NCBI GenBank assembly: GCA_022530585.1
Contig: CP092821.1
Span: 70,222 to 134,221, forward strand
DNA from: Candidatus Nealsonbacteria bacterium DGGOD1a
Lineage (GTDB): Bacteria; Patescibacteriota; Minisyncoccia; Minisyncoccales; UBA5738
Direction of reading: 5' to 3'
Length of the DNA stretch: 64,000 nucleotides
Shown here piece after piece: positions 1 through 64,000 of this stretch. Each line of letters opens with the position of its first letter. The first letter of the stretch is position 1. Both the position numbers and the translations under genes were made by a program. The notes beneath the pieces are model-generated. The model searched no databases. It had not been told where the DNA came from and saw nothing but the letters and a program-made list of their open reading frames with translations.

Positions 1-77
1 CACAAACCGCGCAAAAAATCAAAAAACTGCTGGCGGGCGAAGCAACCGGCATTTTATTTCCGCGGTTGGAAGAGTGA
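1..77 (+). CDS. C-terminal end of an unidentified CDS cut by the window edge
   Basis: Frame 3 is open from position 3 and reads QTAQKIKKLLAGEATGILFPRLEE, then TGA at 75-77. No family motif is visible. Confidence 0.25.
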   Translation, partial: QTAQKIKKLLAGEATGILFPRLEE

Positions 78-123
78 GTTTGCGTCTTCAGTTTTCTTTT
101 GGCAGATTGGGAATATAAATTCA

Positions 124-376
124 ATGGCAAAATTAACCGCGAAAGAAAAAGAAAAAATAATGAAACTGCGGTCTCAATTTCCGCGACAGCTCAATATCTC
201 CGTCCACTGTTGCGAGGAGGGGGGTTGCGGCGCGGATAAATGATTCTCCGGGTTGTATAACTGAAGGAAATACTTTTTCAGAATTGATTGAAATGGTAAA
301 CGATTGTCTTTATACTTATTTTGGAATACCGTTAAAATATCTTGGGTTTATGCCGACCTATTTGCCGCGGATATAG
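124..376 (+). pseudogene. HicB-like antitoxin (UPF0150-type), apparently split by a +1 frameshift
   Basis: ORF 124-243 ends ...VHCCEEGGCGADK*. The +1 frame from 245 continues SPGCITEGNTFSELIEMVNDCLYTYFG...PRI*. Joined, the two parts resemble the HicB N-terminal pattern eGG...PGc.TeG.T..E. Confidence 0.4.
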
Positions 377-418
377 AAATTTGCTAAAAAATGCAATCAC
401 TCACTGGGAAGTAAAATA

Positions 419-471
419 GCGAATTTGGAGGTCAATCCTCGGCTTGCGAGAGGTTTGACCTCCAAATTCGC
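419..471. repeat. Hairpin with a 17-bp perfect stem carrying a GAGGTCAA/TTGACCTC motif
   Basis: gcgaatttggaggtcaa (419-435) is the exact reverse complement of ttgacctccaaattcgc (455-471). There is an inner cctcg/cgagg stem. Related half-sites follow at about 486-535. Confidence 0.85.
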
Positions 472-849
472 GCCAGCCCTTACCGCAAATTCGTTGAGGA
501 TTGACCTCAAAATGCAAGTTCTCGAGGTCAAACCTTAACAAATTTGCTCCCCAGTGAGGGGTTACAAAAAAATATCTTGACGCCAAAGAATAAATTTTGT
601 ATATATTTAAACATAATCGAGATTATATTCAAATATAACTTTTTCAAGGTGAACAATCCGGCCGCGTTAAACAATCCAAACTTTAACTTTTTCTTTAGCC
701 CCTCTCGGAGTTCGGGAATTTTTCGTTTGCGCGGTTGATTTGAATTGTTGATAACGCTCAAAGCAAATGGCAAATTCTCGGACAACGAGATTTTTTGTTT
801 TTATAAACGCTTGTTGCCTTATAGATCGTTTAAAATTTGGAGAATCGCT

Positions 850-1248
850 ATGGAAATTGGAAAATTCCCGAACGCCATCAGGATGATGGCAGGTATAGAA
901 GAAAATGAAACCGCGATAAACCGGCTTGGGGTTTTTGTTTTGTCGAACCCCGATATCTACAAAGAAATAGCTGGTTTATTCCGCGAAAAATGTATCGGCC
1001 TTTTCCGTGAAAATTATTGCTGTGCGGAAAAGTGGACTCTTCAAGGGGTAAGTGGGTACGGCAGCTTCATTTCTTTCGGGGTGGGCGAGAGAATAAAGAG
1101 GCAAGAGAAGCTTATTGATGAAGAGCTCAATGATTTTCTATGCCAGAAGAGAAAGTCCGGCGAAAAAGATTTGGCTGTTTATTATTGCACAAACGGCAAT
1201 AAAGAACGCCATATTATTATCACGACAATAACATGCCCGCAGGTTTAA
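850..1248 (+). CDS. Hypothetical protein (~132 aa)
   Basis: Internal ATG (MEIGKFPN...) of ORF 745-1248. No motif recognised. It lies in a gene-poor, repeat-rich region. Confidence 0.3.
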   Translation: MEIGKFPNAIRMMAGIEENETAINRLGVFVLSNPDIYKEIAGLFREKCIGLFRENYCCAEKWTLQGVSGYGSFISFGVGERIKRQEKLIDEELNDFLCQKRKSGEKDLAVYYCTNGNKERHIIITTITCPQV

Positions 1249-1285
1249 TCCGCGGGCATCATTTTTAAAACTATTGGCAGCTTTT

Positions 1286-1346
1286 TCTGTTGAAGTTTCT
1301 GTTGAAGTTTCTGTTGAAATGTCTGTTGAAATCAAATTTCAACAGA
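1286..1346. repeat. Iteron-like array: four tandem 12-mers plus one inverted copy
   Basis: tctgttgaagtt occurs at 1286 and 1298, tctgttgaaatg at 1310, tctgttgaaatc at 1322, then an inverted ttcaacaga at 1338-1346. Confidence 0.85.
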
Positions 1347-2136
1347 AAATTTTTGCCATGTATGGTGATTTGGACAAGATGACCAAGGTTTACCATTCTG
1401 ATATGGATGATATCTTGCAAATAAGGGAAAAATATCTCTTGGAAGCCGTTGCTTTGCTTGGTAGATCATTTGATTGATTTCAATTTATCGGCTAATCATT
1501 GACGCGGGTTTGGTGTTTTGGTATTATTTAAATACAAATTTATGAATTGCCAAACATGGGAAACGAATATTGTGTTGATGGCGGCGGCACTTCTTTCTTT
1601 TAAGGAGGGTCTTTTGTTTGGCAGGGAATAACGGAAAATCAACGAACAAATCCAAAACTCTCCGAAAGGAGGGTTTTTTGTTTGTTGCAAAGCGGAACTT
1701 TTACAAATAAATATTGCGGAGTGATGCGCGTGGTCGACGGGAAAAAAGATGAACAAAGAGTTTTTTGGACTAAGACATCAAAAAAGGACGAAGATTATTT
1801 GGGCGGAAGTTGCAAGGCGAGACATCCTGTTCTTTCGGGCCAGGATTGCGCTTACGGCGATCCCCGAGATAAGCCGCCCGAAAAAACAGGGTGGGGACAT
1901 TGTCCGTATTCGCGGGAAAACGAAAATAAATAAAAATGGGGCAGTCGCTTGATCGCCCTTTTGTTTTGCTGTCTTGACGGGTTTGCATCGGTTTGATATA
2001 TATTAAATATAAGAATATGAAAAACCAGAATCGACAACTGAATAGCAATGGATTGTTGTTGGTCAGCCTGGTCCTTATTATTAAGGAGGGCTTTTTATTT
2101 GGCGCAAGTTAAAGAAAATAAAATTTGTTCCAAATA

Positions 2137-2164
2137 AAAAGCCCTTCCGCAAGAAGGGTTTTTA
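2137..2164 (+). terminator. Rho-independent terminator-like hairpin
   Basis: cccttc-cgcaa-gaaggg stem-loop followed by a ttttt run. Confidence 0.6.
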
Positions 2165-2373
2165 GTTGTTTAAAAATATAAGACCGAGGTTATCACCGAA
2201 TTGCGCTGAATCAATGATCCAGCATAGTTCGGTGGTAACCATAAAAATCTTTTCCAATGGATTACCCCCCCAGAGATATGGGGGGGTTAAGAAAGGCGAT
2301 GGCGATAGCTATCGTGATGGAGATAGAGATGGCGATCACAAGGATAATCCTTTTTGATCGCTTATTTTTTATG

Positions 2374-2416
2374 TTGAGGTTTGACCTCAACACAACCTCA
2401 ACACAACCTCAACAAA
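2374..2416. repeat. Perfect palindrome TTGAGGTTTGACCTCAA followed by tandem CACAACCTCAA units
   Basis: The 2374-2390 palindrome has the same GAGGT..ACCTC core as the 419-535 sites. An 11-nt unit is repeated twice directly after it. Confidence 0.8.
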
Positions 2417-2471
2417 TTGGCTTACTTTGTGTTTTATACGACAGGCGGGCGTTTTGCTTGAAAATTGGAAC

Positions 2472-2514
2472 ATTGAAAATTAATTGAAAATTGAAAATTG
2501 AAAATTGAAAATTT
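2472..2514. repeat. Tandem ATTGAAA heptamer tract upstream of the nadM-nadE fusion gene
   Basis: The sequence reads attgaaaattaattgaaaattgaaaattgaaaattgaaaattt. Related tracts occur at 5710-5730, 24647-24675 (reverse), 24754-24783 and 32620-32645. Confidence 0.85.
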
Positions 2515-2541
2515 GCGCTCATTGGATTAGAATATAACATT

Positions 2542-3825
2542 ATGGAAAATACAGATTATACCATCCCCAAAGGGAAGAAGGTGGTGTTTGTGGGGCGGTT
2601 CCAGCCGTTTCATAACGGGCATCTGGAGGCGATCAAGTGGATTTTGGGTCAGACGGGCGAGGTTAGCATTGTGATCGGCAGTATGCAGGAATACGGGCAG
2701 GCCAATAATCCGCTGGATTTCAAAGAGCGGAAAGAAATTTTGGAAGCGGCGTTAAAAGAAGCCGGGATCAAAAATTACAAGATTTTTGGGTTGCCGGATT
2801 TTCGCAATAACGCGGCCTGGTCAAAAAAGTTGTTGGAGGTCGCCGGACTTGACGCCGGCCGGGCGGTTTTAGTTTCTTTAAATGACTGGGCGCGGGAGAG
2901 CGCGCGCGAGATTGGCATCGAAATCGCGGATCATCCAATGTTTTTCGATAACTTGTCGGCCACGCAAGTGCGGCAAACCGTTGCCGCGGGTTTTGAATGG
3001 GATAAATTGGCGCCGGTCGCGGTTGCTCGCCATTTAAAAAATAACGGCGGGCTGAAAAGGATCGCCGACAGCCAAGTATTGCCCGAAGATAGAATAATCG
3101 GCTTCATTAAAGATAAAATGGCCGTGGCCGGATTGGAACGGTTGGTTTTGGGCGTTTCAGGCGGGATTGATTCGGCGGTAACCGCCGCGCTGTTGCAAAA
3201 GGCGTTCAAGAAAAAAATAACATTCGTCTGGATGCCGTTCGTGCGCAAGTGCCCGTTTGGGAAAAATGTGGCGCGTCTGGAAGAGGCGTTCAAGATCAAG
3301 GTTGAAAAAATCTATCTGGACAAGATGATCCAAACTTTCGTCAAGGCCTTGCCCAACGGCGGCAATTTGGTCTATGGCAATTTAAAGCCGCGGATTCGCA
3401 TGGCCACGCTTTATTATTTCGCCAATTTAAGAAAGGGGATGGTGGTGGGTACCACCAATCGCACGGAGCTGGAAATCGGTTATTTCACCAAGTACGGCGA
3501 CGGCGGCGTGGATATCGAGCCGATCGCCGATCTTTACAAGAGCGAGATATATGATATGGCCAAACGGTTGAAAATTCCTTCCGAGATCATCGAAGCCGCG
3601 CCCACGGCCGCGTTATGGCCGGGGCAGACCGATGAAAAAGAGCTTGGCTTGAGTTATTTTCAATTGGATACGGTGTTGAAGCTGTTGAGTCAGGGATTTC
3701 TTCCCGAAGAGGTTTGCCGCCTCACGAATACCGACGCTAAAAAGATGCGAAAGATCCTTGATCGGAAAAAGAATAACGCGCACAAGCTGGCGATGCCTCC
3801 GGTGTGCGTATTGAAAAGCGAATAA
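2542..3825 (+). CDS. nadE: Fusion protein: N-terminal NMN/NaMN adenylyltransferase (archaeal NadM-type) plus C-terminal NAD synthetase (NadE-type)
   Basis: The N-terminus has VVFVGRFQPFHNGH (cytidylyltransferase H-x-G-H motif). The C-terminal half has LGVSGGIDSAV (PP-loop SGGxDS) and TNRTELEIGYFTKYGDGG. Confidence 0.8.
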   Translation: MENTDYTIPKGKKVVFVGRFQPFHNGHLEAIKWILGQTGEVSIVIGSMQEYGQANNPLDFKERKEILEAALKEAGIKNYKIFGLPDFRNNAAWSKKLLEVAGLDAGRAVLVSLNDWARESAREIGIEIADHPMFFDNLSATQVRQTVAAGFEWDKLAPVAVARHLKNNGGLKRIADSQVLPEDRIIGFIKDKMAVAGLERLVLGVSGGIDSAVTAALLQKAFKKKITFVWMPFVRKCPFGKNVARLEEAFKIKVEKIYLDKMIQTFVKALPNGGNLVYGNLKPRIRMATLYYFANLRKGMVVGTTNRTELEIGYFTKYGDGGVDIEPIADLYKSEIYDMAKRLKIPSEIIEAAPTAALWPGQTDEKELGLSYFQLDTVLKLLSQGFLPEEVCRLTNTDAKKMRKILDRKKNNAHKLAMPPVCVLKSE

Positions 3826-3837
3826 CATTATTTTGCG

Positions 3838-3875
3838 GGGGTCTAACCCCTGCGATTACACAGGGGATAGACCCC
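3838..3875. repeat. 38-nt GC-rich nested hairpin repeat, copy 1
   Basis: ggggtctaacccctgcgattacacaggggatagacccc, with an outer ggggtct/agacccc stem and an inner cccctg/cagggg stem. It lies 14 nt upstream of the next start codon. Confidence 0.9.
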
Positions 3876-3888
3876 AAAAATAGAAATT

Positions 3889-4845
3889 ATGGATATTATC
3901 AATATTCTTTTGGTTGTCGGCGGCTTGGCGATTTTTGAGATCGTCAACAGTATCGATAACGCCATTATCAATGCCCATGTTTTGAAAACGATGAGCGTCA
4001 AATGGCGCAAGATTTTTCTGTTTTGGGGATTGATATTCGCGGTGTTTGTGATCCGCGGGGTTTTGCCGTTTTTGATCGTATGGATCACGGTGCCCGGGAT
4101 TTCGATCGTTGAAGCTTTCCAAGCGATGTTTTCCGGCGCGCCGGAAGTCGTCGAGGCGATAAACGCGGGCAAACCGCTGATTTTGATGGGGGCCGGAGTT
4201 TTTCTTTTGCTTTTATATCTTCACTGGCTGTTCCTTGAAGAAAAATTGCCGCTGTTCGTGGTCGACAAACTGATCAAGCCGCATTTTGGAATATGGTTTT
4301 TCGCGTGCGCGGCGGTTTTGCTTACCGCTTTGCTTTATTTTGCCAAAGCCAACCCTTTATTGATGCTTTCGGCGGCGATTGGCAACGCGATGTTTTTTAT
4401 TCTCTACGGGTTCCGCGAGCAAGCCGAAAAGGGAAGCGAACGATTGCTGGCCGGCGGCGGCGGGATGGGCGATCTTTCCAAATTCTTATATCTGGAAGTT
4501 TTGGACGCGTCATTTTCTTTTGACGGAGTTTTGGGAGCGTTCGCGTTCACGACATCGATTCCATTGATATTGATCGGCAACGGCGTTGGCGCGTTTGTGG
4601 TGCGGGAAATGACCATCAGAAGCATTGATAAGGTGGCCAATTACAAATTCCTGAAGAACGGCGCGATGACATCAATCGGGATATTGGGAGCGATCATAAT
4701 TTTTGAGAGTTTCTCCGAGAGTTTGAAATTGGGTTTTGACATCCCCGACGCGGCCGCGCCGTTGATAACTTTCGCGCTGGTGGGCGTGGCATTTTGGGAA
4801 TCCCATAAGTTATTAAAGAAAGAAAATCATGCCGCGGCTGGTTGA
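3889..4845 (+). CDS. TerC/DUF475-like integral membrane protein
   Basis: Multi-pass hydrophobic profile. The N-terminal EIVNSIDNAIINA resembles the TerC-family E..S.DN motif. Confidence 0.55.
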   Translation: MDIINILLVVGGLAIFEIVNSIDNAIINAHVLKTMSVKWRKIFLFWGLIFAVFVIRGVLPFLIVWITVPGISIVEAFQAMFSGAPEVVEAINAGKPLILMGAGVFLLLLYLHWLFLEEKLPLFVVDKLIKPHFGIWFFACAAVLLTALLYFAKANPLLMLSAAIGNAMFFILYGFREQAEKGSERLLAGGGGMGDLSKFLYLEVLDASFSFDGVLGAFAFTTSIPLILIGNGVGAFVVREMTIRSIDKVANYKFLKNGAMTSIGILGAIIIFESFSESLKLGFDIPDAAAPLITFALVGVAFWESHKLLKKENHAAAG

Positions 4846-5668
4846 CACTCACGCGCATTTGAATCTGGAGGTCTTTGACGGCGATCGCTGGCAGGTGATC
4901 GAAAATTCCTTGAGCGAGGGGGTTTTTATGATCAATGTCGGAGTCAACTACGCTTCGTCTTTGCGCGCGGTGGAAATCGCCGAAGATTCCGGCAAAGGGG
5001 TTTGGGCGGCGATCGGCTTGCATCCGGAAAATATCGACGACGATTTCCACCCCGATATCAAAGATTTCCGGCGGCCCGAAGACATCAAGGAACCGGCGTT
5101 TGATGCCAAACTTTATCGTAAGCTGGCGCGATCATCCCAAAAAATTGTTGCCATCGGCGAGATCGGTTTGGATTATTTGCATTTGCCCAAAGACCAAATT
5201 AAAGCGCCGCGCGTCCGCGACAAGCAGGCGGATATTTTCAAACGACAACTGGCGCTGGCCCGCGAACTTGATTTGCCCGCGATTATCCATACGCGCATCG
5301 CGCATAAGGACACGATCGGGATTTTGCGCGAATTCGCGGAATCGGAGGGAAGCGTTAAAGGCGTGATCCATTGTTTCACCGGCAACGCCAAAGAAGCGCG
5401 TCAGTATTATGATTTGGGATTGCATTTCGGATTGAACGGCATTATTTTCAAGCTCGATTTGAATGAGGTGATCGCAAAAATGCCTTTGGACCGGATTTTG
5501 CTGGAAACCGATTGTCCGTTTCTGTCCCCTTCGCGTGAAATCAAACGCAACGAACCGAAATATGTTTTGAATATCGCCGAGCGCGTGGCGCAAATTCGCA
5601 ACGATTCGGTTGAAACCATCATCGAAGCCGCTACGGTAAACGCGAAAAAACTGTTTGGTATCGGTTGA
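4829..5668 (+). CDS. TatD-family metal-dependent hydrolase/DNase
   Basis: N-terminal LVDTHAHLN, then EIGLDY, IHTR, GVIHCFTG and ETDCPFL motifs typical of TatD/YcfH. Confidence 0.85.
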   Translation: MPRLVDTHAHLNLEVFDGDRWQVIENSLSEGVFMINVGVNYASSLRAVEIAEDSGKGVWAAIGLHPENIDDDFHPDIKDFRRPEDIKEPAFDAKLYRKLARSSQKIVAIGEIGLDYLHLPKDQIKAPRVRDKQADIFKRQLALARELDLPAIIHTRIAHKDTIGILREFAESEGSVKGVIHCFTGNAKEARQYYDLGLHFGLNGIIFKLDLNEVIAKMPLDRILLETDCPFLSPSREIKRNEPKYVLNIAERVAQIRNDSVETIIEAATVNAKKLFGIG

Positions 5669-5751
5669 TTTTATTTTGATTTAAGCTATTATTGGAATTG
5701 TTCGAAAATTGATAATTGGAAATTGGAAATTCGCCGCGTTAGGCGGTTTTC

Positions 5752-5837
5752 GGAGGGATCGCATAGTGGCATTGCAAGAGGTTGCTAACCTCTGACGGTC
5801 TTAAAGCCGTCCGTGGGTTCGAATCCCGCTCCCTCCG
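5752..5837 (+). tRNA. tRNA-Ser (anticodon GCT)
   Basis: Manual fold: acceptor ggaggga/tccctcc, anticodon stem agagg/cctct with loop ttGCTaa, long variable arm gacgg...ccgtc, T-loop ggttcgaatcc. No encoded CCA. Confidence 0.9.
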
Positions 5838-6138
5838 CTTTCACCCGCCGTAGCTTTATGCGCTGGCGGGTTTTGCTTGAATCTACCGCGGGCGATAGCG
5901 GATAAGCCCGCTCATAAAAATAGAACTGCCGAGGAATAAGTGATGATGCGCAAAAAAGACTAAAGACTGGTTCTGACGGGATCGTGTTTTTGTTGGGTCT
6001 TGTTTAATCTTAATTGAGCGTAGCGAAATCAAGATTAAACAAGCACTCTTGTTGAATCTTACATAATCTTATATAGTTAAAATAGAAGATTAATTTTTTT
6101 ATTTACTTTTAATTGCGAAATCATTATTTATTCAAAAA

Positions 6139-7224
6139 ATGGAAAATAAATTTAATGTTCGTTTGGAGAATTTGCCGGCGGAGATTTGGCGGATGGTGAG
6201 CGAAATTGACGAGTACAAGGGCCGGTGGATTGCCGGGGCGCAGTTGAACCCGCAGGTGCTGGGACGCTTGAAACGGTCGGTTCTGATTACTTCCACCGGC
6301 GCTTCCACGCGGATTGAGGGCTCCAAGCTCTCCGACGAAGATATTGAAAAAATGATGCGAGGGATAGATATTCAAAAATTTGCCGATCGCGACAAGCAGG
6401 AAGCGCGAGGATATTATGAATTGTTAGAGAATGTTTTTAATTCTTGGCAATCGCTTAACTTTTCGGAAAACACCATCAAACATTTTCATAAGGAGCTTTT
6501 GAAGTATGTGGCCAAGGATGAGGGGCATCGAGGAGAATATAAAAAACAAGACAATAAAGTGATTATGGTTAACGGTGCCGGGCAGTCGGTTGGCGTTTTA
6601 TTTGATACTACTTCGGTTCATTTGACGCCCAAGGAAATGCAGGAGCTGGCGGAGTGGGCACAGGTTGCGTTTAAAGAAAAGAAATATCATCCGCTTTTAA
6701 TAATCGCGAATTTTATTGTTGAATTTTTGGCAATTCATCCATTCCAAGATGGAAATGGCCGGCTTTCCCGTGTTCTTACCAATTTATTGCTTTTGAAAAG
6801 CAATTATCAATACGCGCCCTATGTTTCTCACGAGAAACTTATTGAGGATAACAAACCGGAATATTATCTGTCGTTGCGGAAAAGCCAAAAAACATTTTTG
6901 TCTGCCAATGATTTAGCTATGGAGGATAAGACGCCAAAAGAGGATATTGCTTCTTGGTTGGAGTTTTTCTTGGGAATTATTTTGAAGCAATCGCGGATGG
7001 CGATTGATTTGCTTTCAAGGGAGAATATCGAAAAATTGCTCTCGCCCAAACAACTTAAAGTTTGGGAATATTTTCAGCAGGCAAACGAAGCGACGCCGGC
7101 TCAAATCGCCGCCGCCACCGGTATCGCTCGCCCCACGCTGAACCAATCGCTCGATAAACTTCTGCGTCTGAAAAAAATTGAACGCCTGGGCCAGGGCCGC
7201 GCCACTCGCTATCGCAAAATATAG
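6139..7224 (+). CDS. Fic-family protein (AMPylase-type) with a C-terminal winged-helix region
   Basis: Canonical Fic motif HPFQDGNGRLSR. The C-terminus has an HTH-like segment, ATPAQIAAATGIARPTLNQSLDKL. Confidence 0.85.
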   Translation: MENKFNVRLENLPAEIWRMVSEIDEYKGRWIAGAQLNPQVLGRLKRSVLITSTGASTRIEGSKLSDEDIEKMMRGIDIQKFADRDKQEARGYYELLENVFNSWQSLNFSENTIKHFHKELLKYVAKDEGHRGEYKKQDNKVIMVNGAGQSVGVLFDTTSVHLTPKEMQELAEWAQVAFKEKKYHPLLIIANFIVEFLAIHPFQDGNGRLSRVLTNLLLLKSNYQYAPYVSHEKLIEDNKPEYYLSLRKSQKTFLSANDLAMEDKTPKEDIASWLEFFLGIILKQSRMAIDLLSRENIEKLLSPKQLKVWEYFQQANEATPAQIAAATGIARPTLNQSLDKLLRLKKIERLGQGRATRYRKI

Positions 7225-7340
7225 TGAGCCGCGCAACGGGGTACAGATCATCCGGCCGGGTATTTATTAATAATCTTGGATTGCGAAACCCTTCAAAGCA
7301 TTTGGATTTAATGGTTTCGTAATTCAAAGTAATAAACATT

Positions 7341-7512
7341 TAATTTGAGAGTGTAGAAAAACTATTTTCGGAACGAAATTTTCAGATTTCGAGCGAGAAA
7401 AATGAGGAAGGAGAAGGCATACTTGACTTAAAGTCTGCCGCCGACTGACGAATTTTTCGTAGCCGAAAGATGGAAATTGCAGTTGAAATATAGTTTTTCT
7501 ACACTCTCAATT
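7341..7512. repeat. ~170-bp imperfect palindrome (MITE-like or long hairpin RNA)
   Basis: 21-bp perfect terminal inverted repeat: ttgagagtgtagaaaaactat (7344-7364) versus atagtttttctacactctcaa (7489-7509). The interior arms are also partly complementary. Confidence 0.8.
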
Positions 7513-7857
7513 TAACTTTGGCTCGTTCATCTGCTTTGATAAAGTATCGTCCAAAACCATGATGGCTTTAATCCATTTCCTTGAAACTTAAACGCATTGA
7601 GGATAATATCCAAAACCTTGCGAACCCTATTTCTATTTTCAAGTGAAAGATTGTCAAATTTAGCCATATTTTTTCATTACTTTTTTATACCCGACTGGTT
7701 GAGGCAATCTTAATGGTTCCGTCGATTTATTTCAAGATTAAAGCAAATCAACCTTGACAATGACCAATAATTTGGTTAGGCTTTGGTCAGAAAAATTTTT
7801 GGAGGTATATTAGTGCCTTTTGTAGAAAATTCACAACAAGCAACCAAGGAAAGGGTT

Positions 7858-8139
7858 ATGGAAGGAAGTATCAGCGATACCGCGATGGAGCTTATGAACA
7901 GACTTCACCTGCTTGGAAATGGAAGCACAGAAGAAGAACTTTCTTGGCTTTGCACCGCAATCAATAGTAAATACAATGAAGGTGACATAGAGAGTATTTA
8001 CGGATTGCCGGATATTCTGCTCGCAAAAGTCATAGAGCATAATGATGGTAAACTTCTATCGTGCGCGGCAATTATTGCCAAGGCACTCCATTTGCCAGTC
8101 TTCGAAGCAAAAAAGGCTATTGAAGCATTAGAGGAATAA
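7858..8139 (+). CDS. Hypothetical protein
   Basis: ORF only (MEGSISDTAMELMNRLHLLG...). No motif recognised. Confidence 0.3.
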   Translation: MEGSISDTAMELMNRLHLLGNGSTEEELSWLCTAINSKYNEGDIESIYGLPDILLAKVIEHNDGKLLSCAAIIAKALHLPVFEAKKAIEALEE

Positions 8140-8353
8140 ATTTATTTTAATTTATTTTCTTTTTTTTATACGCTTATTGGTCTAACAATTTCTTATTCAT
8201 CAGGGACTTCCTTTTTTATCGTTTTATCTTATCGGGACGAGATTAAGTCTTTCCAGTTCTATACCGACTGTTTTCCAATCTACCGTTCTAAACTCATTCA
8301 CTAACGCCCGCCTTCACCCCGCCGCCGCTTTATGCGAAAGCGGGCTTTGTTTT

Positions 8354-8372
8354 CAGAGGGTCTAACCCTCTG
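8354..8372. repeat. Short hairpin of the GGGTCTAACCC type
   Basis: cagagggtctaaccctctg. It is related to the core of the 38-nt repeat and lies upstream of the ATPase gene. Confidence 0.7.
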
Positions 8373-8440
8373 AAACCTTCTGAATTTTAAGTGAGGCGGT
8401 TTTGCTTTCGCGAAATCGTTTTTTATTCTAAAATGGAAAA

Positions 8441-10993
8441 ATGGAAAATAATTTGAAAGATATAAAAGGGTTGTCTTCCCGGGAAGTTGAGGAAAGATTG
8501 AAAACCGATGGTTATAATGAAATACCGGCGCAGGGGAAGCGCGGATTTTTTGCGATATTCGTTGAGGTTTTGAAAGAGCCGATGCTTTTGATTTTGGTGG
8601 CCGCGGGAGCGATCTATTTCTTTTTGGGCGAGCCGCGGGACGCATTGATGCTTTCCGTTTTTGTGGTGTTTATCGTGGGGATAACTTTTTACCAGCAGCG
8701 CAAAACCGAGCGCGCTTTGGAGTCGTTGCGCGATCTTTCCAGTCCGCGCGCGCTGGTGATTCGCGACGGGGCGCCGCGCCGCATTGCCGGAAGAGAAGTG
8801 GTGGTCGGCGATATTTTGGTTTTGCGCGAAGGCGACCGGGTGGCCGCCGATAGCGCGGTTTTGGAGTCGGTAAATCTGATGGTTGACGAGTCGTTGTTGA
8901 CCGGAGAATCGCTGGCGGTGGCCAAATCAATTTGGGACGGCAAAGAAGATGCCGCGGCGCATCGCCCGGGGGGTGACAGCCAGCCGTTTATTTATTCGGG
9001 GACATTGATTACCCGCGGCCACGGCTTGGCGCGGGCGCTGGCGATCGGCGCGGCGACGGAAATGGGCAAGATCGGCAAATCGCTTCAGGGGATTAAAGAA
9101 GGGGAAACTCTTTTGAGCAAGGAAACCGGGCGTTTGGCCAGGATATTCGGGATTATCGGATTGTCATTGTGTTTTCTGGCGGTGGTATTCCGATATCTTT
9201 CCAGCAATGAACTGCTTCAAAGCATTTTGTATGGCTTGACCATCGGAATGTCGATGTTGCCCGAAGAATTTCCGGTGGTGATGCTGGTGTTTTTGGCGCT
9301 GGGCGCGTGGCGTATTTCCAAGCGCAAAGTTTTAACGCGCAACGCGTCCGCGATCGAAGCGCTGGGCGCGGCCAATATTTTGTGCGTTGATAAAACCGGC
9401 ACATTGACGCTAAACCAAATGCGGTTGCAGCAGTTATCGTCGGGCGTTGCCAACATCGATCTTGCCGAATATGAGAGCGGCGAAAAAGATTTGCCCGACC
9501 ATTTTAAAAAATTGCTGGAATACGCGATGCTGGCGAGCCAGTCGGACCCTTTTGATCCGCTGGAAAAAGAAATAAAAAGGACGGGAGATTCATTTCTGTT
9601 CTCGGTTAATCGTTTGCAAGAATCATGGAAGCTGGTTAAGGAATATCCGTTTGCCGGAAATCTTTTGGCGCTTTCCCATGTTTGGGAGCCGGGTGACGGC
9701 GATCGTTATGTGGTGGCGGCCAAGGGCGCGCCTGAATCAATTATCGATCTTTGCCATTTAAGCGCCGCCAAGAAGGCGGCGGTTGAAGAACGGATGAAGC
9801 CGCTGCTTGAAAAAGGATTGAGATTGATTGCCGTGGCGGCGGCGAGCGCGGAAAAAACAAAATTGCCGGATTGCGGCCAGCATGATTTTGATTTTGAGTT
9901 CGTGGGGTTGCTTGGATTTTGCGATCCGATCCGGCCGTCGGCGGCGCGCGCGATAAAAGAATGTTATGACGCGGGAATCCGCGTGTGTATGATCACCGGA
10001 GATTATCCGGGAACGGCGCAGCACGCGGCGCGCGCGGTCGGGCTTAAAAATCCGGATGAATATTTGACCGGCGACGATCTTGGCAGTTTCAGCCATGAAC
10101 AGTTGCATAAGCGTTTGAAAACAGTGAATATTTTCGCGCGCGTGGCACCCGAACAAAAAATGCTGATCATCAACGCGTTTAAGGAAGGCGGAGTTGTTAT
10201 CGCGATGACCGGGGACGGCGTGAACGACGCGCCGGCATTGAAATCCGCCAATGTGGGCATTGCCATGGCCGAGCGGGGAACCGATGTGGCGCGCGAAGCC
10301 GCGGATTTGGTTTTGTTAAACGATGATTTCGCGTCGATCGTGGCTGCGGTGCGGATGGGCCGGATGGTTTTCGACAACATTAAAAAAGCGATCAGCTATA
10401 TTTTCGCCGTGCACATTCCAATCGCGGGAATGTCGTTTTTGCCCGTGGCGCTGGGAATGCCGGTGGTTTTTTATCCGGCGCATATCGCGTTTTTGGAATT
10501 GGTGATTGATCCGGCGTGTTCGGTGGCGTTTGAAGCCGAACCCGAAGATGAAAATGTAATGAGCCGGCCGCCGCGAAAATTGGACGAGCCGCTGTTCGGC
10601 AGAAAAGAGATTTTGAGAAGTTTGATGCAAGGCTTGGGAGTGTTGGCCGCGGTATTTTTGGTTTTTCTTTTCGCCATCTGGTCGGGCCGGAGCGAAGGGC
10701 AAACGCGCGCGCTGGCGTTTTTAACCATCGTTATCGCCAATTTGTCATTAATCATTGCCAATCTTTCTTCCGGCAATCCGTTCAAGGTTTTTGCCAATGG
10801 CAACAAAGCGTTTCGATTCATATTCCTCGCCACTTTAATCACGCTGACTTTGGTATTGTGCGTTCCGGCGTTGCGAAGCATTTTCCATTTTGATCCGATC
10901 GCCGCTTCCGATATTATTCCGGCAATCGCCGCCGGCGTTTTGGGCGCTTTCTGGTTGGCGCCGTTGAAAATATTTTTTAAACGAAAATCTTGA
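8441..10993 (+). CDS. P-type cation-transporting ATPase (P2/Ca2+-Mg2+-type)
   Basis: Phosphorylation motif CVDKTGTLT, hinge motif TGDGVNDAPAL, TGES actuator motif, about 10 TM segments, and a Cation_ATPase_N-like start LSSREVEERLKTDGYNEIP. Confidence 0.9.
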   Translation: MENNLKDIKGLSSREVEERLKTDGYNEIPAQGKRGFFAIFVEVLKEPMLLILVAAGAIYFFLGEPRDALMLSVFVVFIVGITFYQQRKTERALESLRDLSSPRALVIRDGAPRRIAGREVVVGDILVLREGDRVAADSAVLESVNLMVDESLLTGESLAVAKSIWDGKEDAAAHRPGGDSQPFIYSGTLITRGHGLARALAIGAATEMGKIGKSLQGIKEGETLLSKETGRLARIFGIIGLSLCFLAVVFRYLSSNELLQSILYGLTIGMSMLPEEFPVVMLVFLALGAWRISKRKVLTRNASAIEALGAANILCVDKTGTLTLNQMRLQQLSSGVANIDLAEYESGEKDLPDHFKKLLEYAMLASQSDPFDPLEKEIKRTGDSFLFSVNRLQESWKLVKEYPFAGNLLALSHVWEPGDGDRYVVAAKGAPESIIDLCHLSAAKKAAVEERMKPLLEKGLRLIAVAAASAEKTKLPDCGQHDFDFEFVGLLGFCDPIRPSAARAIKECYDAGIRVCMITGDYPGTAQHAARAVGLKNPDEYLTGDDLGSFSHEQLHKRLKTVNIFARVAPEQKMLIINAFKEGGVVIAMTGDGVNDAPALKSANVGIAMAERGTDVAREAADLVLLNDDFASIVAAVRMGRMVFDNIKKAISYIFAVHIPIAGMSFLPVALGMPVVFYPAHIAFLELVIDPACSVAFEAEPEDENVMSRPPRKLDEPLFGRKEILRSLMQGLGVLAAVFLVFLFAIWSGRSEGQTRALAFLTIVIANLSLIIANLSSGNPFKVFANGNKAFRFIFLATLITLTLVLCVPALRSIFHFDPIAASDIIPAIAAGVLGAFWLAPLKIFFKRKS

Positions 10994-11060
10994 TTTTTAG
11001 CGTTTAAAATGGTTTAGTAAGGATGAAATGTTTTGTCGGCGCAAAGCCGCGGCAAGACGA

Positions 11061-11148
11061 GGAGGGTTGGCTGAGTGGCCTATAGCGCTGGTCTTGAAAA
11101 CCAGTTGGGGGCAACCCCTCGGAGGTTCGAATCCTCCACCCTCCGCCA
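11061..11148 (+). tRNA. tRNA-Ser (anticodon TGA), CCA encoded
   Basis: Acceptor ggagggt/accctcc, anticodon stem ctggt/accag with loop ctTGAaa, long variable arm, T-loop ggttcgaatcc, terminal gcca. Confidence 0.9.
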
Positions 11149-11190
11149 TGACGATGTCAGCCTGTTTGCCTACGACGGATGCCGCGATCC

Positions 11191-11245
11191 GAATATTTTA
11201 GGAAAAATCGCTCTTTGGGCGATTTCTTAGTATAATCAAATTAAA
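11191..11245 (+). promoter_or_regulatory. Repeated hairpin plus -10-like block, copy 1
   Basis: aaaaatcgctctttgggcgattt hairpin followed by tagtataat. A near-identical block lies at 13531-13586. Both precede membrane-anchored protein genes. Confidence 0.5.
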
Positions 11246-11250
11246 TATTT

Positions 11251-11601
11251 ATGGGTAATGTATTAAAAAACAACCCAAAAGCATACTTGCAGATAATAAC
11301 ATTCGCAATCTTGCTTTTTGTTTTTTATAAACTGGGCTTCCCATCGTATTTTATTGTTGGGATGGGGATTTTTATTTTACTGCTCATTTTGTTAAAGGGA
11401 AAACTTTTTAATAAGATTGATTCTTTTTTGACCGCCAGATTGCCTTTTCTTTCCAAGCAAAGCCCGCGCGTTAAAAAGCTGATTATCGCGATTGCTTTTG
11501 TTATCGCGTATATTTTTTTGAAACAAATCGCCTTTTTTGTTTTGTCGCGGTTCGGGGTTGATGTTCAAAAAATAATAATGGATGGCGTTAATAATAATTG
11601 A
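11251..11601 (+). CDS. Small integral membrane protein (hypothetical)
   Basis: Three or four hydrophobic helices. No motif recognised. Confidence 0.5.
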   Translation: MGNVLKNNPKAYLQIITFAILLFVFYKLGFPSYFIVGMGIFILLLILLKGKLFNKIDSFLTARLPFLSKQSPRVKKLIIAIAFVIAYIFLKQIAFFVLSRFGVDVQKIIMDGVNNN

Positions 11602-11695
11602 AAAAGGTAATTGGAAAAATACCATGGCGGATTTTATTAAAACAATTTAGAATACCATCGTAATAAAATATTTATTCACGGCTAGCTTTGATTTT

Positions 11696-12532
11696 ATGAA
11701 TAAAGAGATTATAACAACAAAAATAGCGATTTTCCGAAAAAAAGAGATACGCAAAATCATTCATAATAACGAGTGGTATTTTTCAGTTTCTGATGTAATC
11801 GAGGCATTAACCGATACTGTCGATGTCAGAGATTACATAAAAAAAATGAGAAAGCGTGATGTTAAGTTGGATGATTACTGGGGGACAAATTGTCCCCTGC
11901 TTGGAATGATTGCGAAAGATGGCAGAAAAAGGAAAATTACCAGTGCGAATACAGAAGGAATTTTTCGTATTATCCAGTCAATCCCGTCTCCAAAAGCCGA
12001 ACCATTCAAGCGTTGGCTGGCAAAAGTGGGATATGAAAGAGTGCGGGAAATTGAAGATCCGGAATTGGCAACCAAGAGAACGAGGGCGCTTTATAAACTC
12101 AAAGGGTATTCTGAAAGTTGGATAGAAAAACGAATGCGCGGAATTGCCATTCGCGAAGAATTGACGGATGAATGGCAAAAATGCGGCGTAAAAGAGCAAA
12201 AAGAATATGAGATTTTGACCGCCGAGATTTCCAAAGCCACTTTCGGCATGACTCCGAGTGAATATAAAAAGCTGAAGGGGCTAAAAAGACAGAATTTACG
12301 CGACCACATGAATGATCTGGAATTGATTTTTAATATGCTTGGTGAGCGGGTGACAACAGAAATATCGCAACAAGAAAATCCGGATACTTTTGTAAAAAAT
12401 AAAAAAGTGGCAAAAAGAGGCGGTGGTATTGCCGGAAATGCCCGCAAACAAACAGAAAGAGAATTGGGCAGGCCGATTATATCAAAAGAAAACTATTTGC
12501 AAAAACCAGAAGAAAAGAAAAGGTTGAAATAA
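11696..12532 (+). CDS. BRO-N domain protein (DinD/antirepressor-like)
   Basis: N-terminal FRKKEIRKIIHNNEWYFSVSDVIEALT and the later PKAEPFKRWLAKVGYERV are typical of Bro-N-containing proteins, often phage-derived. Confidence 0.6.
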   Translation: MNKEIITTKIAIFRKKEIRKIIHNNEWYFSVSDVIEALTDTVDVRDYIKKMRKRDVKLDDYWGTNCPLLGMIAKDGRKRKITSANTEGIFRIIQSIPSPKAEPFKRWLAKVGYERVREIEDPELATKRTRALYKLKGYSESWIEKRMRGIAIREELTDEWQKCGVKEQKEYEILTAEISKATFGMTPSEYKKLKGLKRQNLRDHMNDLELIFNMLGERVTTEISQQENPDTFVKNKKVAKRGGGIAGNARKQTERELGRPIISKENYLQKPEEKKRLK

Positions 12533-12812
12533 GAATCGATGCTTTGCCGAATTTAAATGGTCGCCAATAAATAATGATTTTTGTAAAAAATTAGTTTGCG
12601 AACAAGGGAAAATTTAGGTGGCAGGTATCGATTCCAATAAATTTCATTTATAATTCACTTAATAATAAACTTATAAAAAAAGTTGGTTCCGCGAATTGCG
12701 AACCCGTTACCGGCAAATCATTGACCTGGCAAATCACCGGAGCGGTGTTTTTATTATTGGCGTATTGTTAATTTACAAAAATATTAAAAAGCAAAAAATA
12801 TGAACAAACAAT

Positions 12813-13160
12813 ATGGATGAAAAAGTAAAACAATACATAGATAAACAAAAATCTCCGCAAAAAGAGATTATTATGGCTGTCCGAAGAATATTTTTTAAAA
12901 CCTTGAAAAATTGCGGGGAAAAATTTGGTTGGGGTGTAATTGTCCTATGCGGGGGCAAGTTTTATATTGCGGCCATGGAAAGCAGGGTGCATGTCGGTTT
13001 TTCCATCCTTGGCTTAGACAAGGAAGAAATTAAATTTTTGGAAGGAGGGGGCAAAACAATGAGACATATTAAAATTCCGGATTTAGCCAGCATTGACGAA
13101 GAAAAATTAAAAAAATTAATTAAATTGGTCGATAAAAATGCCAAGTGTGTTGAGTGTTGA
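12813..13160 (+). CDS. DUF1801 (YdhG-like) domain protein
   Basis: The start VKQYIDKQKSPQKEIIMAVRRIF and overall size match the DUF1801 pattern as remembered. Confidence 0.5.
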   Translation: MDEKVKQYIDKQKSPQKEIIMAVRRIFFKTLKNCGEKFGWGVIVLCGGKFYIAAMESRVHVGFSILGLDKEEIKFLEGGGKTMRHIKIPDLASIDEEKLKKLIKLVDKNAKCVEC

Positions 13161-13184
13161 AATTATTATTAATATAATTAAACT

Positions 13185-13496
13185 ATGAATAAATTTTGTG
13201 GAAGCTGCGGAATGCCATTAACTAAAAAAGAAGATTTTGCGCAAGGAGACGAAAATTCAAATTTTTGCCTGTATTGCGCCAATGCGGACGGTAGCGTTAA
13301 AACTTGCAAAGAGATTTTTGAAGGCGGTGTTCAATTTTTTCTGAGTCAAATCGGCGGCGACCGAAAAATGGCGGAAAAAATTACCCGTAAAAATATAAGC
13401 GGATTGCCGTATTGGCAGAACAAAGATTGCCCGATTCTTCAGGGAGAAATGGCAACCGATGAAGAATTTGCCGAAGTAATGAAGAAATTGGGGTAA
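13185..13496 (+). CDS. Zinc-ribbon protein (paralog of 19596-19865)
   Basis: CGSCGMPL...NFCLYC four-Cys ribbon. The same architecture occurs in the 19596 ORF (CQSCGMPM...YCQFC). Confidence 0.6.
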   Translation: MNKFCGSCGMPLTKKEDFAQGDENSNFCLYCANADGSVKTCKEIFEGGVQFFLSQIGGDRKMAEKITRKNISGLPYWQNKDCPILQGEMATDEEFAEVMKKLG

Positions 13497-13530
13497 ATGG
13501 AGGTTTGAATTTTAACCGCCGCGCAATTCG

Positions 13531-13586
13531 GAATGTTTTAAAGAAAAATCGCTCTTTGGGCGATTTTTTAGTACAATCAAGTTAAA
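13531..13586 (+). promoter_or_regulatory. Repeated hairpin plus -10-like block, copy 2
   Basis: gaatgttttaaagaaaaatcgctctttgggcgattttttagtacaatcaagttaaat is near-identical to 11191-11245. Confidence 0.5.
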
Positions 13587-13659
13587 TGCGAATATATCCT
13601 ATAAAAGATAAAGCATTTAACCAATCTAAATGGCGGATTTGATAAATTATAAAAACATT

Positions 13660-14169
13660 ATGAGAAAAATCATTTTGGGAGCGGGGGTTCTGCTGGTTAT
13701 CGGCGGGGCGGTTTATTTTGCCGGCAATTTGCCAAAATCGGAAAAAGAGCCGGACGCGGCGGCGGATTCGCGGTGCGTTCAAATATGCGATGAGGCAAAA
13801 TCAATCTGCCCTTCTTTGACGCAATCCGCCGATTGCGCGGCCGAATGCGCCGGTTGGAGCGAGGAAGTGAAAAATAAAGTTGCCGCGGCCGGAACTTGCC
13901 AGGATTTATCCGGCATTCCCGAGCTGGTGTCGGTGTTAATTCCGGAAATGAACGCTCCCGAGCCGATAAATCCGAGCAATGATTGCGAGGCGGCGTGCGG
14001 CAGTTATGTTTCAAAATGTTTGAGCTTGGTGCCCAATGCCACCCCGGCATTGTTTGAAGAGGGGCAGTCGTCTTGCATGGACGAATGCGCCGGCTGGAAC
14101 GCGGCAAAAGTGGAATGTATGATTTCCGCTTTTGATTGCGAGGCAATGACTGATGTTTGCGGGTTATAA
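13660..14169 (+). CDS. Membrane-anchored Cys-rich extracytoplasmic protein
   Basis: N-terminal TM segment (IILGAGVLLVIGGAVYFAG), then 14+ Cys in a repeated C-x-x-E-C-A-G-W pattern. Confidence 0.55.
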   Translation: MRKIILGAGVLLVIGGAVYFAGNLPKSEKEPDAAADSRCVQICDEAKSICPSLTQSADCAAECAGWSEEVKNKVAAAGTCQDLSGIPELVSVLIPEMNAPEPINPSNDCEAACGSYVSKCLSLVPNATPALFEEGQSSCMDECAGWNAAKVECMISAFDCEAMTDVCGL

Positions 14170-14177
14170 CCAAACTT

Positions 14178-15125
14178 ATGGATAAAAAACTTTTAATCGG
14201 TTTGGGAGGGATTGCCGCGGCCGGGCTTATCGGCGGCGGAGTATATTTGGCGAGCAATGAATTTGATTTTCTCAAACAATCGGACGCGGAAGTGGAAGAA
14301 GAGCGCCGCCAAACCGCCCAAAAAATCGACAATCTCTATTTTGAAGAATTGAAAAACACGGAGCGATATTCTTTTTGCGTCGGCAAAGAAAAAATCACCG
14401 GCACCTACAAAAGCACGATTATGGGCGGCGAGCGAGGCGAGGTGAACTATTCTTCGGATGACATCAGCTTGTTTGACAAAGAGCAGAACAGGATTTATGT
14501 CTTGGGGCGGACGATTGATTATCAATATAACGGAGAGGCGCGATATGATGTTGCCCCCGGGGTTGGCACGGTCAAGATCAAAGAAAGCGGGCAAACAACC
14601 GAATATTACCAAAAAAACACCGCGCCTCTCCGCTTGGATTATTCGGCCAACACGCTTTTTCCCGCGCCCGAACGCAAACAAAAAGATTGGGTGGCGATTA
14701 ATACTGATATGTTTGGCGCGGTGATGAGCGCGTCGGGAGAAAGAAATGAGAACGACCGGGGAGACGCCAAAACATTTTGTTTGCCGGTGAATTTGAATTC
14801 CCGATTTTTAGCCAGCGGTTTTTCGGCGGATTCCGCCAGGGTCATTTATAACGGCGATTGCGACACTCCGGCAGTCAACGACGGGGTGAGTTTTTCCGGC
14901 CGCTATAACTACACTTGCGATTTTATTGATTACGGGCAAGCGTTTGTTTTGATGGAAGATTATCGCGCCAAAGAATCCGCGTCCGCGCGCGCCCAAGACG
15001 CGTCTTTGGCGGAACAATTGGAAATGCAAGCCGAAGACGAGGAAAGCCGCCCCTCCGATGAGGAAATGCGCCAACGGCTTGAAGAATTGAAGCGCGAGAT
15101 GCAAGCCGATGTGTCGGCGCAATAG
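14178..15125 (+). CDS. Membrane-anchored hypothetical protein with an acidic C-terminal tail
   Basis: N-terminal TM segment (LLIGLGGIAAAGLIGGGVYLA). No motif recognised. Confidence 0.5.
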   Translation: MDKKLLIGLGGIAAAGLIGGGVYLASNEFDFLKQSDAEVEEERRQTAQKIDNLYFEELKNTERYSFCVGKEKITGTYKSTIMGGERGEVNYSSDDISLFDKEQNRIYVLGRTIDYQYNGEARYDVAPGVGTVKIKESGQTTEYYQKNTAPLRLDYSANTLFPAPERKQKDWVAINTDMFGAVMSASGERNENDRGDAKTFCLPVNLNSRFLASGFSADSARVIYNGDCDTPAVNDGVSFSGRYNYTCDFIDYGQAFVLMEDYRAKESASARAQDASLAEQLEMQAEDEESRPSDEEMRQRLEELKREMQADVSAQ

Positions 15126-15305
15126 AAACAAAACAGTAATCATTGGAACCCGTTTATTGAGTTTTGTATTTTAAGGGTCTATCCCCTGCGACTTCTCTTG
15201 AGGCTTTTGCGAATGGCGATGTTTATTTTGGATTCATTAGCAATCACAGCCAACTCTGTAAAAAATAAGATTATGTAATGAAACTATATAAAAATTGCGG
15301 ATTTC

Positions 15306-15327
15306 GACAAACTATATATAGTTTGTC
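15306..15327. promoter_or_regulatory. 22-bp perfect palindrome (candidate operator) upstream of the cupin gene
   Basis: gacaaactatatatagtttgtc. Confidence 0.5.
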
Positions 15328-15406
15328 ATTGGACAATTATAACGGGACGGGTTAGCCTTAAATAAAGGTCATAATTTAAAAATAATTAAAATTTAAAAAC
15401 AAAAAT

Positions 15407-15802
15407 ATGAAAGGTTTTTCAATCAATATAGAAGACGCGGCAAAAGAAAATGAAAATTTTCGCAAGGTGCTTTATACCGGCAAATTCAGCCAGCTGGTGG
15501 TGATGAACCTAAAACCCGGCGAAGAAATCGGCGCGGAGGTTCACGAAACGCATGATCAATTTTTTCGCTTTGAAAAAGGGGAAGGCAAGGTAATAATTGA
15601 TGATAACGAATACGCGGTGGAAGATGATTTTGCCGTGATCGTGCCCGCGGGCGCCAATCACAATGTGGTCAACACCGGCGGTGAGGATTTGAAACTCTAC
15701 ACGATTTATTCTCCCGCCGAACATCGCGAAGGAGTGGTTCATGCCACCAAAGAAGAAGCGGTGGCCGACGATGAACACTTTGATGGCGTCACTACCGAAT
15801 AA
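15407..15802 (+). CDS. Cupin-domain protein
   Basis: Two cupin motifs: GEEIGAEVHETHDQFFRFEKGEG and VIVPAGANHNVVNTG. Confidence 0.75.
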   Translation: MKGFSINIEDAAKENENFRKVLYTGKFSQLVVMNLKPGEEIGAEVHETHDQFFRFEKGEGKVIIDDNEYAVEDDFAVIVPAGANHNVVNTGGEDLKLYTIYSPAEHREGVVHATKEEAVADDEHFDGVTTE

Positions 15803-16580
15803 TTTCATTGTTCCATATCGCGATATTGGCGATTTGCCGGATTTTTTGGCGCAGGGCGTCCAAAATATCTTCGGTGGCGATTTGACCGGTTTTTATCTCA
15901 CCGGTTCTTTGTCTTACGGCGATTTTGAACCGGGGCGCAGCGACATTGATTTGGCCGCGGTTTTGGAAAAACCGGCGCAACCCGATCAAATCGACAAAAT
16001 CAGAAAATTGCATCAGGCGGCCGAACAAAAATTTAATCAATGGGCGGGAAGAATCGAATGTTCTTATGTTCCGCGATCGATGCTGGCCGAGGTTTTGCCG
16101 CCGAAAGAGCCGCGGCCATACTTTGGCGCCGGTATTTTTTATCCCGCCGCGCCTTACGGCAACGAATGGCTTATCAACCGGCATTTTCTTTACCAAAACG
16201 GGATCGCGCTTTTGGGGCCGGATTTTAGAACGCTGGCGGCGCCGGTGGCAACGGCGGATTTAAGAGAGGCGTGCGTTCGGGATTTGCGCGAAGAGTGGGC
16301 GCCCAAAATCAACGACGAGAATTTCTTGAATAACAGCCATTGCCAATCGTATGTTGTTTTGAATTTATGCCGGATTCTTTATGCCGTTGCCAACGGCGAA
16401 GCGGTTTCCAAAAAAGCCGCGGCCGAATGGGCAAAATCCGAATATCCGCAATGGAAAGATTTGGTAGAAACCGCCGAAAGCTGGGGTTATGGAATAGAAA
16501 TGGAACGCCAAAATGAAACAATCGGGTTTATAAAATTTGCCGTCGCCAAAGCGAATCCGTTGAATAGCGGCAGTTCTTGA
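15783..16580 (+). CDS. Nucleotidyltransferase with an AadA/ANT(3'')-like C-terminal (DUF4111-type) domain
   Basis: NTase motif GSLSYGDFEPGRSDIDL. The C-terminal part ...AVANGEAVSKKAAAEWAKSEYPQW resembles the aminoglycoside adenylyltransferase helical domain. Start chosen at MASLPNN. Confidence 0.6.
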   Translation: MASLPNNFIVPYRDIGDLPDFLAQGVQNIFGGDLTGFYLTGSLSYGDFEPGRSDIDLAAVLEKPAQPDQIDKIRKLHQAAEQKFNQWAGRIECSYVPRSMLAEVLPPKEPRPYFGAGIFYPAAPYGNEWLINRHFLYQNGIALLGPDFRTLAAPVATADLREACVRDLREEWAPKINDENFLNNSHCQSYVVLNLCRILYAVANGEAVSKKAAAEWAKSEYPQWKDLVETAESWGYGIEMERQNETIGFIKFAVAKANPLNSGSS

Positions 16581-16596
16581 CAATATTGAGTGGTGA

Positions 16597-16620
16597 TATA
16601 CAATGTAATTATATTGTATA
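16597..16620. promoter_or_regulatory. Palindrome TATACAAT-N8-ATTGTATA upstream of the DinJ-like gene (candidate operator)
   Basis: tatacaatgtaattatattgtata lies 20 nt upstream of the ATG at 16640. Confidence 0.5.
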
Positions 16621-16639
16621 TATTATAATCAAAACCAAT

Positions 16640-17110
16640 ATGAGCGAGGTAATTAATTTTCGAGTTGATAAAAAAGTGAAAAGCGAAGCGCAAGCGATTG
16701 CCAAAAAAATGGGGCTTAATTTGAGCGATGTAATGAATCTTTTATTGCGCCAGATAGTTCGCGATAAAACGATTGAAATTAGACCAAGAGAATTGACTAA
16801 AAAAGTGAAATTGGCGGTGCATGTGCCGGTGGCGCACGCCGATGTTGTGCGCCGGGCGCTGGGGGTGGCGGGCGCGGGGAGGATCGGGAATTATGGTTTT
16901 TGCTCGTTTTCATGCCGGGGAACGGGGCGGTTTTGGGGAAACGAAAAATCCCATCCGGCCATCGGCAAGGCAGGCAAGCTGGAAACCGCCCAAGAAGAAC
17001 GGATCGAAGTCACGGTGCCGCGCGCGATTTTGCAAGAAGTGATCGCGAAGATGAAATCCGTCCACCCTTACGAAGAACCCACATTCGATATTTACCCGAT
17101 TGAAAACTGA
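16640..17110 (+). CDS. Fusion: RelB/DinJ-type RHH antitoxin-like N-terminus plus a NIF3/YqfO insert-type (PII-like) domain
   Basis: The N-terminus INFRVDKKVKSEAQAIAKKMGLNLSDVMNLLLRQIV matches the DinJ pattern. The C-terminus has VHVPVAHADVVRRALGVAGAGRIGNYGFCSFSCRGTGRF...HPYEEPTFDIYPI, typical of the NIF3 insertion domain. Confidence 0.6.
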   Translation: MSEVINFRVDKKVKSEAQAIAKKMGLNLSDVMNLLLRQIVRDKTIEIRPRELTKKVKLAVHVPVAHADVVRRALGVAGAGRIGNYGFCSFSCRGTGRFWGNEKSHPAIGKAGKLETAQEERIEVTVPRAILQEVIAKMKSVHPYEEPTFDIYPIEN

Positions 17111-17143
17111 TTATGAACGGAATTAATCAACCAAATCAAAAAA

Positions 17144-17674
17144 TTGATAAAAAAGGAATGTTTTGCGAATGGGAGCGAATGGTTTTACAGTATTCATTTG
17201 TTGGCGGTGGAAAAATTTGCCAAGGAGCTTTTGGGAAAATTGCCCAAGGCGGATAAAGAATTGGTGATGCTGGGGGTTTGGTTGCACGATTTGCAACGGG
17301 TGCGTGGAATAAAAGGTGATCATGTGAAAATTGGCGCGACAGAAGCGGGCAAGACCATGGAACAAATTGGATATGGGCAAGAAGCGATTGAGCGCGTTAA
17401 GGAAACAATTTTGGCGCATAGCTACGATGGCAAAGTCCGGCCCAAAACATTGGAAGGCAAGATTTTGGCGACCGCGGACGCGATGTCGCACTTTACCAAT
17501 GATTTTTATTTGGAAATTGCGGTTATGGGTCGGCGTGATGTAAAAGGTTTCAAAAAATGGGCTTTGGAAAAAATAGAACGCGATTATCACAAAAAAATAT
17601 TTTTCCCTTTTGCCAAAAAAATTGTCGCCAAACACTATCGTGCTTTGAAAGAATTTCTAACGATGGGAGGATGA
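17144..17674 (+). CDS. HD-domain phosphohydrolase
   Basis: H...HD...H...D pattern (IHLL..., VWLHDLQR, AHSYDG, TADAMSHF). Confidence 0.65.
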   Translation: MIKKECFANGSEWFYSIHLLAVEKFAKELLGKLPKADKELVMLGVWLHDLQRVRGIKGDHVKIGATEAGKTMEQIGYGQEAIERVKETILAHSYDGKVRPKTLEGKILATADAMSHFTNDFYLEIAVMGRRDVKGFKKWALEKIERDYHKKIFFPFAKKIVAKHYRALKEFLTMGG

Positions 17675-17750
17675 GGTTTGTTTTCCGCTTTGTGATGAAA
17701 ATATAGGATAACTTTTAATTACGAAACCGTTGAATTCAAATACTTTTAAA

Positions 17751-17788
17751 GGGGTCTAACCCCTGCGATTACACAGGGGATAGACCCC
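17751..17788. repeat. 38-nt GC-rich nested hairpin repeat, copy 2
   Basis: Identical to copy 1: ggggtctaacccctgcgattacacaggggatagacccc. Confidence 0.9.
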
Positions 17789-17829
17789 AAAATACAAAGC
17801 GTTTCGTAATTTAAGGAAATAAATTGGAT

Positions 17830-18408
17830 ATGGCGCAACAAACAAAAATCAAGGCGATACTTTTTGATTTTCACGGGGTGCTGGTTTTTCGGAAAAAAGA
17901 TTACCGGCCGGATTCTGTGGCTGACGGGATTGATTCGATGATCGGCGATTGCGTTAATGACGCGGAATTCAAGGCGCGGGCGATGGGAAAATATGGATTG
18001 AACGAAAAAGAATTCCAATCGGTTTTGGATCGGATTGTCGACAAATATGAAAAATTTGCGGAATTATGGGAATTGTTGCCTCAATTGAGGAAAAAATACA
18101 AATTGGCGATAATCAACAACGGGACTTTTTTGACAGTGCCAAAATTTGACGCCAAATTTTCGATTTACGGCAGTTTTGATCTTTTCGTGTCGTCGGCGCT
18201 GGAAGGCGTGAAAAAACCGGATGCCAGAATTTTTTTGCCGACCGCGCAAAAATTGGGCGTTGTTCCCGAAGAGTGTTTGTTTATGGATGACACGAAAATA
18301 AATATCAAAGGCGCGGCGGCGGTTGGTATGGAAACGATATGGTGGGAGAACAAGGAAACCGGTTTCGAGAAATTTTTGGAAACCATAGGGGTTGACAAAT
18401 TATTGTAA
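17830..18408 (+). CDS. HAD-superfamily hydrolase
   Basis: Motif I ILFDFHGVL. The later FMDDTKINIKGA matches the motif IV region. Confidence 0.75.
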   Translation: MAQQTKIKAILFDFHGVLVFRKKDYRPDSVADGIDSMIGDCVNDAEFKARAMGKYGLNEKEFQSVLDRIVDKYEKFAELWELLPQLRKKYKLAIINNGTFLTVPKFDAKFSIYGSFDLFVSSALEGVKKPDARIFLPTAQKLGVVPEECLFMDDTKINIKGAAAVGMETIWWENKETGFEKFLETIGVDKLL

Positions 18409-18441
18409 TAAATTACAATGATTATTGTATATAATTACAAT
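18402..18441. promoter_or_regulatory. Two ATTGTA-N6-TACAAT palindromes (candidate operators) upstream of the MNT-like gene
   Basis: attgtaataaattacaat (18402-18419) and attgtatataattacaat (18424-18441). The same hexamers occur in the 16597-16620 palindrome. Confidence 0.5.
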
Positions 18442-18453
18442 AATACCGATCCT

Positions 18454-19005
18454 ATGATTTCTTTCAAATCGCAGATCGCGGTTAAAGTGTTGGGATATTT
18501 CTTTTTAAACCCCGAAAGCCGCCGTTATATCAACGAATTGGCGGATTTGCTGGCAGTTGATCCGGGGAATTTGTCGCGTAAATTAATTGAATTGGAAAAA
18601 GAAAAAATTATGGCCAGCGACCGGCGGGGAAACCAAAGATACTATTTTTTAAACAAGGATTATCCTTTGCTGCGGGAAGTAAAAAAAATGTTTGATGTCG
18701 ATTTTGGATTGCCGCGCATCATTGAAAAAAAACTTGGGAAATTAAAAGGATTGGATCATGCTTATATTTACGGTTCTTGGGCCAAAAACGCGATGGATAA
18801 GGAAAGCGATATTGATCTTTTGCTGGTTGGCTCCCATTCTTCGTTGGAAGCCAAGAGGCGTTTGTTGCCTTTGCAAAAAGAAATTGGACGGGAAATCAGC
18901 GTGGTTGATATGGGCCAAAAGGAATTTAAACAAGCGATGGTCGAAGGCGATCCGTTTATTAAAAACATATTTTCGGATAAAATAATTGAATTGGCGACAA
19001 AGTAA
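18454..19005 (+). CDS. wHTH plus minimal nucleotidyltransferase (MNT/MntA-like antitoxin)
   Basis: N-terminal ArsR-like wHTH (INELADLLAVDPGNLSRKLIELE). NTase motif GSWAKNAMDKESDIDLLLVG. Confidence 0.65.
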   Translation: MISFKSQIAVKVLGYFFLNPESRRYINELADLLAVDPGNLSRKLIELEKEKIMASDRRGNQRYYFLNKDYPLLREVKKMFDVDFGLPRIIEKKLGKLKGLDHAYIYGSWAKNAMDKESDIDLLLVGSHSSLEAKRRLLPLQKEIGREISVVDMGQKEFKQAMVEGDPFIKNIFSDKIIELATK

Positions 19006-19413
19006 ATGTTTGAGCGTTTTAAATTCACCGCCGTACAGATCGCGAATTACCGCCGGTCGGCCGAACGCGATTTGGCAATCGCCCGCAAATCGGATATCTC
19101 CGAGGTTGCTTTCCGGTTTTCTTATGACGCGTTGTTGAAACTGGCCACTGCGATTTGCGCGTACAAATCTTTACGGGTGAAGGCGCGGCAGGGCCATCAT
19201 ATCGAGTTAATCAAGAAATTGGCGGAAATCATCGGCGATTCGGAAATCGAAGTTTTGGGAAACCAAATGCGGGCCAAACGGAATTGGGATTTGTATGGCG
19301 GCGGCGCGCTGATCTCAAAAAAAGAGGCCAAAGAATATTCCGATTGGATTGCCTTAATATTCGTCAAAGCCCAAGAATATTTTGATGGCAAAAACCAAAG
19401 GTTGGGATTATAA
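19006..19413 (+). CDS. HEPN-like protein, putative partner of the MNT gene
   Basis: Its start abuts the stop of the MNT gene. All-helical, with MRAKRNWDLY resembling the HEPN R-x-x-R-N...Y/H region. The assignment is tentative. Confidence 0.45.
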   Translation: MFERFKFTAVQIANYRRSAERDLAIARKSDISEVAFRFSYDALLKLATAICAYKSLRVKARQGHHIELIKKLAEIIGDSEIEVLGNQMRAKRNWDLYGGGALISKKEAKEYSDWIALIFVKAQEYFDGKNQRLGL

Positions 19414-19595
19414 GATACGGTCGTTGTTGAAAGCGGGATTTTTTTGATATACTATTGATTAACTTGAATATCACTCAACCCTAAAATAAAGCTAAATTTA
19501 AGGGTTCGGCTATTCAACTTAATTAGAGAGGGTCAATAATAAAAAACATGAGTTTTTTGTTGTTCAAATAAACACAAACAAATAACTAAAAACAA

Positions 19596-19865
19596 ATGGA
19601 TATTGAACAAGTTAAAATTTGCCAGAGTTGCGGCATGCCGATGGAATCCGCGGAAGATTTCGGTCTCAATGCCGATGGAAGTAAAAACAAGGAGTACTGC
19701 CAATTTTGCTGGCAGGACGGTGAGTTTACCGCGAAAGTTGAATTGCCGGAATTTATTGACGCGCAAGTCAAGATCGCGGTGGAAAAAATGGGAATGGATG
19801 AATCCGAGGCCCGCGCCGTGGCCGAGACGACTTTGCCCGAGCTTGATCGCTGGCGCGCCATTTAG
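19596..19865 (+). CDS. Zinc-ribbon protein (paralog of 13185-13496)
   Basis: CQSCGMPM...EYCQFCWQDGEF. Confidence 0.6.
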   Translation: MDIEQVKICQSCGMPMESAEDFGLNADGSKNKEYCQFCWQDGEFTAKVELPEFIDAQVKIAVEKMGMDESEARAVAETTLPELDRWRAI

Positions 19866-19888
19866 AATTTTTTTTAAAAAATAAATAT

Positions 19889-20671
19889 ATGAAGACAATA
19901 TTTAAGGTTTTGGTTTTTGTTTTGGCGGTAATGTTGTTGGGGGCGTTGGCGATATTTTTCGCGCCCGGGAAAAACGCGCCGGTGGTTGAAGCGCCCGAAC
20001 AAACGGGAAACGGCGGCGGCGATGCGGCCGCCGATGAAATTTATTGCAATCAATATGATCCCCAAGATTGCCCGCAAAAATGCGTTATTTGCCCGCCATG
20101 CGAGGTTTGCAGTTCAATCCAATGCCGCGCCAAAGCGTCTTGCGCGGCAATGGGTTTTGACGAAAATTGGTACAAGGAAAATGTAGCACCCGTTGAAAAA
20201 CCGGCGCCGGATGGCGGCGGGCAAGCGCCGAATGCCGGCATGGCCAATCCGGCGTCGGTTTATTGTATCGATCAAGGCGGCAAACTGGAAATTCGCGAAG
20301 GCGGCGGCGGGCAATACGGCGTTTGCGTGATGCCCGATGCCACCGAATGCGACGAATGGGAATTTTTCCGCACGCAAAAATGCGGCGGAAGCGCCGGCGG
20401 CGATAATGGTTCGGCCGGCCAAACTTGCGGTCGGGAAAATTGCCACGGTTTGGAAATTGTTTGCGGGTCCAATCCGGCCGAAATTTGCACCATGGAATAT
20501 CGATTGGGCGACAAATGTCTGCGTTATGTGAATTGCGGCATTGTTGACGGCGTTTGCCAAGAAATTAAGAACGCGGCGTTTGACGCGTGCAAAGTCTGCG
20601 TCCAAAAATGCGAAACCGATTTTGCCAACGACCCGCAAAAATCTTTTGATTGCGAAAGCAACTGCGAATAG
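19889..20671 (+). CDS. Membrane-anchored Cys-rich protein with a DUF333-like domain
   Basis: N-terminal TM segment. ANPASVYCIDQGGKLEIREGGGGQYGVCVMPDATECDEWEFFR matches the DUF333 pattern. There are more than 25 Cys. Confidence 0.6.
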   Translation: MKTIFKVLVFVLAVMLLGALAIFFAPGKNAPVVEAPEQTGNGGGDAAADEIYCNQYDPQDCPQKCVICPPCEVCSSIQCRAKASCAAMGFDENWYKENVAPVEKPAPDGGGQAPNAGMANPASVYCIDQGGKLEIREGGGGQYGVCVMPDATECDEWEFFRTQKCGGSAGGDNGSAGQTCGRENCHGLEIVCGSNPAEICTMEYRLGDKCLRYVNCGIVDGVCQEIKNAAFDACKVCVQKCETDFANDPQKSFDCESNCE

Positions 20672-20677
20672 AAAAAT

Positions 20678-21655
20678 ATGGAATATATCGACAGAATATA
20701 TGGAAAAACGGAGATTAACGATCCGGCGGTATTGGAATTGGTCGGCTGCCCGACAATCCAGCGGTTGAAAAAGATCGACCAGGCCGGATACTTCACGCCT
20801 TTCTACCCGGGAACCGAACAAAGCCGGTTTGAACATTCGGTGGGGGTTTATTTGTTGTTGAAAAATTACGGTGCGCCAATCGAAGAACAGATTGCCGGAC
20901 TGATCCACGACGCGTCGCATTCGGCGTTTTCGCATTGCGTGGATTATGTTTTGGCTGCGGGATCGGAATCCGAGCAAAGCCATCAGGATAATGTTTTCGA
21001 TGAGTTCGTGCGGCGGTCGGAAATTCTGTCGATACTGAAAAAATATTCAATCGATCCGGAATATATTCTTGACCAAACCAATTTCCCGCTTGAAGAAACC
21101 GATTTGCCCGATCTTTGCGCGGACCGCATCGATTATTCCTTGCGCACCGCGCGGGTTTTCGGTGAAATCGAAAGCGCGGATTATTTTTTGGAGAATCTGG
21201 AAGCGGAAAAGCAAAAATGGGTTTTTAAAGACTTTGAAAGCGCCAAAGGTTTCGCGAAGATGTTTTTTAAAATGAACGCGAGGTATTATTCCGGTCTGTT
21301 TTCCGCGGTAATGTTCCGCGCGGTGGGCGATTATCTGCGTTACGCGCTGGAAAAGGGATATATCAACGAGGCCGATTTGTATTCCACGGATGAGGAAGCG
21401 CTGGCCAAGATCGCGCGGTTCCACGACAAGGACGGGGAATTGTCAAAATTGTTCGACCGGATGAACAATAAAATCGGATTCAGAAACGATCCCGCCGACT
21501 ATGATGTCTTAGTCGCTTGCAAGTCGCGCGCGGTCGATCCGCTGTTTCGCGCGGATGGCATAATCAAAAGAGTTTCGGAAGCCGATGGCGAATGGAAAAA
21601 GATATTGGAAGCCGAATCCAAGCCCAAAATATATTTCATCAAATTCGACAAATGA
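20678..21655 (+). CDS. HD-domain metal-dependent phosphohydrolase
   Basis: RFEHSVGVY...LIHDASHSAFSH...DRIDY pattern. Confidence 0.7.
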   Translation: MEYIDRIYGKTEINDPAVLELVGCPTIQRLKKIDQAGYFTPFYPGTEQSRFEHSVGVYLLLKNYGAPIEEQIAGLIHDASHSAFSHCVDYVLAAGSESEQSHQDNVFDEFVRRSEILSILKKYSIDPEYILDQTNFPLEETDLPDLCADRIDYSLRTARVFGEIESADYFLENLEAEKQKWVFKDFESAKGFAKMFFKMNARYYSGLFSAVMFRAVGDYLRYALEKGYINEADLYSTDEEALAKIARFHDKDGELSKLFDRMNNKIGFRNDPADYDVLVACKSRAVDPLFRADGIIKRVSEADGEWKKILEAESKPKIYFIKFDK

Positions 21656-21665
21656 AATGTTCTGA

Positions 21666-21694
21666 TTGACATAAACTTTGGCATGGGGTAAATT
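21666..21694 (+). promoter_or_regulatory. Sigma70-like promoter for the Phd/RelE operon
   Basis: TTGACA (21666-21671), a 17-nt spacer, then TAAATT (21689-21694). The direct repeat ataaacttt flanks it. Confidence 0.45.
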
Positions 21695-21718
21695 AAAGTT
21701 AATCTTAAGATAAACTTT

Positions 21719-21946
21719 ATGGAAACAAAAAATCAAATAATCGGCCTTAAAGAATTGCGCGAAAATACGGATTTTTATATTAACGCCGTTAAAAATGGCG
21801 GGTCTTTCGTCGTGGTCAGGAAGTCAAAGCCAGTTTTCAGAATATCCTCCGCGGATGAAGACGAGGGTTTATGGGAAACGGCGATTGATTTTACCAAAAT
21901 CAAAAAGGGTGGTGTTCATATTGATGAAATTTTATCTCGCTTATAA
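21719..21946 (+). CDS. Phd/YefM-type antitoxin
   Basis: IGLKELRENTDFYINAVKNGGSFVVVRKSKPVFRI matches the Phd/YefM N-terminal pattern. It sits 2 nt upstream of the toxin gene. Confidence 0.7.
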   Translation: METKNQIIGLKELRENTDFYINAVKNGGSFVVVRKSKPVFRISSADEDEGLWETAIDFTKIKKGGVHIDEILSRL

Positions 21947-21948
21947 AT

Positions 21949-22194
21949 ATGGTGGATAAAATTCGGAAAGCTTTGGATAAATTATCGTCCAAAGAAAGAA
22001 AAGCCATTGATGGGTTGCTGGTTAAGATGAAGAATGGGCAATTTGACGGTTTGGATTGGAAAAAATTGAAAGGACGGGATGGCATTTACAGGGTTCGGAA
22101 AGGCGAAATTCGAATAATTTACCGATTGGATGCAAGCGGCGGTATTGTTGTATTGGAAATTGGCAGAAGAAATAACAAGACCTATAATTTTTAA
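21949..22194 (+). CDS. RelE/ParE-family toxin
   Basis: YRVRKGEIRIIYRLDASGGIVVLEIGRRNNKTY is a typical RelE/ParE C-terminal core. Confidence 0.7.
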   Translation: MVDKIRKALDKLSSKERKAIDGLLVKMKNGQFDGLDWKKLKGRDGIYRVRKGEIRIIYRLDASGGIVVLEIGRRNNKTYNF

Positions 22195-22238
22195 TTAAAA
22201 AACATTTACGATTGGAATCTGTTTGTAAATTGAAATTT

Positions 22239-22511
22239 ATGCAAGATATTCTGATTCAAGCGCTTACGCTGGCGTATGGAAGCACCGGGATTGTCGGGGT
22301 GGCGGCTTATTGGCCGACGATAAAAGACCTTTGGCGCGGGAAACCGAGCGCCAATGTGTCGTCTTATTTTATCTGGGTGGCGACAAACGGCATTACTTGG
22401 TTGTACGGATTGTTGATCTTGAAAGATGCTCCGTTCATTTTTGTTTCAAGTTTATATTTGTTTGCCAACGGACTCACATTATTTATGCGGTTAAGATTAA
22501 GAAAAAAGTAA
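22239..22511 (+). CDS. SemiSWEET/PQ-loop-like 3-TM membrane protein
   Basis: About 90 aa with three helices. AAYWPTIKDLWRGKPSANVS...WLYGLLILKDAP parallels the SemiSWEET PQ-loop pattern, with PT in place of PQ. Confidence 0.45.
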   Translation: MQDILIQALTLAYGSTGIVGVAAYWPTIKDLWRGKPSANVSSYFIWVATNGITWLYGLLILKDAPFIFVSSLYLFANGLTLFMRLRLRKK

Positions 22512-22517
22512 TTTATT

Positions 22518-23117
22518 ATGGCCAAGAAGAAATTTTACGCGTATAAAGCGGGGGACGAAAAAGGCGTCACGGACAATTGGAACGAGTGCGCCGAGATTGT
22601 GGGCGGGCAATCGGGAGCGAGATACAAGTCGTTTGAAAGCGAAGGCGAGGCGCGGCGATGGCTGGACGCGGGCGCGGATTACGCGATCAAGCACATTGCT
22701 CTTGAGCCGGGGATTTATTTTGACGCGGGCACGGGCGGCGGCAACGGCGTGGAAATCAGCGTTACCGACAGCCGGGGGCACGGCTTGCTTCATCGGGTTT
22801 TGCCCGAAGACGAATTGAGCGCGCGCGGCCATTATCTGCTTGAACGCGGCCGGACGAACAATTTCGGCGAGCTTTTGGCGTGCAAATACGCGTTGCAAAT
22901 CGCGCTGGAAACCGGGATGGAAAAAATTTTTGGCGACAGCAAATTGGTGCTGGATTTTTGGTCCAAGGGACATATTAAAAAAGAAATGGACGGCGAGACA
23001 ATCGCGCTGGCTAACGAAGTCGCCAAATTGCGGCGGAAATTTGAACGGCTCGGCGGCCAAATCGGGCGAATTTCGGGCGGCGCCAACCCCGCGGATCTGG
23101 GATTTCATAGGGGGTAA
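22518..23117 (+). CDS. rnhA: RNase H1-type ribonuclease with an N-terminal hybrid-binding (viroplasmin-like) domain
   Basis: The N-terminus KKFYAYKAGDEKGVTDNWNECAEIVGGQSGARYKSFESEGEARRWL is an RNase H1 N-domain. The C-terminal NNFGELLACKYAL...GDSKLV is the RNase H fold region. Confidence 0.7.
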   Translation: MAKKKFYAYKAGDEKGVTDNWNECAEIVGGQSGARYKSFESEGEARRWLDAGADYAIKHIALEPGIYFDAGTGGGNGVEISVTDSRGHGLLHRVLPEDELSARGHYLLERGRTNNFGELLACKYALQIALETGMEKIFGDSKLVLDFWSKGHIKKEMDGETIALANEVAKLRRKFERLGGQIGRISGGANPADLGFHRG

Positions 23118-23262
23118 TTGGCAAAGGTTAAAAATTAACCGGAAATGATCGGATTTTGACCGAAGCGCGGCGGGTACGGGTCTAAAATTTGACTTTGATC
23201 GCAAGAAGCGGTAAATTTATATCATACCCGATTCGGCGGGTGTTTTTTTGAGGGTAAATAAA

Positions 23263-23281
23263 ACAAGGGTTAGACCCTTGT
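23263..23281. repeat. Short hairpin of the GGGTTAGACCC type upstream of atpB
   Basis: acaagggttagacccttgt, 7 nt before the atpB start. Confidence 0.7.
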
Positions 23282-23288
23282 TAAAAAG

Positions 23289-24002
23289 ATGGAAGAAATA
23301 TCCGTGGCGGCGCCGGTGTTGTTCGAGATTGCCGGCATTGCCGTTACCAATACGGCGTTTTGGATCGTTTTGATTGCTATCGGGCTGGCGGTTTTTTTCG
23401 CGTCGGTGTTCGGTAAAGCCAAGATCGTGCCGGGCAAGGTTCAGAACTTTTTGGAATTCATTCTGGAAACTTTTCTTGATTTTTGCGATTCGATCACCAA
23501 TTCCCGGTCGAAAACTTTGCAGATATTCCCGTTCGCGATGACTTTATTTTTATTGATTTGGGCTTCAAATCTGCTGGAATTGGCGCCGGGATTGGGAGTT
23601 TTTCCGATTTTGCGTTCGCCCAGCTCCGATCTTAATTTTACATTCGGATTGGCGGCGTTGTCGATGTTCTATGTTAATTATCTGGCGTTGAGAAATTTGG
23701 GGCTTGTACCTTATTTGGGCAAGTTTTTTAATTTTAAGAGTCCGGTGTCGCTGTTTGTGGGATTGTTGGAATTGATGGGCGAATTTACCCGCATTATTTC
23801 ATTATCAATGCGGCTTTTTGGCAATTTGTTCGCCGGAGAGGTGCTGTTGATGGTGGTTTCCAGCGGAATCCATTGGGCATTGGCTTATTTCGTTCCGCTG
23901 CCGTTTTTGGGGTTGGAAGTGTTGGTGGGATTTTTGCAGGCATTCATCTTTTCTTCGTTGATTGTGGTATTTTATTCCACGGCCACGGAAGCGCATGCCT
24001 GA
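23289..24002 (+). CDS. atpB: F0F1 ATP synthase subunit a
   Basis: Multi-TM protein with SLSMRLFGNLFAGE (conserved Arg motif). First gene of the atp operon. Confidence 0.9.
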   Translation: MEEISVAAPVLFEIAGIAVTNTAFWIVLIAIGLAVFFASVFGKAKIVPGKVQNFLEFILETFLDFCDSITNSRSKTLQIFPFAMTLFLLIWASNLLELAPGLGVFPILRSPSSDLNFTFGLAALSMFYVNYLALRNLGLVPYLGKFFNFKSPVSLFVGLLELMGEFTRIISLSMRLFGNLFAGEVLLMVVSSGIHWALAYFVPLPFLGLEVLVGFLQAFIFSSLIVVFYSTATEAHA

Positions 24003-24007
24003 CAAAT

Positions 24008-24086
24008 TAAAGTTTAAAATTAAAAATATAAAGACATTTTAAATTTTACATTGTAATTTTGATTTTTGATTTTTACATTTTAAATT
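24008..24086. repeat. AT-rich palindromic intergenic repeat (atpB/atpZ spacer)
   Basis: Contains attttacattgtaattttgatttttgatttttacatttt, the reverse-arm consensus of the family. Confidence 0.75.
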
Positions 24087-24087
24087 T

Positions 24088-24318
24088 ATGAATATGTTGG
24101 CGCGGGCGATGGCGGTGGGATTGGAGCTGGGATTCGCAATTGCGATTCCTTTGGTGGGGTTTTTGCTTTTCGGATTGTGGCTGGACCGCAGAATTGGCAC
24201 AACGCCGCTATTTATGATAGTATTCTTGCTGGCGGGGCTGGCGGTGGTTGTTATCGAAGTGAAGCAGTTAATTTTGCCGTTTCTTGAAAAAAGGTCAAAA
24301 AAGAATGATAAATTATAA
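24088..24318 (+). CDS. AtpZ/AtpI-family small membrane protein
   Basis: 76 aa with two TM helices, a typical AtpZ/AtpI layout. It sits between atpB and atpE. Confidence 0.6.
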   Translation: MNMLARAMAVGLELGFAIAIPLVGFLLFGLWLDRRIGTTPLFMIVFLLAGLAVVVIEVKQLILPFLEKRSKKNDKL

Positions 24319-24341
24319 ATTATCATTGATAAATTAAATAA

Positions 24342-24575
<234 letters not shown>

Positions 24576-24646
24576 TTGTTTTGGCGGAGTTTTATGCTCC
24601 GCGGTTTGCCGGTTAATTGGCGGGCAAACCATAGAGCGTAAGAATA

Positions 24647-24783
24647 ATTTTCAATTTTCAATTTTCAATTTTCAATAAAATTACAATGTTCCAATGTCAC
24701 AAACAAAATGCGAATCCGGTATTTTGTTTGGATATTGAATTATCGGAACATTCATTGAAAATTGGAGTTTGAAAATTGAAATT
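24647..24783. repeat. ~137-nt AT-rich imperfect palindrome between atpE and atpF
   Basis: (TTTTCAA)n 24647-24675 pairs with (TTGAAAA)n 24754-24783. Inner pairs are aatgttcc/ggaacatt and caaacaaaat/attttgtttg. Confidence 0.8.
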
Positions 24784-24792
24784 TGCAAGGTT

Positions 24793-25275
24793 ATGGAAGG
24801 TTTAGGTATTGATCCAAAAATTTTGATCGGAGATATCGCCACATTCGTTGTTTTGGCGGTGATTCTTAAAAAATACGCTTATAAGCCGTTTTTGGCGGTT
24901 TTGGAGGCGCGCCGGAAAAAAATTGAAGAAGGCGTGGCCAAATCCGAAGAAGCTGAAAAATCGCTGGCCAAGATCCGCGGTTTGTCCGAGGAAGTGAAGG
25001 CCGCCGGGGAGAAAAAAGCCAAAGAAATGATTCTTGCCGCGGAAGCCAAAGCGCAAGAAAAAGCCAAAGCGATTTTGGCGGCCGCCGAAGAAGAAAAAAA
25101 GAATGTGATCGCCAATGCCAAGATTGTCATGGAAAAGGAGCGGACGCGGGCCGAAGAGAATCGCCAAAAAGAAGCGATGGATCTCGCTTTCGCGGTTTCG
25201 GAAAAGTTTTTGGCCGAGAAGATCACCAAAGAGCAGGACAAAAAGATTATCGAGCGGCTGGCCGCGGGATTGTAG
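24793..25275 (+). CDS. atpF: F0F1 ATP synthase subunit b
   Basis: N-terminal TM segment then a long charged helix (EEGVAKSEEAEKSLAK...). Start chosen at MEGLGIDPK. Confidence 0.85.
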   Translation: MEGLGIDPKILIGDIATFVVLAVILKKYAYKPFLAVLEARRKKIEEGVAKSEEAEKSLAKIRGLSEEVKAAGEKKAKEMILAAEAKAQEKAKAILAAAEEEKKNVIANAKIVMEKERTRAEENRQKEAMDLAFAVSEKFLAEKITKEQDKKIIERLAAGL

Positions 25276-25329
25276 AATTTAAGCAGCGATTGCGATAGTT
25301 AAAGGATAATAATCGGGCTCGTGTTGCAA

Positions 25330-25365
25330 GGGTCTAACCCTCGCGATTACACGAGGGATAAACCC
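25330..25365. repeat. GC-rich nested hairpin repeat, copy 3 (variant with compensatory changes)
   Basis: gggtctaaccctcgcgattacacgagggataaaccc. The inner stem ccctcg/cgaggg replaces cccctg/cagggg. It ends 3 nt before the atpH ATG. Confidence 0.85.
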
Positions 25366-25367
25366 TT

Positions 25368-25766
25368 ATGAACAGCAAAAAGACAATTAAAATCTGGACT
25401 ATGGTGCTGATCAAAGAGTGCGCGGGAAAAACCGCGGTTGAACAGAAAAAGATCATTTTGCGCCTGAAAGAAATTTTAAAGAGCAAGAAGCGGGGATATT
25501 TGCTGCGAAGGATCGTGCGCGACGCTTTGAACGCGATGAAAAAACAGGCCAGATTTGAAATCACCATGGCACATCCGCAATCGGCGGAAGCGGTTGGCAA
25601 ACTGAAGGATAAACTGGCAAGCCGATTTGGCGGCGATGAGGACGCGGATGTGGATATTAATCCGGCGATCATCGGCGGATTCGTCGCCCGAACCGATCGG
25701 TATCTTATTGATGCCTCGGTCAGGGGATTTTTGGAACAATTGAAAAAAACTTATCAACAAGATTAA
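25368..25766 (+). CDS. atpH: F0F1 ATP synthase subunit delta (short, 132 aa)
   Basis: The C-terminal IIGGFVARTDRYLIDASVRGFLEQL matches the delta/OSCP C-terminal motif. Operon position supports the call. Confidence 0.8.
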   Translation: MNSKKTIKIWTMVLIKECAGKTAVEQKKIILRLKEILKSKKRGYLLRRIVRDALNAMKKQARFEITMAHPQSAEAVGKLKDKLASRFGGDEDADVDINPAIIGGFVARTDRYLIDASVRGFLEQLKKTYQQD

Positions 25767-25775
25767 AAATCGGAG

Positions 25776-25852
25776 AATCAAAATGAAAAATGTCGGTATC
25801 TTAAAATTTTAACATTTCACACGGTCATTTTTCATTTCGGTTTTTACATTTT
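25776..25852. repeat. AT-rich palindromic intergenic repeat (atpH/atpA spacer)
   Basis: aatcaaaatgaaaaatgtcgg...ccgaaatgaaaaatgacc-type arms, seen on the + strand as ggtcatttttcatttcgg. Confidence 0.75.
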
Positions 25853-25867
25853 GAACTAAATATTATT

Positions 25868-27376
25868 ATGGATAAAATTGAACAATTCAAACGCCAGCTC
25901 GAAGAGACGGAATTGTCGCCCAAGCTTGACGAGATCGGCGAAGTGGTTGAGGTGGGCGACGGCGTGGTTAAGGCGTCGGGTTTGCGAAATGTGGAGAATT
26001 TCGAATTGGTCGAATTCGAGCGCGCGAAGGTTTTTGGTTTGGCGATGAACCTTGAGGAATACGAAACCGGCATTATTGTTTTAGGCGACGATTCGGGCAT
26101 CAAGGAAGGCGATATCGTGAAGCGCACAAAGAAGACGATTTCCGTGCCGGTGGGCAAAGAATTGGTTGGCCGCGTAGTCGATCCTCTCGGCCGCCCGATC
26201 GACGGCAAAGGACCGATCAACGCCAAAGAAGAATATTTGGTTGAAAGGCCCGCGCCGGGCGTCATTGATCGCCAGCCGGTGAAAACGCCGTTGCACACGG
26301 GGATTTTGGCCATCGACAGCTTGGTTCCGATCGGCCGCGGCCAGCGCGAACTGATTTTAGGCGATCGCGGCTTGGGCAAGACCGCCATCGCGGTCGATAT
26401 GATTTTAAACCAGAAGAACGACAAGAATCGGCCGGTTTGTATTTATGTCGCCTGCGGCCAGAAGAAATCCAAGGTTAAGCGGATGGTGAAGATATTGGAA
26501 GATGCGGGCGCGATGGAATACACGATTGTGGTCGCGGCATTTGCCGACGATCCGGCGGCGTTGTTGTATTTGGCGCCTTACGCCGGTTGCGCGATGGGCG
26601 AGTGGTTTCGCGACAACGGCCAGGACGCGATAGCGGTTTATGATGATTTGACCAAGCAGGCTTGGGCGTGGCGCGAAATATCTTTGGTGTTGCGCCGGCC
26701 GCCGGGAAGGGAGGCGTATCCGGGAGATATTTTTTATTTGCATTCGCGCTTGCTTGAGCGCGCGGCGCGGATGTCCGCGGCGAAAGGCGGCGGTTCGCTG
26801 ACCGCGTTGCCGATCGTGGAAACGCAGGCCGGCGATATTTCCGGGTATATTCCCACCAATGTCATTTCGATTACCGACGGCCAGATATTTTTGAGTCCGG
26901 CGCTGTTCTACAAGGGTCAGCGGCCGGCGATCGATGTGGGTACTTCGGTTTCCCGCGTGGGATCCAGCGCCCAGTTGCCGGCAACCAAGAAAGTGGCCGG
27001 GACTCTGAAGCTTGATTTGGCGCAATTTCAGGAATTGGAAAGGTTTTCCGAATTTACCGAAGAACTTGATCCGCAAACCCGCCAAATGCTGGAACGCGGC
27101 AAGCGCATGCGCGAACTTCTAAAACAGGCCGATCTGCAGCCGTTGCCGTTTGAAAAGGAAACGGCGATCATTTTTGCGGGAGTAAAAGGTTTTTTGGATG
27201 ATATGCCTCTTGAGCGGTTGGCGCAATTTAAGATTGATTTGATCGCTCGCATCGAGGACGATTCCCCTGAAATTTTGAAAACTATCCGCGAAACCGAAAA
27301 ACTTGAATCCGCCATCGAAGCCAAGCTTGAGGAAGTGATCAAGAATGTCAAGAAGACAAAATCGGAAAGTAAATAA
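25868..27376 (+). CDS. atpA: F0F1 ATP synthase subunit alpha
   Basis: Walker A GDRGLGKT. 502 aa. High similarity to the alpha-subunit pattern throughout. Confidence 0.95.
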
Positions 27377-27381
27377 TTATT

Positions 27382-28254
27382 ATGGAATTAAAGGAGATCC
27401 GCCTAAAAATCCAATCGGTTTCCAACATCTGGAAGCTGACCAGCGCTCTTGAAACTTTGTCGGCGCTGAAAATGAAAAAATCCCAGAAATTCGCTTTGCT
27501 GTCGCGGCCGTTTGCCCAAAAGGTGGGGCGGCTGGTGCGCCGGCTGGAACCGATGTTGAGAGACAGTGTTTCGCTGCGCAAAAGAAAATTGCGGACGGCG
27601 CTGGCGGTGGTGATCGCCAGCGACCGGGGTTTTTGCGGATCGTTTAACCAGAATATTTTAAAGACTGCCCAAATTGAAATTGAAAAACTTGAAAAGAAAT
27701 CGGATGTCGCGGTTTTTCCGATCGGAAAGAAGGCGGTGGCTTTTTTCAAAAAGCGCGGCCGGAATTTCGATCAAAGTATGACCGGTATCGGGGATTACGG
27801 ATCGCTGGAGGAAATAAAACCGGTTTCCGATTTCATAATCAGATCCTACATCGAAAACAAGTACCAGCGGGTTTACCTTGTATGGACCGACTTTATTTCC
27901 ACATTCAACCAGAAGCCGCGGTCAATGCAGCTTTTGCCCCTGGAATGGAACGAACTTAAGGAATTCGCGCAGGAAAGCGACAAGGAAGCGATGGACACCG
28001 AAACCTTGATCGAGCCGTCGCCGCAAACGCTGGTGAAAGAAATTATTCCCCAACTGGTGGAATATTTGATTTACCAGTGCATTTTGGAAAGCAACGCTTC
28101 GGAACATTCGGCGAGGATGACGGCGATGCGCAACGCTTCGGATAATGCCCATGAGCGGGTCGGCGAATTGACTTTGGATTATAACAAGGCGCGCCAGGAA
28201 CAGATTACCAATGAGGTCTGCGAAATTTCTTCGGCGAAAGAAGTGTTGGGTTAA
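27382..28254 (+). CDS. atpG: F0F1 ATP synthase subunit gamma
   Basis: N-terminal IRLKIQSVSNIWKLTSALE and C-terminal ARQEQITNEVCEISSA are gamma hallmarks. Confidence 0.9.
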   Translation: MELKEIRLKIQSVSNIWKLTSALETLSALKMKKSQKFALLSRPFAQKVGRLVRRLEPMLRDSVSLRKRKLRTALAVVIASDRGFCGSFNQNILKTAQIEIEKLEKKSDVAVFPIGKKAVAFFKKRGRNFDQSMTGIGDYGSLEEIKPVSDFIIRSYIENKYQRVYLVWTDFISTFNQKPRSMQLLPLEWNELKEFAQESDKEAMDTETLIEPSPQTLVKEIIPQLVEYLIYQCILESNASEHSARMTAMRNASDNAHERVGELTLDYNKARQEQITNEVCEISSAKEVLG

Positions 28255-29736
<1,482 letters not shown>

Positions 29737-29840
29737 AAATTGAAAAATCAAAATGAAAAACGACAATGTAAAATTTAAAATGCATTTCATAATTTTACAT
29801 TTTGAATTGTCGTTTTGATCTTTGATATTTATATTTTCAA
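29737..29840. repeat. AT-rich palindromic intergenic repeat (atpD/atpC spacer)
   Basis: aaaattgaaaaatcaaaatgaaaaacgacaatgtaaaattt ... aattttacattttgaattgtcgttttgatctttgat. Confidence 0.8.
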
Positions 29841-29849
29841 TCAATCAAA

Positions 29850-30089
29850 ATGAAAGTCGAAATATTAACTCCGAAAGGAATGGAATTTTCCGGCGAGGCG
29901 AAAGAACTGATTTTGCCGACGCGCGAAGGGCAGATCGCGGTGTTGCCGCGCCATGTGCCGTTGATTTCGGTTTTAAAACCCGGCAAGATGAAAATCATTA
30001 CCGCCGAAAAACGGATTGACAGGGAAATTGAAGGCGGTATTTTGGAAGTGGGCAAAAACAAGGCGGTGATATTATTGAAGAAATTCTAA
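29850..30089 (+). CDS. atpC: F0F1 ATP synthase subunit epsilon (79 aa, beta-sandwich only)
   Basis: MKVEILTPKGMEFSGEAKELILPTREGQIAVLPRHVPL matches the epsilon N-domain. The C-terminal helical hairpin is absent. Confidence 0.8.
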   Translation: MKVEILTPKGMEFSGEAKELILPTREGQIAVLPRHVPLISVLKPGKMKIITAEKRIDREIEGGILEVGKNKAVILLKKF

Positions 30090-30196
30090 GAAAACTTTTA
30101 TATGGGAGAAATCGCGGCTAAATTATTGTTGCAAACTTTAATGGCTAAAATAAACAAAATTAGCGCAATTGGCGTTTATCAACCTAATTATTGAAT

Positions 30197-30220
30197 CGGC
30201 CCCGCAAGGGCTGGTTTTTT
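30197..30220 (+). terminator. Rho-independent terminator after the atp operon
   Basis: cggccc-cgcaa-gggctg stem followed by gtttttt. Confidence 0.6.
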
Positions 30221-30228
30221 GGAAGATT

Positions 30229-30870
30229 ATGTTTAATTTATTTCCCAAGGACGGCGTTTTTTATCAGCTTTTTGAAAAACAAACCGAAAAAATAGATGAG
30301 GCGGCGAAACTTTTGAGAAAGCTTTTGGAAGAACCGGAGAAGTTGAATGAAATTTCTTTACGGCTGAAAGAATTGGAAATTGAGGCGGACAATGTGGGCC
30401 ACGAGGTAATGGATCATTTGAGGAAAAATTTCATTACTCCCATGGAAGGGGAAGACATTGATCTCTTGCGGCAAAACCTCGACGATATAATGGATTTTAT
30501 CGAAAGATCGGTTAATCGCATCGGTCTTTACCGCATCCGGCCGCCGTTTCCGAAAGAGATTGCCGAATATGTCGGCGTCATCAGCGGGGCGGTGGCCGAG
30601 ATTAGCGAAGGAATGAAGGAACTCAAGAACATCAAGAAATTCGGTCCGTCGCTGCAAAAGCGCTGCGAGCGCCTCAACGAATTGGAAAATGTGGGCGACG
30701 ATATCAATCGCAAGGCTTTGGGCGGATTGATGGGCATACAAAGCGTTTCTTGCGACAAATTGATGGAAGTTATCAAGCTCAAGGAAATATATGAAACGCT
30801 GGAAAATGCCATTGATTGTTGCGAAAATGTGGGCAATATGTTCGAATCGATCCTGATAAAAAATCAGTAA
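30229..30870 (+). CDS. DUF47 / PhoU-like phosphate transport regulator
   Basis: The start MFNLFPKDGVFYQLFEKQ and its position immediately upstream of a PiT transporter are typical of the DUF47 family. Confidence 0.7.
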   Translation: MFNLFPKDGVFYQLFEKQTEKIDEAAKLLRKLLEEPEKLNEISLRLKELEIEADNVGHEVMDHLRKNFITPMEGEDIDLLRQNLDDIMDFIERSVNRIGLYRIRPPFPKEIAEYVGVISGAVAEISEGMKELKNIKKFGPSLQKRCERLNELENVGDDINRKALGGLMGIQSVSCDKLMEVIKLKEIYETLENAIDCCENVGNMFESILIKNQ

Positions 30871-30892
30871 GACATAAGACCGTTTAAACATA

Positions 30893-31885
30893 ATGGTGCT
30901 GGAAACCGCGTTCATTGTTTTTATCATTTTTACGGCATTGGCGTTTGATTTTACCAATGGCATGCACGATGCCGCCAATTCGATTTCGACGATTGTGTCA
31001 ACGAGGGTATTGCCGCCCAAACTGGCCGTTTTCTGGGCGGCGCTTTTCAATTTTATCGCGTTCGCGATTTTTGGCACGGCCGTGGCGAAAACGATCGGTT
31101 CGGGAATGATCGATATTAAAACCGTGACCCCGCAGGTGATCTTTTGCGGTTTGCTCGGCGCGATCGGATGGAATATTTTCACATGGTTGAAGGGTCTTCC
31201 CACCAGTTCGTCGCACGCTTTGATCGGCGCCTACGCGGGCGCGGCGGTGGCTAACGCCGGGATGGAAGCGATTATTCCGGGCGGCTGGACAAAGACTTTG
31301 TTGTTCATAATTATGGCGCCGGCCATCGGTTTGGCGCTGGGTTATTTTTTCAAAGTGCTTTCGTCGTGGATCGCGTATAATCATTCGCCGGCCGGCGTGA
31401 GCAAATGGTCCCGGATATTGCAGTTGTTTTCCGCCGCGCTTTACAGTTTGGGCCATGGCGGCAACGACGCCCAGAAAACTATGGGAATTATCACCGGTTT
31501 GCTTTTCGTGGGAGGTTTTGTGCCGAGTTTGGATATTCCTTTATGGGTGGTTTTGAGCGCGCATGCCGCGATCGCTTTGGGGACATTGAGCGGCGGTTGG
31601 CGTATTGTGCGAACCATGGGAACCAAAATTACCAAGTTAAAACCGATTGACGGCGTGTGCGCCGAAGGCGCCAGCGCCATCAGTATTTTTTGGGCTACGC
31701 ATCTGGGCGTGCCGGTGAGCACCACTCATGTGATCACCGGAGCGATTTCGGGCGTGGGCGCCGCCCACCGTATCACCGCGGTGCGCTGGAATGTGGCGTT
31801 TAACATTGTCTGGGCATGGCTGTTTACCATTCCCGGCGCGGCTTTGATCGGCGCGATCGCGTTTTTATTATTGAAGAATTTCTGA
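30893..31885 (+). CDS. pitA: PiT-family inorganic phosphate transporter
   Basis: Duplicated signature GMHDAANSI and GGNDAQKTMG. Multi-TM protein. Confidence 0.9.
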   Translation: MVLETAFIVFIIFTALAFDFTNGMHDAANSISTIVSTRVLPPKLAVFWAALFNFIAFAIFGTAVAKTIGSGMIDIKTVTPQVIFCGLLGAIGWNIFTWLKGLPTSSSHALIGAYAGAAVANAGMEAIIPGGWTKTLLFIIMAPAIGLALGYFFKVLSSWIAYNHSPAGVSKWSRILQLFSAALYSLGHGGNDAQKTMGIITGLLFVGGFVPSLDIPLWVVLSAHAAIALGTLSGGWRIVRTMGTKITKLKPIDGVCAEGASAISIFWATHLGVPVSTTHVITGAISGVGAAHRITAVRWNVAFNIVWAWLFTIPGAALIGAIAFLLLKNF

Positions 31886-31956
31886 AGGTGTCTGAAAGGA
31901 CAGCTTGCTTTGAAACTTGTTTTTTGGTATCGTGGTGATGTGCTAAAGTGGAACTA

Positions 31957-32586
31957 ATGATAAAGCTTGTTATTTTTGATTTTTTCGGCACTTTGGGTTA
32001 TTATGATTCCGCCGAGCATCGGCGGGTGTTTGAAAAGCTGAAAGAATTCAATTTGCCGGTTGACGAAGAAAAAGTTGTCGCGAAGCTGTCCGAAGTTTTG
32101 CCGGATTATTTTTCGCGCGCCGAAAGCTGGCAGGGAGTCGCCGACAAGATCATTCAGAAGCTGGGCATTGTTTTGGAACTTGACCGGCGCGAAACACTGG
32201 CCGCGTTTCTGGAAAGAAAATTGGCCTGCAAGCTGTTTTGCGATGCCAAAGAGGTGTTGAATCTTCCGCAGGATAAAGCGATTTTGACTTTAAGCGCTAA
32301 ATTTCTGATCGACAGCATTTCCGCATTGCGCCATTTCGCGGTGTTTACGCCGAAAACCGCGGGCGCGGCTAAACCCGAACTTAAGGCTTTTTTGGCGGTA
32401 CTGGCAAAAATGAAGGTCGATCCCGAAGAAGCGGTGATGGTGGGCGACAGTTTGGAAAATGACATTCTGCCCGCGTTGGCGCTGGGCATCAAACCGATAT
32501 TGATCGATAGAAAAGGAGAGATTGAAATTGATAATCCGGCAATCACCAAAATTTCTTCGCTGAAAGAACTGAAAAAGTGTCTTTAG
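31957..32586 (+). CDS. HAD-superfamily hydrolase
   Basis: Motif I VIFDFFGTLG, plus a late MVGDSLENDI motif. Confidence 0.75.
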   Translation: MIKLVIFDFFGTLGYYDSAEHRRVFEKLKEFNLPVDEEKVVAKLSEVLPDYFSRAESWQGVADKIIQKLGIVLELDRRETLAAFLERKLACKLFCDAKEVLNLPQDKAILTLSAKFLIDSISALRHFAVFTPKTAGAAKPELKAFLAVLAKMKVDPEEAVMVGDSLENDILPALALGIKPILIDRKGEIEIDNPAITKISSLKELKKCL

Positions 32587-34243
32587 TTCGTATTTCGTTT
32601 TTAATTTTGATATTTGATATTTGAAAATTGGTTATTGAAAATTGCGCGTAATCGCGCCTTGGGCCCGTAGTACAGTGGTACCACGCGGCATTCGCATTGC
32701 CGAGACGCGAGTCCGATTCTCGCCGGGTCCACATTTCTGTTTCGGAGGGTAAATTTTCGCCCGCCCCGCCTTCGGCGGGGTTTTGTTTTGCCAATTTTTC
32801 GAGGGAAATCCACGGCATTTTCAATTCCACGGCGAGGGTTTGGTTTTGAATTCGGCGGTTCGATCCGATCTTTTCAAGAAATGCGCGCATTTCTTGAAAA
32901 TCATTACCCAGAGCTAATTTTTCCGCTTGGTTTGCCTCTAAAACCCACTTTCGCGCGAGTTCGAGCCAACGATTGCCTTTTCGCTCAAAATCGGACAATT
33001 TTTCTTCAAAATCTTTTCTTTCGGCCATCAATTTGTTCTTTCGCTCCTGATATTCGGACAATCCCAAGCCGCCGTCCAGATAAGCGTCAGTCAGGCGGTT
33101 GATTTTTGCTTTTAAGGCCAAAAGCTGGCTTTGGAGATTTTGAGCGAAAAGTTCCGATGGTTGCTGGTTTTCGTTTTCCCATTGGTTCAATCTCTCCAGA
33201 TATTTTTCGCGCCATTCATCGGGCAAAGAAATTTTTTGAACACAGCTCTTAACCTGTTCGGCCAATTCTTCCTCCCGCAAAAAGCGGTGCTGTCCGCAAG
33301 TTATCGTTTTGCTTTTGTGAGTGCAACGATAATAAATATATATCTTGCCGCTCTTTTTGGTTTTTCTTTCTGCGGTGATTGAATAGCCGCAATCTCCGCA
33401 AGCGGCAAAATTAAGGAAATAAAAGCCTTTGTTTCCGCGCTTTTTGCGGGGTTTGCCGTTATCAGCCAAAGCCTGCTGGATTTGATCAAAAAGTTTTTTT
33501 GAAATCATCGGCTTGTGCGATCCTTGATGTATTTCTCCGCGATAGCGGAAGTATCCGTAATAAAAGGGATTTTCAAGAATATGGCGGACGGAAGCTATAT
33601 GCAAACGATTCCCGTTATGGCTGGTTAAACCAGCGGAAAACATTTTTTTCTGCATTGCCGTCAATGTATATTTTCCGGTAGCAAAAGCCTCCAAGCATTC
33701 TTTAACCTTTTTAAAAGTTTTTATATCAGGTTCAATGGTTCTTAACTTGGGTTCATTAAAATATCCCAAAGGGGCTTTTGCCGACAGTTCACCGCGCCGT
33801 ATTTTTTGCCTTATGCCGCGCAAAATATTTTCTCGAAGATTATCTGTATAATATTTAGCCTGCCCAAAAGCCACGGAAAGCATAAATTTTCCTTGCGGCG
33901 TTGGCTCAAACCAAAAAGTAGGGAAGCGCAAAGCAACGATCTTGCCAATATCCACAAGATAAATGATCCGCCCGCCGTCAATGGAATTGCGGGCTAAACG
34001 GTCGGGGTGCCAAGCCAAAATGCCAACGCCGTTCGTTTTCTCGATCTTTGCGATCATCTCCCCGAACTTCTCGCGACCCGGAATCTTCGCGCTTTTGGCT
34101 TCGGTGATTTCTTCGACAATCTCAAAACCTTCTTTTCGAGCATATTCCCGTAGCTCGCAAAGCTGTGCCTCAATACTCATTATTTGATGATCTTCGTCTT
34201 CGGTAGATTTTCGGGCGTAGAGGTAAAATTTAAGATTGGACAT
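32543..34243 (-). CDS. Large serine recombinase (resolvase N-domain, recombinase domain, zinc ribbon, coiled coil)
   Basis: N-terminal FYLYARKSTEDE (catalytic Ser), HPDRLARN, and Zn ribbon CGDCGYS...YYRCTHK...CGQ. The last 61 codons read through the CCAC core and the antisense of tRNA-Ala, so the functional stop is uncertain. Confidence 0.85.
   Translation of the reverse strand: MSNLKFYLYARKSTEDEDHQIMSIEAQLCELREYARKEGFEIVEEITEAKSAKIPGREKFGEMIAKIEKTNGVGILAWHPDRLARNSIDGGRIIYLVDIGKIVALRFPTFWFEPTPQGKFMLSVAFGQAKYYTDNLRENILRGIRQKIRRGELSAKAPLGYFNEPKLRTIEPDIKTFKKVKECLEAFATGKYTLTAMQKKMFSAGLTSHNGNRLHIASVRHILENPFYYGYFRYRGEIHQGSHKPMISKKLFDQIQQALADNGKPRKKRGNKGFYFLNFAACGDCGYSITAERKTKKSGKIYIYYRCTHKSKTITCGQHRFLREEELAEQVKSCVQKISLPDEWREKYLERLNQWENENQQPSELFAQNLQSQLLALKAKINRLTDAYLDGGLGLSEYQERKNKLMAERKDFEEKLSDFERKGNRWLELARKWVLEANQAEKLALGNDFQEMRAFLEKIGSNRRIQNQTLAVELKMPWISLEKLAKQNPAEGGAGENLPSETEMWTRRESDSRLGNANAAWYHCTTGPRRDYAQFSITNFQISNIKIKNEIRTKDTFSVLSAKKFW
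32590..32645. repeat. AT-rich repeat / ATTGAAA tract upstream of tRNA-Ala
   Basis: tttttaattttgatatttgatatttgaaaattggttattgaaaattg. Confidence 0.7.
32661..32731 (+). tRNA. tRNA-Ala (anticodon CGC) with non-canonical features
   Basis: Acceptor gggcccg/cgggtcc with the G3:U70 Ala identity pair. Anticodon stem cggca/tgccg with loop ttCGCat. The D-stem (gtac/ccac) has two mismatches. The T-loop reads tccgatt (C at position 55). 71 nt. Confidence 0.65.
32729..32852. repeat. IR-A left copy (124 bp)
   Basis: Reverse complement of 36411-36534 with 4 mismatches by eye. It contains the 3' coding end of the recombinase and a ccccgccttcggcgggg hairpin. Confidence 0.9.
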
Positions 34244-34261
34244 AGGTTTTTAATGTGATAA

Positions 34262-34880
34262 ACTGTATTTTAATAATGTTTTCACCCTGTCGGTCTTGCC
34301 GCAGGGAACAACTTAAGGGGGTGGTTTGGTAGGGGGATATCCCCCTACCATCACGCGCGAAAGCGCGTCCGTGTTACAATAAGCCAATATGGAGCAAGAA
34401 AAGCGGGATATCTGGCGTTGGTACCACAATGTTTCCGAATGTTATTACCACATCCAGATTACGGTCAAATATCGCAAAGCATTACTGAACGAAAAGGTGA
34501 TTGCCGCAATTGTCGAGAGCCTGAAAGGATTTATGGAACGGTACGCCATTGAGATCAGCCATGTGGGATTCGACCAAGACCACGCCCATATTCTGGCAAG
34601 ATTCCTGCCGAAGTATTCCGGCGGCCAGGTTATCAAAATAATAAAAAGCATTACCGCGCGCGAGGTGTTCCGGCAAGTTCCCGAAATTAAAAAAGAACTC
34701 TGGGGTGGAGAGTTCTGGACAGACGGCTATTATATCGCTACGATCAGCGCACGCGGTAATAGGAAAGTTATTGAGCGATACATTCAAAACCAAGGCAGAC
34801 CAAAAGATGTGAGCCAGTTACGATTGTTTGAATTGTAGCTGCGAACGCCCTGCGGTCTTGCCGCAGGGTCATTTACAGCA
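34262..34880 (+). mobile_element. IS200-like insertion sequence (TnpA only); boundaries approximate
   Basis: A Y1 transposase gene is flanked by near-identical subterminal hairpins: ccctgtcggtcttgccgcaggg (34285-34306) and ccctgcggtcttgccgcaggg (34848-34868). Confidence 0.65.
34389..34838 (+). CDS. tnpA: IS200/IS605-family Y1 (HUH) transposase TnpA
   Basis: HUH motif DHAHILARF. Catalytic Tyr region WTDGYYIATIS. About 149 aa. Confidence 0.85.
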   Translation: MEQEKRDIWRWYHNVSECYYHIQITVKYRKALLNEKVIAAIVESLKGFMERYAIEISHVGFDQDHAHILARFLPKYSGGQVIKIIKSITAREVFRQVPEIKKELWGGEFWTDGYYIATISARGNRKVIERYIQNQGRPKDVSQLRLFEL

Positions 34881-34931
34881 GAAATAAAGTTGTCTATTAT
34901 CAATTAAAATTCTACTACTTTAACTTAGTAT

Positions 34932-35129
34932 ATGTCAAACCTTGCCGAAAATTTAAGGCGGCTTAGAAAAGCCAAAGACTTAACCCAAGAAAAGCTGGCG
35001 CGGCTTGCCGATCTTACCAATAACACAATAATTAAAATTGAAGCTGGTAAAAACCAAAATCCAACGCTCGACACTCTCAAAAATATCGCCAAAGTTCTTG
35101 AGGTTAGCGTTGATGAATTAATAAAATAA
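34932..35129 (+). CDS. XRE-family HTH transcriptional regulator
   Basis: LRRLRKAKDLTQEKLARLADLTNNTIIKIEAGKNQNPTLDTL is a typical Cro/C1 HTH. Confidence 0.8.
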   Translation: MSNLAENLRRLRKAKDLTQEKLARLADLTNNTIIKIEAGKNQNPTLDTLKNIAKVLEVSVDELIK

Positions 35130-35138
35130 TTAAAAACT

Positions 35139-35675
35139 ATGGACAATTTAATGCAAAATTTCGGCGATAGAGGCGAAAAAATATTGAAAGAAAATATTGT
35201 CAATAACGAGGAAAAAATATTTGTAAAACTACAAGGTTCATTCGGGGAAGGATTAGTAATCACAGACAAAAGACTTTATGTTTTAAAATGGGGATTTATG
35301 ACAGGGAATCTTATAGGCGGAAGATGTAATGTTTTTGAGTTTGGCAATATTACAGGCATAGAGATTAAAAAAGGTTGGACTGGCACTTTTGAAGTATTAA
35401 CGCCAGCGACTCAAAACACTCAAAAAAGTTATTGGGGCAAGGACAATAATAGTGCGATTAAAAGTGATAATATTGTTACTTTCCAACAGGATAAATTTAA
35501 TCTTTTCCAAGAAGCTACAAAAATTGGCAGAGAAATGATAAGCAATTTTCATTCAAAAGGAAGTGTTAAAACCACTGATTATTCGGAATTAGAAAAATTA
35601 GCAGAGCTTAAAGAAAAAGGTATAATTACGCAAGAAGAATTTAATGCCAAGAAAAAATCTATTCTTGGGTTATAA
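35139..35675 (+). CDS. PH-like (bPH/YokE-type) domain protein with a C-terminal SHOCT domain
   Basis: GLVITDKRLYVLKWG... resembles a bacterial PH domain. The C-terminal ELEKLAELKEKGIITQEEFNAKKKSIL is the SHOCT motif. Confidence 0.55.
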   Translation: MDNLMQNFGDRGEKILKENIVNNEEKIFVKLQGSFGEGLVITDKRLYVLKWGFMTGNLIGGRCNVFEFGNITGIEIKKGWTGTFEVLTPATQNTQKSYWGKDNNSAIKSDNIVTFQQDKFNLFQEATKIGREMISNFHSKGSVKTTDYSELEKLAELKEKGIITQEEFNAKKKSILGL

Positions 35676-35691
35676 ATTAAAATAAAAAAAT

Positions 35692-36393
35692 ATGATGGAC
35701 TCTTTATTTCGGATTTTATTTTATGTTTCATTTGTTTGTCTAATAATCGGCCTAATTAAACCAACCATTTTTTCGCGCTTCATAAAAGGAGGATCAACGA
35801 GAAAAAAAGTTCTGATAATTTTCGGAATTATGGCACTCGTTTTTGCTTTTTTGTTTGGGGTAACGACTGATACATCGAAAAATAATCAAGCGACGGAAAA
35901 TACACAAAATACTTCCCAAACCGAAGTCAAAGAATCAAATATTGATGGATTGTCGCCAAAATTAGAGAAAATTGAAAATATAGAAGAAAGAACGGCGGCT
36001 ATAAAAAAAGTAAAAACATCGGCAGATCAAGAGATGCTGGCAAGAATGGGATCGCTTATATCATTCATAGATGTTTATAAAAATCCTAAGGGCGAAGGAG
36101 CAATAGTTTGGATGGGGAGCATAGCGCGTCCTAATAGTGGCTTTATATATTTAATTTCGGATAGTTCTGTTTATGCAGTCAATGGAGATGCTTCTGTTTT
36201 GTCGCCTGATATACCATCATCTAAAAATCTCGCGTTTGAAGATTTAAAGGAAATAGGAGAAATGAGATCTTTGGATTATAAAATGCTCTTAGAGGCGTGT
36301 TTAAAAGACGTAGAAACATTAAAAGAAAACGGATTGGTTGAAAAAACAATCAAAGAGGCAGAAGATAAGTGTTATTTAAAATACGAAAAATAA
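35692..36393 (+). CDS. Membrane-anchored hypothetical protein
   Basis: Two N-terminal TM helices. No motif recognised. AT-rich. Confidence 0.45.
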   Translation: MMDSLFRILFYVSFVCLIIGLIKPTIFSRFIKGGSTRKKVLIIFGIMALVFAFLFGVTTDTSKNNQATENTQNTSQTEVKESNIDGLSPKLEKIENIEERTAAIKKVKTSADQEMLARMGSLISFIDVYKNPKGEGAIVWMGSIARPNSGFIYLISDSSVYAVNGDASVLSPDIPSSKNLAFEDLKEIGEMRSLDYKMLLEACLKDVETLKENGLVEKTIKEAEDKCYLKYEK

Positions 36394-36410
36394 CCTTATA
36401 AAATCAGTAA

Positions 36411-36534
36411 AATTCAAAACCAAACCCTCGCCGTCGCATTGAAAGAGCCGTGGATTTCCCTCGAAAAATTGGCAAAACAAAACCCCGCCGAAGGCGGGGC
36501 GGGCGAAAATTTACCCTCCGAAACAGAAATGTGG
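36411..36534. repeat. IR-A right copy (124 bp), inverted
   Basis: Read on the + strand it encodes IQNQTLAVALKEPWISLEKLAKQNPAEGGAGENLPSETEMW. It continues into IR-B as SLLKEVCTFYQQNPE, with a stop at 36580-36582. Confidence 0.9.
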
Positions 36535-36749
36535 TCTTTACTGAAAGAAGTTTGCACTTTCTACCAGCAAAATCCTGAATAGTTTGAGAATACCAAAACC
36601 CAGTCCAAAATGCCAGCTTCTGACCCCCGACTAAGCTCACTTCACCCTGTTTTGGAGTACCAACCCAGGGCTTCGCTCGCAAACCGGCAGCCGGCTTGGG
36701 AATCGGGCTTGGCACAACGCATTTTAGCCGAAAAGATGGGGGGTGAAGG
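36531..36749. repeat. IR-B left copy (219 bp)
   Basis: Reverse complement of 38360-38578 with 2 mismatches by eye. It overlaps IR-A by the 4-bp gtgg/ccac core. Confidence 0.9.
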
Positions 36750-36794
36750 GAAAAGAATTTTAAAATTATTTATTAAAATTTTAGCATTAAAATT

Positions 36795-37301
36795 ATGGAC
36801 ACTGTATTAGCTTTTTTCTTAATTTTTCTTTCACTCGTTATTGGATTTGTCGTGCGCCATCTACTACCTTCATATTTTTCAGAGAAAGGGAAAAATTTAG
36901 CTACAAAAGAAGATATATCTGAAATCACTAAAAAGATAGAGGAAGTAAAAATGGAATTTTCCAGCAAATCTCATACCTTAATAAAGAAAAGAGAGAGCTA
37001 TGAAAAAATATGCAATGGTATGCAGGTATTTGTCGTCGGTCAACCGCAAGATCAAGCCAAAAAGAATGAAATGCTGGAGGCATATTCTACGGCTTGGTTA
37101 TGGGCAAATGATGATGTTCTGAAAAAATTAAATGAACATATTAATTTCCAATTGAAAAATAGCAGTTGCCCGGGATCGGTAGATCAAGCAGGCCTTAAAG
37201 AAAGTTATATAAAATGTATTTTGGAAATGAGAAAAGATTCAGGCTACAGTAATACAAATCAAAAATTATCTGATTTCCAATTCATTTCTTTTAAACCATA
37301 A
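36795..37301 (+). CDS. Hypothetical protein with an N-terminal TM helix
   Basis: ORF only. AT-rich. Located inside the IR-B-flanked segment. Confidence 0.45.
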   Translation: MDTVLAFFLIFLSLVIGFVVRHLLPSYFSEKGKNLATKEDISEITKKIEEVKMEFSSKSHTLIKKRESYEKICNGMQVFVVGQPQDQAKKNEMLEAYSTAWLWANDDVLKKLNEHINFQLKNSSCPGSVDQAGLKESYIKCILEMRKDSGYSNTNQKLSDFQFISFKP

Positions 37302-37372
37302 GTCGAACGCTTTACTTTTTGTTAGAATTTGATAGTCTGGCAATTAGCAATTTAAGTATGAGGTGAGATTAT

Positions 37373-37915
37373 ATGACGGAAGAGAGGAGCGGCCTTAGAA
37401 ACACATACCAAGAAGTTAAAGACGAAGATCGTCTTGAGCGTGGCTTAGAAAAAATAATTGACGGCCATTTGCTTATACAGCGGGAATTTCCCAATCCCGA
37501 CCATCCAGAATCATCCTGCAAAGAGGTAGTTGTAATCTTTGAAACAAACCGCGGAATCCCTGTTGCGGTACAGGTAAAACTGGTAGAAAAATACCAAAAA
37601 GCGGGATGGCAACTAAAATTTGGCAAAGACTGGAGATCGGGCGGCCCTTGGGTAATCTGCAACTACTTGGAAAGCGATAATCGAAGGATGGCCAATACAA
37701 AGAAAATAATGGAAGGTGTTGGCCATAGAATGTCGCCGTGGGAAAAAGAGCAAGGAGGGCACAAATGTAAATGTACGGAGCTAGGTTGTGAGCTTGAGAT
37801 ATTTTTTAGAAAAGATCAGAGACCTGACCAATGGATATACTGGTGTGGCAGTTCTCCGGTGCAACGGCTTTTGAAGTGTCCCTGTACCGAAGAGGATACC
37901 ATCGCCAACTTATAA
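37373..37915 (+). CDS. Hypothetical protein with a Cys-rich C-terminal part
   Basis: ORF only. KCKCTELGCE...CGSSP...CPC suggests metal binding. Confidence 0.45.
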   Translation: MTEERSGLRNTYQEVKDEDRLERGLEKIIDGHLLIQREFPNPDHPESSCKEVVVIFETNRGIPVAVQVKLVEKYQKAGWQLKFGKDWRSGGPWVICNYLESDNRRMANTKKIMEGVGHRMSPWEKEQGGHKCKCTELGCELEIFFRKDQRPDQWIYWCGSSPVQRLLKCPCTEEDTIANL

Positions 37916-38099
37916 GGAGAGGATTAAATTATAGACCTTTAGTCCTTTTTTATTTACCAAAAAACTCGTCATTCTAGAATGACGACTAAATGTCGAGTTA
38001 ATGCCAACTTTTTGGCTCGAATTTTGCCTATTTTTTGGCGATATTTCAGCTACCCAAACTCTGCATTCCTTAGAATGCAGAGTGAATGCAGACTTTTTG

Positions 38100-38465
38100 C
38101 CCCTGTTTTGGAATGAATCCGGCCGTTCGGATTGGCAGCCGGCAGACCTGCCCAAAGGCACAGGCTATGATTTAACAACAGCAAGGCGTTGTTTTGCCAA
38201 GGTATGACCACAAACCAGTGTATTACCGCCAAAACAACGCCGTAGAAAAGGGCTCAAGCCTTGGCCTTACCGCTTGGGAATCGGGCTTAAAAACTTGTCA
38301 TTTATAGAATGCCAACTCAATGCCAACCAAATGACAAGTTTTTAACTGCACAACGCACACCTTCACCCCCCATCTTTTCGGCTAAAATGCGTTGTGCCAA
38401 GCCCGATTCCCAAGCCGGCTGCCGGTTTGCGAGCGAAGCCCTGGGTTGGTACTCCAAAACAGGGC
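38100..38465. ncRNA. Candidate structured RNA or extended palindromic DNA site (strand unknown)
   Basis: Perfectly nested complementarities. Outer pairs: 38101-38112/38453-38464 and 38134-38143/38414-38423. A hairpin forms at 38185-38196/38230-38241. A 17-bp stem at 38272-38288/38399-38415 encloses hairpins 38289-38303/38329-38343 and 38348-38357/38388-38397. Confidence 0.35.
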
Positions 38466-38578
38466 GAAGTGAGCTTAGTCGGGGGTCAGAAGCTGGCATT
38501 TTGGACTGGGTTTTGGTATTCTTAAACTATTCAGGATTTTGCTGGTAGAAAGTGCAAACTTCTTTCAGTAAAGACCAC
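38360..38578. repeat. IR-B right copy (219 bp)
   Basis: See 36531-36749. It ends in the CCAC core at 38575-38578. Confidence 0.9.
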
Positions 38579-38628
38579 CCATAAGATAATTTGAAGATTG
38601 CACAGGTTAAACCTGTGCGATTGCGTAT

Positions 38629-39870
38629 ATGGCCGAGTTTAAATTTGAAATAATAAAACAGGATAAAAATTCGCGCGCGCGCGCCGGGGTGATCCATACG
38701 CGCCGGGGAGATATTGAAACGCCTTATTTTGTGCCGGTGGGGACTTTGGCGTCGGTGCGCGGTTTGGATTCATCCGACCTTGGAATGTTGGGCGCGCAAT
38801 GCGCGCTGATCAACACTTACCATTTGCATTTAAAGCCGGGCGACGAAACGATCAAGAAATTGGGCGGAACTCATAAATTTATGAATTTTGATTTGCCCTT
38901 GTTTTCGGATTCGGGCGGCTTTCAGGCGTTCTCGCTGGGATTGGCGCGCGAGCACAACATCGGCAAGATCGGCGTTTTCCCGGAAGAAACCGCGAACAGT
39001 GAACTTCTCGGAAATTTTAAAAGGGTCCGACCCTTTTTAAAAGGGTCCGACCCTTTTAAAAAAAATCTGGTACGAATCACCGGCGGGGGTATTGAATTCC
39101 GATCAATCTATGACGGATCGCGGCATTTTTTCGATGCCAAGAAATCGATGGAAATACAATCAAATTTGGACAGCGATATCATTATGGCGTTTGACGAATG
39201 CACCTCGCCGCTTTCGGATTATGATTATACCAAGATCGCGATGGCGCGGACTCACGATTGGGCCGAGCAATCGCTGGAATACCACAATAAAGACCAGGCA
39301 ATCTACGGCATAATCCAAGGCGGTTATTTCAAGGATTTGCGCGATATTAGCGCGAAATTTATCAATGATCTGCCTTTTGACGGGATTGCCATCGGCGGGT
39401 CGCTGGGAAAAACAAAAGCGGATATGCACGAAATTATTGATTGGGTGATTCCGCAATTGGATGTCCGGCCGCGCCATCTTTTGGGAATTGGAGAGATTGA
39501 TGATATTTTTAAATCCGTGGAACAAGGAATCGACACTTTTGATTGCGTGGCGGCCACGCGCAACGCGCGGCGCGGCTGTTTGTTTGTATTGCCCGAATCG
39601 GGCGGAAGTTTGGCCAACAAATTCCGCCTCAACATTTCCGGCGCGAAATATAAAAACGACAGCGATCCGATTGACGCAAACTGCCATTGCCCGGTATGCG
39701 AAAATTACTCCCGCGCCTATTTGCGTCATTTGCACAACGCGCGCGAATTAAGTTATTTTCGCCTGGCGACGATCCATAATTTGTGGTTTATGCTTCGCCT
39801 GATGGAAAAAATCCGGGAAAGCATAGAAAACGGCAGATTCGCGGAACTGAAAAAAGAATGGTTGGGATAA
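38629..39870 (+). CDS. tgt: Queuine tRNA-ribosyltransferase
   Basis: FSDSGGFQAF (catalytic Asp region), GIAIGG, and zinc site CHCPVCENYSRAYLRHLH. It carries an internal insertion of a palindromic repeat. Confidence 0.9.
   Translation: MAEFKFEIIKQDKNSRARAGVIHTRRGDIETPYFVPVGTLASVRGLDSSDLGMLGAQCALINTYHLHLKPGDETIKKLGGTHKFMNFDLPLFSDSGGFQAFSLGLAREHNIGKIGVFPEETANSELLGNFKRVRPFLKGSDPFKKNLVRITGGGIEFRSIYDGSRHFFDAKKSMEIQSNLDSDIIMAFDECTSPLSDYDYTKIAMARTHDWAEQSLEYHNKDQAIYGIIQGGYFKDLRDISAKFINDLPFDGIAIGGSLGKTKADMHEIIDWVIPQLDVRPRHLLGIGEIDDIFKSVEQGIDTFDCVAATRNARRGCLFVLPESGGSLANKFRLNISGAKYKNDSDPIDANCHCPVCENYSRAYLRHLHNARELSYFRLATIHNLWFMLRLMEKIRESIENGRFAELKKEWLG
39015..39065. repeat. Tandem palindromic repeat inserted in-frame in tgt
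   Basis: ttttaaaagggtccgaccc (39015-39033), tttttaaaagggtccgaccc (39034-39053), then ttttaaaaaaaa. Each unit is a hairpin aaaagggtc-c-gaccctttt. It is translated as FKRVRPFLKGSDPFKKN. Confidence 0.85.
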
Positions 39871-39971
39871 TGGACAAAATCAATAATTTTTGGTATGAAT
39901 AATTTGTTTGAGGTGCGGTCGGGTTGATTTTTATCAGAAATTCATTAACCTATCGCTTATCGCTATTTGTC

Positions 39972-40047
39972 GCCGAGTTAGCCAAGTCGGTCACGGCGGA
40001 TGACTGAAAATCATCAAATCTCGGTTCGATTCCGGGACTCGGCACCA
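39972..40047 (+). tRNA. tRNA-Phe (anticodon GAA), CCA encoded
   Basis: Acceptor gccgagt/actcggc, anticodon stem gatga/tcatc with loop ctGAAaa, T-arm ctcgg-ttcgatt-ccggg, terminal acca. Confidence 0.8.
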
Positions 40048-40230
40048 CGATTTCACTTTCCGGCACTTTGCCGGGCATGGAACTATTCTTGATAAGATTT
40101 TGCTTGCTCCTCTCCGGATTACCTCCGAGGGGCGGCGTTCGCGAATGTGCCACCGGGATCGGATTTTGGTTCCGCGTTTTTGGTTTGACGAACACCTCGG
40201 AGGTGATAGAATATCAATATAGATTGATAT

Positions 40231-40533
40231 ATGGAAACTCCCAAATGCTGCAAAGGCAAAAAGAAAACAAAGGAGATCGCTGGCGTTGCGGTCATTTTAA
40301 AATTGCTGGCCGAAGAAAACCGGCTGAAAACCCTTTGCATACTCCAAAACGGCGAATATTGCGCCTGCCAGATCATAAAGCACCTTGGCCTGCCTCAAAA
40401 CCTGGTGTCGCACCATTTAAACAAGCTAAAAGAATCTGGCTTGATCCAAGGCCGCAAAGAGGGGGTCTGGATTCATTATTCGCTAACCGAGAAAGGCCAG
40501 CGCATAACCAAAGCCGTGCTTGAATTAAATTAG
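40231..40533 (+). CDS. ArsR/SmtB-family metalloregulator
   Basis: RLKTLCILQNGEYCACQIIKHLGLPQNLVSHHLNKLKESGLI (wHTH with a C-x-C metal site). Confidence 0.8.
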   Translation: METPKCCKGKKKTKEIAGVAVILKLLAEENRLKTLCILQNGEYCACQIIKHLGLPQNLVSHHLNKLKESGLIQGRKEGVWIHYSLTEKGQRITKAVLELN

Positions 40534-40536
40534 ACT

Positions 40537-41238
40537 ATGATAAAACTTTTAATCGAATGGAAGCATTTAAGCGTGAGCGGCAAAACTTGCCAGCGTTGTT
40601 CTGATACCGGCAAAAACATTATCCAGGTTTTGGAAGATTTAAAAAACGACTTGCAATTTAAAGAAATCAGTTTTGAATTTGTAGAAAAAGAGCTTTCAGC
40701 AAAAGAGATCAAACACTCCAACGAAGTGCTTTTCAACGGCCTGCCCATCGAAAGCCTTATATCCAACTCCAAGGCAGGGGAAAGCGATTGCCAATCTTGC
40801 GCCGATCTGGTGGGCCAGCCGGTAAAATGCCGCACAGTATGTTGCGAAGGGAAAACTCTGGAAGCAATTCCAAAAGAAGTAATCAAAGAGGCCATATTAA
40901 ATTGGCTTAAGCAAAGCGATAATTTAAAAATCATGGAAAACAAAATCACTAAAATCGAAGTCATCGGTTCCGGCTGTGCCAACTGCAAGAAGTTGCACGA
41001 ATTGGCGATAGCCGCGGCTAAAGAATTGAATATCAATGTTGAAATTGAATATTCCAATGATATTCAAAAAGCTCTTGCAATGGGCGTAATGCAATTTCCG
41101 GTGCTGGCGGTAAACGGCAAGGTCGTGCTTACCGGCCAGGCGGATCTGAAAAAGGTTAAGGACGCGTTAAGCAAAGAGGATAAAACCGACAACCAGTCTG
41201 GTTGCTGCCCCTGCGGCGGCGATTGCGGTTGTCTTTAA
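40537..41238 (+). CDS. DUF2703-like N-domain fused to a thioredoxin-fold (redox-active disulfide protein 2-like) domain, with a Cys-rich tail
   Basis: N-terminal KTCQRCSDTG. The central KIEVIGSGCANCKKL...FPVLAVNGKVV matches the small thioredoxin_3 pattern. The C-terminus is GCCPCGGDCGC. Confidence 0.55.
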   Translation: MIKLLIEWKHLSVSGKTCQRCSDTGKNIIQVLEDLKNDLQFKEISFEFVEKELSAKEIKHSNEVLFNGLPIESLISNSKAGESDCQSCADLVGQPVKCRTVCCEGKTLEAIPKEVIKEAILNWLKQSDNLKIMENKITKIEVIGSGCANCKKLHELAIAAAKELNINVEIEYSNDIQKALAMGVMQFPVLAVNGKVVLTGQADLKKVKDALSKEDKTDNQSGCCPCGGDCGCL

Positions 41239-41248
41239 TTAAGGCTTT

Positions 41249-42229
41249 ATGGATATTTTTTACCCCATTCAAGCGTTTGCCGACCTGGCGGTAAACAACT
41301 GGCTTGGCATAACCAATGAATATTGGGCCAAGGCTTTAAACTTTTTTATTTACGACACTATAAAGATCGGCTTGCTTTTAGTGGCCATCAATTATTTGAT
41401 GGCCATAGTGCGTTACTATTTTCCGGTAGAAAAAGTCAGGGATATTCTATCCAGCCGCAAGTGGTACGGTTTTGATTACCTGCTGGCCGCTTTGCTGGGA
41501 ACGATCACGCCGTTTTGCTCCTGTTCTTCTATCCCGCTGTTTATCGGTTTTGTAAGTGCGGGCATACCTTTGGGCGTAACTTTTGCCTTTTTGATCGCTT
41601 CGCCATTGGTAAACGAAGCTTCGCTTTTTATCTTTCCTTCAATTTTTGGGCTGAAAATGGCATTGATGTATAACGCTCTGGGCATAATTGTAAGCGTTTT
41701 GGCCGGAATGGCGATTCAGCGATTGCGCATGGACAAAAATGTAAACCCCGAATTTTTAAGATTCAAAACTCAAAAGCGGGCGATTGAAGAAAACGGCGGC
41801 CAATCGATATCGATCAAAAAAAAGCTTTTGATCTGGTGGCGGGACGGAATAGGTGTTTCAAAAAGCATTTTTCCCTATGTTTTGCTGGGTGTCGGCATCG
41901 GCGCGCTGATCCATGGTTTCATTCCGCGCGATTTTGTGGAAAACAGCTTGGCGGTTCGGCAATGGTGGGCGGTGCCTTTGGCGACGATCCTTGGTTTGCC
42001 GCTCTACGCCAACTCGGTGAGCGTGATTCCGGTGATTGAGGCTTTGACGCAAAAGGGCGTGCCGCTTGGCACTTCGCTTGCTTTCATGACCGCCACCGTT
42101 ACCTTATCCATTCCCGGCCTTTTGATACTCAAAAAAGCGATGAATTGGAAATTGTTGTCGGCTTTCGCGGTTGTTGCCACCATCGGCATTATGGCCATCG
42201 GTTATTTTTTCAACTGGATTCAGCCTTAA
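41249..42229 (+). CDS. ArsP/YraQ-type permease (PF03773-like)
   Basis: Multi-TM protein with the TPFCSCSSIPL motif characteristic of this permease family. Confidence 0.65.
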   Translation: MDIFYPIQAFADLAVNNWLGITNEYWAKALNFFIYDTIKIGLLLVAINYLMAIVRYYFPVEKVRDILSSRKWYGFDYLLAALLGTITPFCSCSSIPLFIGFVSAGIPLGVTFAFLIASPLVNEASLFIFPSIFGLKMALMYNALGIIVSVLAGMAIQRLRMDKNVNPEFLRFKTQKRAIEENGGQSISIKKKLLIWWRDGIGVSKSIFPYVLLGVGIGALIHGFIPRDFVENSLAVRQWWAVPLATILGLPLYANSVSVIPVIEALTQKGVPLGTSLAFMTATVTLSIPGLLILKKAMNWKLLSAFAVVATIGIMAIGYFFNWIQP

Positions 42230-42238
42230 AAACAAGAA

Positions 42239-42742
42239 ATGAGAAAAACAATCTATATCTTCTTAATAATTTTGGGCATTGGCGGAGTTTTGGGGTTGAT
42301 GTCGGCAATACCCAAAAAAGACGCGGCCGGCGAACAATCGGCGAATTTTGATTCTGCGTCTAACCTCCAAAAAAACACCGGCAATATGTCGATTGCGGTC
42401 GCGCCCGCCCAAAAAGTGGAAGTTTTTCTGTTCCACCGTACGCAAAGATGTGCCACCTGTATTGCCATCGGCAAGTTAAGCGGCCAAACGGTTGAAGAAG
42501 AATTTGCCCCGGAAATTTTAAAAGGCAAAGTGGTATTCCTGGAGGTTAATGTCGATGAACCGCAAAACAAAGCTTTAGCCGAGAAATTCCAAGCCCGCGG
42601 TTCATCTTTGTTTATCAATGTTGTCAGGGGAGGAAGCGATAACATCCAAGAAGATATGGAGGTATGGCGGTTGACCAATGACCCGCAAGCTTTTAAAAAT
42701 TATCTGGCAGGCAAGATCAACAGACTGCTGGGCAAACAATGA
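42239..42742 (+). CDS. Membrane-anchored thioredoxin-like protein
   Basis: N-terminal TM segment. RCATC redox-type motif. Sits between the permease and a CcdA-like gene. Confidence 0.5.
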   Translation: MRKTIYIFLIILGIGGVLGLMSAIPKKDAAGEQSANFDSASNLQKNTGNMSIAVAPAQKVEVFLFHRTQRCATCIAIGKLSGQTVEEEFAPEILKGKVVFLEVNVDEPQNKALAEKFQARGSSLFINVVRGGSDNIQEDMEVWRLTNDPQAFKNYLAGKINRLLGKQ

Positions 42743-43452
42743 TGGAATTTTTAAACGCATTTATGGATAATAGCTCGATTTCTGCCGTTACTGCCATCCT
42801 CTTGGGCGTCTTAACTTCGATCAGCCCTTGCCCGTTGGCAACCAATATCGCGGCCATTGCCTACCTTTCCAAAAATCTAAAAACTATCAGAGGCACTCTG
42901 TCCAATGGCATATACTATGCCCTGGGTCGGGCGGCTAGCTATACTTTGCTGGCCATTTTAATTTATTACGGATTATCGGCTTTTCAAGTTTCTAAATCCG
43001 TCCAGGAGTGGGGCGAAAAGCTTTTGGGCCCTTTGCTTTTGTTTATCGGCTTGGCAATGTTTGATGTGATAAAAATCAAGTTTCCCTCCGGCAACGGCCA
43101 ACTGGAAAAAATAAAGTTTTGGCTGGCGGGAAAGGGAAGCCGGGGAGCCTTCCTCTTGGGCGCGATATTTGCCCTGGCCTTTTGTCCTTACAGCGCGGTA
43201 CTCTTCTTTGGCGCGCTTATTCCACTGGTGCTAAAATCTTCCGGCGGCCTGCTTTTACCTTCTTTATTCGCCCTAGGTACCGGCTTGCCGGTTATTATTT
43301 TTGCCTTCTTAATCGCTTTTAGCGCGCAAAAGATCGGGGCAATGTTTAAAGTAATGCAAAGAATCGAAAAGATTATGCGCTATGCTGTAGCCATAACTTT
43401 TATTTCAGTCGGCATATATTATCTGCGTTTTGCGTTTCATGCCAATGGTTGA
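42739..43452 (+). CDS. CcdA/DsbD-family transmembrane thiol-disulfide (electron) transporter-like protein
   Basis: Six TM helices with SISPCPL and FCPYS Cys motifs, typical of the CcdA/DsbD core. Confidence 0.6.
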   Translation: MMEFLNAFMDNSSISAVTAILLGVLTSISPCPLATNIAAIAYLSKNLKTIRGTLSNGIYYALGRAASYTLLAILIYYGLSAFQVSKSVQEWGEKLLGPLLLFIGLAMFDVIKIKFPSGNGQLEKIKFWLAGKGSRGAFLLGAIFALAFCPYSAVLFFGALIPLVLKSSGGLLLPSLFALGTGLPVIIFAFLIAFSAQKIGAMFKVMQRIEKIMRYAVAITFISVGIYYLRFAFHANG

Positions 43453-43578
43453 CCATTAAAACTCGCGAAATATTTTTATAAAGGGTTCGACCCTTTGGAT
43501 TATGTCTCGGGAATACTTGGGACGGGCGATAAGACTAGACCTTTGAAATGAGAAAACACCCCGAATGCTTTCTTGCCA

Positions 43579-43614
43579 GGGGCTAACCCCTGCGATTACA
43601 CAGGGGATAGACCC
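43579..43614. repeat. GC-rich nested hairpin repeat, copy 4
   Basis: ggggctaacccctgcgattacacaggggatagaccc followed by ttaaaatacaaa. A truncated reverse copy lies at about 15150-15190. Confidence 0.85.
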
Positions 43615-43720
43615 TTAAAATACAAACCCCAGTGAGGGGTTACGCCGCGCGCTATTGACATTGAAAAATTTGAAGAGTATGATTAAGGCAGTCCGATGAA
43701 AATCGGACATTAGTTTTAAT

Positions 43721-43835
43721 TAAAATGTAAAAATCAAAAATCAAAATGACAATGCGAAATTTAAAATTAGATAATTTTTAAATTTGTTCAATTTTTAATT
43801 GTCATTTTTCATTTTAATTTTTAAATTTTACATTT
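43721..43835. repeat. AT-rich palindromic intergenic repeat upstream of nusA
   Basis: aaaatgtaaaaatcaaaaatcaaaatgacaatgcgaaattt ... aattgtcatttttcattttaatttttaaattttacattt. Confidence 0.8.
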
Positions 43836-43841
43836 ACTATC

Positions 43842-45257
43842 GTGGATCTAAAATCATTCGCGTCGGCGGTTAACCAGTTGGCGCAAGAAAAGGGGCTGGC
43901 GCCGGAAAAAATAATTGAAAGCATTGAAACCGCGCTGGCGGCGGCTTACAAAAAAGAATACGGCGAAAAAAGCCAGATAATCAAAGCCAAGCTTGATCCC
44001 AAAACCGGTCACGCGGATTTTTGGCAAGTGAAAACAGCAATGGATGATTCGATGATCTTTTCCGAGGAGGAATTGGAGGAGATGAAGACGGCGGCGAGCG
44101 AAGGCGGGGAAACTTATTCGAAGGAAAAAATCGGGGAAGCAAAATCCGTTCCCTTTGTCGAAGGCTCCGGCGAGCCGACGGAGAAGGTGAAGTTCAACCC
44201 GGAAAAACATATCATGATCGATGACGCAAAAAAGGACAATCCCGGAATTGCCGTCGGAGAAGAAATAATCATTCAATTGGAGGAAAAACAAGATTTTGGC
44301 CGGATCGCGGCGCAGACCGCCAAGCAGGTGATCATCCAAAAAATTCGCGAGGCGGAAAAGGAAACAATTTTCGCCGATTTCAAACTTAAGGAGGGCGAAA
44401 TAATTTCGGGCGTGGTGCAAAGAATCGAAGGCCGGTCGGCGTTTATGGATATTGGCAAGACCACGGGCGTTTTGAACCGCGAAGAGCAGGTGCCGGGCGA
44501 ATTTTACCGTCCCGGACAAAGGCTGAAGGCGTTTGTGCTCAAAGTGGAACAAACTTCCAAGGGACCGATTATCTTTTTATCGCGCGCTTATCCAAAGTTT
44601 GTTTCCAAGTTGTTTGAATTGGAAGTTCCCGAGATCGGTTCCGGACAGGTGTTGGTTAAATCGATCGCGCGGGAAGCCGGATCGCGGACAAAGATCGCGG
44701 TGGCGTCAACGATGGAAGGAATCGACCCGATCGGCGCGGCGGTGGGACAGCGCGGTACGCGCGTGACCGCGGTGATCAATGAATTGGGCGGCGAAAAAAT
44801 CGACATTATCGAATATTCGGATGATCCGCAAAGATATATTATCAACGCTTTGTCGCCGGCGAAGATTATGGAGGTGAGGGTCTTGCCCAAGAATAAAGCA
44901 TTGGCGGTGGTTCCCGACGATCAGTTGTCGCTGGCAATCGGCAAAGACGGCCAGAATGTTCGTTTGGCGGCAAAGCTGACCGGTTGGAAGATTGATGTGC
45001 GCAGTCCGGAGAATTTGAGCGAAGCATTAGCGCAGGCCGAGGAAGACGCTGAAGAAATCGTTATTGCCGACCGAACAGAAGAGAAAAACGAATCGGCTAA
45101 AACCGCGGTTTTGGAAATCGCCAAGGACGGAGAAAAAGATAAAGAAACAAAGAAAGCAAAAACCAAAAAACCCGCGCCGGAAGCTAAAAAGGAGAAAAAA
45201 GCCGCGAAGCCGGCCAAGAAAACAGCCGCGAAAGCAAAAAAAGCGAAAAAGGAATAA
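43842..45257 (+). CDS. nusA: Transcription termination/antitermination factor NusA with an internal insertion and a Lys/Ala-rich tail
   Basis: GTG start. S1 domain GVVQRIEGRSAFMDIG. KH motifs GIDPIGAAVGQRGTRV and AIGKDGQNVRLA. The C-terminus is KKAKTKKPAPEAKKEKKAAKPAKKTAAKAKKAKKE. Confidence 0.9.
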   Translation: MDLKSFASAVNQLAQEKGLAPEKIIESIETALAAAYKKEYGEKSQIIKAKLDPKTGHADFWQVKTAMDDSMIFSEEELEEMKTAASEGGETYSKEKIGEAKSVPFVEGSGEPTEKVKFNPEKHIMIDDAKKDNPGIAVGEEIIIQLEEKQDFGRIAAQTAKQVIIQKIREAEKETIFADFKLKEGEIISGVVQRIEGRSAFMDIGKTTGVLNREEQVPGEFYRPGQRLKAFVLKVEQTSKGPIIFLSRAYPKFVSKLFELEVPEIGSGQVLVKSIAREAGSRTKIAVASTMEGIDPIGAAVGQRGTRVTAVINELGGEKIDIIEYSDDPQRYIINALSPAKIMEVRVLPKNKALAVVPDDQLSLAIGKDGQNVRLAAKLTGWKIDVRSPENLSEALAQAEEDAEEIVIADRTEEKNESAKTAVLEIAKDGEKDKETKKAKTKKPAPEAKKEKKAAKPAKKTAAKAKKAKKE

Positions 45258-45287
45258 TTTGCAACAGAAACGCAATTGATCAAAAAA

Positions 45288-46223
45288 ATGAATAAAATTA
45301 TTGTTACAAAATTACCCAAATCAAAAGTTGAAATCGCGGTTGAAGTTCCCGCCGAAGAATTCGCGATATTTTTCGATAAAGCTTTGGCTGAAATCGCCAA
45401 AGAGGCGGAGATCAGCGGTTTTCGGAAGGGCGCCGCGCCCAAGGAAATGGTGAAGAACAGAACGGGGGCGGCGAAAATTATGGATCGCGCCGCGAGTTTG
45501 GCCATCGAGGCGACTTTCCCGGCGGCGATTATTGAAAACAAACTGGAACCGCTGGGTTATCCGGAGGTCAGTATCACCAAATTGGCCGAGGGCAATCCTT
45601 TGGAATACAAAGCGGTTGTCGCGGTTTATCCGCACGCCGAATTGCCCGATTACAAACAGATTGCCGCGGGATTCAAATTGGAAGAAGTCAAAGTGACCGA
45701 TGAGGACATCAAAAGGTTGAAATCGGAGAAAGAGCGGCATTTGCGCGAGCATTTGCGCGAGGATGCGCTTGAGGCGGTGGCGCAAAAAACCGCGATTGAG
45801 ATTCCCGATATTTTGATTGAACGGGAAACCGAAAAGATGATGCGCCAGCTCAAAGAAAAAACGCCCCAAGTGCTGAATATGAGTTTTGACGAATACTTGA
45901 AAAAATTGGGCAAGACCGAAGACCAGCTGCGGGAAGGTATTGCCAAAGACAATGAGCGGAAAATAAAAAATTATCTGATTTTGCAGGAAATCTCCAAGCG
46001 CGAGAATATCGCGGCCAGCGACGGGGAAGTGGAGTCCGCGGTGGTTAAGGCTCTGGCCGACGAAGCCGCTTCCGCCGAGCCGGGAACCGCGGCGCGAAAG
46101 GAAGGGAACGGCGATGAAGACGCCAAGCCGGTTGTTGACGAGCAAATCAGGGAATATTATCGCGAAAACATCAAGACCGAGAAAACTTTCCAGTTTCTTG
46201 AAAGCAATTTCAAGAAATCCTAA
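45288..46223 (+). CDS. tig: Trigger factor lacking the central PPIase domain
   Basis: N-terminal ribosome-binding domain (GFRKGAAPKEMV = GFRxGxxP motif) joined directly to the C-terminal helical arm domain. About 311 aa. Confidence 0.75.
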   Translation: MNKIIVTKLPKSKVEIAVEVPAEEFAIFFDKALAEIAKEAEISGFRKGAAPKEMVKNRTGAAKIMDRAASLAIEATFPAAIIENKLEPLGYPEVSITKLAEGNPLEYKAVVAVYPHAELPDYKQIAAGFKLEEVKVTDEDIKRLKSEKERHLREHLREDALEAVAQKTAIEIPDILIERETEKMMRQLKEKTPQVLNMSFDEYLKKLGKTEDQLREGIAKDNERKIKNYLILQEISKRENIAASDGEVESAVVKALADEAASAEPGTAARKEGNGDEDAKPVVDEQIREYYRENIKTEKTFQFLESNFKKS

Positions 46224-46224
46224 T

Positions 46225-46338
46225 TAAAAATGTAAAAATCAAAAATCAAAATGACAATGTAAAATGTTAAAATTATTTAACTTGGCATTTTACAATTTTT
46301 AATTGTCATTTTCCATTTTGATTTTTCATTTTTACATT
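46225..46338. repeat. AT-rich palindromic intergenic repeat (tig/clpP spacer)
   Basis: aaaatgtaaaaatcaaaaatcaaaatgacaatgtaaaatg ... attttacaatttttaattgtcattttccattttgatttttcatttttacatt. Confidence 0.85.
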
Positions 46339-46342
46339 AATT

Positions 46343-46927
46343 ATGAATCTCATTCCCACCGTTATTGAAAAAACCCAATATGGCGAACGGGCCTATGATA
46401 TTTACTCGCGTTTGCTCAAAGAAAGGATTGTGTTTTTGGGCGGCGCGGTTAACGATTCGGCGGCCAATTCGATTATCGCCCAATTCCTTTTTCTGGCGTC
46501 GAAAGACGAAAAAAAGGATATTCAGCTGTATATCAACAGTCCGGGCGGATCGGTGACCGCGGGGTTGGCGATTTACGACACGATGCAGTTCATCAAATGC
46601 CCGGTGGCGACGACTTGCGTGGGTATGGCCGCGTCAATGGGCGCGGTGCTGCTCGCCGCGGGCGCCAAGGGCAAGCGGTTTGCTTTGCCCAATTCCGAGA
46701 TTATGCTGCACCAGGTTGCCGGCGGCGCCGAAGGCGTGGCCGCGGATATCGAGATCAACGCCCGACAGATATTAAAAATAAAGGAAGTGCTCAACGGCAT
46801 TATCGCCCGGCACACGGGGCAAAAAATCGAAAAGATCACCAATGACACCGACCGGGATTATTATCTGACGGCCGCGGAAGCCAAGGACTACGGCATTATC
46901 GACGGAGTGATTAAAACCAAAGTATAG
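46343..46927 (+). CDS. clpP: ATP-dependent Clp protease proteolytic subunit
   Basis: [30 protein letters not shown] (catalytic Ser), IMLHQ (His), [10 protein letters not shown] (Asp). Confidence 0.95.
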
Positions 46928-46952
46928 GGCGGAAATCATTGAATTATCAAAA

Positions 46953-46985
46953 CAAAATTCGCCCAAAAGGCGAATTTTGTTTTGC
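46953..46985 (+). terminator. Rho-independent terminator after clpP
   Basis: aaattcgcc-caaaa-ggcgaattt followed by tgttttg. Confidence 0.65.
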
Positions 46986-47086
46986 GCGGTATTGTATAGT
47001 ACTTGGCTTATTGTTTATAATTAAAAATATCAAAAACATTGAGTTTGCCGTTGGTACATAAAAAGGTCGAAATAAAATAAAAACAT

Positions 47087-48094
47087 ATGAAAATGTATTT
47101 AATTGCAACAATATGCGGGCTTTTAATGTGCGCCAGTTTGGTTTTTTTTGCAACAACCAGAGTATCGGCGCAGGCAATGACAGAGTCGCAACGGCTTCAA
47201 TTGGAATCATTGGCCGGTTTAATCAGTAAAATGCAGAAACAGGCCGTTGATCTGCAAGATTTGGTGGACAAGGCAACCGTAAGAGAAACAAGTAGTGCCA
47301 ATACGACCGCGTCTTCTGCCGCCGACGCAATTTGCGGATTGGCGGGAGAAGTGTTGAAAATGGATATTGTCGGCAGGTCGGGGATAAGCATATATACTAG
47401 CATCCGTGAATGTTGCGGGGGGTTGACCAAGCTTCCGATATATACAATAGATAATTTGGGCAATTGCAAATCCGTGGGTTCTAGCGTGGGAAATGGTTCT
47501 ATGCAGACGAAAAATCCGTTAACAGGCGAATGGATTTCCGATTCAACTAATTTCTATTGGAGCAACCGTGTTTGCGCGAAAGTTGGCGATGGAGTTTGCG
47601 GGACAGGAGAAAACAAATGTAATTCTACGGATTGTAAAACTGCGACTACCGACGCGAGAGGCAATGAAACATGCTATGTTTCGAATGGCAGGAGCTATTT
47701 GAAAGGTAGCCATGCATCTTCAAGTTTTTATTATCCGTCTGGTTTTGATAGATGTTGTATCGGCAGAAGCCAGAACAATTGTACGACATTGAGTGGCGCA
47801 TCGTCATGCAACGGAATCGCTTCCGTCAGGGGGTGCGATGTTGATTGCAAACCGATATTAAAGTGCGCCAGATTTGTTGCCAATGGTTCGGCCTGCAATA
47901 TGAATTTAGATTGCAAATCCGGAAATTGCGCCGAAGGAGTGTGTTGCAACGATACGCAATGCGGGTGGGGACCTGGTTATGGGGGGGCAACTCTGGAATG
48001 CGTTAATGTCGGAGAGCAAAGATCCAGTGATTTATTTAGCGGAACTTGTATATTTTCGGATGAATATGGAACTGGAGTTTGGGTAGCCAATTAG
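47087..48094 (+). CDS. Secreted Cys-rich protein
   Basis: Signal peptide (LIATICGLLMCASLVFFATTRVSAQA). More than 30 Cys. C-terminal CCNDTQCGWGPGYGG is related to motifs in the next gene. Confidence 0.6.
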   Translation: MKMYLIATICGLLMCASLVFFATTRVSAQAMTESQRLQLESLAGLISKMQKQAVDLQDLVDKATVRETSSANTTASSAADAICGLAGEVLKMDIVGRSGISIYTSIRECCGGLTKLPIYTIDNLGNCKSVGSSVGNGSMQTKNPLTGEWISDSTNFYWSNRVCAKVGDGVCGTGENKCNSTDCKTATTDARGNETCYVSNGRSYLKGSHASSSFYYPSGFDRCCIGRSQNNCTTLSGASSCNGIASVRGCDVDCKPILKCARFVANGSACNMNLDCKSGNCAEGVCCNDTQCGWGPGYGGATLECVNVGEQRSSDLFSGTCIFSDEYGTGVWVAN

Positions 48095-48116
48095 ATAACT
48101 TGGCAGGTGCTTTGCA

Positions 48117-48145
48117 AAAGAAAGGGTACCGCCCTTTCTTTTGTT
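48117..48145 (+). terminator. Rho-independent terminator
   Basis: aaagaaaggg-taccg-ccctttcttt then tgtt. Confidence 0.6.
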
Positions 48146-48302
48146 ATGCGGAGCTCTGTCTGCGGAGCTCTTTTCAAAAAAAGCGGATGTGTTATAATTT
48201 ATTTAGGTTAGCAAAGTTTGCGTTTAAGCGTTTTTTTAGCACAAATCCATAACCGCATCGCGTCCGCTTTAATTCGCGAAAGCGCGACGTTGTCTGACTC
48301 CA

Positions 48303-51300
48303 ATGTTTAAACCAATCACAATTAAGAAAATCTTTTTAACAGCGTTTTTCTTGGCGGTTGCGATTAGCATTTGGCAAGGACAAAATGGCATTTCCGTGTT
48401 TGCCGCTGATCCGCAGAGTTGTAGCGGTTGGGGGGATTATCGGGATGCTTGTCCATCGGGAACAAGTTGCAACAACTATGTCTGTTGCCCTCCGGGGTAT
48501 TGCGGCTGGGGTAACGGGTTTGATTTTTCACGGGCTTGCGTTGCCAACGGCCAAACAATGGGGACTCATCGAAACAAAGCGATTTGCCGTAGCGGAGATT
48601 GGAAAACGCAATTGTACGGTTATGGATGCGAGCGCGAGGGTTACGAATGTGACAGCGGTACATGTCATGACGAGGGGTGGGATTTTCATTATTGCCGTGA
48701 TTTTGAAGCCGTTGATCGGGGAGTTTCACAAAGTTGCGCCGACGGCGAAACCTGTCCCTCGGGTACGAGTTGTTATTATACGCAGCCCGGTAATCCCACA
48801 ATTTGTTGTCCGCCGGGTTATGGTGCTTATGGCGGCGGGAACTTTGCCAAGACGTGCTTGGCTGCCGGCGAGATCCGGCAAAATATCTGGGCGCAGCAAA
48901 AGTTTAACGGCAGTACTTTTGTGATGCATGACACCGGAAGCTGGGGATGCCATGTACATGGCGTCTGCCCGGCGGGAACTAGTTGCCAGTTTATTAACGA
49001 TGAATATCATTGCCTAGGTTCCGTTCCGATGCCCGCATCTTATTTCGCTAACGATAATTATATTTCTGGAATATATCCGGCGGGAACCTGCAAAAGCTGC
49101 TTGGCGCAGGGAAAAAATTGCGGCATTGTTTCGGATAGATGTGGCGGTTATATTTATTGCGGCGAGTGTGCGGCGGGATCGCAGAGTTGTGTTGATAATG
49201 TATGCACTACGGCTGGCGTGTGCGCGGGCGACAACAATGTGTCCGGCTGGGCGTGGTCGGAAAATATCGGCTGGGTAAGTTTTAACTGCGCGGATATAAA
49301 CGCAAGTACGGGCGGCGGTAGTCCCAGCCCGGAGTTAGGGTTGGTTAGAATAGATTCTATATTAGGAATTACTCAACAGGTGGCGATGTCGGATAATGGC
49401 CAGTATCAAATTGTGTCAGGGGATTGGGAGTATAAGGAAGGGGAACAAAAGTGGACATTTTACACATCCAACGATTATGGTAAAACATGGATTAGGCAGG
49501 TTGATAATGCAGGTGCTTATCTGGTTTATGGCGATGCCGCGATATCGGATGACGGCCAATTCCAGATAGTGGTTGCCGGTAGTCGAGGGGTATCTTACGG
49601 TGAAATGTATATTTCCACCGATGGCGGTGAATCTTGGTCTAAAAACGCAAGTTATAGCAATATACCATGGTCATCGGTGGCGATGTCGGGAGACGGTAAT
49701 TATTTAATCGCAACCAGTTATGATGGTTTTTATGTCTCGCTTGATCAAGGATTGACATGGTCGAATTGTATGCCTATAGGCAGTTGGTCTGGAGCGGCTT
49801 TATCAAGCAACGGCAAGTATCAAATTGTTACGGACGAGCATTTTCTTGGTTATAGATATTCTTCTGATTACAGCAGCGGGACTAAAGGTGGTTGCGGATT
49901 TGTTACCGGTGATTTTATTTTGGGACCGATAGAAGATTATATAGGAGATCGATCGGTGGCGATGTCGGATAGTGGCCAATACATTACTGTCGCGATGAAT
50001 TCATCTACGAATAATTCCGATTATCTCTATGTTTCGTCAAATAACGGAGTTAGTTTCGAGAAAAAGGGGTTGGAAATAGGGTGGGATTCTGTGGCGATGG
50101 AAGATGATGGCAAACATCAAATAGCGGTTGGCGGACCAAGCGATAGGGAGTGGGGAAGTCGGGAAATATATGATTCGTTTGATTATGGCAATACTTGGAC
50201 GAAAAGATCGGATGGCGCGATACCGTCCGGAACGAGAGTTGATGTCGCCGTATCCGCAGACGGAAGTTGTGAATTATATGCGTCAGGTAGATTATACAAA
50301 GTTGGGTGTGATGGTGCGGGCGGCGGGTCTGGGGCCGAAATATCTAACATTGATTATGGGGTGGATATTGACGAAGACACGGGTTATATGTCAGGCTATG
50401 CCTGGTCGGAGAATATCGGCTGGATATCCTTTAATGAATCGGATATCGCCGGATGTCCTTCGGGTGTTTGCAAGGCAAAAATGGCGACTGTGCCTTCCGA
50501 CGGAAAATATGCGATAACCGGCTGGGCGCGGGTTTTATCGGTGAAAAACGAGCCGGCGAATAACGGCGGCTGGGAGGGATGGATAAAGCTTGACGGAACC
50601 TATATAGATTCCGTTGGCGATTTCCATGAATTCGCGTGGTCGGATATGGTTTTGGGGTGGTTGAGTTTTAACAGCGCCGATTGCGACGGCACCAGATGTA
50701 CCGCGGTTGGATCATACAAGGTTCATGTTGATCTGCCGCCGAAAGCGAAAATAAGTTGTGGCGGAGATTGTCAAGGAGGGCTTTGCGACAGCGATCCGGT
50801 TTCGGAATGGGTGATGTACCAGCCGATCGGCTGTCCGGCCTGCCAATTTAGGGTTAAAAGCACTGAATTGTCAAGCGGAAACATAGCGTGCACGAATTGG
50901 AAATTGATAAATGCGAGCACCAATGCGGTGGAGTGGCAATCCAATGTCAGCGATCTGACTTTCCCGGTGGGCGTGCCGGTCGGACATTTTAGATTGCAGC
51001 TGACGGTGAGCGATGACAACAGTAATTCCGATTGCACCGCGGGAAGTTCTTCGACCGATACCCATTTGATATGGATAAAGCGCGAAGTTCAAGCGGGTTT
51101 TATGTGTTCGTTTGAAAGTCCGTATCCGACCGAAGATGTTCCCGAACCCGATCCGAATTGGATGGATTGCAACAGCAGCGCTTTCAAGAAATTGGCAAAA
51201 AACCAAACGGTGTATGTAACCGACGATCCGGCGAAAAGCATCCATTCGACGAAATCGGAAGGCGCGGGCAACATATCTTCGCGAAAGTGGACATTTACGA

Positions 51301-51542
51301 TTGACGGGGCGGCTTCAAGCACCATCGGCACGACCGCCAGTTTCAACGCGGGAAAAACCAATAAGATCGATCTTAAAGTGACAGATGACAATCTTCCCGG
51401 GCAGGAAGGCTTCGGGCGGCAGGGCTGCATGTCGATTTCGGCCAATGCCAAATCGTTGCCCAAATGGCAGGAAGTCAGTCCGGTGGGGATGATCTGGAAT
51501 TATTTGGTTGCCAGTATCTCAAAAGTTTTCGCCACTCTGTAG
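48303..51542 (+). CDS. Large secreted surface protein: Cys-rich repeats, WSENIGW(V/I)SFN motifs and a BNR/Asp-box beta-propeller
   Basis: Signal/anchor at the N-terminus. Three CPSGTSC...CCPPGY modules. Asp-box-like repeats SNDYGKTW, STDGGESW, SLDQGLTW, SFDYGNTW. Three W-S-E/D-x-x-G-W-x-S-F-N motifs. Confidence 0.7.
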   Translation: MFKPITIKKIFLTAFFLAVAISIWQGQNGISVFAADPQSCSGWGDYRDACPSGTSCNNYVCCPPGYCGWGNGFDFSRACVANGQTMGTHRNKAICRSGDWKTQLYGYGCEREGYECDSGTCHDEGWDFHYCRDFEAVDRGVSQSCADGETCPSGTSCYYTQPGNPTICCPPGYGAYGGGNFAKTCLAAGEIRQNIWAQQKFNGSTFVMHDTGSWGCHVHGVCPAGTSCQFINDEYHCLGSVPMPASYFANDNYISGIYPAGTCKSCLAQGKNCGIVSDRCGGYIYCGECAAGSQSCVDNVCTTAGVCAGDNNVSGWAWSENIGWVSFNCADINASTGGGSPSPELGLVRIDSILGITQQVAMSDNGQYQIVSGDWEYKEGEQKWTFYTSNDYGKTWIRQVDNAGAYLVYGDAAISDDGQFQIVVAGSRGVSYGEMYISTDGGESWSKNASYSNIPWSSVAMSGDGNYLIATSYDGFYVSLDQGLTWSNCMPIGSWSGAALSSNGKYQIVTDEHFLGYRYSSDYSSGTKGGCGFVTGDFILGPIEDYIGDRSVAMSDSGQYITVAMNSSTNNSDYLYVSSNNGVSFEKKGLEIGWDSVAMEDDGKHQIAVGGPSDREWGSREIYDSFDYGNTWTKRSDGAIPSGTRVDVAVSADGSCELYASGRLYKVGCDGAGGGSGAEISNIDYGVDIDEDTGYMSGYAWSENIGWISFNESDIAGCPSGVCKAKMATVPSDGKYAITGWARVLSVKNEPANNGGWEGWIKLDGTYIDSVGDFHEFAWSDMVLGWLSFNSADCDGTRCTAVGSYKVHVDLPPKAKISCGGDCQGGLCDSDPVSEWVMYQPIGCPACQFRVKSTELSSGNIACTNWKLINASTNAVEWQSNVSDLTFPVGVPVGHFRLQLTVSDDNSNSDCTAGSSSTDTHLIWIKREVQAGFMCSFESPYPTEDVPEPDPNWMDCNSSAFKKLAKNQTVYVTDDPAKSIHSTKSEGAGNISSRKWTFTIDGAASSTIGTTASFNAGKTNKIDLKVTDDNLPGQEGFGRQGCMSISANAKSLPKWQEVSPVGMIWNYLVASISKVFATL

Positions 51543-51671
51543 GGAAGAGAAGCGGTTTTCATTGAGCTGATTATAAATACCTCGCGAACCGATACGCGAC
51601 AACGCAAAAGATTGTCCGCGGGCAGTTTTTGATTTGAAAAAGAACGGTTGTCGGTTTGCGGCGGCAAGAAT

Positions 51672-53198
51672 ATGGATGTAATTATGATAATTGAGTTTGT
51701 GTTCGTGTTGGCAACCGGCGCCACCATCGGGTATTATTCGCGCCAGGCGCTTGCCAAGAAACGCGCCGGCACCATCGAAAAAAACATTGCCGGAAAATTG
51801 GCCAAGGCTAAAATTGAAGCGCAAAAAATTGATCAGGAAGCGCAAACAAAGGCGCAAAAACTTTTGGAAGCGTCGCGTCAGGAAATAATTTTGCGCCAGC
51901 GGGAAATCGGCAAGACCGAGACATCGATTTTGAAACGGGAAAGCGTGTTGGAGCAGAAGATTGCCGAATTCGAAGTTGAAGAAAAGGAATTCCAGGAAAA
52001 AGTTAAAAAATTAAAATCGTTAAAAGAAACGCTTGACGAATTAAACAAGCAGGCGGTGGAAAATCTTGAGCGCACGGCCGGATTGACGAAAGTTGACGCC
52101 CATAATGAGCTTTTGGATACTTTGGAAAAAGAATACGCCAAAGATTTGTTGGAAAGAACCCGCAAGCTTGAAACCGAAGGTATGGAGCCGTTCAAGAAGC
52201 GCGCCCGGGAGATTCTGGTGGGCGCGATACAGAAATTCGCGCTTTCGCAGGCGCAGGAAGTGACCACTTCGGTGGTGAGTTTGCCCAACGATGACATTAA
52301 GGGCCGGATTATCGGCAAAGAGGGGCGCAATATCAGGACTCTTGAACGATTGACCGGGGTGGAAATAATTGTCGATGAAACACCCGAAACCGTGGTGATT
52401 TCGGGATTCGACCCCACGCGCCGGCAGATTGCCAAAATTGCGTTGGAGAAATTGATCCAAGATTCGCGCATCCAGCCGGCGCGGATCGAAGAAACCGTTA
52501 AAATAGCCGAAGAAGAGATTACCACGCAAATCAAAGAAGCGGGCGAACAGGCTTGTTATGATGTCAACATTCCCGATCTTAACCCGCGGCTGGTGCAATT
52601 GCTGGGAAGATTGAAATTTCGGACCAGTTACGGCCAGAATGTTTTGCTTCATTCCGTTGAAGTTTCGCATTTGGCGGCGGCGATTGCCGCGGAAGTGGGC
52701 GCCAATGTGAAAATCGCCAAGCGGGCGGGATTGTTGCACGATATCGGCAAGTCCGTCGACCAGCAGATTGAGGGGACGCATGTCGAGATCGGCGTTAAAA
52801 TTCTTGAAAAATTCAATGTTGATCCGGCCGTGATTTCGTCGGTGAGATCGCACCATGAAGATTTTCCCTATGAAAGCATCGAAGGCGTGATCGTGCAGGC
52901 CGCCGATCAAATTTCGGGAGCGCGGCCGGGGGCGAGAAAAGATACGGTGGAAAATTATTTAAAGCGTTTGGGGGAGTTGGAAGGCATTGCCACCTCGTTT
53001 GGCGGCGTGGAGAAAGCTTGGGCGCTGCAAGCCGGCCGCGAAATTAGAGTGTTTGTCCGGCCCAAGGATGTCGATGATTGGGGCGCCAAAAAAATGGCCA
53101 AGGATATCGCCAAGCGCATTGAAGAAGAATTGCGCTATCCGGGCGAAATTAAAGTCAATGTGATCCGTGAAACCCGCGTTATCGAATACGCCAAATAA
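51672..53198 (+). CDS. rny: Ribonuclease Y
   Basis: N-terminal TM segment, coiled coil, KH domain (GRIIGKEGRNIRTLE), HD domain (LLHDIGK...HH). Confidence 0.9.
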   Translation: MDVIMIIEFVFVLATGATIGYYSRQALAKKRAGTIEKNIAGKLAKAKIEAQKIDQEAQTKAQKLLEASRQEIILRQREIGKTETSILKRESVLEQKIAEFEVEEKEFQEKVKKLKSLKETLDELNKQAVENLERTAGLTKVDAHNELLDTLEKEYAKDLLERTRKLETEGMEPFKKRAREILVGAIQKFALSQAQEVTTSVVSLPNDDIKGRIIGKEGRNIRTLERLTGVEIIVDETPETVVISGFDPTRRQIAKIALEKLIQDSRIQPARIEETVKIAEEEITTQIKEAGEQACYDVNIPDLNPRLVQLLGRLKFRTSYGQNVLLHSVEVSHLAAAIAAEVGANVKIAKRAGLLHDIGKSVDQQIEGTHVEIGVKILEKFNVDPAVISSVRSHHEDFPYESIEGVIVQAADQISGARPGARKDTVENYLKRLGELEGIATSFGGVEKAWALQAGREIRVFVRPKDVDDWGAKKMAKDIAKRIEEELRYPGEIKVNVIRETRVIEYAK

Positions 53199-53216
53199 TC
53201 GAACCGAAAGATATTC

Positions 53217-53248
53217 CAAAAGGCGGCCTCGCAAGGCCGCCTTTTATT
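53217..53248 (+). terminator. Rho-independent terminator after rny
   Basis: aaaaggcggcc-tcgca-aggccgcctttt followed by att. Confidence 0.7.
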
Positions 53249-53315
53249 AACTGCGCAACTTGAATTTTTTTATTGAGGTTGATAAAATGAAATAATTTTG
53301 CCGGTAATTTGCAAT

Positions 53316-53525
53316 ATGCGCGGAAATAAAATCATAATTATAGTCATTGGCGTTGTTTTTGCGGTTATGGCGGCAATCGGGTTTTGGGAGTATGCCGGCG
53401 GTTTTCTTGGCGGGAATGATCAAAAACCGCAATTTCAACCGTTGCCAAAAACCGAATCCGTTGAAAATGAAAACAAAAACAGCGGTTCCATCGATCTCGT
53501 CCGTCCGCCCTTCCTTGATGAATGA
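53316..53525 (+). CDS. Small membrane-anchored hypothetical protein
   Basis: MRGNKIIIIVIGVVFAVMAAIGFW TM anchor. No motif recognised. Confidence 0.4.
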   Translation: MRGNKIIIIVIGVVFAVMAAIGFWEYAGGFLGGNDQKPQFQPLPKTESVENENKNSGSIDLVRPPFLDE

Positions 53526-53547
53526 TCGAGAAATTAAATTAAAAAAT

Positions 53548-54369
53548 ATGAAAATGAAAAATTTTTACCAGTTATTTGCCACGGCCGCAGTTCTTGGTTT
53601 TTTCGCCGCAATGCCGCAGGTTTCAAACGCCCAAACCGCGACCACAACCTTTCCGGTCGATCAGGCCGGCATCGCTGCCTATGTGAAACTCGGCCAATTG
53701 AGTTTGGATAATTTCGAGAACGCGAAAAATAACCTGTTTGATTATGTGGAAAATGCCGGAAGCGCTTACCTGATTGGCGTCAAAAAATATCCGGTTAGCG
53801 ATATTGAGATTACCAACAATACGATTGATGTCCGCCTTTATCTTGGCGCCAACGGCTGGCTGGTGGCCTATCTTCCGAAAGACCAGGAGCCGAGCCGGAT
53901 CGTTAATTGGCATTCGGGCCAGCCGTTGAGCAATACGATTCTGAAGGTTGCCGTTGACGACGCGGTCCAAAAAATCGGCGCGGCCGCGGCCGGGCCCGTG
54001 AACTACTATGATTTTGTCTATCCTGGTGCCAACAAAATGACTTTTGCCCGGCAAAACCTGAGCGATACGCTCGAAGGCGCCAATTCCGATTTGTCCAAAA
54101 CAATCAGCATTTTTGTTCCCGGAACTTTGTTGCAAGCAACCTATGCCATCAAGAGTTATGCCTCGGAGTGGGTGCCGAACAACGGTCCCCGCGCAGTATT
54201 GAATTTGAACAATGAACAAGTTGCCGTTTGCAACCCCGGTTCTTTTGGATACGGAACCTATCCCGGCGCTTTGTTCGCTTCGAACGCGAACAACAGCATC
54301 GAGCTGGCGCGGGGCAGCGGCATAAGGTATGTTTCGGCAGCGACCGCGCTGATCTATAAAACAAATTAA
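53548..54369 (+). CDS. Secreted hypothetical protein
   Basis: Signal peptide MKMKNFYQLFATAAVLGFFAAMPQVSNAQ. Its last ~168 bp are duplicated downstream. Confidence 0.55.
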   Translation: MKMKNFYQLFATAAVLGFFAAMPQVSNAQTATTTFPVDQAGIAAYVKLGQLSLDNFENAKNNLFDYVENAGSAYLIGVKKYPVSDIEITNNTIDVRLYLGANGWLVAYLPKDQEPSRIVNWHSGQPLSNTILKVAVDDAVQKIGAAAAGPVNYYDFVYPGANKMTFARQNLSDTLEGANSDLSKTISIFVPGTLLQATYAIKSYASEWVPNNGPRAVLNLNNEQVAVCNPGSFGYGTYPGALFASNANNSIELARGSGIRYVSAATALIYKTN

Positions 54370-54444
54370 CCAAAAATGTCAAAGAAACAAAAAATCTGGT
54401 TTGCGGTATTTCTGGCAATGTTCGCGGTGCCGGAAGTGCTGTGG
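54202..54444 (+). repeat. 243-bp direct repeat, copy 1
   Basis: Identical by eye to 54681-54923 (offset 479 bp). It spans the 3' end of the 53548-54369 gene, the spacer, and the first 69 nt of the next gene. Confidence 0.9.
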
Positions 54445-54687
54445 GGATTGGTGAATACATTTTTGTTTAAAATGTCATTGTTCCCGCCGCTTCAATCAAA
54501 TAAGTTGAATGCTTTAATAGTTAGTATCGAATTTGTTGGTATTTTATTCGCTACCATTATTTCTTTTCTGTTTTATACCCCCCCAAATATTTTCTTAAGG
54601 GCCACGATAAGAATTGTTTTTTTGATTTTGTTGTTGTTAACTTTTTATCTTTTATTGTTTTCTTTTAATTTTAATCCGCAAATTTGA
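54376..54687 (+). CDS. Small multi-TM membrane protein (variant 1)
   Basis: The N-terminus MSKKQKIWFAVFLAMFAVPEVLW is shared with 54855-55211. The remainder differs. Confidence 0.55.
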   Translation: MSKKQKIWFAVFLAMFAVPEVLWGLVNTFLFKMSLFPPLQSNKLNALIVSIEFVGILFATIISFLFYTPPNIFLRATIRIVFLILLLLTFYLLLFSFNFNPQI

Positions 54688-54923
54688 ACAATGAACAAGT
54701 TGCCGTTTGCAACCCCGGTTCTTTTGGATACGGAACCTATCCCGGCGCTTTGTTCGCTTCGAACGCGAACAACAGCATCGAGCTGGCGCGGGGCAGCGGC
54801 ATAAGGTATGTTTCGGCAGCGACCGCGCTGATCTATAAAACAAATTAACCAAAAATGTCAAAGAAACAAAAAATCTGGTTTGCGGTATTTCTGGCAATGT
54901 TCGCGGTGCCGGAAGTGCTGTGG
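54681..54923 (+). repeat. 243-bp direct repeat, copy 2
   Basis: See 54202-54444. Confidence 0.9.
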
Positions 54924-55211
54924 AGTCCGATAGCGAATTTTTATTATGGTGTTATCCGGGACAGCAATCCTGGCAGTTATTACCACGAATTTCGTGATAA
55001 TTTTTTGACAAATGGAGATAATACAGGAAGTCTAAAACTTGTCATAGTAACTCAATTTTTAGCTTTAATGGTTGTTTTTGTTATTTTAATAAAGTCTAAA
55101 TTTAGCAATAGTGTTGCTAAAATAATTGCAATCCTATTATTAAGTCTTTTAATTTTTTGCGTTGGGTTTGTCACTTTGTTTATGATGAGTTTTAATCTCC
55201 AAATAGGTTGA
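54855..55211 (+). CDS. Small multi-TM membrane protein (variant 2)
   Basis: Same first 23 aa as 54376-54687, then a divergent sequence. Confidence 0.55.
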   Translation: MSKKQKIWFAVFLAMFAVPEVLWSPIANFYYGVIRDSNPGSYYHEFRDNFLTNGDNTGSLKLVIVTQFLALMVVFVILIKSKFSNSVAKIIAILLLSLLIFCVGFVTLFMMSFNLQIG

Positions 55212-58066
55212 TTATACCCATGGAATTTAATCAGAGAATCTTTTTGTTTTTGGTATCGATTTGTTTGGTTTGCCAACCAATTTTTGCGTTTGATCAGGGA
55301 AGGATTAGCGATGCGGACGAAGAATGGTCAACGGATAGCGGTCGAATAGATCAATCTATCATCGATTCTTCAGGCGCAAATTTCAATTTATTCAATGAAG
55401 CGGTGATTTGCCACGCTGATGAGGTTTGGAGCTATGAGTTTGGAACAGTACCTAATGGCATGATCGATTCTTCAGACGCAAATTTTACTTTGCCCAACGA
55501 AGCGGTGATTTGTCATGCGGATGAAATCTGGAATAATGAATTGGCTGGTGTCCAGTTAAACGACGGTTCCGCGATTCAACAGGAAATAATTACCGGCGAG
55601 CAGGAGTGGGCGGAGAGCAGGTCAATTGACAAACAAGTTGTCATCAACGCCGGCGCGCGGCTGACGATCAAGAAGGGCGTGAAAATAACTTTTCAAAACA
55701 ATGGCTCGATTCTGGTCAACGGCGATTTGCTGGCCAAGGGAACCGTGAAGAATCCCATAGTTTTCAATGGTATGAACGGATACGCCGGAAGAATAATCAC
55801 CGTGGGAGAATCGGGCAAGGCCGATTTCAGAAACGCGGAGATTTCCACGAGCGCGATTGACGGCGGATTGCCGCCGCGGCAAACCGCGGTTTCGGTTTCC
55901 GGCGCGGGAATCTTGGAGATGCAGGCCTGTAACATCAACGGCAACGCGGCGGGAATCGAATTAAACCGCGTGAACGGCGGCAATATAAAAATCAATCGTT
56001 CGAAGTTTTTCAACAATATCGTTGATGTTGCCAATAATGATCCCGCCGCCGCAGTCTTGCCGGATTTCAAATGGAATTGGTGGGGAGATTCCGACGGACC
56101 CAATCAATCGCGCGTTACGGGAGTTGTCGATTCCGCCAACTGGGTCGCGGAAGAAAGCTTCCGCGACCCGGTAGTGGTGGTGCCGGGAATCCTTGGTTCG
56201 TGGATGAAGGATGGCAAATATGAAATTGATCCAGTGTTGCATTCTTTCGACGACTTGATCGCGCAACTGAAAGCCGCCGGTTATGTTGATGGCGTTGATT
56301 TATTTGAATTTCCCTATGAATGGCGTCAAAGCAATATCGACAGCGCGCGATTGTTGCGCGATAAGATCAATGAAATAAAAATCGAAAATAATAATTATCC
56401 CAAGATAGATATTGTTGCTCATTCCATGGGTGGACTGGTGGCGCGGCAATATATTGAATCCGCTGATTATCAAAACGATATTGATCAATTGATTACTATA
56501 GCAACGCCAAACAATGGATCGCCCGAAGTTTATTTAATACGGGAAGCGGGAGATTTAAAGCCGGGATTATTTGAATTTTTCGAAAAAAATGTTTTTATTC
56601 ACGAAGCCAAAGAAAATGGATTTCCCGATGTTTTCCCTTATGTGCGCGCTCGCATATCTTCGGTTTCGCAGATATTGCCGATTTATGATTATTTATACGA
56701 ATCCGATACGGGCGCGTTGCGTCAATATCCGGTTGGCTATCCTCGAAATGATTTTTTGGAGAATTTAAACCAAGTTGAAAAAATTAAAAAAATCAACGCG
56801 ATAGAATATGATAAAATTATTGCCAATCTTAACGAGAGCAATAGCACAATTACTGGATTTTTCATTGAGCCGACCCAGCAATATCCCAAATGGGAGCATG
56901 GCTATCCGGTAAATTACGATATTTTGGCTGGTTCAAGAGGTATGATTAAAGGAGCTGGCGACGGCACCGTGCCAATTGAATCAAGCCAGAGCGCCAATGT
57001 TCCTCAAGACGAAATTCTTGTTGAGAATTCGGAGCACATGCACGCTATCAGCAATAGCCGCCAAGATATAATTGAATTTTTGCTTGGTTATCGTATGCCC
57101 GCGGTTGGCGTTGAATGGAAAATGCCGAATTTAATGCTGGTACAGGTTTTTTCACCAGTGGACATTCAGGTGGTTGCGGCTGATGGCAAATGGGTTGGCA
57201 AAAACATTTCCAATTTACCGGTAACCGATAGAATTGCCGAGGCGTATTATACCGGTTATGATGCGCAAGCGGAATTTATTGCCATTCCCAATCCGAGCGG
57301 CGAATATAAAATTATTACACAAGGCACAAACACCGGCGATTATTCCGTGGAAGCAACGGTGATTTCGCAAAATAACGGAAATGGCCAAGCCCAAGAAGCA
57401 ACGACCACGATTCAAGGAATGGCGGTCTTGGGGAAAGTTGATCAAATGGAAATTGAAGTGAGCGATGGAAAAGTTATCGTTAATAGCGATATTTTAGCGC
57501 CGGTGATTAAAATAAACTTGCCGGAGAATGGTAAATCATATCTTAATAACCAAATTTTGCCGATAAATTATCAGGTAAGCGACAATAAAACCGCTACGGA
57601 TACAATTGAAGTCGGTATTTTTTTGGACAATGCCACAACAACCGGCAATGTTATTGATCTTGCTTTCCAAAAAACAGGCGATCACGCGTTGAAAATTGAA
57701 GCAAAAGATGAGGCGGGCAATGCAACTTCGACCGTAGCCACATTTGAAGTGTCGGCTTCAATTGATTCGATCATCGCCAATATCAATCGTTACGCGGCTA
57801 TGGGTTTGGTTAACAAGGCTGAAAAATCCATTTTGAATGTTCAAACGCAATTATTGAAAACGCAATTCCGCCTTTTGGAGCGAACCAAGAACAACCCCAG
57901 ACTTTCAGTCAAGGCCAAGGCTCTTGCGGTTTCTATTATTAGATCAACAATCAATTCGCATATTGACATAATGATCAAAGGAATCAAGAAAACAACCGCT
58001 AAGATAATTGATGCGAATGCCGCATTTTTGCTTATTGATAACTTGAGGTATATTAAGATAAAATAA
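55208..58066 (+). CDS. Large secreted protein: tandem N-terminal repeats, beta-helix-like region, alpha/beta-hydrolase (lipase/LCAT-like) domain, Ig-like region and a C-terminal helical module
   Basis: Signal peptide. Two IDSSxANFxLxNEAVICHADExW repeats. PVVVVPGILGSW and the VAHSMGGLVARQY nucleophile elbow. The C-terminal ~60 aa are homologous to ORFs 58369-58548 and 58866-59051. Confidence 0.65.
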   Translation: MIIPMEFNQRIFLFLVSICLVCQPIFAFDQGRISDADEEWSTDSGRIDQSIIDSSGANFNLFNEAVICHADEVWSYEFGTVPNGMIDSSDANFTLPNEAVICHADEIWNNELAGVQLNDGSAIQQEIITGEQEWAESRSIDKQVVINAGARLTIKKGVKITFQNNGSILVNGDLLAKGTVKNPIVFNGMNGYAGRIITVGESGKADFRNAEISTSAIDGGLPPRQTAVSVSGAGILEMQACNINGNAAGIELNRVNGGNIKINRSKFFNNIVDVANNDPAAAVLPDFKWNWWGDSDGPNQSRVTGVVDSANWVAEESFRDPVVVVPGILGSWMKDGKYEIDPVLHSFDDLIAQLKAAGYVDGVDLFEFPYEWRQSNIDSARLLRDKINEIKIENNNYPKIDIVAHSMGGLVARQYIESADYQNDIDQLITIATPNNGSPEVYLIREAGDLKPGLFEFFEKNVFIHEAKENGFPDVFPYVRARISSVSQILPIYDYLYESDTGALRQYPVGYPRNDFLENLNQVEKIKKINAIEYDKIIANLNESNSTITGFFIEPTQQYPKWEHGYPVNYDILAGSRGMIKGAGDGTVPIESSQSANVPQDEILVENSEHMHAISNSRQDIIEFLLGYRMPAVGVEWKMPNLMLVQVFSPVDIQVVAADGKWVGKNISNLPVTDRIAEAYYTGYDAQAEFIAIPNPSGEYKIITQGTNTGDYSVEATVISQNNGNGQAQEATTTIQGMAVLGKVDQMEIEVSDGKVIVNSDILAPVIKINLPENGKSYLNNQILPINYQVSDNKTATDTIEVGIFLDNATTTGNVIDLAFQKTGDHALKIEAKDEAGNATSTVATFEVSASIDSIIANINRYAAMGLVNKAEKSILNVQTQLLKTQFRLLERTKNNPRLSVKAKALAVSIIRSTINSHIDIMIKGIKKTTAKIIDANAAFLLIDNLRYIKIK

Positions 58067-58076
58067 TTATAAAAAA

Positions 58077-58367
58077 ATGATGGATGATATTGGTTTGGGC
58101 AGGGCATTGGCGAATGCGGCTTATTTGTTTCTTTTTTCTACAGCGCTTATCGGAGTATTGATTTTTTTAAAATTTGGAAAGAGGTTGTTTGCTTTTTGGT
58201 GGGTGTCGGCGATGGCCAATATTTTTGCATTTTTATATCTTTTGGGCGGGTATGGCGATTTTGTCTATATGATGCAGATAGTTGCGATGATTGCGTGGCC
58301 GATAATCAATATTGCTTGGCTATTGGATTTGATTAGAGATTATTTAAAGAACAAAAAACACAAATAA
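58077..58367 (+). CDS. Small 3-TM membrane protein with a WPIINI motif (cassette a)
   Basis: The C-terminal 55 aa are identical to 58571-58864. Confidence 0.55.
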   Translation: MMDDIGLGRALANAAYLFLFSTALIGVLIFLKFGKRLFAFWWVSAMANIFAFLYLLGGYGDFVYMMQIVAMIAWPIINIAWLLDLIRDYLKNKKHK

Positions 58368-58368
58368 A

Positions 58369-58548
58369 TTGAAACAAAATAATTCTCTGCCAACAAAAAC
58401 CAGATTGGCTTTGATAAAAACCGCTCGAATCGCGATCAACAAGCAAATTGATTTGCTGGTAAAAGAAATAAAAATGAGCGATAAGGGAATTGACGCGAAA
58501 ATTATAAAACTGCTTATTGATTCGCTGGAGAATGTTAAAATAAAATAA
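58369..58548 (+). CDS. 59-aa helical protein homologous to the C-terminus of the 952-aa protein (TTG start)
   Basis: LKQNNSLPTKTRLALIKTARIAINKQIDLLVKEI...LLIDSLENVKIK parallels ...LAVSIIRSTINSHIDIMIKGI...LLIDNLRYIKIK. Below the 60-aa ORF-track cutoff. Confidence 0.45.
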   Translation: MKQNNSLPTKTRLALIKTARIAINKQIDLLVKEIKMSDKGIDAKIIKLLIDSLENVKIK

Positions 58549-58570
58549 AATTAACAATAATAAATAAAGT

Positions 58571-58864
58571 ATGCTGGGAATATATGAAGGTATCGGCCGC
58601 ATTTTAGGTATAGCGACTTATATTTTAATCTCTCTCTTTGCTTTAATCGGCGGTTTAATTTTTTGGTATAAGAAAAAAATTTCATGGGCTTTTTGGTGGC
58701 TATCGGCGATGGCCAATATTTTTGCATTTTTATATCTTTTGGGCGGGTATGGCGATTTTGTCTATATGATGCAGATAGTTGCGATGATTGCGTGGCCGAT
58801 AATCAATATTGCTTGGCTATTGGATTTGATTAGAGATTATTTAAAGAACAAAAAACACAAATAA
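58571..58864 (+). CDS. Small 3-TM membrane protein with a WPIINI motif (cassette b)
   Basis: The N-terminal half is divergent and the C-terminal half identical to 58077-58367. Confidence 0.55.
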   Translation: MLGIYEGIGRILGIATYILISLFALIGGLIFWYKKKISWAFWWLSAMANIFAFLYLLGGYGDFVYMMQIVAMIAWPIINIAWLLDLIRDYLKNKKHK

Positions 58865-58865
58865 A

Positions 58866-59051
58866 TTGAAACAAAATAATTCTCTGCCAACAAAAACCAG
58901 ATTGGCTTTGATAAAAACCGCTCGAATCGCGATCAACAAGCAAATTGATTCGCTGGTAAAAGAGATTCAAAAATCGGCGGGCAAGGGGATCAAAATCGAT
59001 ATCGTAAATTTGTTGGTGGATTCGTTGAAATACATTAAAATAAAACCATAG
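58866..59051 (+). CDS. 61-aa helical protein homologous to the C-terminus of the 952-aa protein
   Basis: MKQNNSLPTKTRLALIKTARIAINKQIDSLVKEI...LLVDSLKYIKIKP. Confidence 0.45.
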   Translation: MKQNNSLPTKTRLALIKTARIAINKQIDSLVKEIQKSAGKGIKIDIVNLLVDSLKYIKIKP

Positions 59052-59064
59052 CAATTTAAAATAT

Positions 59065-59502
59065 ATGAATTTATTGGGTTTTTATCCCGACAAGGAGTCT
59101 GATTTTAAATTTACGGTTTTTCTTTTTGCGATCGCGGCAATGGTTTCGATTTTTGTTCTTATAAAAACTAAGGATAGAATAAAGGCCGGCAAAACTTTTT
59201 CGGTTTTGGGCAATCTTGCGTTGTTGCCTGCCGGTTGCGCGGGAACATTATCGATTTTCGGCATGTGGTGGCTTGGACTTTTTGCGGTTTACATCTGGCC
59301 GATAATCAACATTATGCTTTTCGTAAAAAGAAAAATTCTGGCATTATTCCTATGTTCAACGGCACTGAATGTGTTTTTTGCATATGTTTTCTTCGATAAT
59401 CCTCCTTATAGGCTTGGATTGTTCAGCGGTATTCTTTGGCCCGCAACCAATATCTTGCTACTGGCTTACATTCTAATCAAAAGGAAACGGAAAGGCGGAT
59501 GA
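59065..59502 (+). CDS. Multi-TM membrane protein with two WP(I/A)xNI motifs (cassette c)
   Basis: IWPIINIMLFV and ILWPATNILLLA. It looks like a duplicated version of the 96-aa proteins. Confidence 0.5.
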   Translation: MNLLGFYPDKESDFKFTVFLFAIAAMVSIFVLIKTKDRIKAGKTFSVLGNLALLPAGCAGTLSIFGMWWLGLFAVYIWPIINIMLFVKRKILALFLCSTALNVFFAYVFFDNPPYRLGLFSGILWPATNILLLAYILIKRKRKGG

Positions 59503-59545
59503 GGCAGTCTCGCGCGCATTAAAACAAGTTAAGATTGGAAACCAA

Positions 59546-60061
59546 ATGAACAAAAAAATCAAAACCACTGTAATAGCCGCGGCCATTCTGGGATTGCTGG
59601 CGTTGATATGGTTTTTCGCCGCGGACTATCTGTTCGCGTTCATTCTTTCAAAGATTTTCCCGCCCGGCCCGCCGGCGCCGACAACGCAACTGCTTCCCTG
59701 CGACGGCAATCCGGCCAGCCAAGTGGAGTTGGGGTATCCTCATATTGGCGGTTTGACCGCGGAATTTACCACTTCGGGCGGCGAAATTTATGTTGTTGCG
59801 CGAAGGTATGAACACGGAATTTTGCTCCCGAACAGAGGGGGAACCGGTATTTATGTTGGGGTTTCTACTGAATTGCCGGTTTGGGATAAGCAAAGAAGCA
59901 CGATAAGTAATGTTTACCAAGAGGTAACTGCTTTGGAAAAAGGCTACGCCGCATTAACTTTGCCCGCCGGCCGTTATTGGCTTTGGTCAAGCGCGGGCGG
60001 CGATATCGTGGTCTACAGTTGCGATCCCAATGGCGTGAGCGATCCCAAGCCGGTGCGGTAG
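59546..60061 (+). CDS. Membrane-anchored hypothetical protein
   Basis: N-terminal TM segment (VIAAAILGLLALIWFFAADYLFAFIL). No motif recognised. Confidence 0.45.
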   Translation: MNKKIKTTVIAAAILGLLALIWFFAADYLFAFILSKIFPPGPPAPTTQLLPCDGNPASQVELGYPHIGGLTAEFTTSGGEIYVVARRYEHGILLPNRGGTGIYVGVSTELPVWDKQRSTISNVYQEVTALEKGYAALTLPAGRYWLWSSAGGDIVVYSCDPNGVSDPKPVR

Positions 60062-60164
60062 GAAATAAATTTGTTTTGGTCGGAGTTGTTGGTTTTTATT
60101 CCGAAAACAAAAAAGTAAATGATGTTTTAAGTTTTTTACAAAGAGAGGGGGTGAACCCGCTTTT

Positions 60165-60344
60165 AGGCGGCTTTCCAAAATAACTTCCATACCATGCCCG
60201 CATCTTTGTTCCAGATTTAAAATTTCCTCGGTCGCAATATTTTCAATGTAGCGATCGCCACACCTCAAATATTGCTCGGTCGGAAATTTGAAATCTGGGA
60301 CAAATCTGCGGGTAATATATGGAAGTTATTTTGGAAAGCCGCCT
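60165..60344. repeat. 180-bp palindromic element: 27-bp perfect inverted repeats flanking 126 bp, upstream of the pilin gene
   Basis: aggcggctttccaaaataacttccata (60165-60191) is the exact reverse complement of tatggaagttattttggaaagccgcct (60318-60344). The interior is an imperfect palindrome centred on gcgatcgc. Confidence 0.9.
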
Positions 60345-60384
60345 TAGGCTGTTGCGGCTCTTTTTTTTGGTGTATAATCGAATA

Positions 60385-60978
60385 ATGACGGGTATTATAA
60401 AAAAAATTAAAAATCGCGCGGAAAATTTTTCATTGCCGGCCGCCCGCGGTTTCACGCTGGTGGAGATGCTGGTGGCGATCACGATATTTTCCATGTCTAT
60501 GGGCGTGGTGATGGAATTATTTCTTCATTCAATGCGTATCCAGAGAACTTTGGTGGCGCACGCCCAGCTGATCAACGAGATGTCTTACAACTTGGAACAT
60601 ATCAGCCGCGGCTTGAGAATGGCGAAAAAAAGCGCGGATTCGGCTTGTTTGTCGGCGCCGGGAAAAAATTTTGAAATAACCGCTTCCGGCGTCAAATTTC
60701 TGAATCCCAAATTGAACGGCGGGACTGAATGCGTGGAATATTATTTGAGCGGCCAAACTTTATTTGAAAGGCGCGATGCCGGGGTATGGTCTTTTAATTT
60801 GCCGCTGACTTCGCCGGATGTCAAGGTGTTGTCTTTTTCCGCGGCGGGATCGGGCTGGTCCCAGGAAGATTTTTTGCAGCCGCGGGTTACGGTGTATATC
60901 AAGGCGCAGAGCAAGGAAAACGAGATTTTGGAAAATCAAATCACGGTGTCGCAGCGCGATATTGATATCAATGAATAA
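60385..60978 (+). CDS. Type IV pilin / pseudopilin-like protein
   Basis: Prepilin N-terminal cleavage/methylation motif ARGFTLVEMLVAITIFS. An extended -10 (tgtataat, 60371-60378) lies 6 nt before the ATG. Confidence 0.75.
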   Translation: MTGIIKKIKNRAENFSLPAARGFTLVEMLVAITIFSMSMGVVMELFLHSMRIQRTLVAHAQLINEMSYNLEHISRGLRMAKKSADSACLSAPGKNFEITASGVKFLNPKLNGGTECVEYYLSGQTLFERRDAGVWSFNLPLTSPDVKVLSFSAAGSGWSQEDFLQPRVTVYIKAQSKENEILENQITVSQRDIDINE

Positions 60979-61052
60979 ATTCGCGACAATTCGCCGGGGC
61001 GGCCTCGGTTTGTTTACCGGCGGCGGATTATATAAATTTACCGATCCAAATT

Positions 61053-61496
61053 ATGTTAAATTTTGGCAAAAAAATTAATTTATTTTTGGAATTCAACCGC
61101 CGCAACGGCAGAAGAGGAATCGCGATTTATCTGGCCGCGGTGGTTCTGACGATAATCCTGGCGGTTGCTTTGGGGGTGAGCTTGCTGTCGGTTTACCAGT
61201 TAAAAAGTTTGAACGAGGCCGGAGCTTCGGTAGTGGCTTTTGCCGCGGCGGAAACCGGAGTTGAATGGTCCCTTACTTCGTGGATATCGGGTAGTTATCT
61301 GGACACGACGAATTACCAGTCGGCTTGTCCTTGGGACGCTGCAACATCAAAATATATTTGCGCCCGGAACATCGCGTTGGGCGACGCCAGTTATACCGTC
61401 GACGCGTCATTATGCGGTCCGGCCAACGAGTATTTGTGCGTCAGATCGCTGGGAAGCTATCGCAATACCCAGCGGGCGATCAGAGTCCAGATGTAA
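61053..61496 (+). CDS. PilX-N-like minor pilin / pilus assembly protein
   Basis: RRGIAIYLAAVVLTIILAVALGVSLL resembles the PilX N-terminal hydrophobic segment. Adjacent to the pilin gene. Confidence 0.5.
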   Translation: MLNFGKKINLFLEFNRRNGRRGIAIYLAAVVLTIILAVALGVSLLSVYQLKSLNEAGASVVAFAAAETGVEWSLTSWISGSYLDTTNYQSACPWDAATSKYICARNIALGDASYTVDASLCGPANEYLCVRSLGSYRNTQRAIRVQM

Positions 61497-61573
61497 ATTT
61501 TGATTCTTTTGGTTGATGGCGGGGTTAATACCCCGATCGCGGACTCGAATGGAAAATATAAAATTTATTTTGC

Positions 61574-63634
61574 ATGTCTAAACAAGAAGCTAAAGAACGG
61601 ATCGCGAAATTGGCCAGACTTATCAATCATTACCGCTACGCGTATCATATACTTGACAAGCCGGAAATTTCGGATGAGGCGCTTGATTCCTTGAAAAAGG
61701 AACTTTTTGATTTGGAGGCGCTTTGGCCCGATCTTGTTTCGCCGGATTCGCCGACGCAGCGCGTGGCCGGACGGCCTCTGGCGAAGTTTACCAAATACAG
61801 CCATAAATCGCCGATGATTTCATTTAACGACGCGTTTTCCGCGCAGGATATAAACGATTGGCTTGATCGCGCCAAGCGATTGTTATCGGACGCCGAAATC
61901 AAAAAAATCGATTTTTTTTGCGAGCCGAAACTCGACGGATTGGCGATAGAGCTGATTTATGAGAATGGCAGTTTGAAAGTCGGCGCCACCCGCGGCGATG
62001 GCCGTATCGGCGAGAATGTCACTCAAAATTTGAAAACGATCGAAGCCATACCCTTGCGTTTGCGTTCCGCCGATGAGATTGTCGCCGGATTGCGCGCGAG
62101 CGGATTGAAAAAAATGGCCGCCGCCGCGGGCAACGGATTGAAAGAAGTGATTGTGCGCGGCGAGGTGGTTATCACCGCGCGCGAGTTCGACCGGATCAAT
62201 AAAAAACAAATGGAGAATGGTTTGCCGCAATTTGCCAATCCCCGCAATCTGGCCGCCGGATCGATTCGCCAGCTTGATCCGAAGATTACCGCTTCCCGCC
62301 ATCTGGATTCGAATTGTTACGCGCTGGTTAGCGATTACGGACAGATTACCCACGAGGAAGAGCATAAATTTTTGGAGATTGCCGGTTTTAAAACAAACAA
62401 TAAATTCAGCAAGTATTGCCCGGCGTTGGCCGATGTTTTCGCTTTCCATGAATATTGGTATAAAAATCGCAAAAATCTGCCCTATGAGATTGACGGTATC
62501 GTGGTGGCGATTAACGATAATGCCATTTTTAAAAAACTGGGCGTGGCGGGCAAGGCGCCGCGGGGCGCGATCGCGTATAAATTTCCGTTGAAACAAACAA
62601 CAACGATCGTGGAAGATATTTTGGTGCAGGTGGGCCGGACCGGCGCGCTGACGCCGGTGGCGGTTTTGAGTCCGGTGGCCGTGGGCGGAGTGATGATTTC
62701 CCGGGCGACTTTGCACAACGAGGATGAAATCCGCCGGCTCGGGTTGAAGATCGGCGACACGGTGGTGGTGGGCCGCGCCGGCGATGTGATTCCGGATATT
62801 TTAAAAGTTTTGCCCGAATTGCGGACCGGCCGGGAGCGCGAATTTAGAATGCCCGAAACCTGTCCGATTTGCGGCGGACGCGTCGCGAAAAAAGAAAGCG
62901 AGGCGGTTTGGCGGTGCGCCAATCTTGAATGTTTCGCCGTTCAGAAAAGAAATTTGGATCATTTTGTTTCCCGGGCGGCTTTCAATATCGACGGCATGGG
63001 TCCCAAGATTATCGAACATTTGATTGACGAGGGCTTGATTCGCGACGCGGCCGATATTTTTAATCTTAAAGAAGGCGATCTTGTTCCTTTGGAACGGTTC
63101 GCGGAAAAATCCGCTAAAAATCTGGTGGAAGCGATAAACCAAAAAAAGCGGATAACTTTGCCGCGTTTTGTTTACGCTTTGGGGATTCGCAACGCGGGCG
63201 AGCAGACCAGCCGCGCTTTAAGCGACAGCTTTGGCAGTTTTGAAAAAATTAGAACCGCTTCTTTGGAGGATTTGCGGGCAGTGGCGGACATCGGTCCGGT
63301 GGTGGCGGAATCAATTCGCGAGTGGTTTGCCAAGCCTGAAAATTTGAGATTGATCGATAAGTTTTTTGATGTCGGGATTAAAATCGAGCCGTACAAAAAG
63401 GCGGATGGCAGATTGCGAGGCTTGAGCTTTGTGATTACCGGCACGCTTGAATCAATGAGCCGCCAGAACGCCAAGGACATTGTGCGCGAATTGGGTGGCG
63501 CGGCGGCGGAGACGGTGTCAAAAAACACCGATTATCTGGTCGCGGGCGAGAATCCCGGATCAAAATTCGCCAAAGCGCGAAAATTGGGAGTGAAGATTAT
63601 CGACGAAAAAGAATTTAAAAAAATAACAAGTTGA
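61574..63634 (+). CDS. ligA: NAD-dependent DNA ligase
   Basis: Adenylation motif CEPKLDGLA, OB fold, Zn finger CPICGGRV...CANLEC, HhH region, BRCT C-terminus. Confidence 0.95.
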   Translation: MSKQEAKERIAKLARLINHYRYAYHILDKPEISDEALDSLKKELFDLEALWPDLVSPDSPTQRVAGRPLAKFTKYSHKSPMISFNDAFSAQDINDWLDRAKRLLSDAEIKKIDFFCEPKLDGLAIELIYENGSLKVGATRGDGRIGENVTQNLKTIEAIPLRLRSADEIVAGLRASGLKKMAAAAGNGLKEVIVRGEVVITAREFDRINKKQMENGLPQFANPRNLAAGSIRQLDPKITASRHLDSNCYALVSDYGQITHEEEHKFLEIAGFKTNNKFSKYCPALADVFAFHEYWYKNRKNLPYEIDGIVVAINDNAIFKKLGVAGKAPRGAIAYKFPLKQTTTIVEDILVQVGRTGALTPVAVLSPVAVGGVMISRATLHNEDEIRRLGLKIGDTVVVGRAGDVIPDILKVLPELRTGREREFRMPETCPICGGRVAKKESEAVWRCANLECFAVQKRNLDHFVSRAAFNIDGMGPKIIEHLIDEGLIRDAADIFNLKEGDLVPLERFAEKSAKNLVEAINQKKRITLPRFVYALGIRNAGEQTSRALSDSFGSFEKIRTASLEDLRAVADIGPVVAESIREWFAKPENLRLIDKFFDVGIKIEPYKKADGRLRGLSFVITGTLESMSRQNAKDIVRELGGAAAETVSKNTDYLVAGENPGSKFAKARKLGVKIIDEKEFKKITS

Positions 63635-63694
63635 CCGTTGCCGGACTTTTGCGGCCGTATTGCCATAATTTGTTTCAAATTCGTTTTTTCAATG

Positions 63695-63765
63695 AGCGGG
63701 CAGCGGGATTTGCACCCGCGCCGAAACCTTGGAAGGGTTTCGTGCTGCTGCTACACTATGCCCGC
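63695..63765 (-). tRNA. tRNA-Gly (anticodon TCC)
   Basis: Reverse complement: acceptor gcgggca/tgcccgc, anticodon stem gaaacc/ggtttc with loop ctTCCaa, T-loop ggtgcaaatcc. Confidence 0.85.
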
Positions 63766-63849
63766 CTTCGGTTTGCCGAAGCGAACCTTTGGCGAGGCGA
63801 AGCCCGCCGATAGGTTCGCGAAGGCGACCTTCGCGATTGTATTTTTTTG

Positions 63850-63920
63850 TCGGGGCGCCCGGATTCGAACCGGGACCAAATCCTCCCAAAGGACTCATGC
63901 TGCCGTTGCACTACGCCCCG
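63850..63920 (-). tRNA. tRNA-Pro (anticodon TGG)
   Basis: Reverse complement: acceptor cggggcg/cgccccg, anticodon stem agtcc/ggatt with loop ttTGGga (G37), T-arm cccgg-ttcgaat-ccggg. Confidence 0.85.
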
Positions 63921-64000
63921 CCTTCGCTGAAGCTACGGCGGACAAGCCCGTTTCATCCTTTGGGCGATATTTCTTCTTTCTCCATTATCCTATATCGTAA

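Follow-up and report, generated by a model that had tools for sequence, protein, structure and literature searches.

A long palindrome upstream of a minor-pilin gene

The window, by which we mean the whole 64-kb stretch of DNA analysed here, carries a type IV pilin-like gene that is preceded, reading upstream and all on the + strand, by a gene for a 171-aa protein, duplicated small membrane-protein genes, the gene for a 948-aa lipase-like protein, several unknown genes and the gene for RNase Y (rnY). The window is part of a Minisyncoccales (Patescibacteria) genome. A further assembly (L021; GCA_029216075.1, contig JARDUI010000019.1) is 100% identical to window positions 49546-64000, and homologs are labelled Minisyncoccales by their sources. 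In more distant relatives the pilin ortholog is the third of three pilin-like genes that follow a prepilin peptidase gene, just before ligA, and from this position we take the product to be a minor pilin. Public gene calls begin the pilin at an ATG at 60319, inside the right arm of the palindrome described below, and are probably too long. The features of the locus are collected in Table 1.

Immediately upstream of the pilin promoter, a first-pass annotation made from the sequence had described 27-bp perfect inverted repeats bracketing 126 bp. We confirmed this arrangement, in which the 27-mer AGGCGGCTTTCCAAAATAACTTCCATA on the + strand is answered by its exact reverse complement; no further match to the 27-mer with up to 3 mismatches occurs in the 64-kb window, nor did any of 100 shuffles give a match. 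A repeat finder reported the entire region as one 180-nt imperfect palindrome, with arms at 60165-60254 and 60255-60344 that are 79% complementary and have no spacer between them. In the arm-to-arm comparison 71 of 90 positions are paired. Mismatches are unevenly spread, since the outer 27 bp are perfect and only 44 of the inner 63 positions (70%) pair; the interior is accordingly palindromic to a large extent and centred on GCGATCGC, as had been claimed. The same annotation pointed to an 8-nt block in direct rather than inverted orientation in the two halves, and this block, CTCGGTCG, is indeed present in both; a register shift of 2 nt would let its core, CGGUCG, pair with itself by way of two G.U pairs. 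Rather than two separate sites, the 27-bp repeats form the outer stem of one palindrome.

We found the element in full length in seven cases (the window and L021, L001, L002, L004/L053, L022/L052, L051 and L054) and in part in five (L023 and L055-L058). As independent assemblies, drawn from about ten samples, contain the identical sequence, the palindrome is no assembly artefact. The window holds a second palindrome, of 176 nt, at 7340-7515, which shares no sequence with the one at 60165-60344.

Table 1. Features of the locus, in window coordinates
Feature	Coordinates	Strand	Remarks
RNase Y terminator hairpin AAAAGGCGGCCTCGCAAGGCCGCCTTTT, left block junction	53218-53246	+	3' half AAGGCCGCCTT matches right terminus of palindrome
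Lineage-specific accessory block, ~7.1 kb	53246-60346	+	replaced by 8 nt, GGCAGATT, in closest relative (L005)
Last gene of block, 171 aa	59546-60061	+	no Pfam family; plain terminator after homologs in relatives
3' flank of 171-aa gene, 106 nt	60062-60167	+	duplicated at 87-94% identity in L023 and L051, no palindrome after
Left direct repeat TTAGG (or TTA), candidate target-site duplication	60163-60167	+	also in element-free paralogous flank CTCTTAGG
Whole imperfect palindrome, 90-nt arms	60165-60344	.	repeat finder, arm comparison, folds
Left 27-bp perfect repeat	60165-60191	+	in effect a 26-bp terminal repeat (GGCGGC..., 60166 onwards) preceded by the A of the flanking TTA
Segment without counterpart in relatives	60168-60343	.	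paralogous flank match ends at 60167; relative's pilin region resumes at ~60344-60347
Left CTCGGTCG block	60227-60234	+	direct, not inverted, relative to partner block
Palindrome centre GCGATCGC	60251-60258	.	poorly paired central region of ~30 nt around the centre
Right CTCGGTCG block	60275-60282	+	carries the sole polymorphism seen within the element
Right 27-bp perfect repeat	60318-60344	-	exact reverse complement of left repeat
Right direct repeat TTAGG (or TTA)	60344-60348	+	TTGG here in relative L005
Ancestral pilin core promoter: T8 tract (60361-60368) and TGTATAAT (60371-60378)	60360-60378	+	kept in palindrome-free relatives
Type IV pilin-like (minor pilin) gene, 197 aa	60385-60978	+	N-terminal methylation motif

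The edge of an insertion and the pilin promoter

Comparison with relatives placed the palindrome in a larger context. The closest relative (L005/L006), whose pilin is 94% identical, matches window positions 50386-53245 at 93% and positions 60347-61505 at 93%, and has only the 8 nt GGCAGATT between the two matching stretches; both the palindrome and the ~7.1 kb that end with it are absent there. In L011 the pilin gene follows rnY directly, with neither block nor palindrome between. Judged from these alignments, a lineage-specific insertion separates the RNase Y terminator from the minor-pilin promoter, and the palindrome stands at its right edge. The first-pass annotation made no mention that the palindrome lies at the junction of a 7.1-kb insertion.

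Within the accessory block, genes for proteins of 271, 948 and 171 aa form a module, and relatives have syntenic modules elsewhere on their chromosomes. Where other genomes have a homolog of the 171-aa gene, it belongs to a pair or triple of this kind (271-280, 948-959 and 171-172 aa) at varying chromosomal positions, and these homologous modules end in an ordinary short terminator without a long hairpin. One related module adjoins a gene for a TrwB-like coupling protein. Another, in L019, sits where the window has an uninterrupted spacer between PHO4 and HAD genes; its insertion duplicated no more than 2 nt, and its right end is free of any palindrome; a 58-nt palindrome is found at its rearranged left end. 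We found no relatives of the module among viral contigs. At the left junction of the block in the window, the 3' half of the rnY terminator, AAGGCCGCCTT (53235-53245), is identical at 10 of 11 positions to AAAGCCGCCTT (60334-60344), and an 11-nt direct repeat thus brackets the 7.1-kb block. The outer stem of the palindrome, AGGCGGC/GCCGCCT, is also similar to the stem of the rnY terminator.

The left boundary of the element could be placed with the help of a paralog of the 171-aa gene. In L023 and L051, which belong to the same species, the 3' end of this paralog and its downstream flank are 87-94% identical to 59952-60167; the identity stops at ...CCCGCTCTTAGG, after which the upstream region of the next gene begins. 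Since this match ends at 60167 and the promoter match to the relative resumes at about 60344, the novel segment is 60168-60343. It is flanked by a candidate target-site duplication of 3-5 bp, of which the left copy lies on island DNA and the right copy on recipient DNA; an alternative delimitation gives a 178-bp unit, GGCGGC...GCCGCC, with TTA on both sides. The element is absent both at the orthologous site (L005, L011) and after the paralogous flank (L023, L051). A precise empty site was not found within the species, because the element coincides with the island junction: it lies within 5 bp of that junction, and island and element are always jointly present or jointly absent. A later insertion at exactly this point is not wildly improbable, given that the junction is the sole free intergenic DNA apart from the conserved 3' flank and the promoter.

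The pilin promoter lies just beyond the palindrome. The -10 box TGTATAAT stands 6 nt upstream of the pilin ATG, and the right arm of the palindrome ends 26 nt ahead of the box, in the position of an UP element. The first-pass annotation had called this box an extended -10; its position and the 6-nt gap to the ATG hold, whereas the spacing does not, since TG abuts TATAAT directly and the box is therefore no canonical TGnTATAAT. In L005 the order is RNase Y, terminator hairpin, GGCAGATTGGCTGTTGCGACTC, T8, GGTGTATAAT, CAAATA and ATG, and past the palindrome in the window it is TTAGGCTGTTGCGGCTC, T8, GGTGTATAAT, CGAATA and ATG. L011, with a pilin of 64% identity and rnY directly upstream, keeps TTTATTTTTTTGTTGTATAAT, TGAAGA and ATG. 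The T-tract, TGTATAAT, the 6-nt gap and the ATG are thus kept in palindrome-free relatives at 94% and 64% pilin identity, and the T8 tract, as part of the promoter region in relatives, is older than the element. This comparison shows the pilin core promoter, and the 6 nt that separate it from the start codon, to be ancestral and not dependent on the palindrome, which lies outside the conserved control region. The same layout supports the earlier suggestion of a near-leaderless pilin mRNA, and the transcript is probably leaderless. Our literature search on leaderless pilin genes in Patescibacteria returned nothing relevant.

Orientation, folding and further copies

All 12 assemblies that carry the element, from about ten samples, show one orientation of the palindrome when compared at assembly level. 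The sole variant within it, G>A at 60279 in two strains, turns one of the two CTCGGTCG blocks into CTCGATCG, so that the blocks are no longer identical; it converts a U.G into a U-A pair in the shifted register and hence improves pairing. Contig breaks fall inside the element at scattered positions and not at the repeat borders, which is what palindromes do to assemblers. The interior and its reverse complement agree at 70% of positions, and inversion would alter only about 30% of interior positions, in keeping with the first-pass remark that the two orientations would differ only subtly. A scan of 60165-60344 found no sigma-70-like promoter on either strand, although the scan is imperfect and sigma-70 rules may not be those of the host.

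A profile scan of the open reading frames in the window (about 45 larger ones on the + strand and two on the - strand) detected no recombinase from 12 kb before to 10 kb after the palindrome. A large serine recombinase of the integrase type (566 aa, 32543-34243) lies about 26 kb away, adjoining a tRNA gene within a separate integrated block that L019 lacks. The distance of 26 kb had been given correctly for what was called the only recombinase of the window, and the scan added a second transposition enzyme that had been missed, an IS200 TnpA at 34389-34838, beside the serine recombinase. This Y1 gene scores 110.9 bits as IS200 TnpA and 32.9 bits as RAYT, for which the cut-off is 80. Mobilisation of the palindrome by the window's TnpA was ruled against, as the enzyme has its own, different flanking hairpins (34285-34306 and 34848-34868), which are unrelated to the palindrome.

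The palindrome folds far better than shuffled sequence. The RNA fold of the + strand reaches -109 kcal/mol (z -11.7 against shuffles) and that of the - strand -116 kcal/mol (z -15.3), and the fold of single-stranded DNA reaches -63 kcal/mol (z -12.6). Together with the palindromic interior, these values support the ~180-nt RNA/DNA hairpin that the first-pass annotation had offered as an equally good reading of the repeats. The minimum free energy fold adds the flanking pairs CCGC/GCGG and GCUU/AGGC and stops 2 nt short of UCUUUUUUUU. A scan for terminators flagged a weak small hairpin at 60347-60359; the end of the palindrome is 16 nt from the T8 tract, and the extended basal pairing together with this weak hairpin reaches the U-tract. 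No Rfam family matches the palindrome at gathering thresholds. The best sub-threshold match is a plant MIR8007 hairpin, with 49 bits against a cut-off of 195, and the sub-threshold matches are all long-hairpin plant miRNA precursors. The open reading frames within the palindrome have no family support for coding.

We found no second copy of the palindrome in the 64-kb window, in 78 fetched loci or in about 270 kb of DNA from related loci; blastn with a short word size, run with one arm as query on the masked window, gave no copies either. An exact 20-mer scan of metagenome contigs, which failed to recover several JGI contigs that do contain the element, returned the same locus and one chance match (L003); the corresponding scan of genome contigs gave 0 matches. 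A gapped scan of the termini (GGCGGCTTTCC-N140-170-GGAAAGCCGCC) matched genome contigs 23 times. The arm complementarity of these matches is 0.26-0.47 with the exception of L040, and from these low values we judged them to be chance; L040 is an unrelated, larger palindrome in a Saprospiraceae genome. There was no copy in a viral 19-mer scan or in a distant blastn search of phage and plasmid collections, and no parent insertion sequence with matching ends was found in the collections searched. These searches were exact-word scans of incomplete collections and have limited power. A 190-aa gene was considered as a source of the arms, but the resemblance of its 3' end (YVEVLEK against MEVILES) fell short of significance.

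The first-pass annotation had named two observations that would together refute its proposal, a single orientation in all reads at high depth and a 27-mer recurring as the end of a multi-copy MITE at unrelated loci. The first has its counterpart in the single orientation of the assemblies. The second was not found, and a 27-mer that is not multi-copy in searchable data favours neither an inverton nor a classic MITE family.

Origin and possible working of the element

We regard the palindrome as an orphan, MITE-like foldback insertion that is specific to the species lineage and likely forms a terminator or insulator hairpin, rather than as an invertible promoter, and we put the chance that this account is right at about even. 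Several properties of MITEs are present: perfect termini of 26-27 bp, a length of 176-180 bp and no transposase or family-supported open reading frame. Some MITE families have no more than one copy in a genome (PMC10969869), and RNase III can cut MITEs in their terminal repeats, or MITEs can modify the 3' ends of transcripts (PMC10969869, PMC2649163). Perfect termini around an interior that matches at 70% would be better explained by derivation from both ends of an insertion sequence than by decay of a perfect palindrome. A search of the literature on MITEs in CPR bacteria found nothing relevant.

Under this account, a non-coding foldback DNA of 176-180 bp, with 26-bp terminal inverted repeats beginning GGCGGC, a partly palindromic interior and TTA/TTAGG flanks, would have come to lie at the end of the island. 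Since every gene in this region reads in the + direction, transcription would be expected to run through the element at the end of the island, probably with the element as the 3' end of the block's last transcription unit. The transcript is predicted to fold into a hairpin of roughly -100 kcal/mol which, with the pre-existing T8 tract 16 nt downstream, may constitute a terminator-like structure that blocks exonucleases. Such a structure could stop or process read-through from the island and so insulate the pilin promoter, and the hairpin would be a likely RNase III substrate, as with Correia elements (PMC2649163, PMC10969869). Because the T8 tract is ancestral, the insertion would have created the combination of stable hairpin and U-tract fortuitously.

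Among known systems, we would place the element with the palindromic MITE-like intergenic elements, as an orphan of that class. It resembles the Correia elements of Neisseria (CREE) and other MITEs in being of about 100-200 bp and non-coding, with terminal inverted repeats of about 26 bp and a short AT-containing duplication, and in lying in an intergenic region immediately upstream of a gene. Transcribed copies of Correia elements and MITEs form hairpins that RNase III can cut and can affect the expression of neighbouring genes (PMC2649163, PMC10969869). Correia elements are, however, present in more than 100 copies and have a TA duplication, an IHF site and outward promoters, whereas the element here has one known copy, a putative TTA/TTAGG duplication, no promoter-like site and no parent transposase that we could find. 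It is likewise similar to ERIC/IRU and SPRITE-type repeats, imperfect palindromes of more than 100 nt in transcribed intergenic regions that change transcript stability or termination (PMC10969869); like those at mRNA 3' ends, it is placed at the 3' end of a transcription unit with a T-tract after it. ERIC/IRU and SPRITE repeats are multi-copy families; the present element, at 180 nt, exceeds them in length, is unique and occurs in a single lineage. With REPINs, which RAYT (Y1) enzymes mobilise, it shares a long hairpin of two inverted units, and the window does contain a Y1 gene, but the 27-mer is not itself a REP-like palindrome, the element is single-copy and the Y1 gene is of the IS200 type.

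A mechanistic tie between the palindrome and the insertion of the accessory block is in our view unlikely, though it deserves some weight. In one form of this idea, which we consider rather improbable, the palindrome is an att-like end of the 7.1-kb block that, perhaps folded from single-stranded DNA, recombined with the RNase Y terminator hairpin and left the shared core AA(G/A)GCCGCCTT at both junctions. The joint presence and absence of island and element, the position of the element at most 5 bp from the junction, the bracketing 11-nt direct repeat and the terminator-like outer stem all speak for it, as does the occurrence of related modules at different chromosomal sites, one of them beside the TrwB-like gene. 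There, in L016, a solitary 34-mer that is identical to the right arm at 27 of 34 positions lies just upstream of a homologous module, between the TrwB-like gene and the first gene of the module. It extends 8 nt past the perfect repeat, and its score is above those of all 500 of 500 mononucleotide shuffles and is tied by 1 of 200 dinucleotide shuffles. Against this origin, no recombinase was detected in or beside the block, the L019 module was inserted cleanly without such a palindrome or a repeat longer than 2 nt, and arm-like sequence is missing upstream of 20 other homologous modules. A clean model would also need an extra 9-nt deletion at the right junction. In a circular-permutation test, for which the right and left ends of the island were joined and compared with L016, only the arm matched; the sequence past the 34-mer is unlike the left end of the island (292 of 500 shuffles were as good).

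The palindrome could instead be a by-product of the insertion, that is, filler DNA from fold-back priming or template switching during illegitimate, microhomology-mediated joining, and this too we hold to be improbable. Its placement precisely between the points where island homology stops (60167) and recipient homology starts (~60344), the TT(A)GG microhomology at the junction and its single-copy state in everything searched would suit such an event, and the 58-nt palindrome of the L019 module offers a parallel. Fold-back synthesis should duplicate flanking DNA, however, so it counts against this origin that neither arm copies neighbouring island or recipient sequence. One inverted duplication with uniform decay is also a misfit to arms that are perfect over 27 bp and 70% matched inside.

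It is quite improbable that the palindrome is a dedicated regulatory hairpin of the pilin gene, acting as a DNA cruciform or operator at -40 to -220 or as an upstream RNA. The UP-element position of the right arm and the very stable structure are consistent with such a role, and the perfect outer 27 bp and the SNP that improves pairing suggest structural constraint. The pilin promoter is nevertheless conserved beside different upstream sequence in relatives that are free of the element, and in more distant relatives the orthologous pilin lies inside an operon and has no promoter of its own. The palindrome furthermore belongs to no Rfam family and is found in only one sequence lineage, in which conservation or covariation is not demonstrable.

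We give only a slight chance to a more specific attachment-site reading. Here the palindrome would be a folded single-strand attachment site of a family of accessory surface-protein modules in Patescibacteria, which would integrate beside terminator hairpins, joined hairpin to hairpin by a host recombinase encoded elsewhere; its traces would be the AAGCCGCCTT core at both island junctions and the L016 34-mer by the TrwB-like gene. Integron attC sites and the attP site of CTX phage are imperfect, bulged palindromes of about 60-150 nt at the end of a mobile gene block. The element may resemble them in this form and position, and in the short core that it has in common with its target hairpin. 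Unlike them, it has no R/L box consensus and neither an integrase nor an Xer-type site was recognised, and the related L019 module integrated without such a structure.

The inverton proposed by the first-pass annotation, by which a site-specific recombinase would invert the stretch 60192-60317, bounded by the 27-bp repeats, and so phase-vary the pilin, fared worst and is scarcely credible to us. It does share with fimS and the Bacteroides capsule promoters a pair of inverted repeats around a short segment just upstream of a surface-structure gene (PMC11892184, PMC11602134), some contigs break within it, and even Correia MITEs have been reported able to invert (PMC10969869); but its interior is 70% self-complementary and gave no promoter-like site in the scan, the pilin keeps its own conserved promoter downstream of and outside the repeats, no invertase was detected nearby among the open reading frames scanned (the serine recombinase is a large integrase in another block, and the Y1 transposase has hairpins of its own), and every assembly holds the same orientation, with contig breaks at varied positions.

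If the element is an orphan MITE-like foldback insertion, as we favour, the locus provides a useful negative for genome scans, in which perfect inverted repeats ahead of a pilus gene can pass for a phase-variation switch and here form a foldback stem; comparison of close relatives was enough to settle a false inverton candidate without read data. Were the element in fact the recombination site of the module, it would point to a new route of surface-protein cassette exchange in reduced genomes. The comparison also placed the recent 7.1-kb insertion of a variable surface-protein module to within a few bases, near CPR type IV pilus genes, and supported the conserved promoter of a probably leaderless minor pilin. 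The palindrome itself adds to the evidence that this genome is unusually rich in long intergenic palindromes.

Mosaic structure of the inserted block and the pilin start

The lineage-specific accessory block that ends at the 60165 element, the 180-nt imperfect palindrome upstream of the minor-pilin gene, contains two tandem duplications that leave small membrane-protein genes in duplicate. These paralogues are arranged differently in L023 and L051, two strains of the window's species. In L051, the protein encoded by the last gene of the block is only 76% identical to its counterpart in the window, yet the 3' end of the gene and the palindrome are identical. The region is mosaic and recombination-prone. 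The hydrocarbon metagenome contig L020 matches window 58960-60054 at 100% identity (L020 1041-1279 being the stretch at issue); the match breaks off 7 bases short of the stop codon, where the contig runs into the start of a LexA-methyltransferase gene in inverted orientation. The junction reflects either a rearrangement in that strain or a chimeric assembly.

Public gene calls open the pilin ORF at the ATG at 60319, within the right arm of the palindrome, yielding 219 aa. Homologues and the conserved promoter indicate a start at 60385 rather than 60319, giving 197 aa.

Features in the window and in related genomes (window coordinates unless a genome is named)
Feature	Position	Strand	Remarks
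Palindrome, 22-bp arms (GCGAATTTGGAGGTCAATCCTC...)	419-471; L021 17896-17980		Second copy in L021
Imperfect palindrome, 176 nt	7340-7515		Arms 71-75% complementary; perfect termini of 21-26 bp
AT-rich repeat copies	24646-24784, 25763-25855, 28272-28369, 29733-29840, 43721-43835, 46221-46339		
Large serine recombinase	32543-34243	-	In 32543-38626 block
Hairpins either side of TnpA gene	34285-34306 (CCCTGTCGGTCTTGCCGCAGGG); 34848-34868 (CCCTGCGGTCTTGCCGCAGGG)		
IS200/IS605 TnpA	34389-34838	+	In 32543-38626 block
Tandem duplication	54202-54444 / 54681-54923		100% identical; in inserted block
Tandem duplication	58191-58475 / 58688-58974		98% identical; in inserted block
58-nt palindrome	L019 4510-4567		Rearranged left end of L019 module
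Conserved leader, ~200 nt	L059 3684-4001, L069 3719-4001		Upstream of 278-aa module gene; two divergent genomes
257-aa gene	L069 2946-3800 (with the hairpin that follows)		Weak Y1 transposase match; adjoins homologue of module's first gene

Other palindromic elements in the window

Six palindromes of at least 60 nt occur in the window, versus none in ~100 kb of DNA from relatives. A Fic-domain gene (6139-7224, +) and a small minus-strand ORF flank the 176-nt palindrome, which carries TTAA at each end. Comparison with the 60165 element revealed no shared sequence, and the two are unrelated. The palindrome with 22-bp arms recurs at 97.6% identity ~67 kb away on the same contig, past the window's end, as seen in L021 (GCA_029216075.1, JARDUI010000019.1), and is a second repeated palindromic element.

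The AT-rich palindromic intergenic repeats (93-139 nt) form a multi-copy family within the window, located in ATP synthase intergenic spacers, 5' of nusA and in the tig-clpP spacer, with TTGTCA-N17-TAAATT-like motifs in their arms. The copy at 24646 was detected as a palindrome only and is not part of the repeat alignment. The atpG-atpD spacer of the relative L019 holds a palindromic repeat too, but a different one (TTCGGATTTCGAA).

The 32543-38626 block, and modules related to that of the inserted block

The block at 32543-38626, which is missing from L019 and adjoins a tRNA gene (32661-32731), is probably an integrated element. Its TnpA transposase went unmentioned in the first-pass annotation.

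In L019, a [958][172][171]-aa module (4436-8613) related to that of the inserted block upstream of the pilin gene is inserted exactly at the equivalent of window 31904, where the intact PHO4-HAD spacer of the window provides a clean empty site. Comparison of L019 4436-8613 with window 31904 revealed no duplication at the insertion beyond a 2-nt GC. The leader conserved in the divergent genomes L059 and L069 has a terminator-like hairpin (GCCGGCTTTTTGATTGCCGGTTTTGTTTT) at its end and may be an attenuator or riboswitch. Directly after the 257-aa gene of L069 lies a hairpin with a stem of ~26 bp (AACTTGGCGAGGTGTCACCTAGAC...GTCTAGGTGACACCTCGCCAAGTT).
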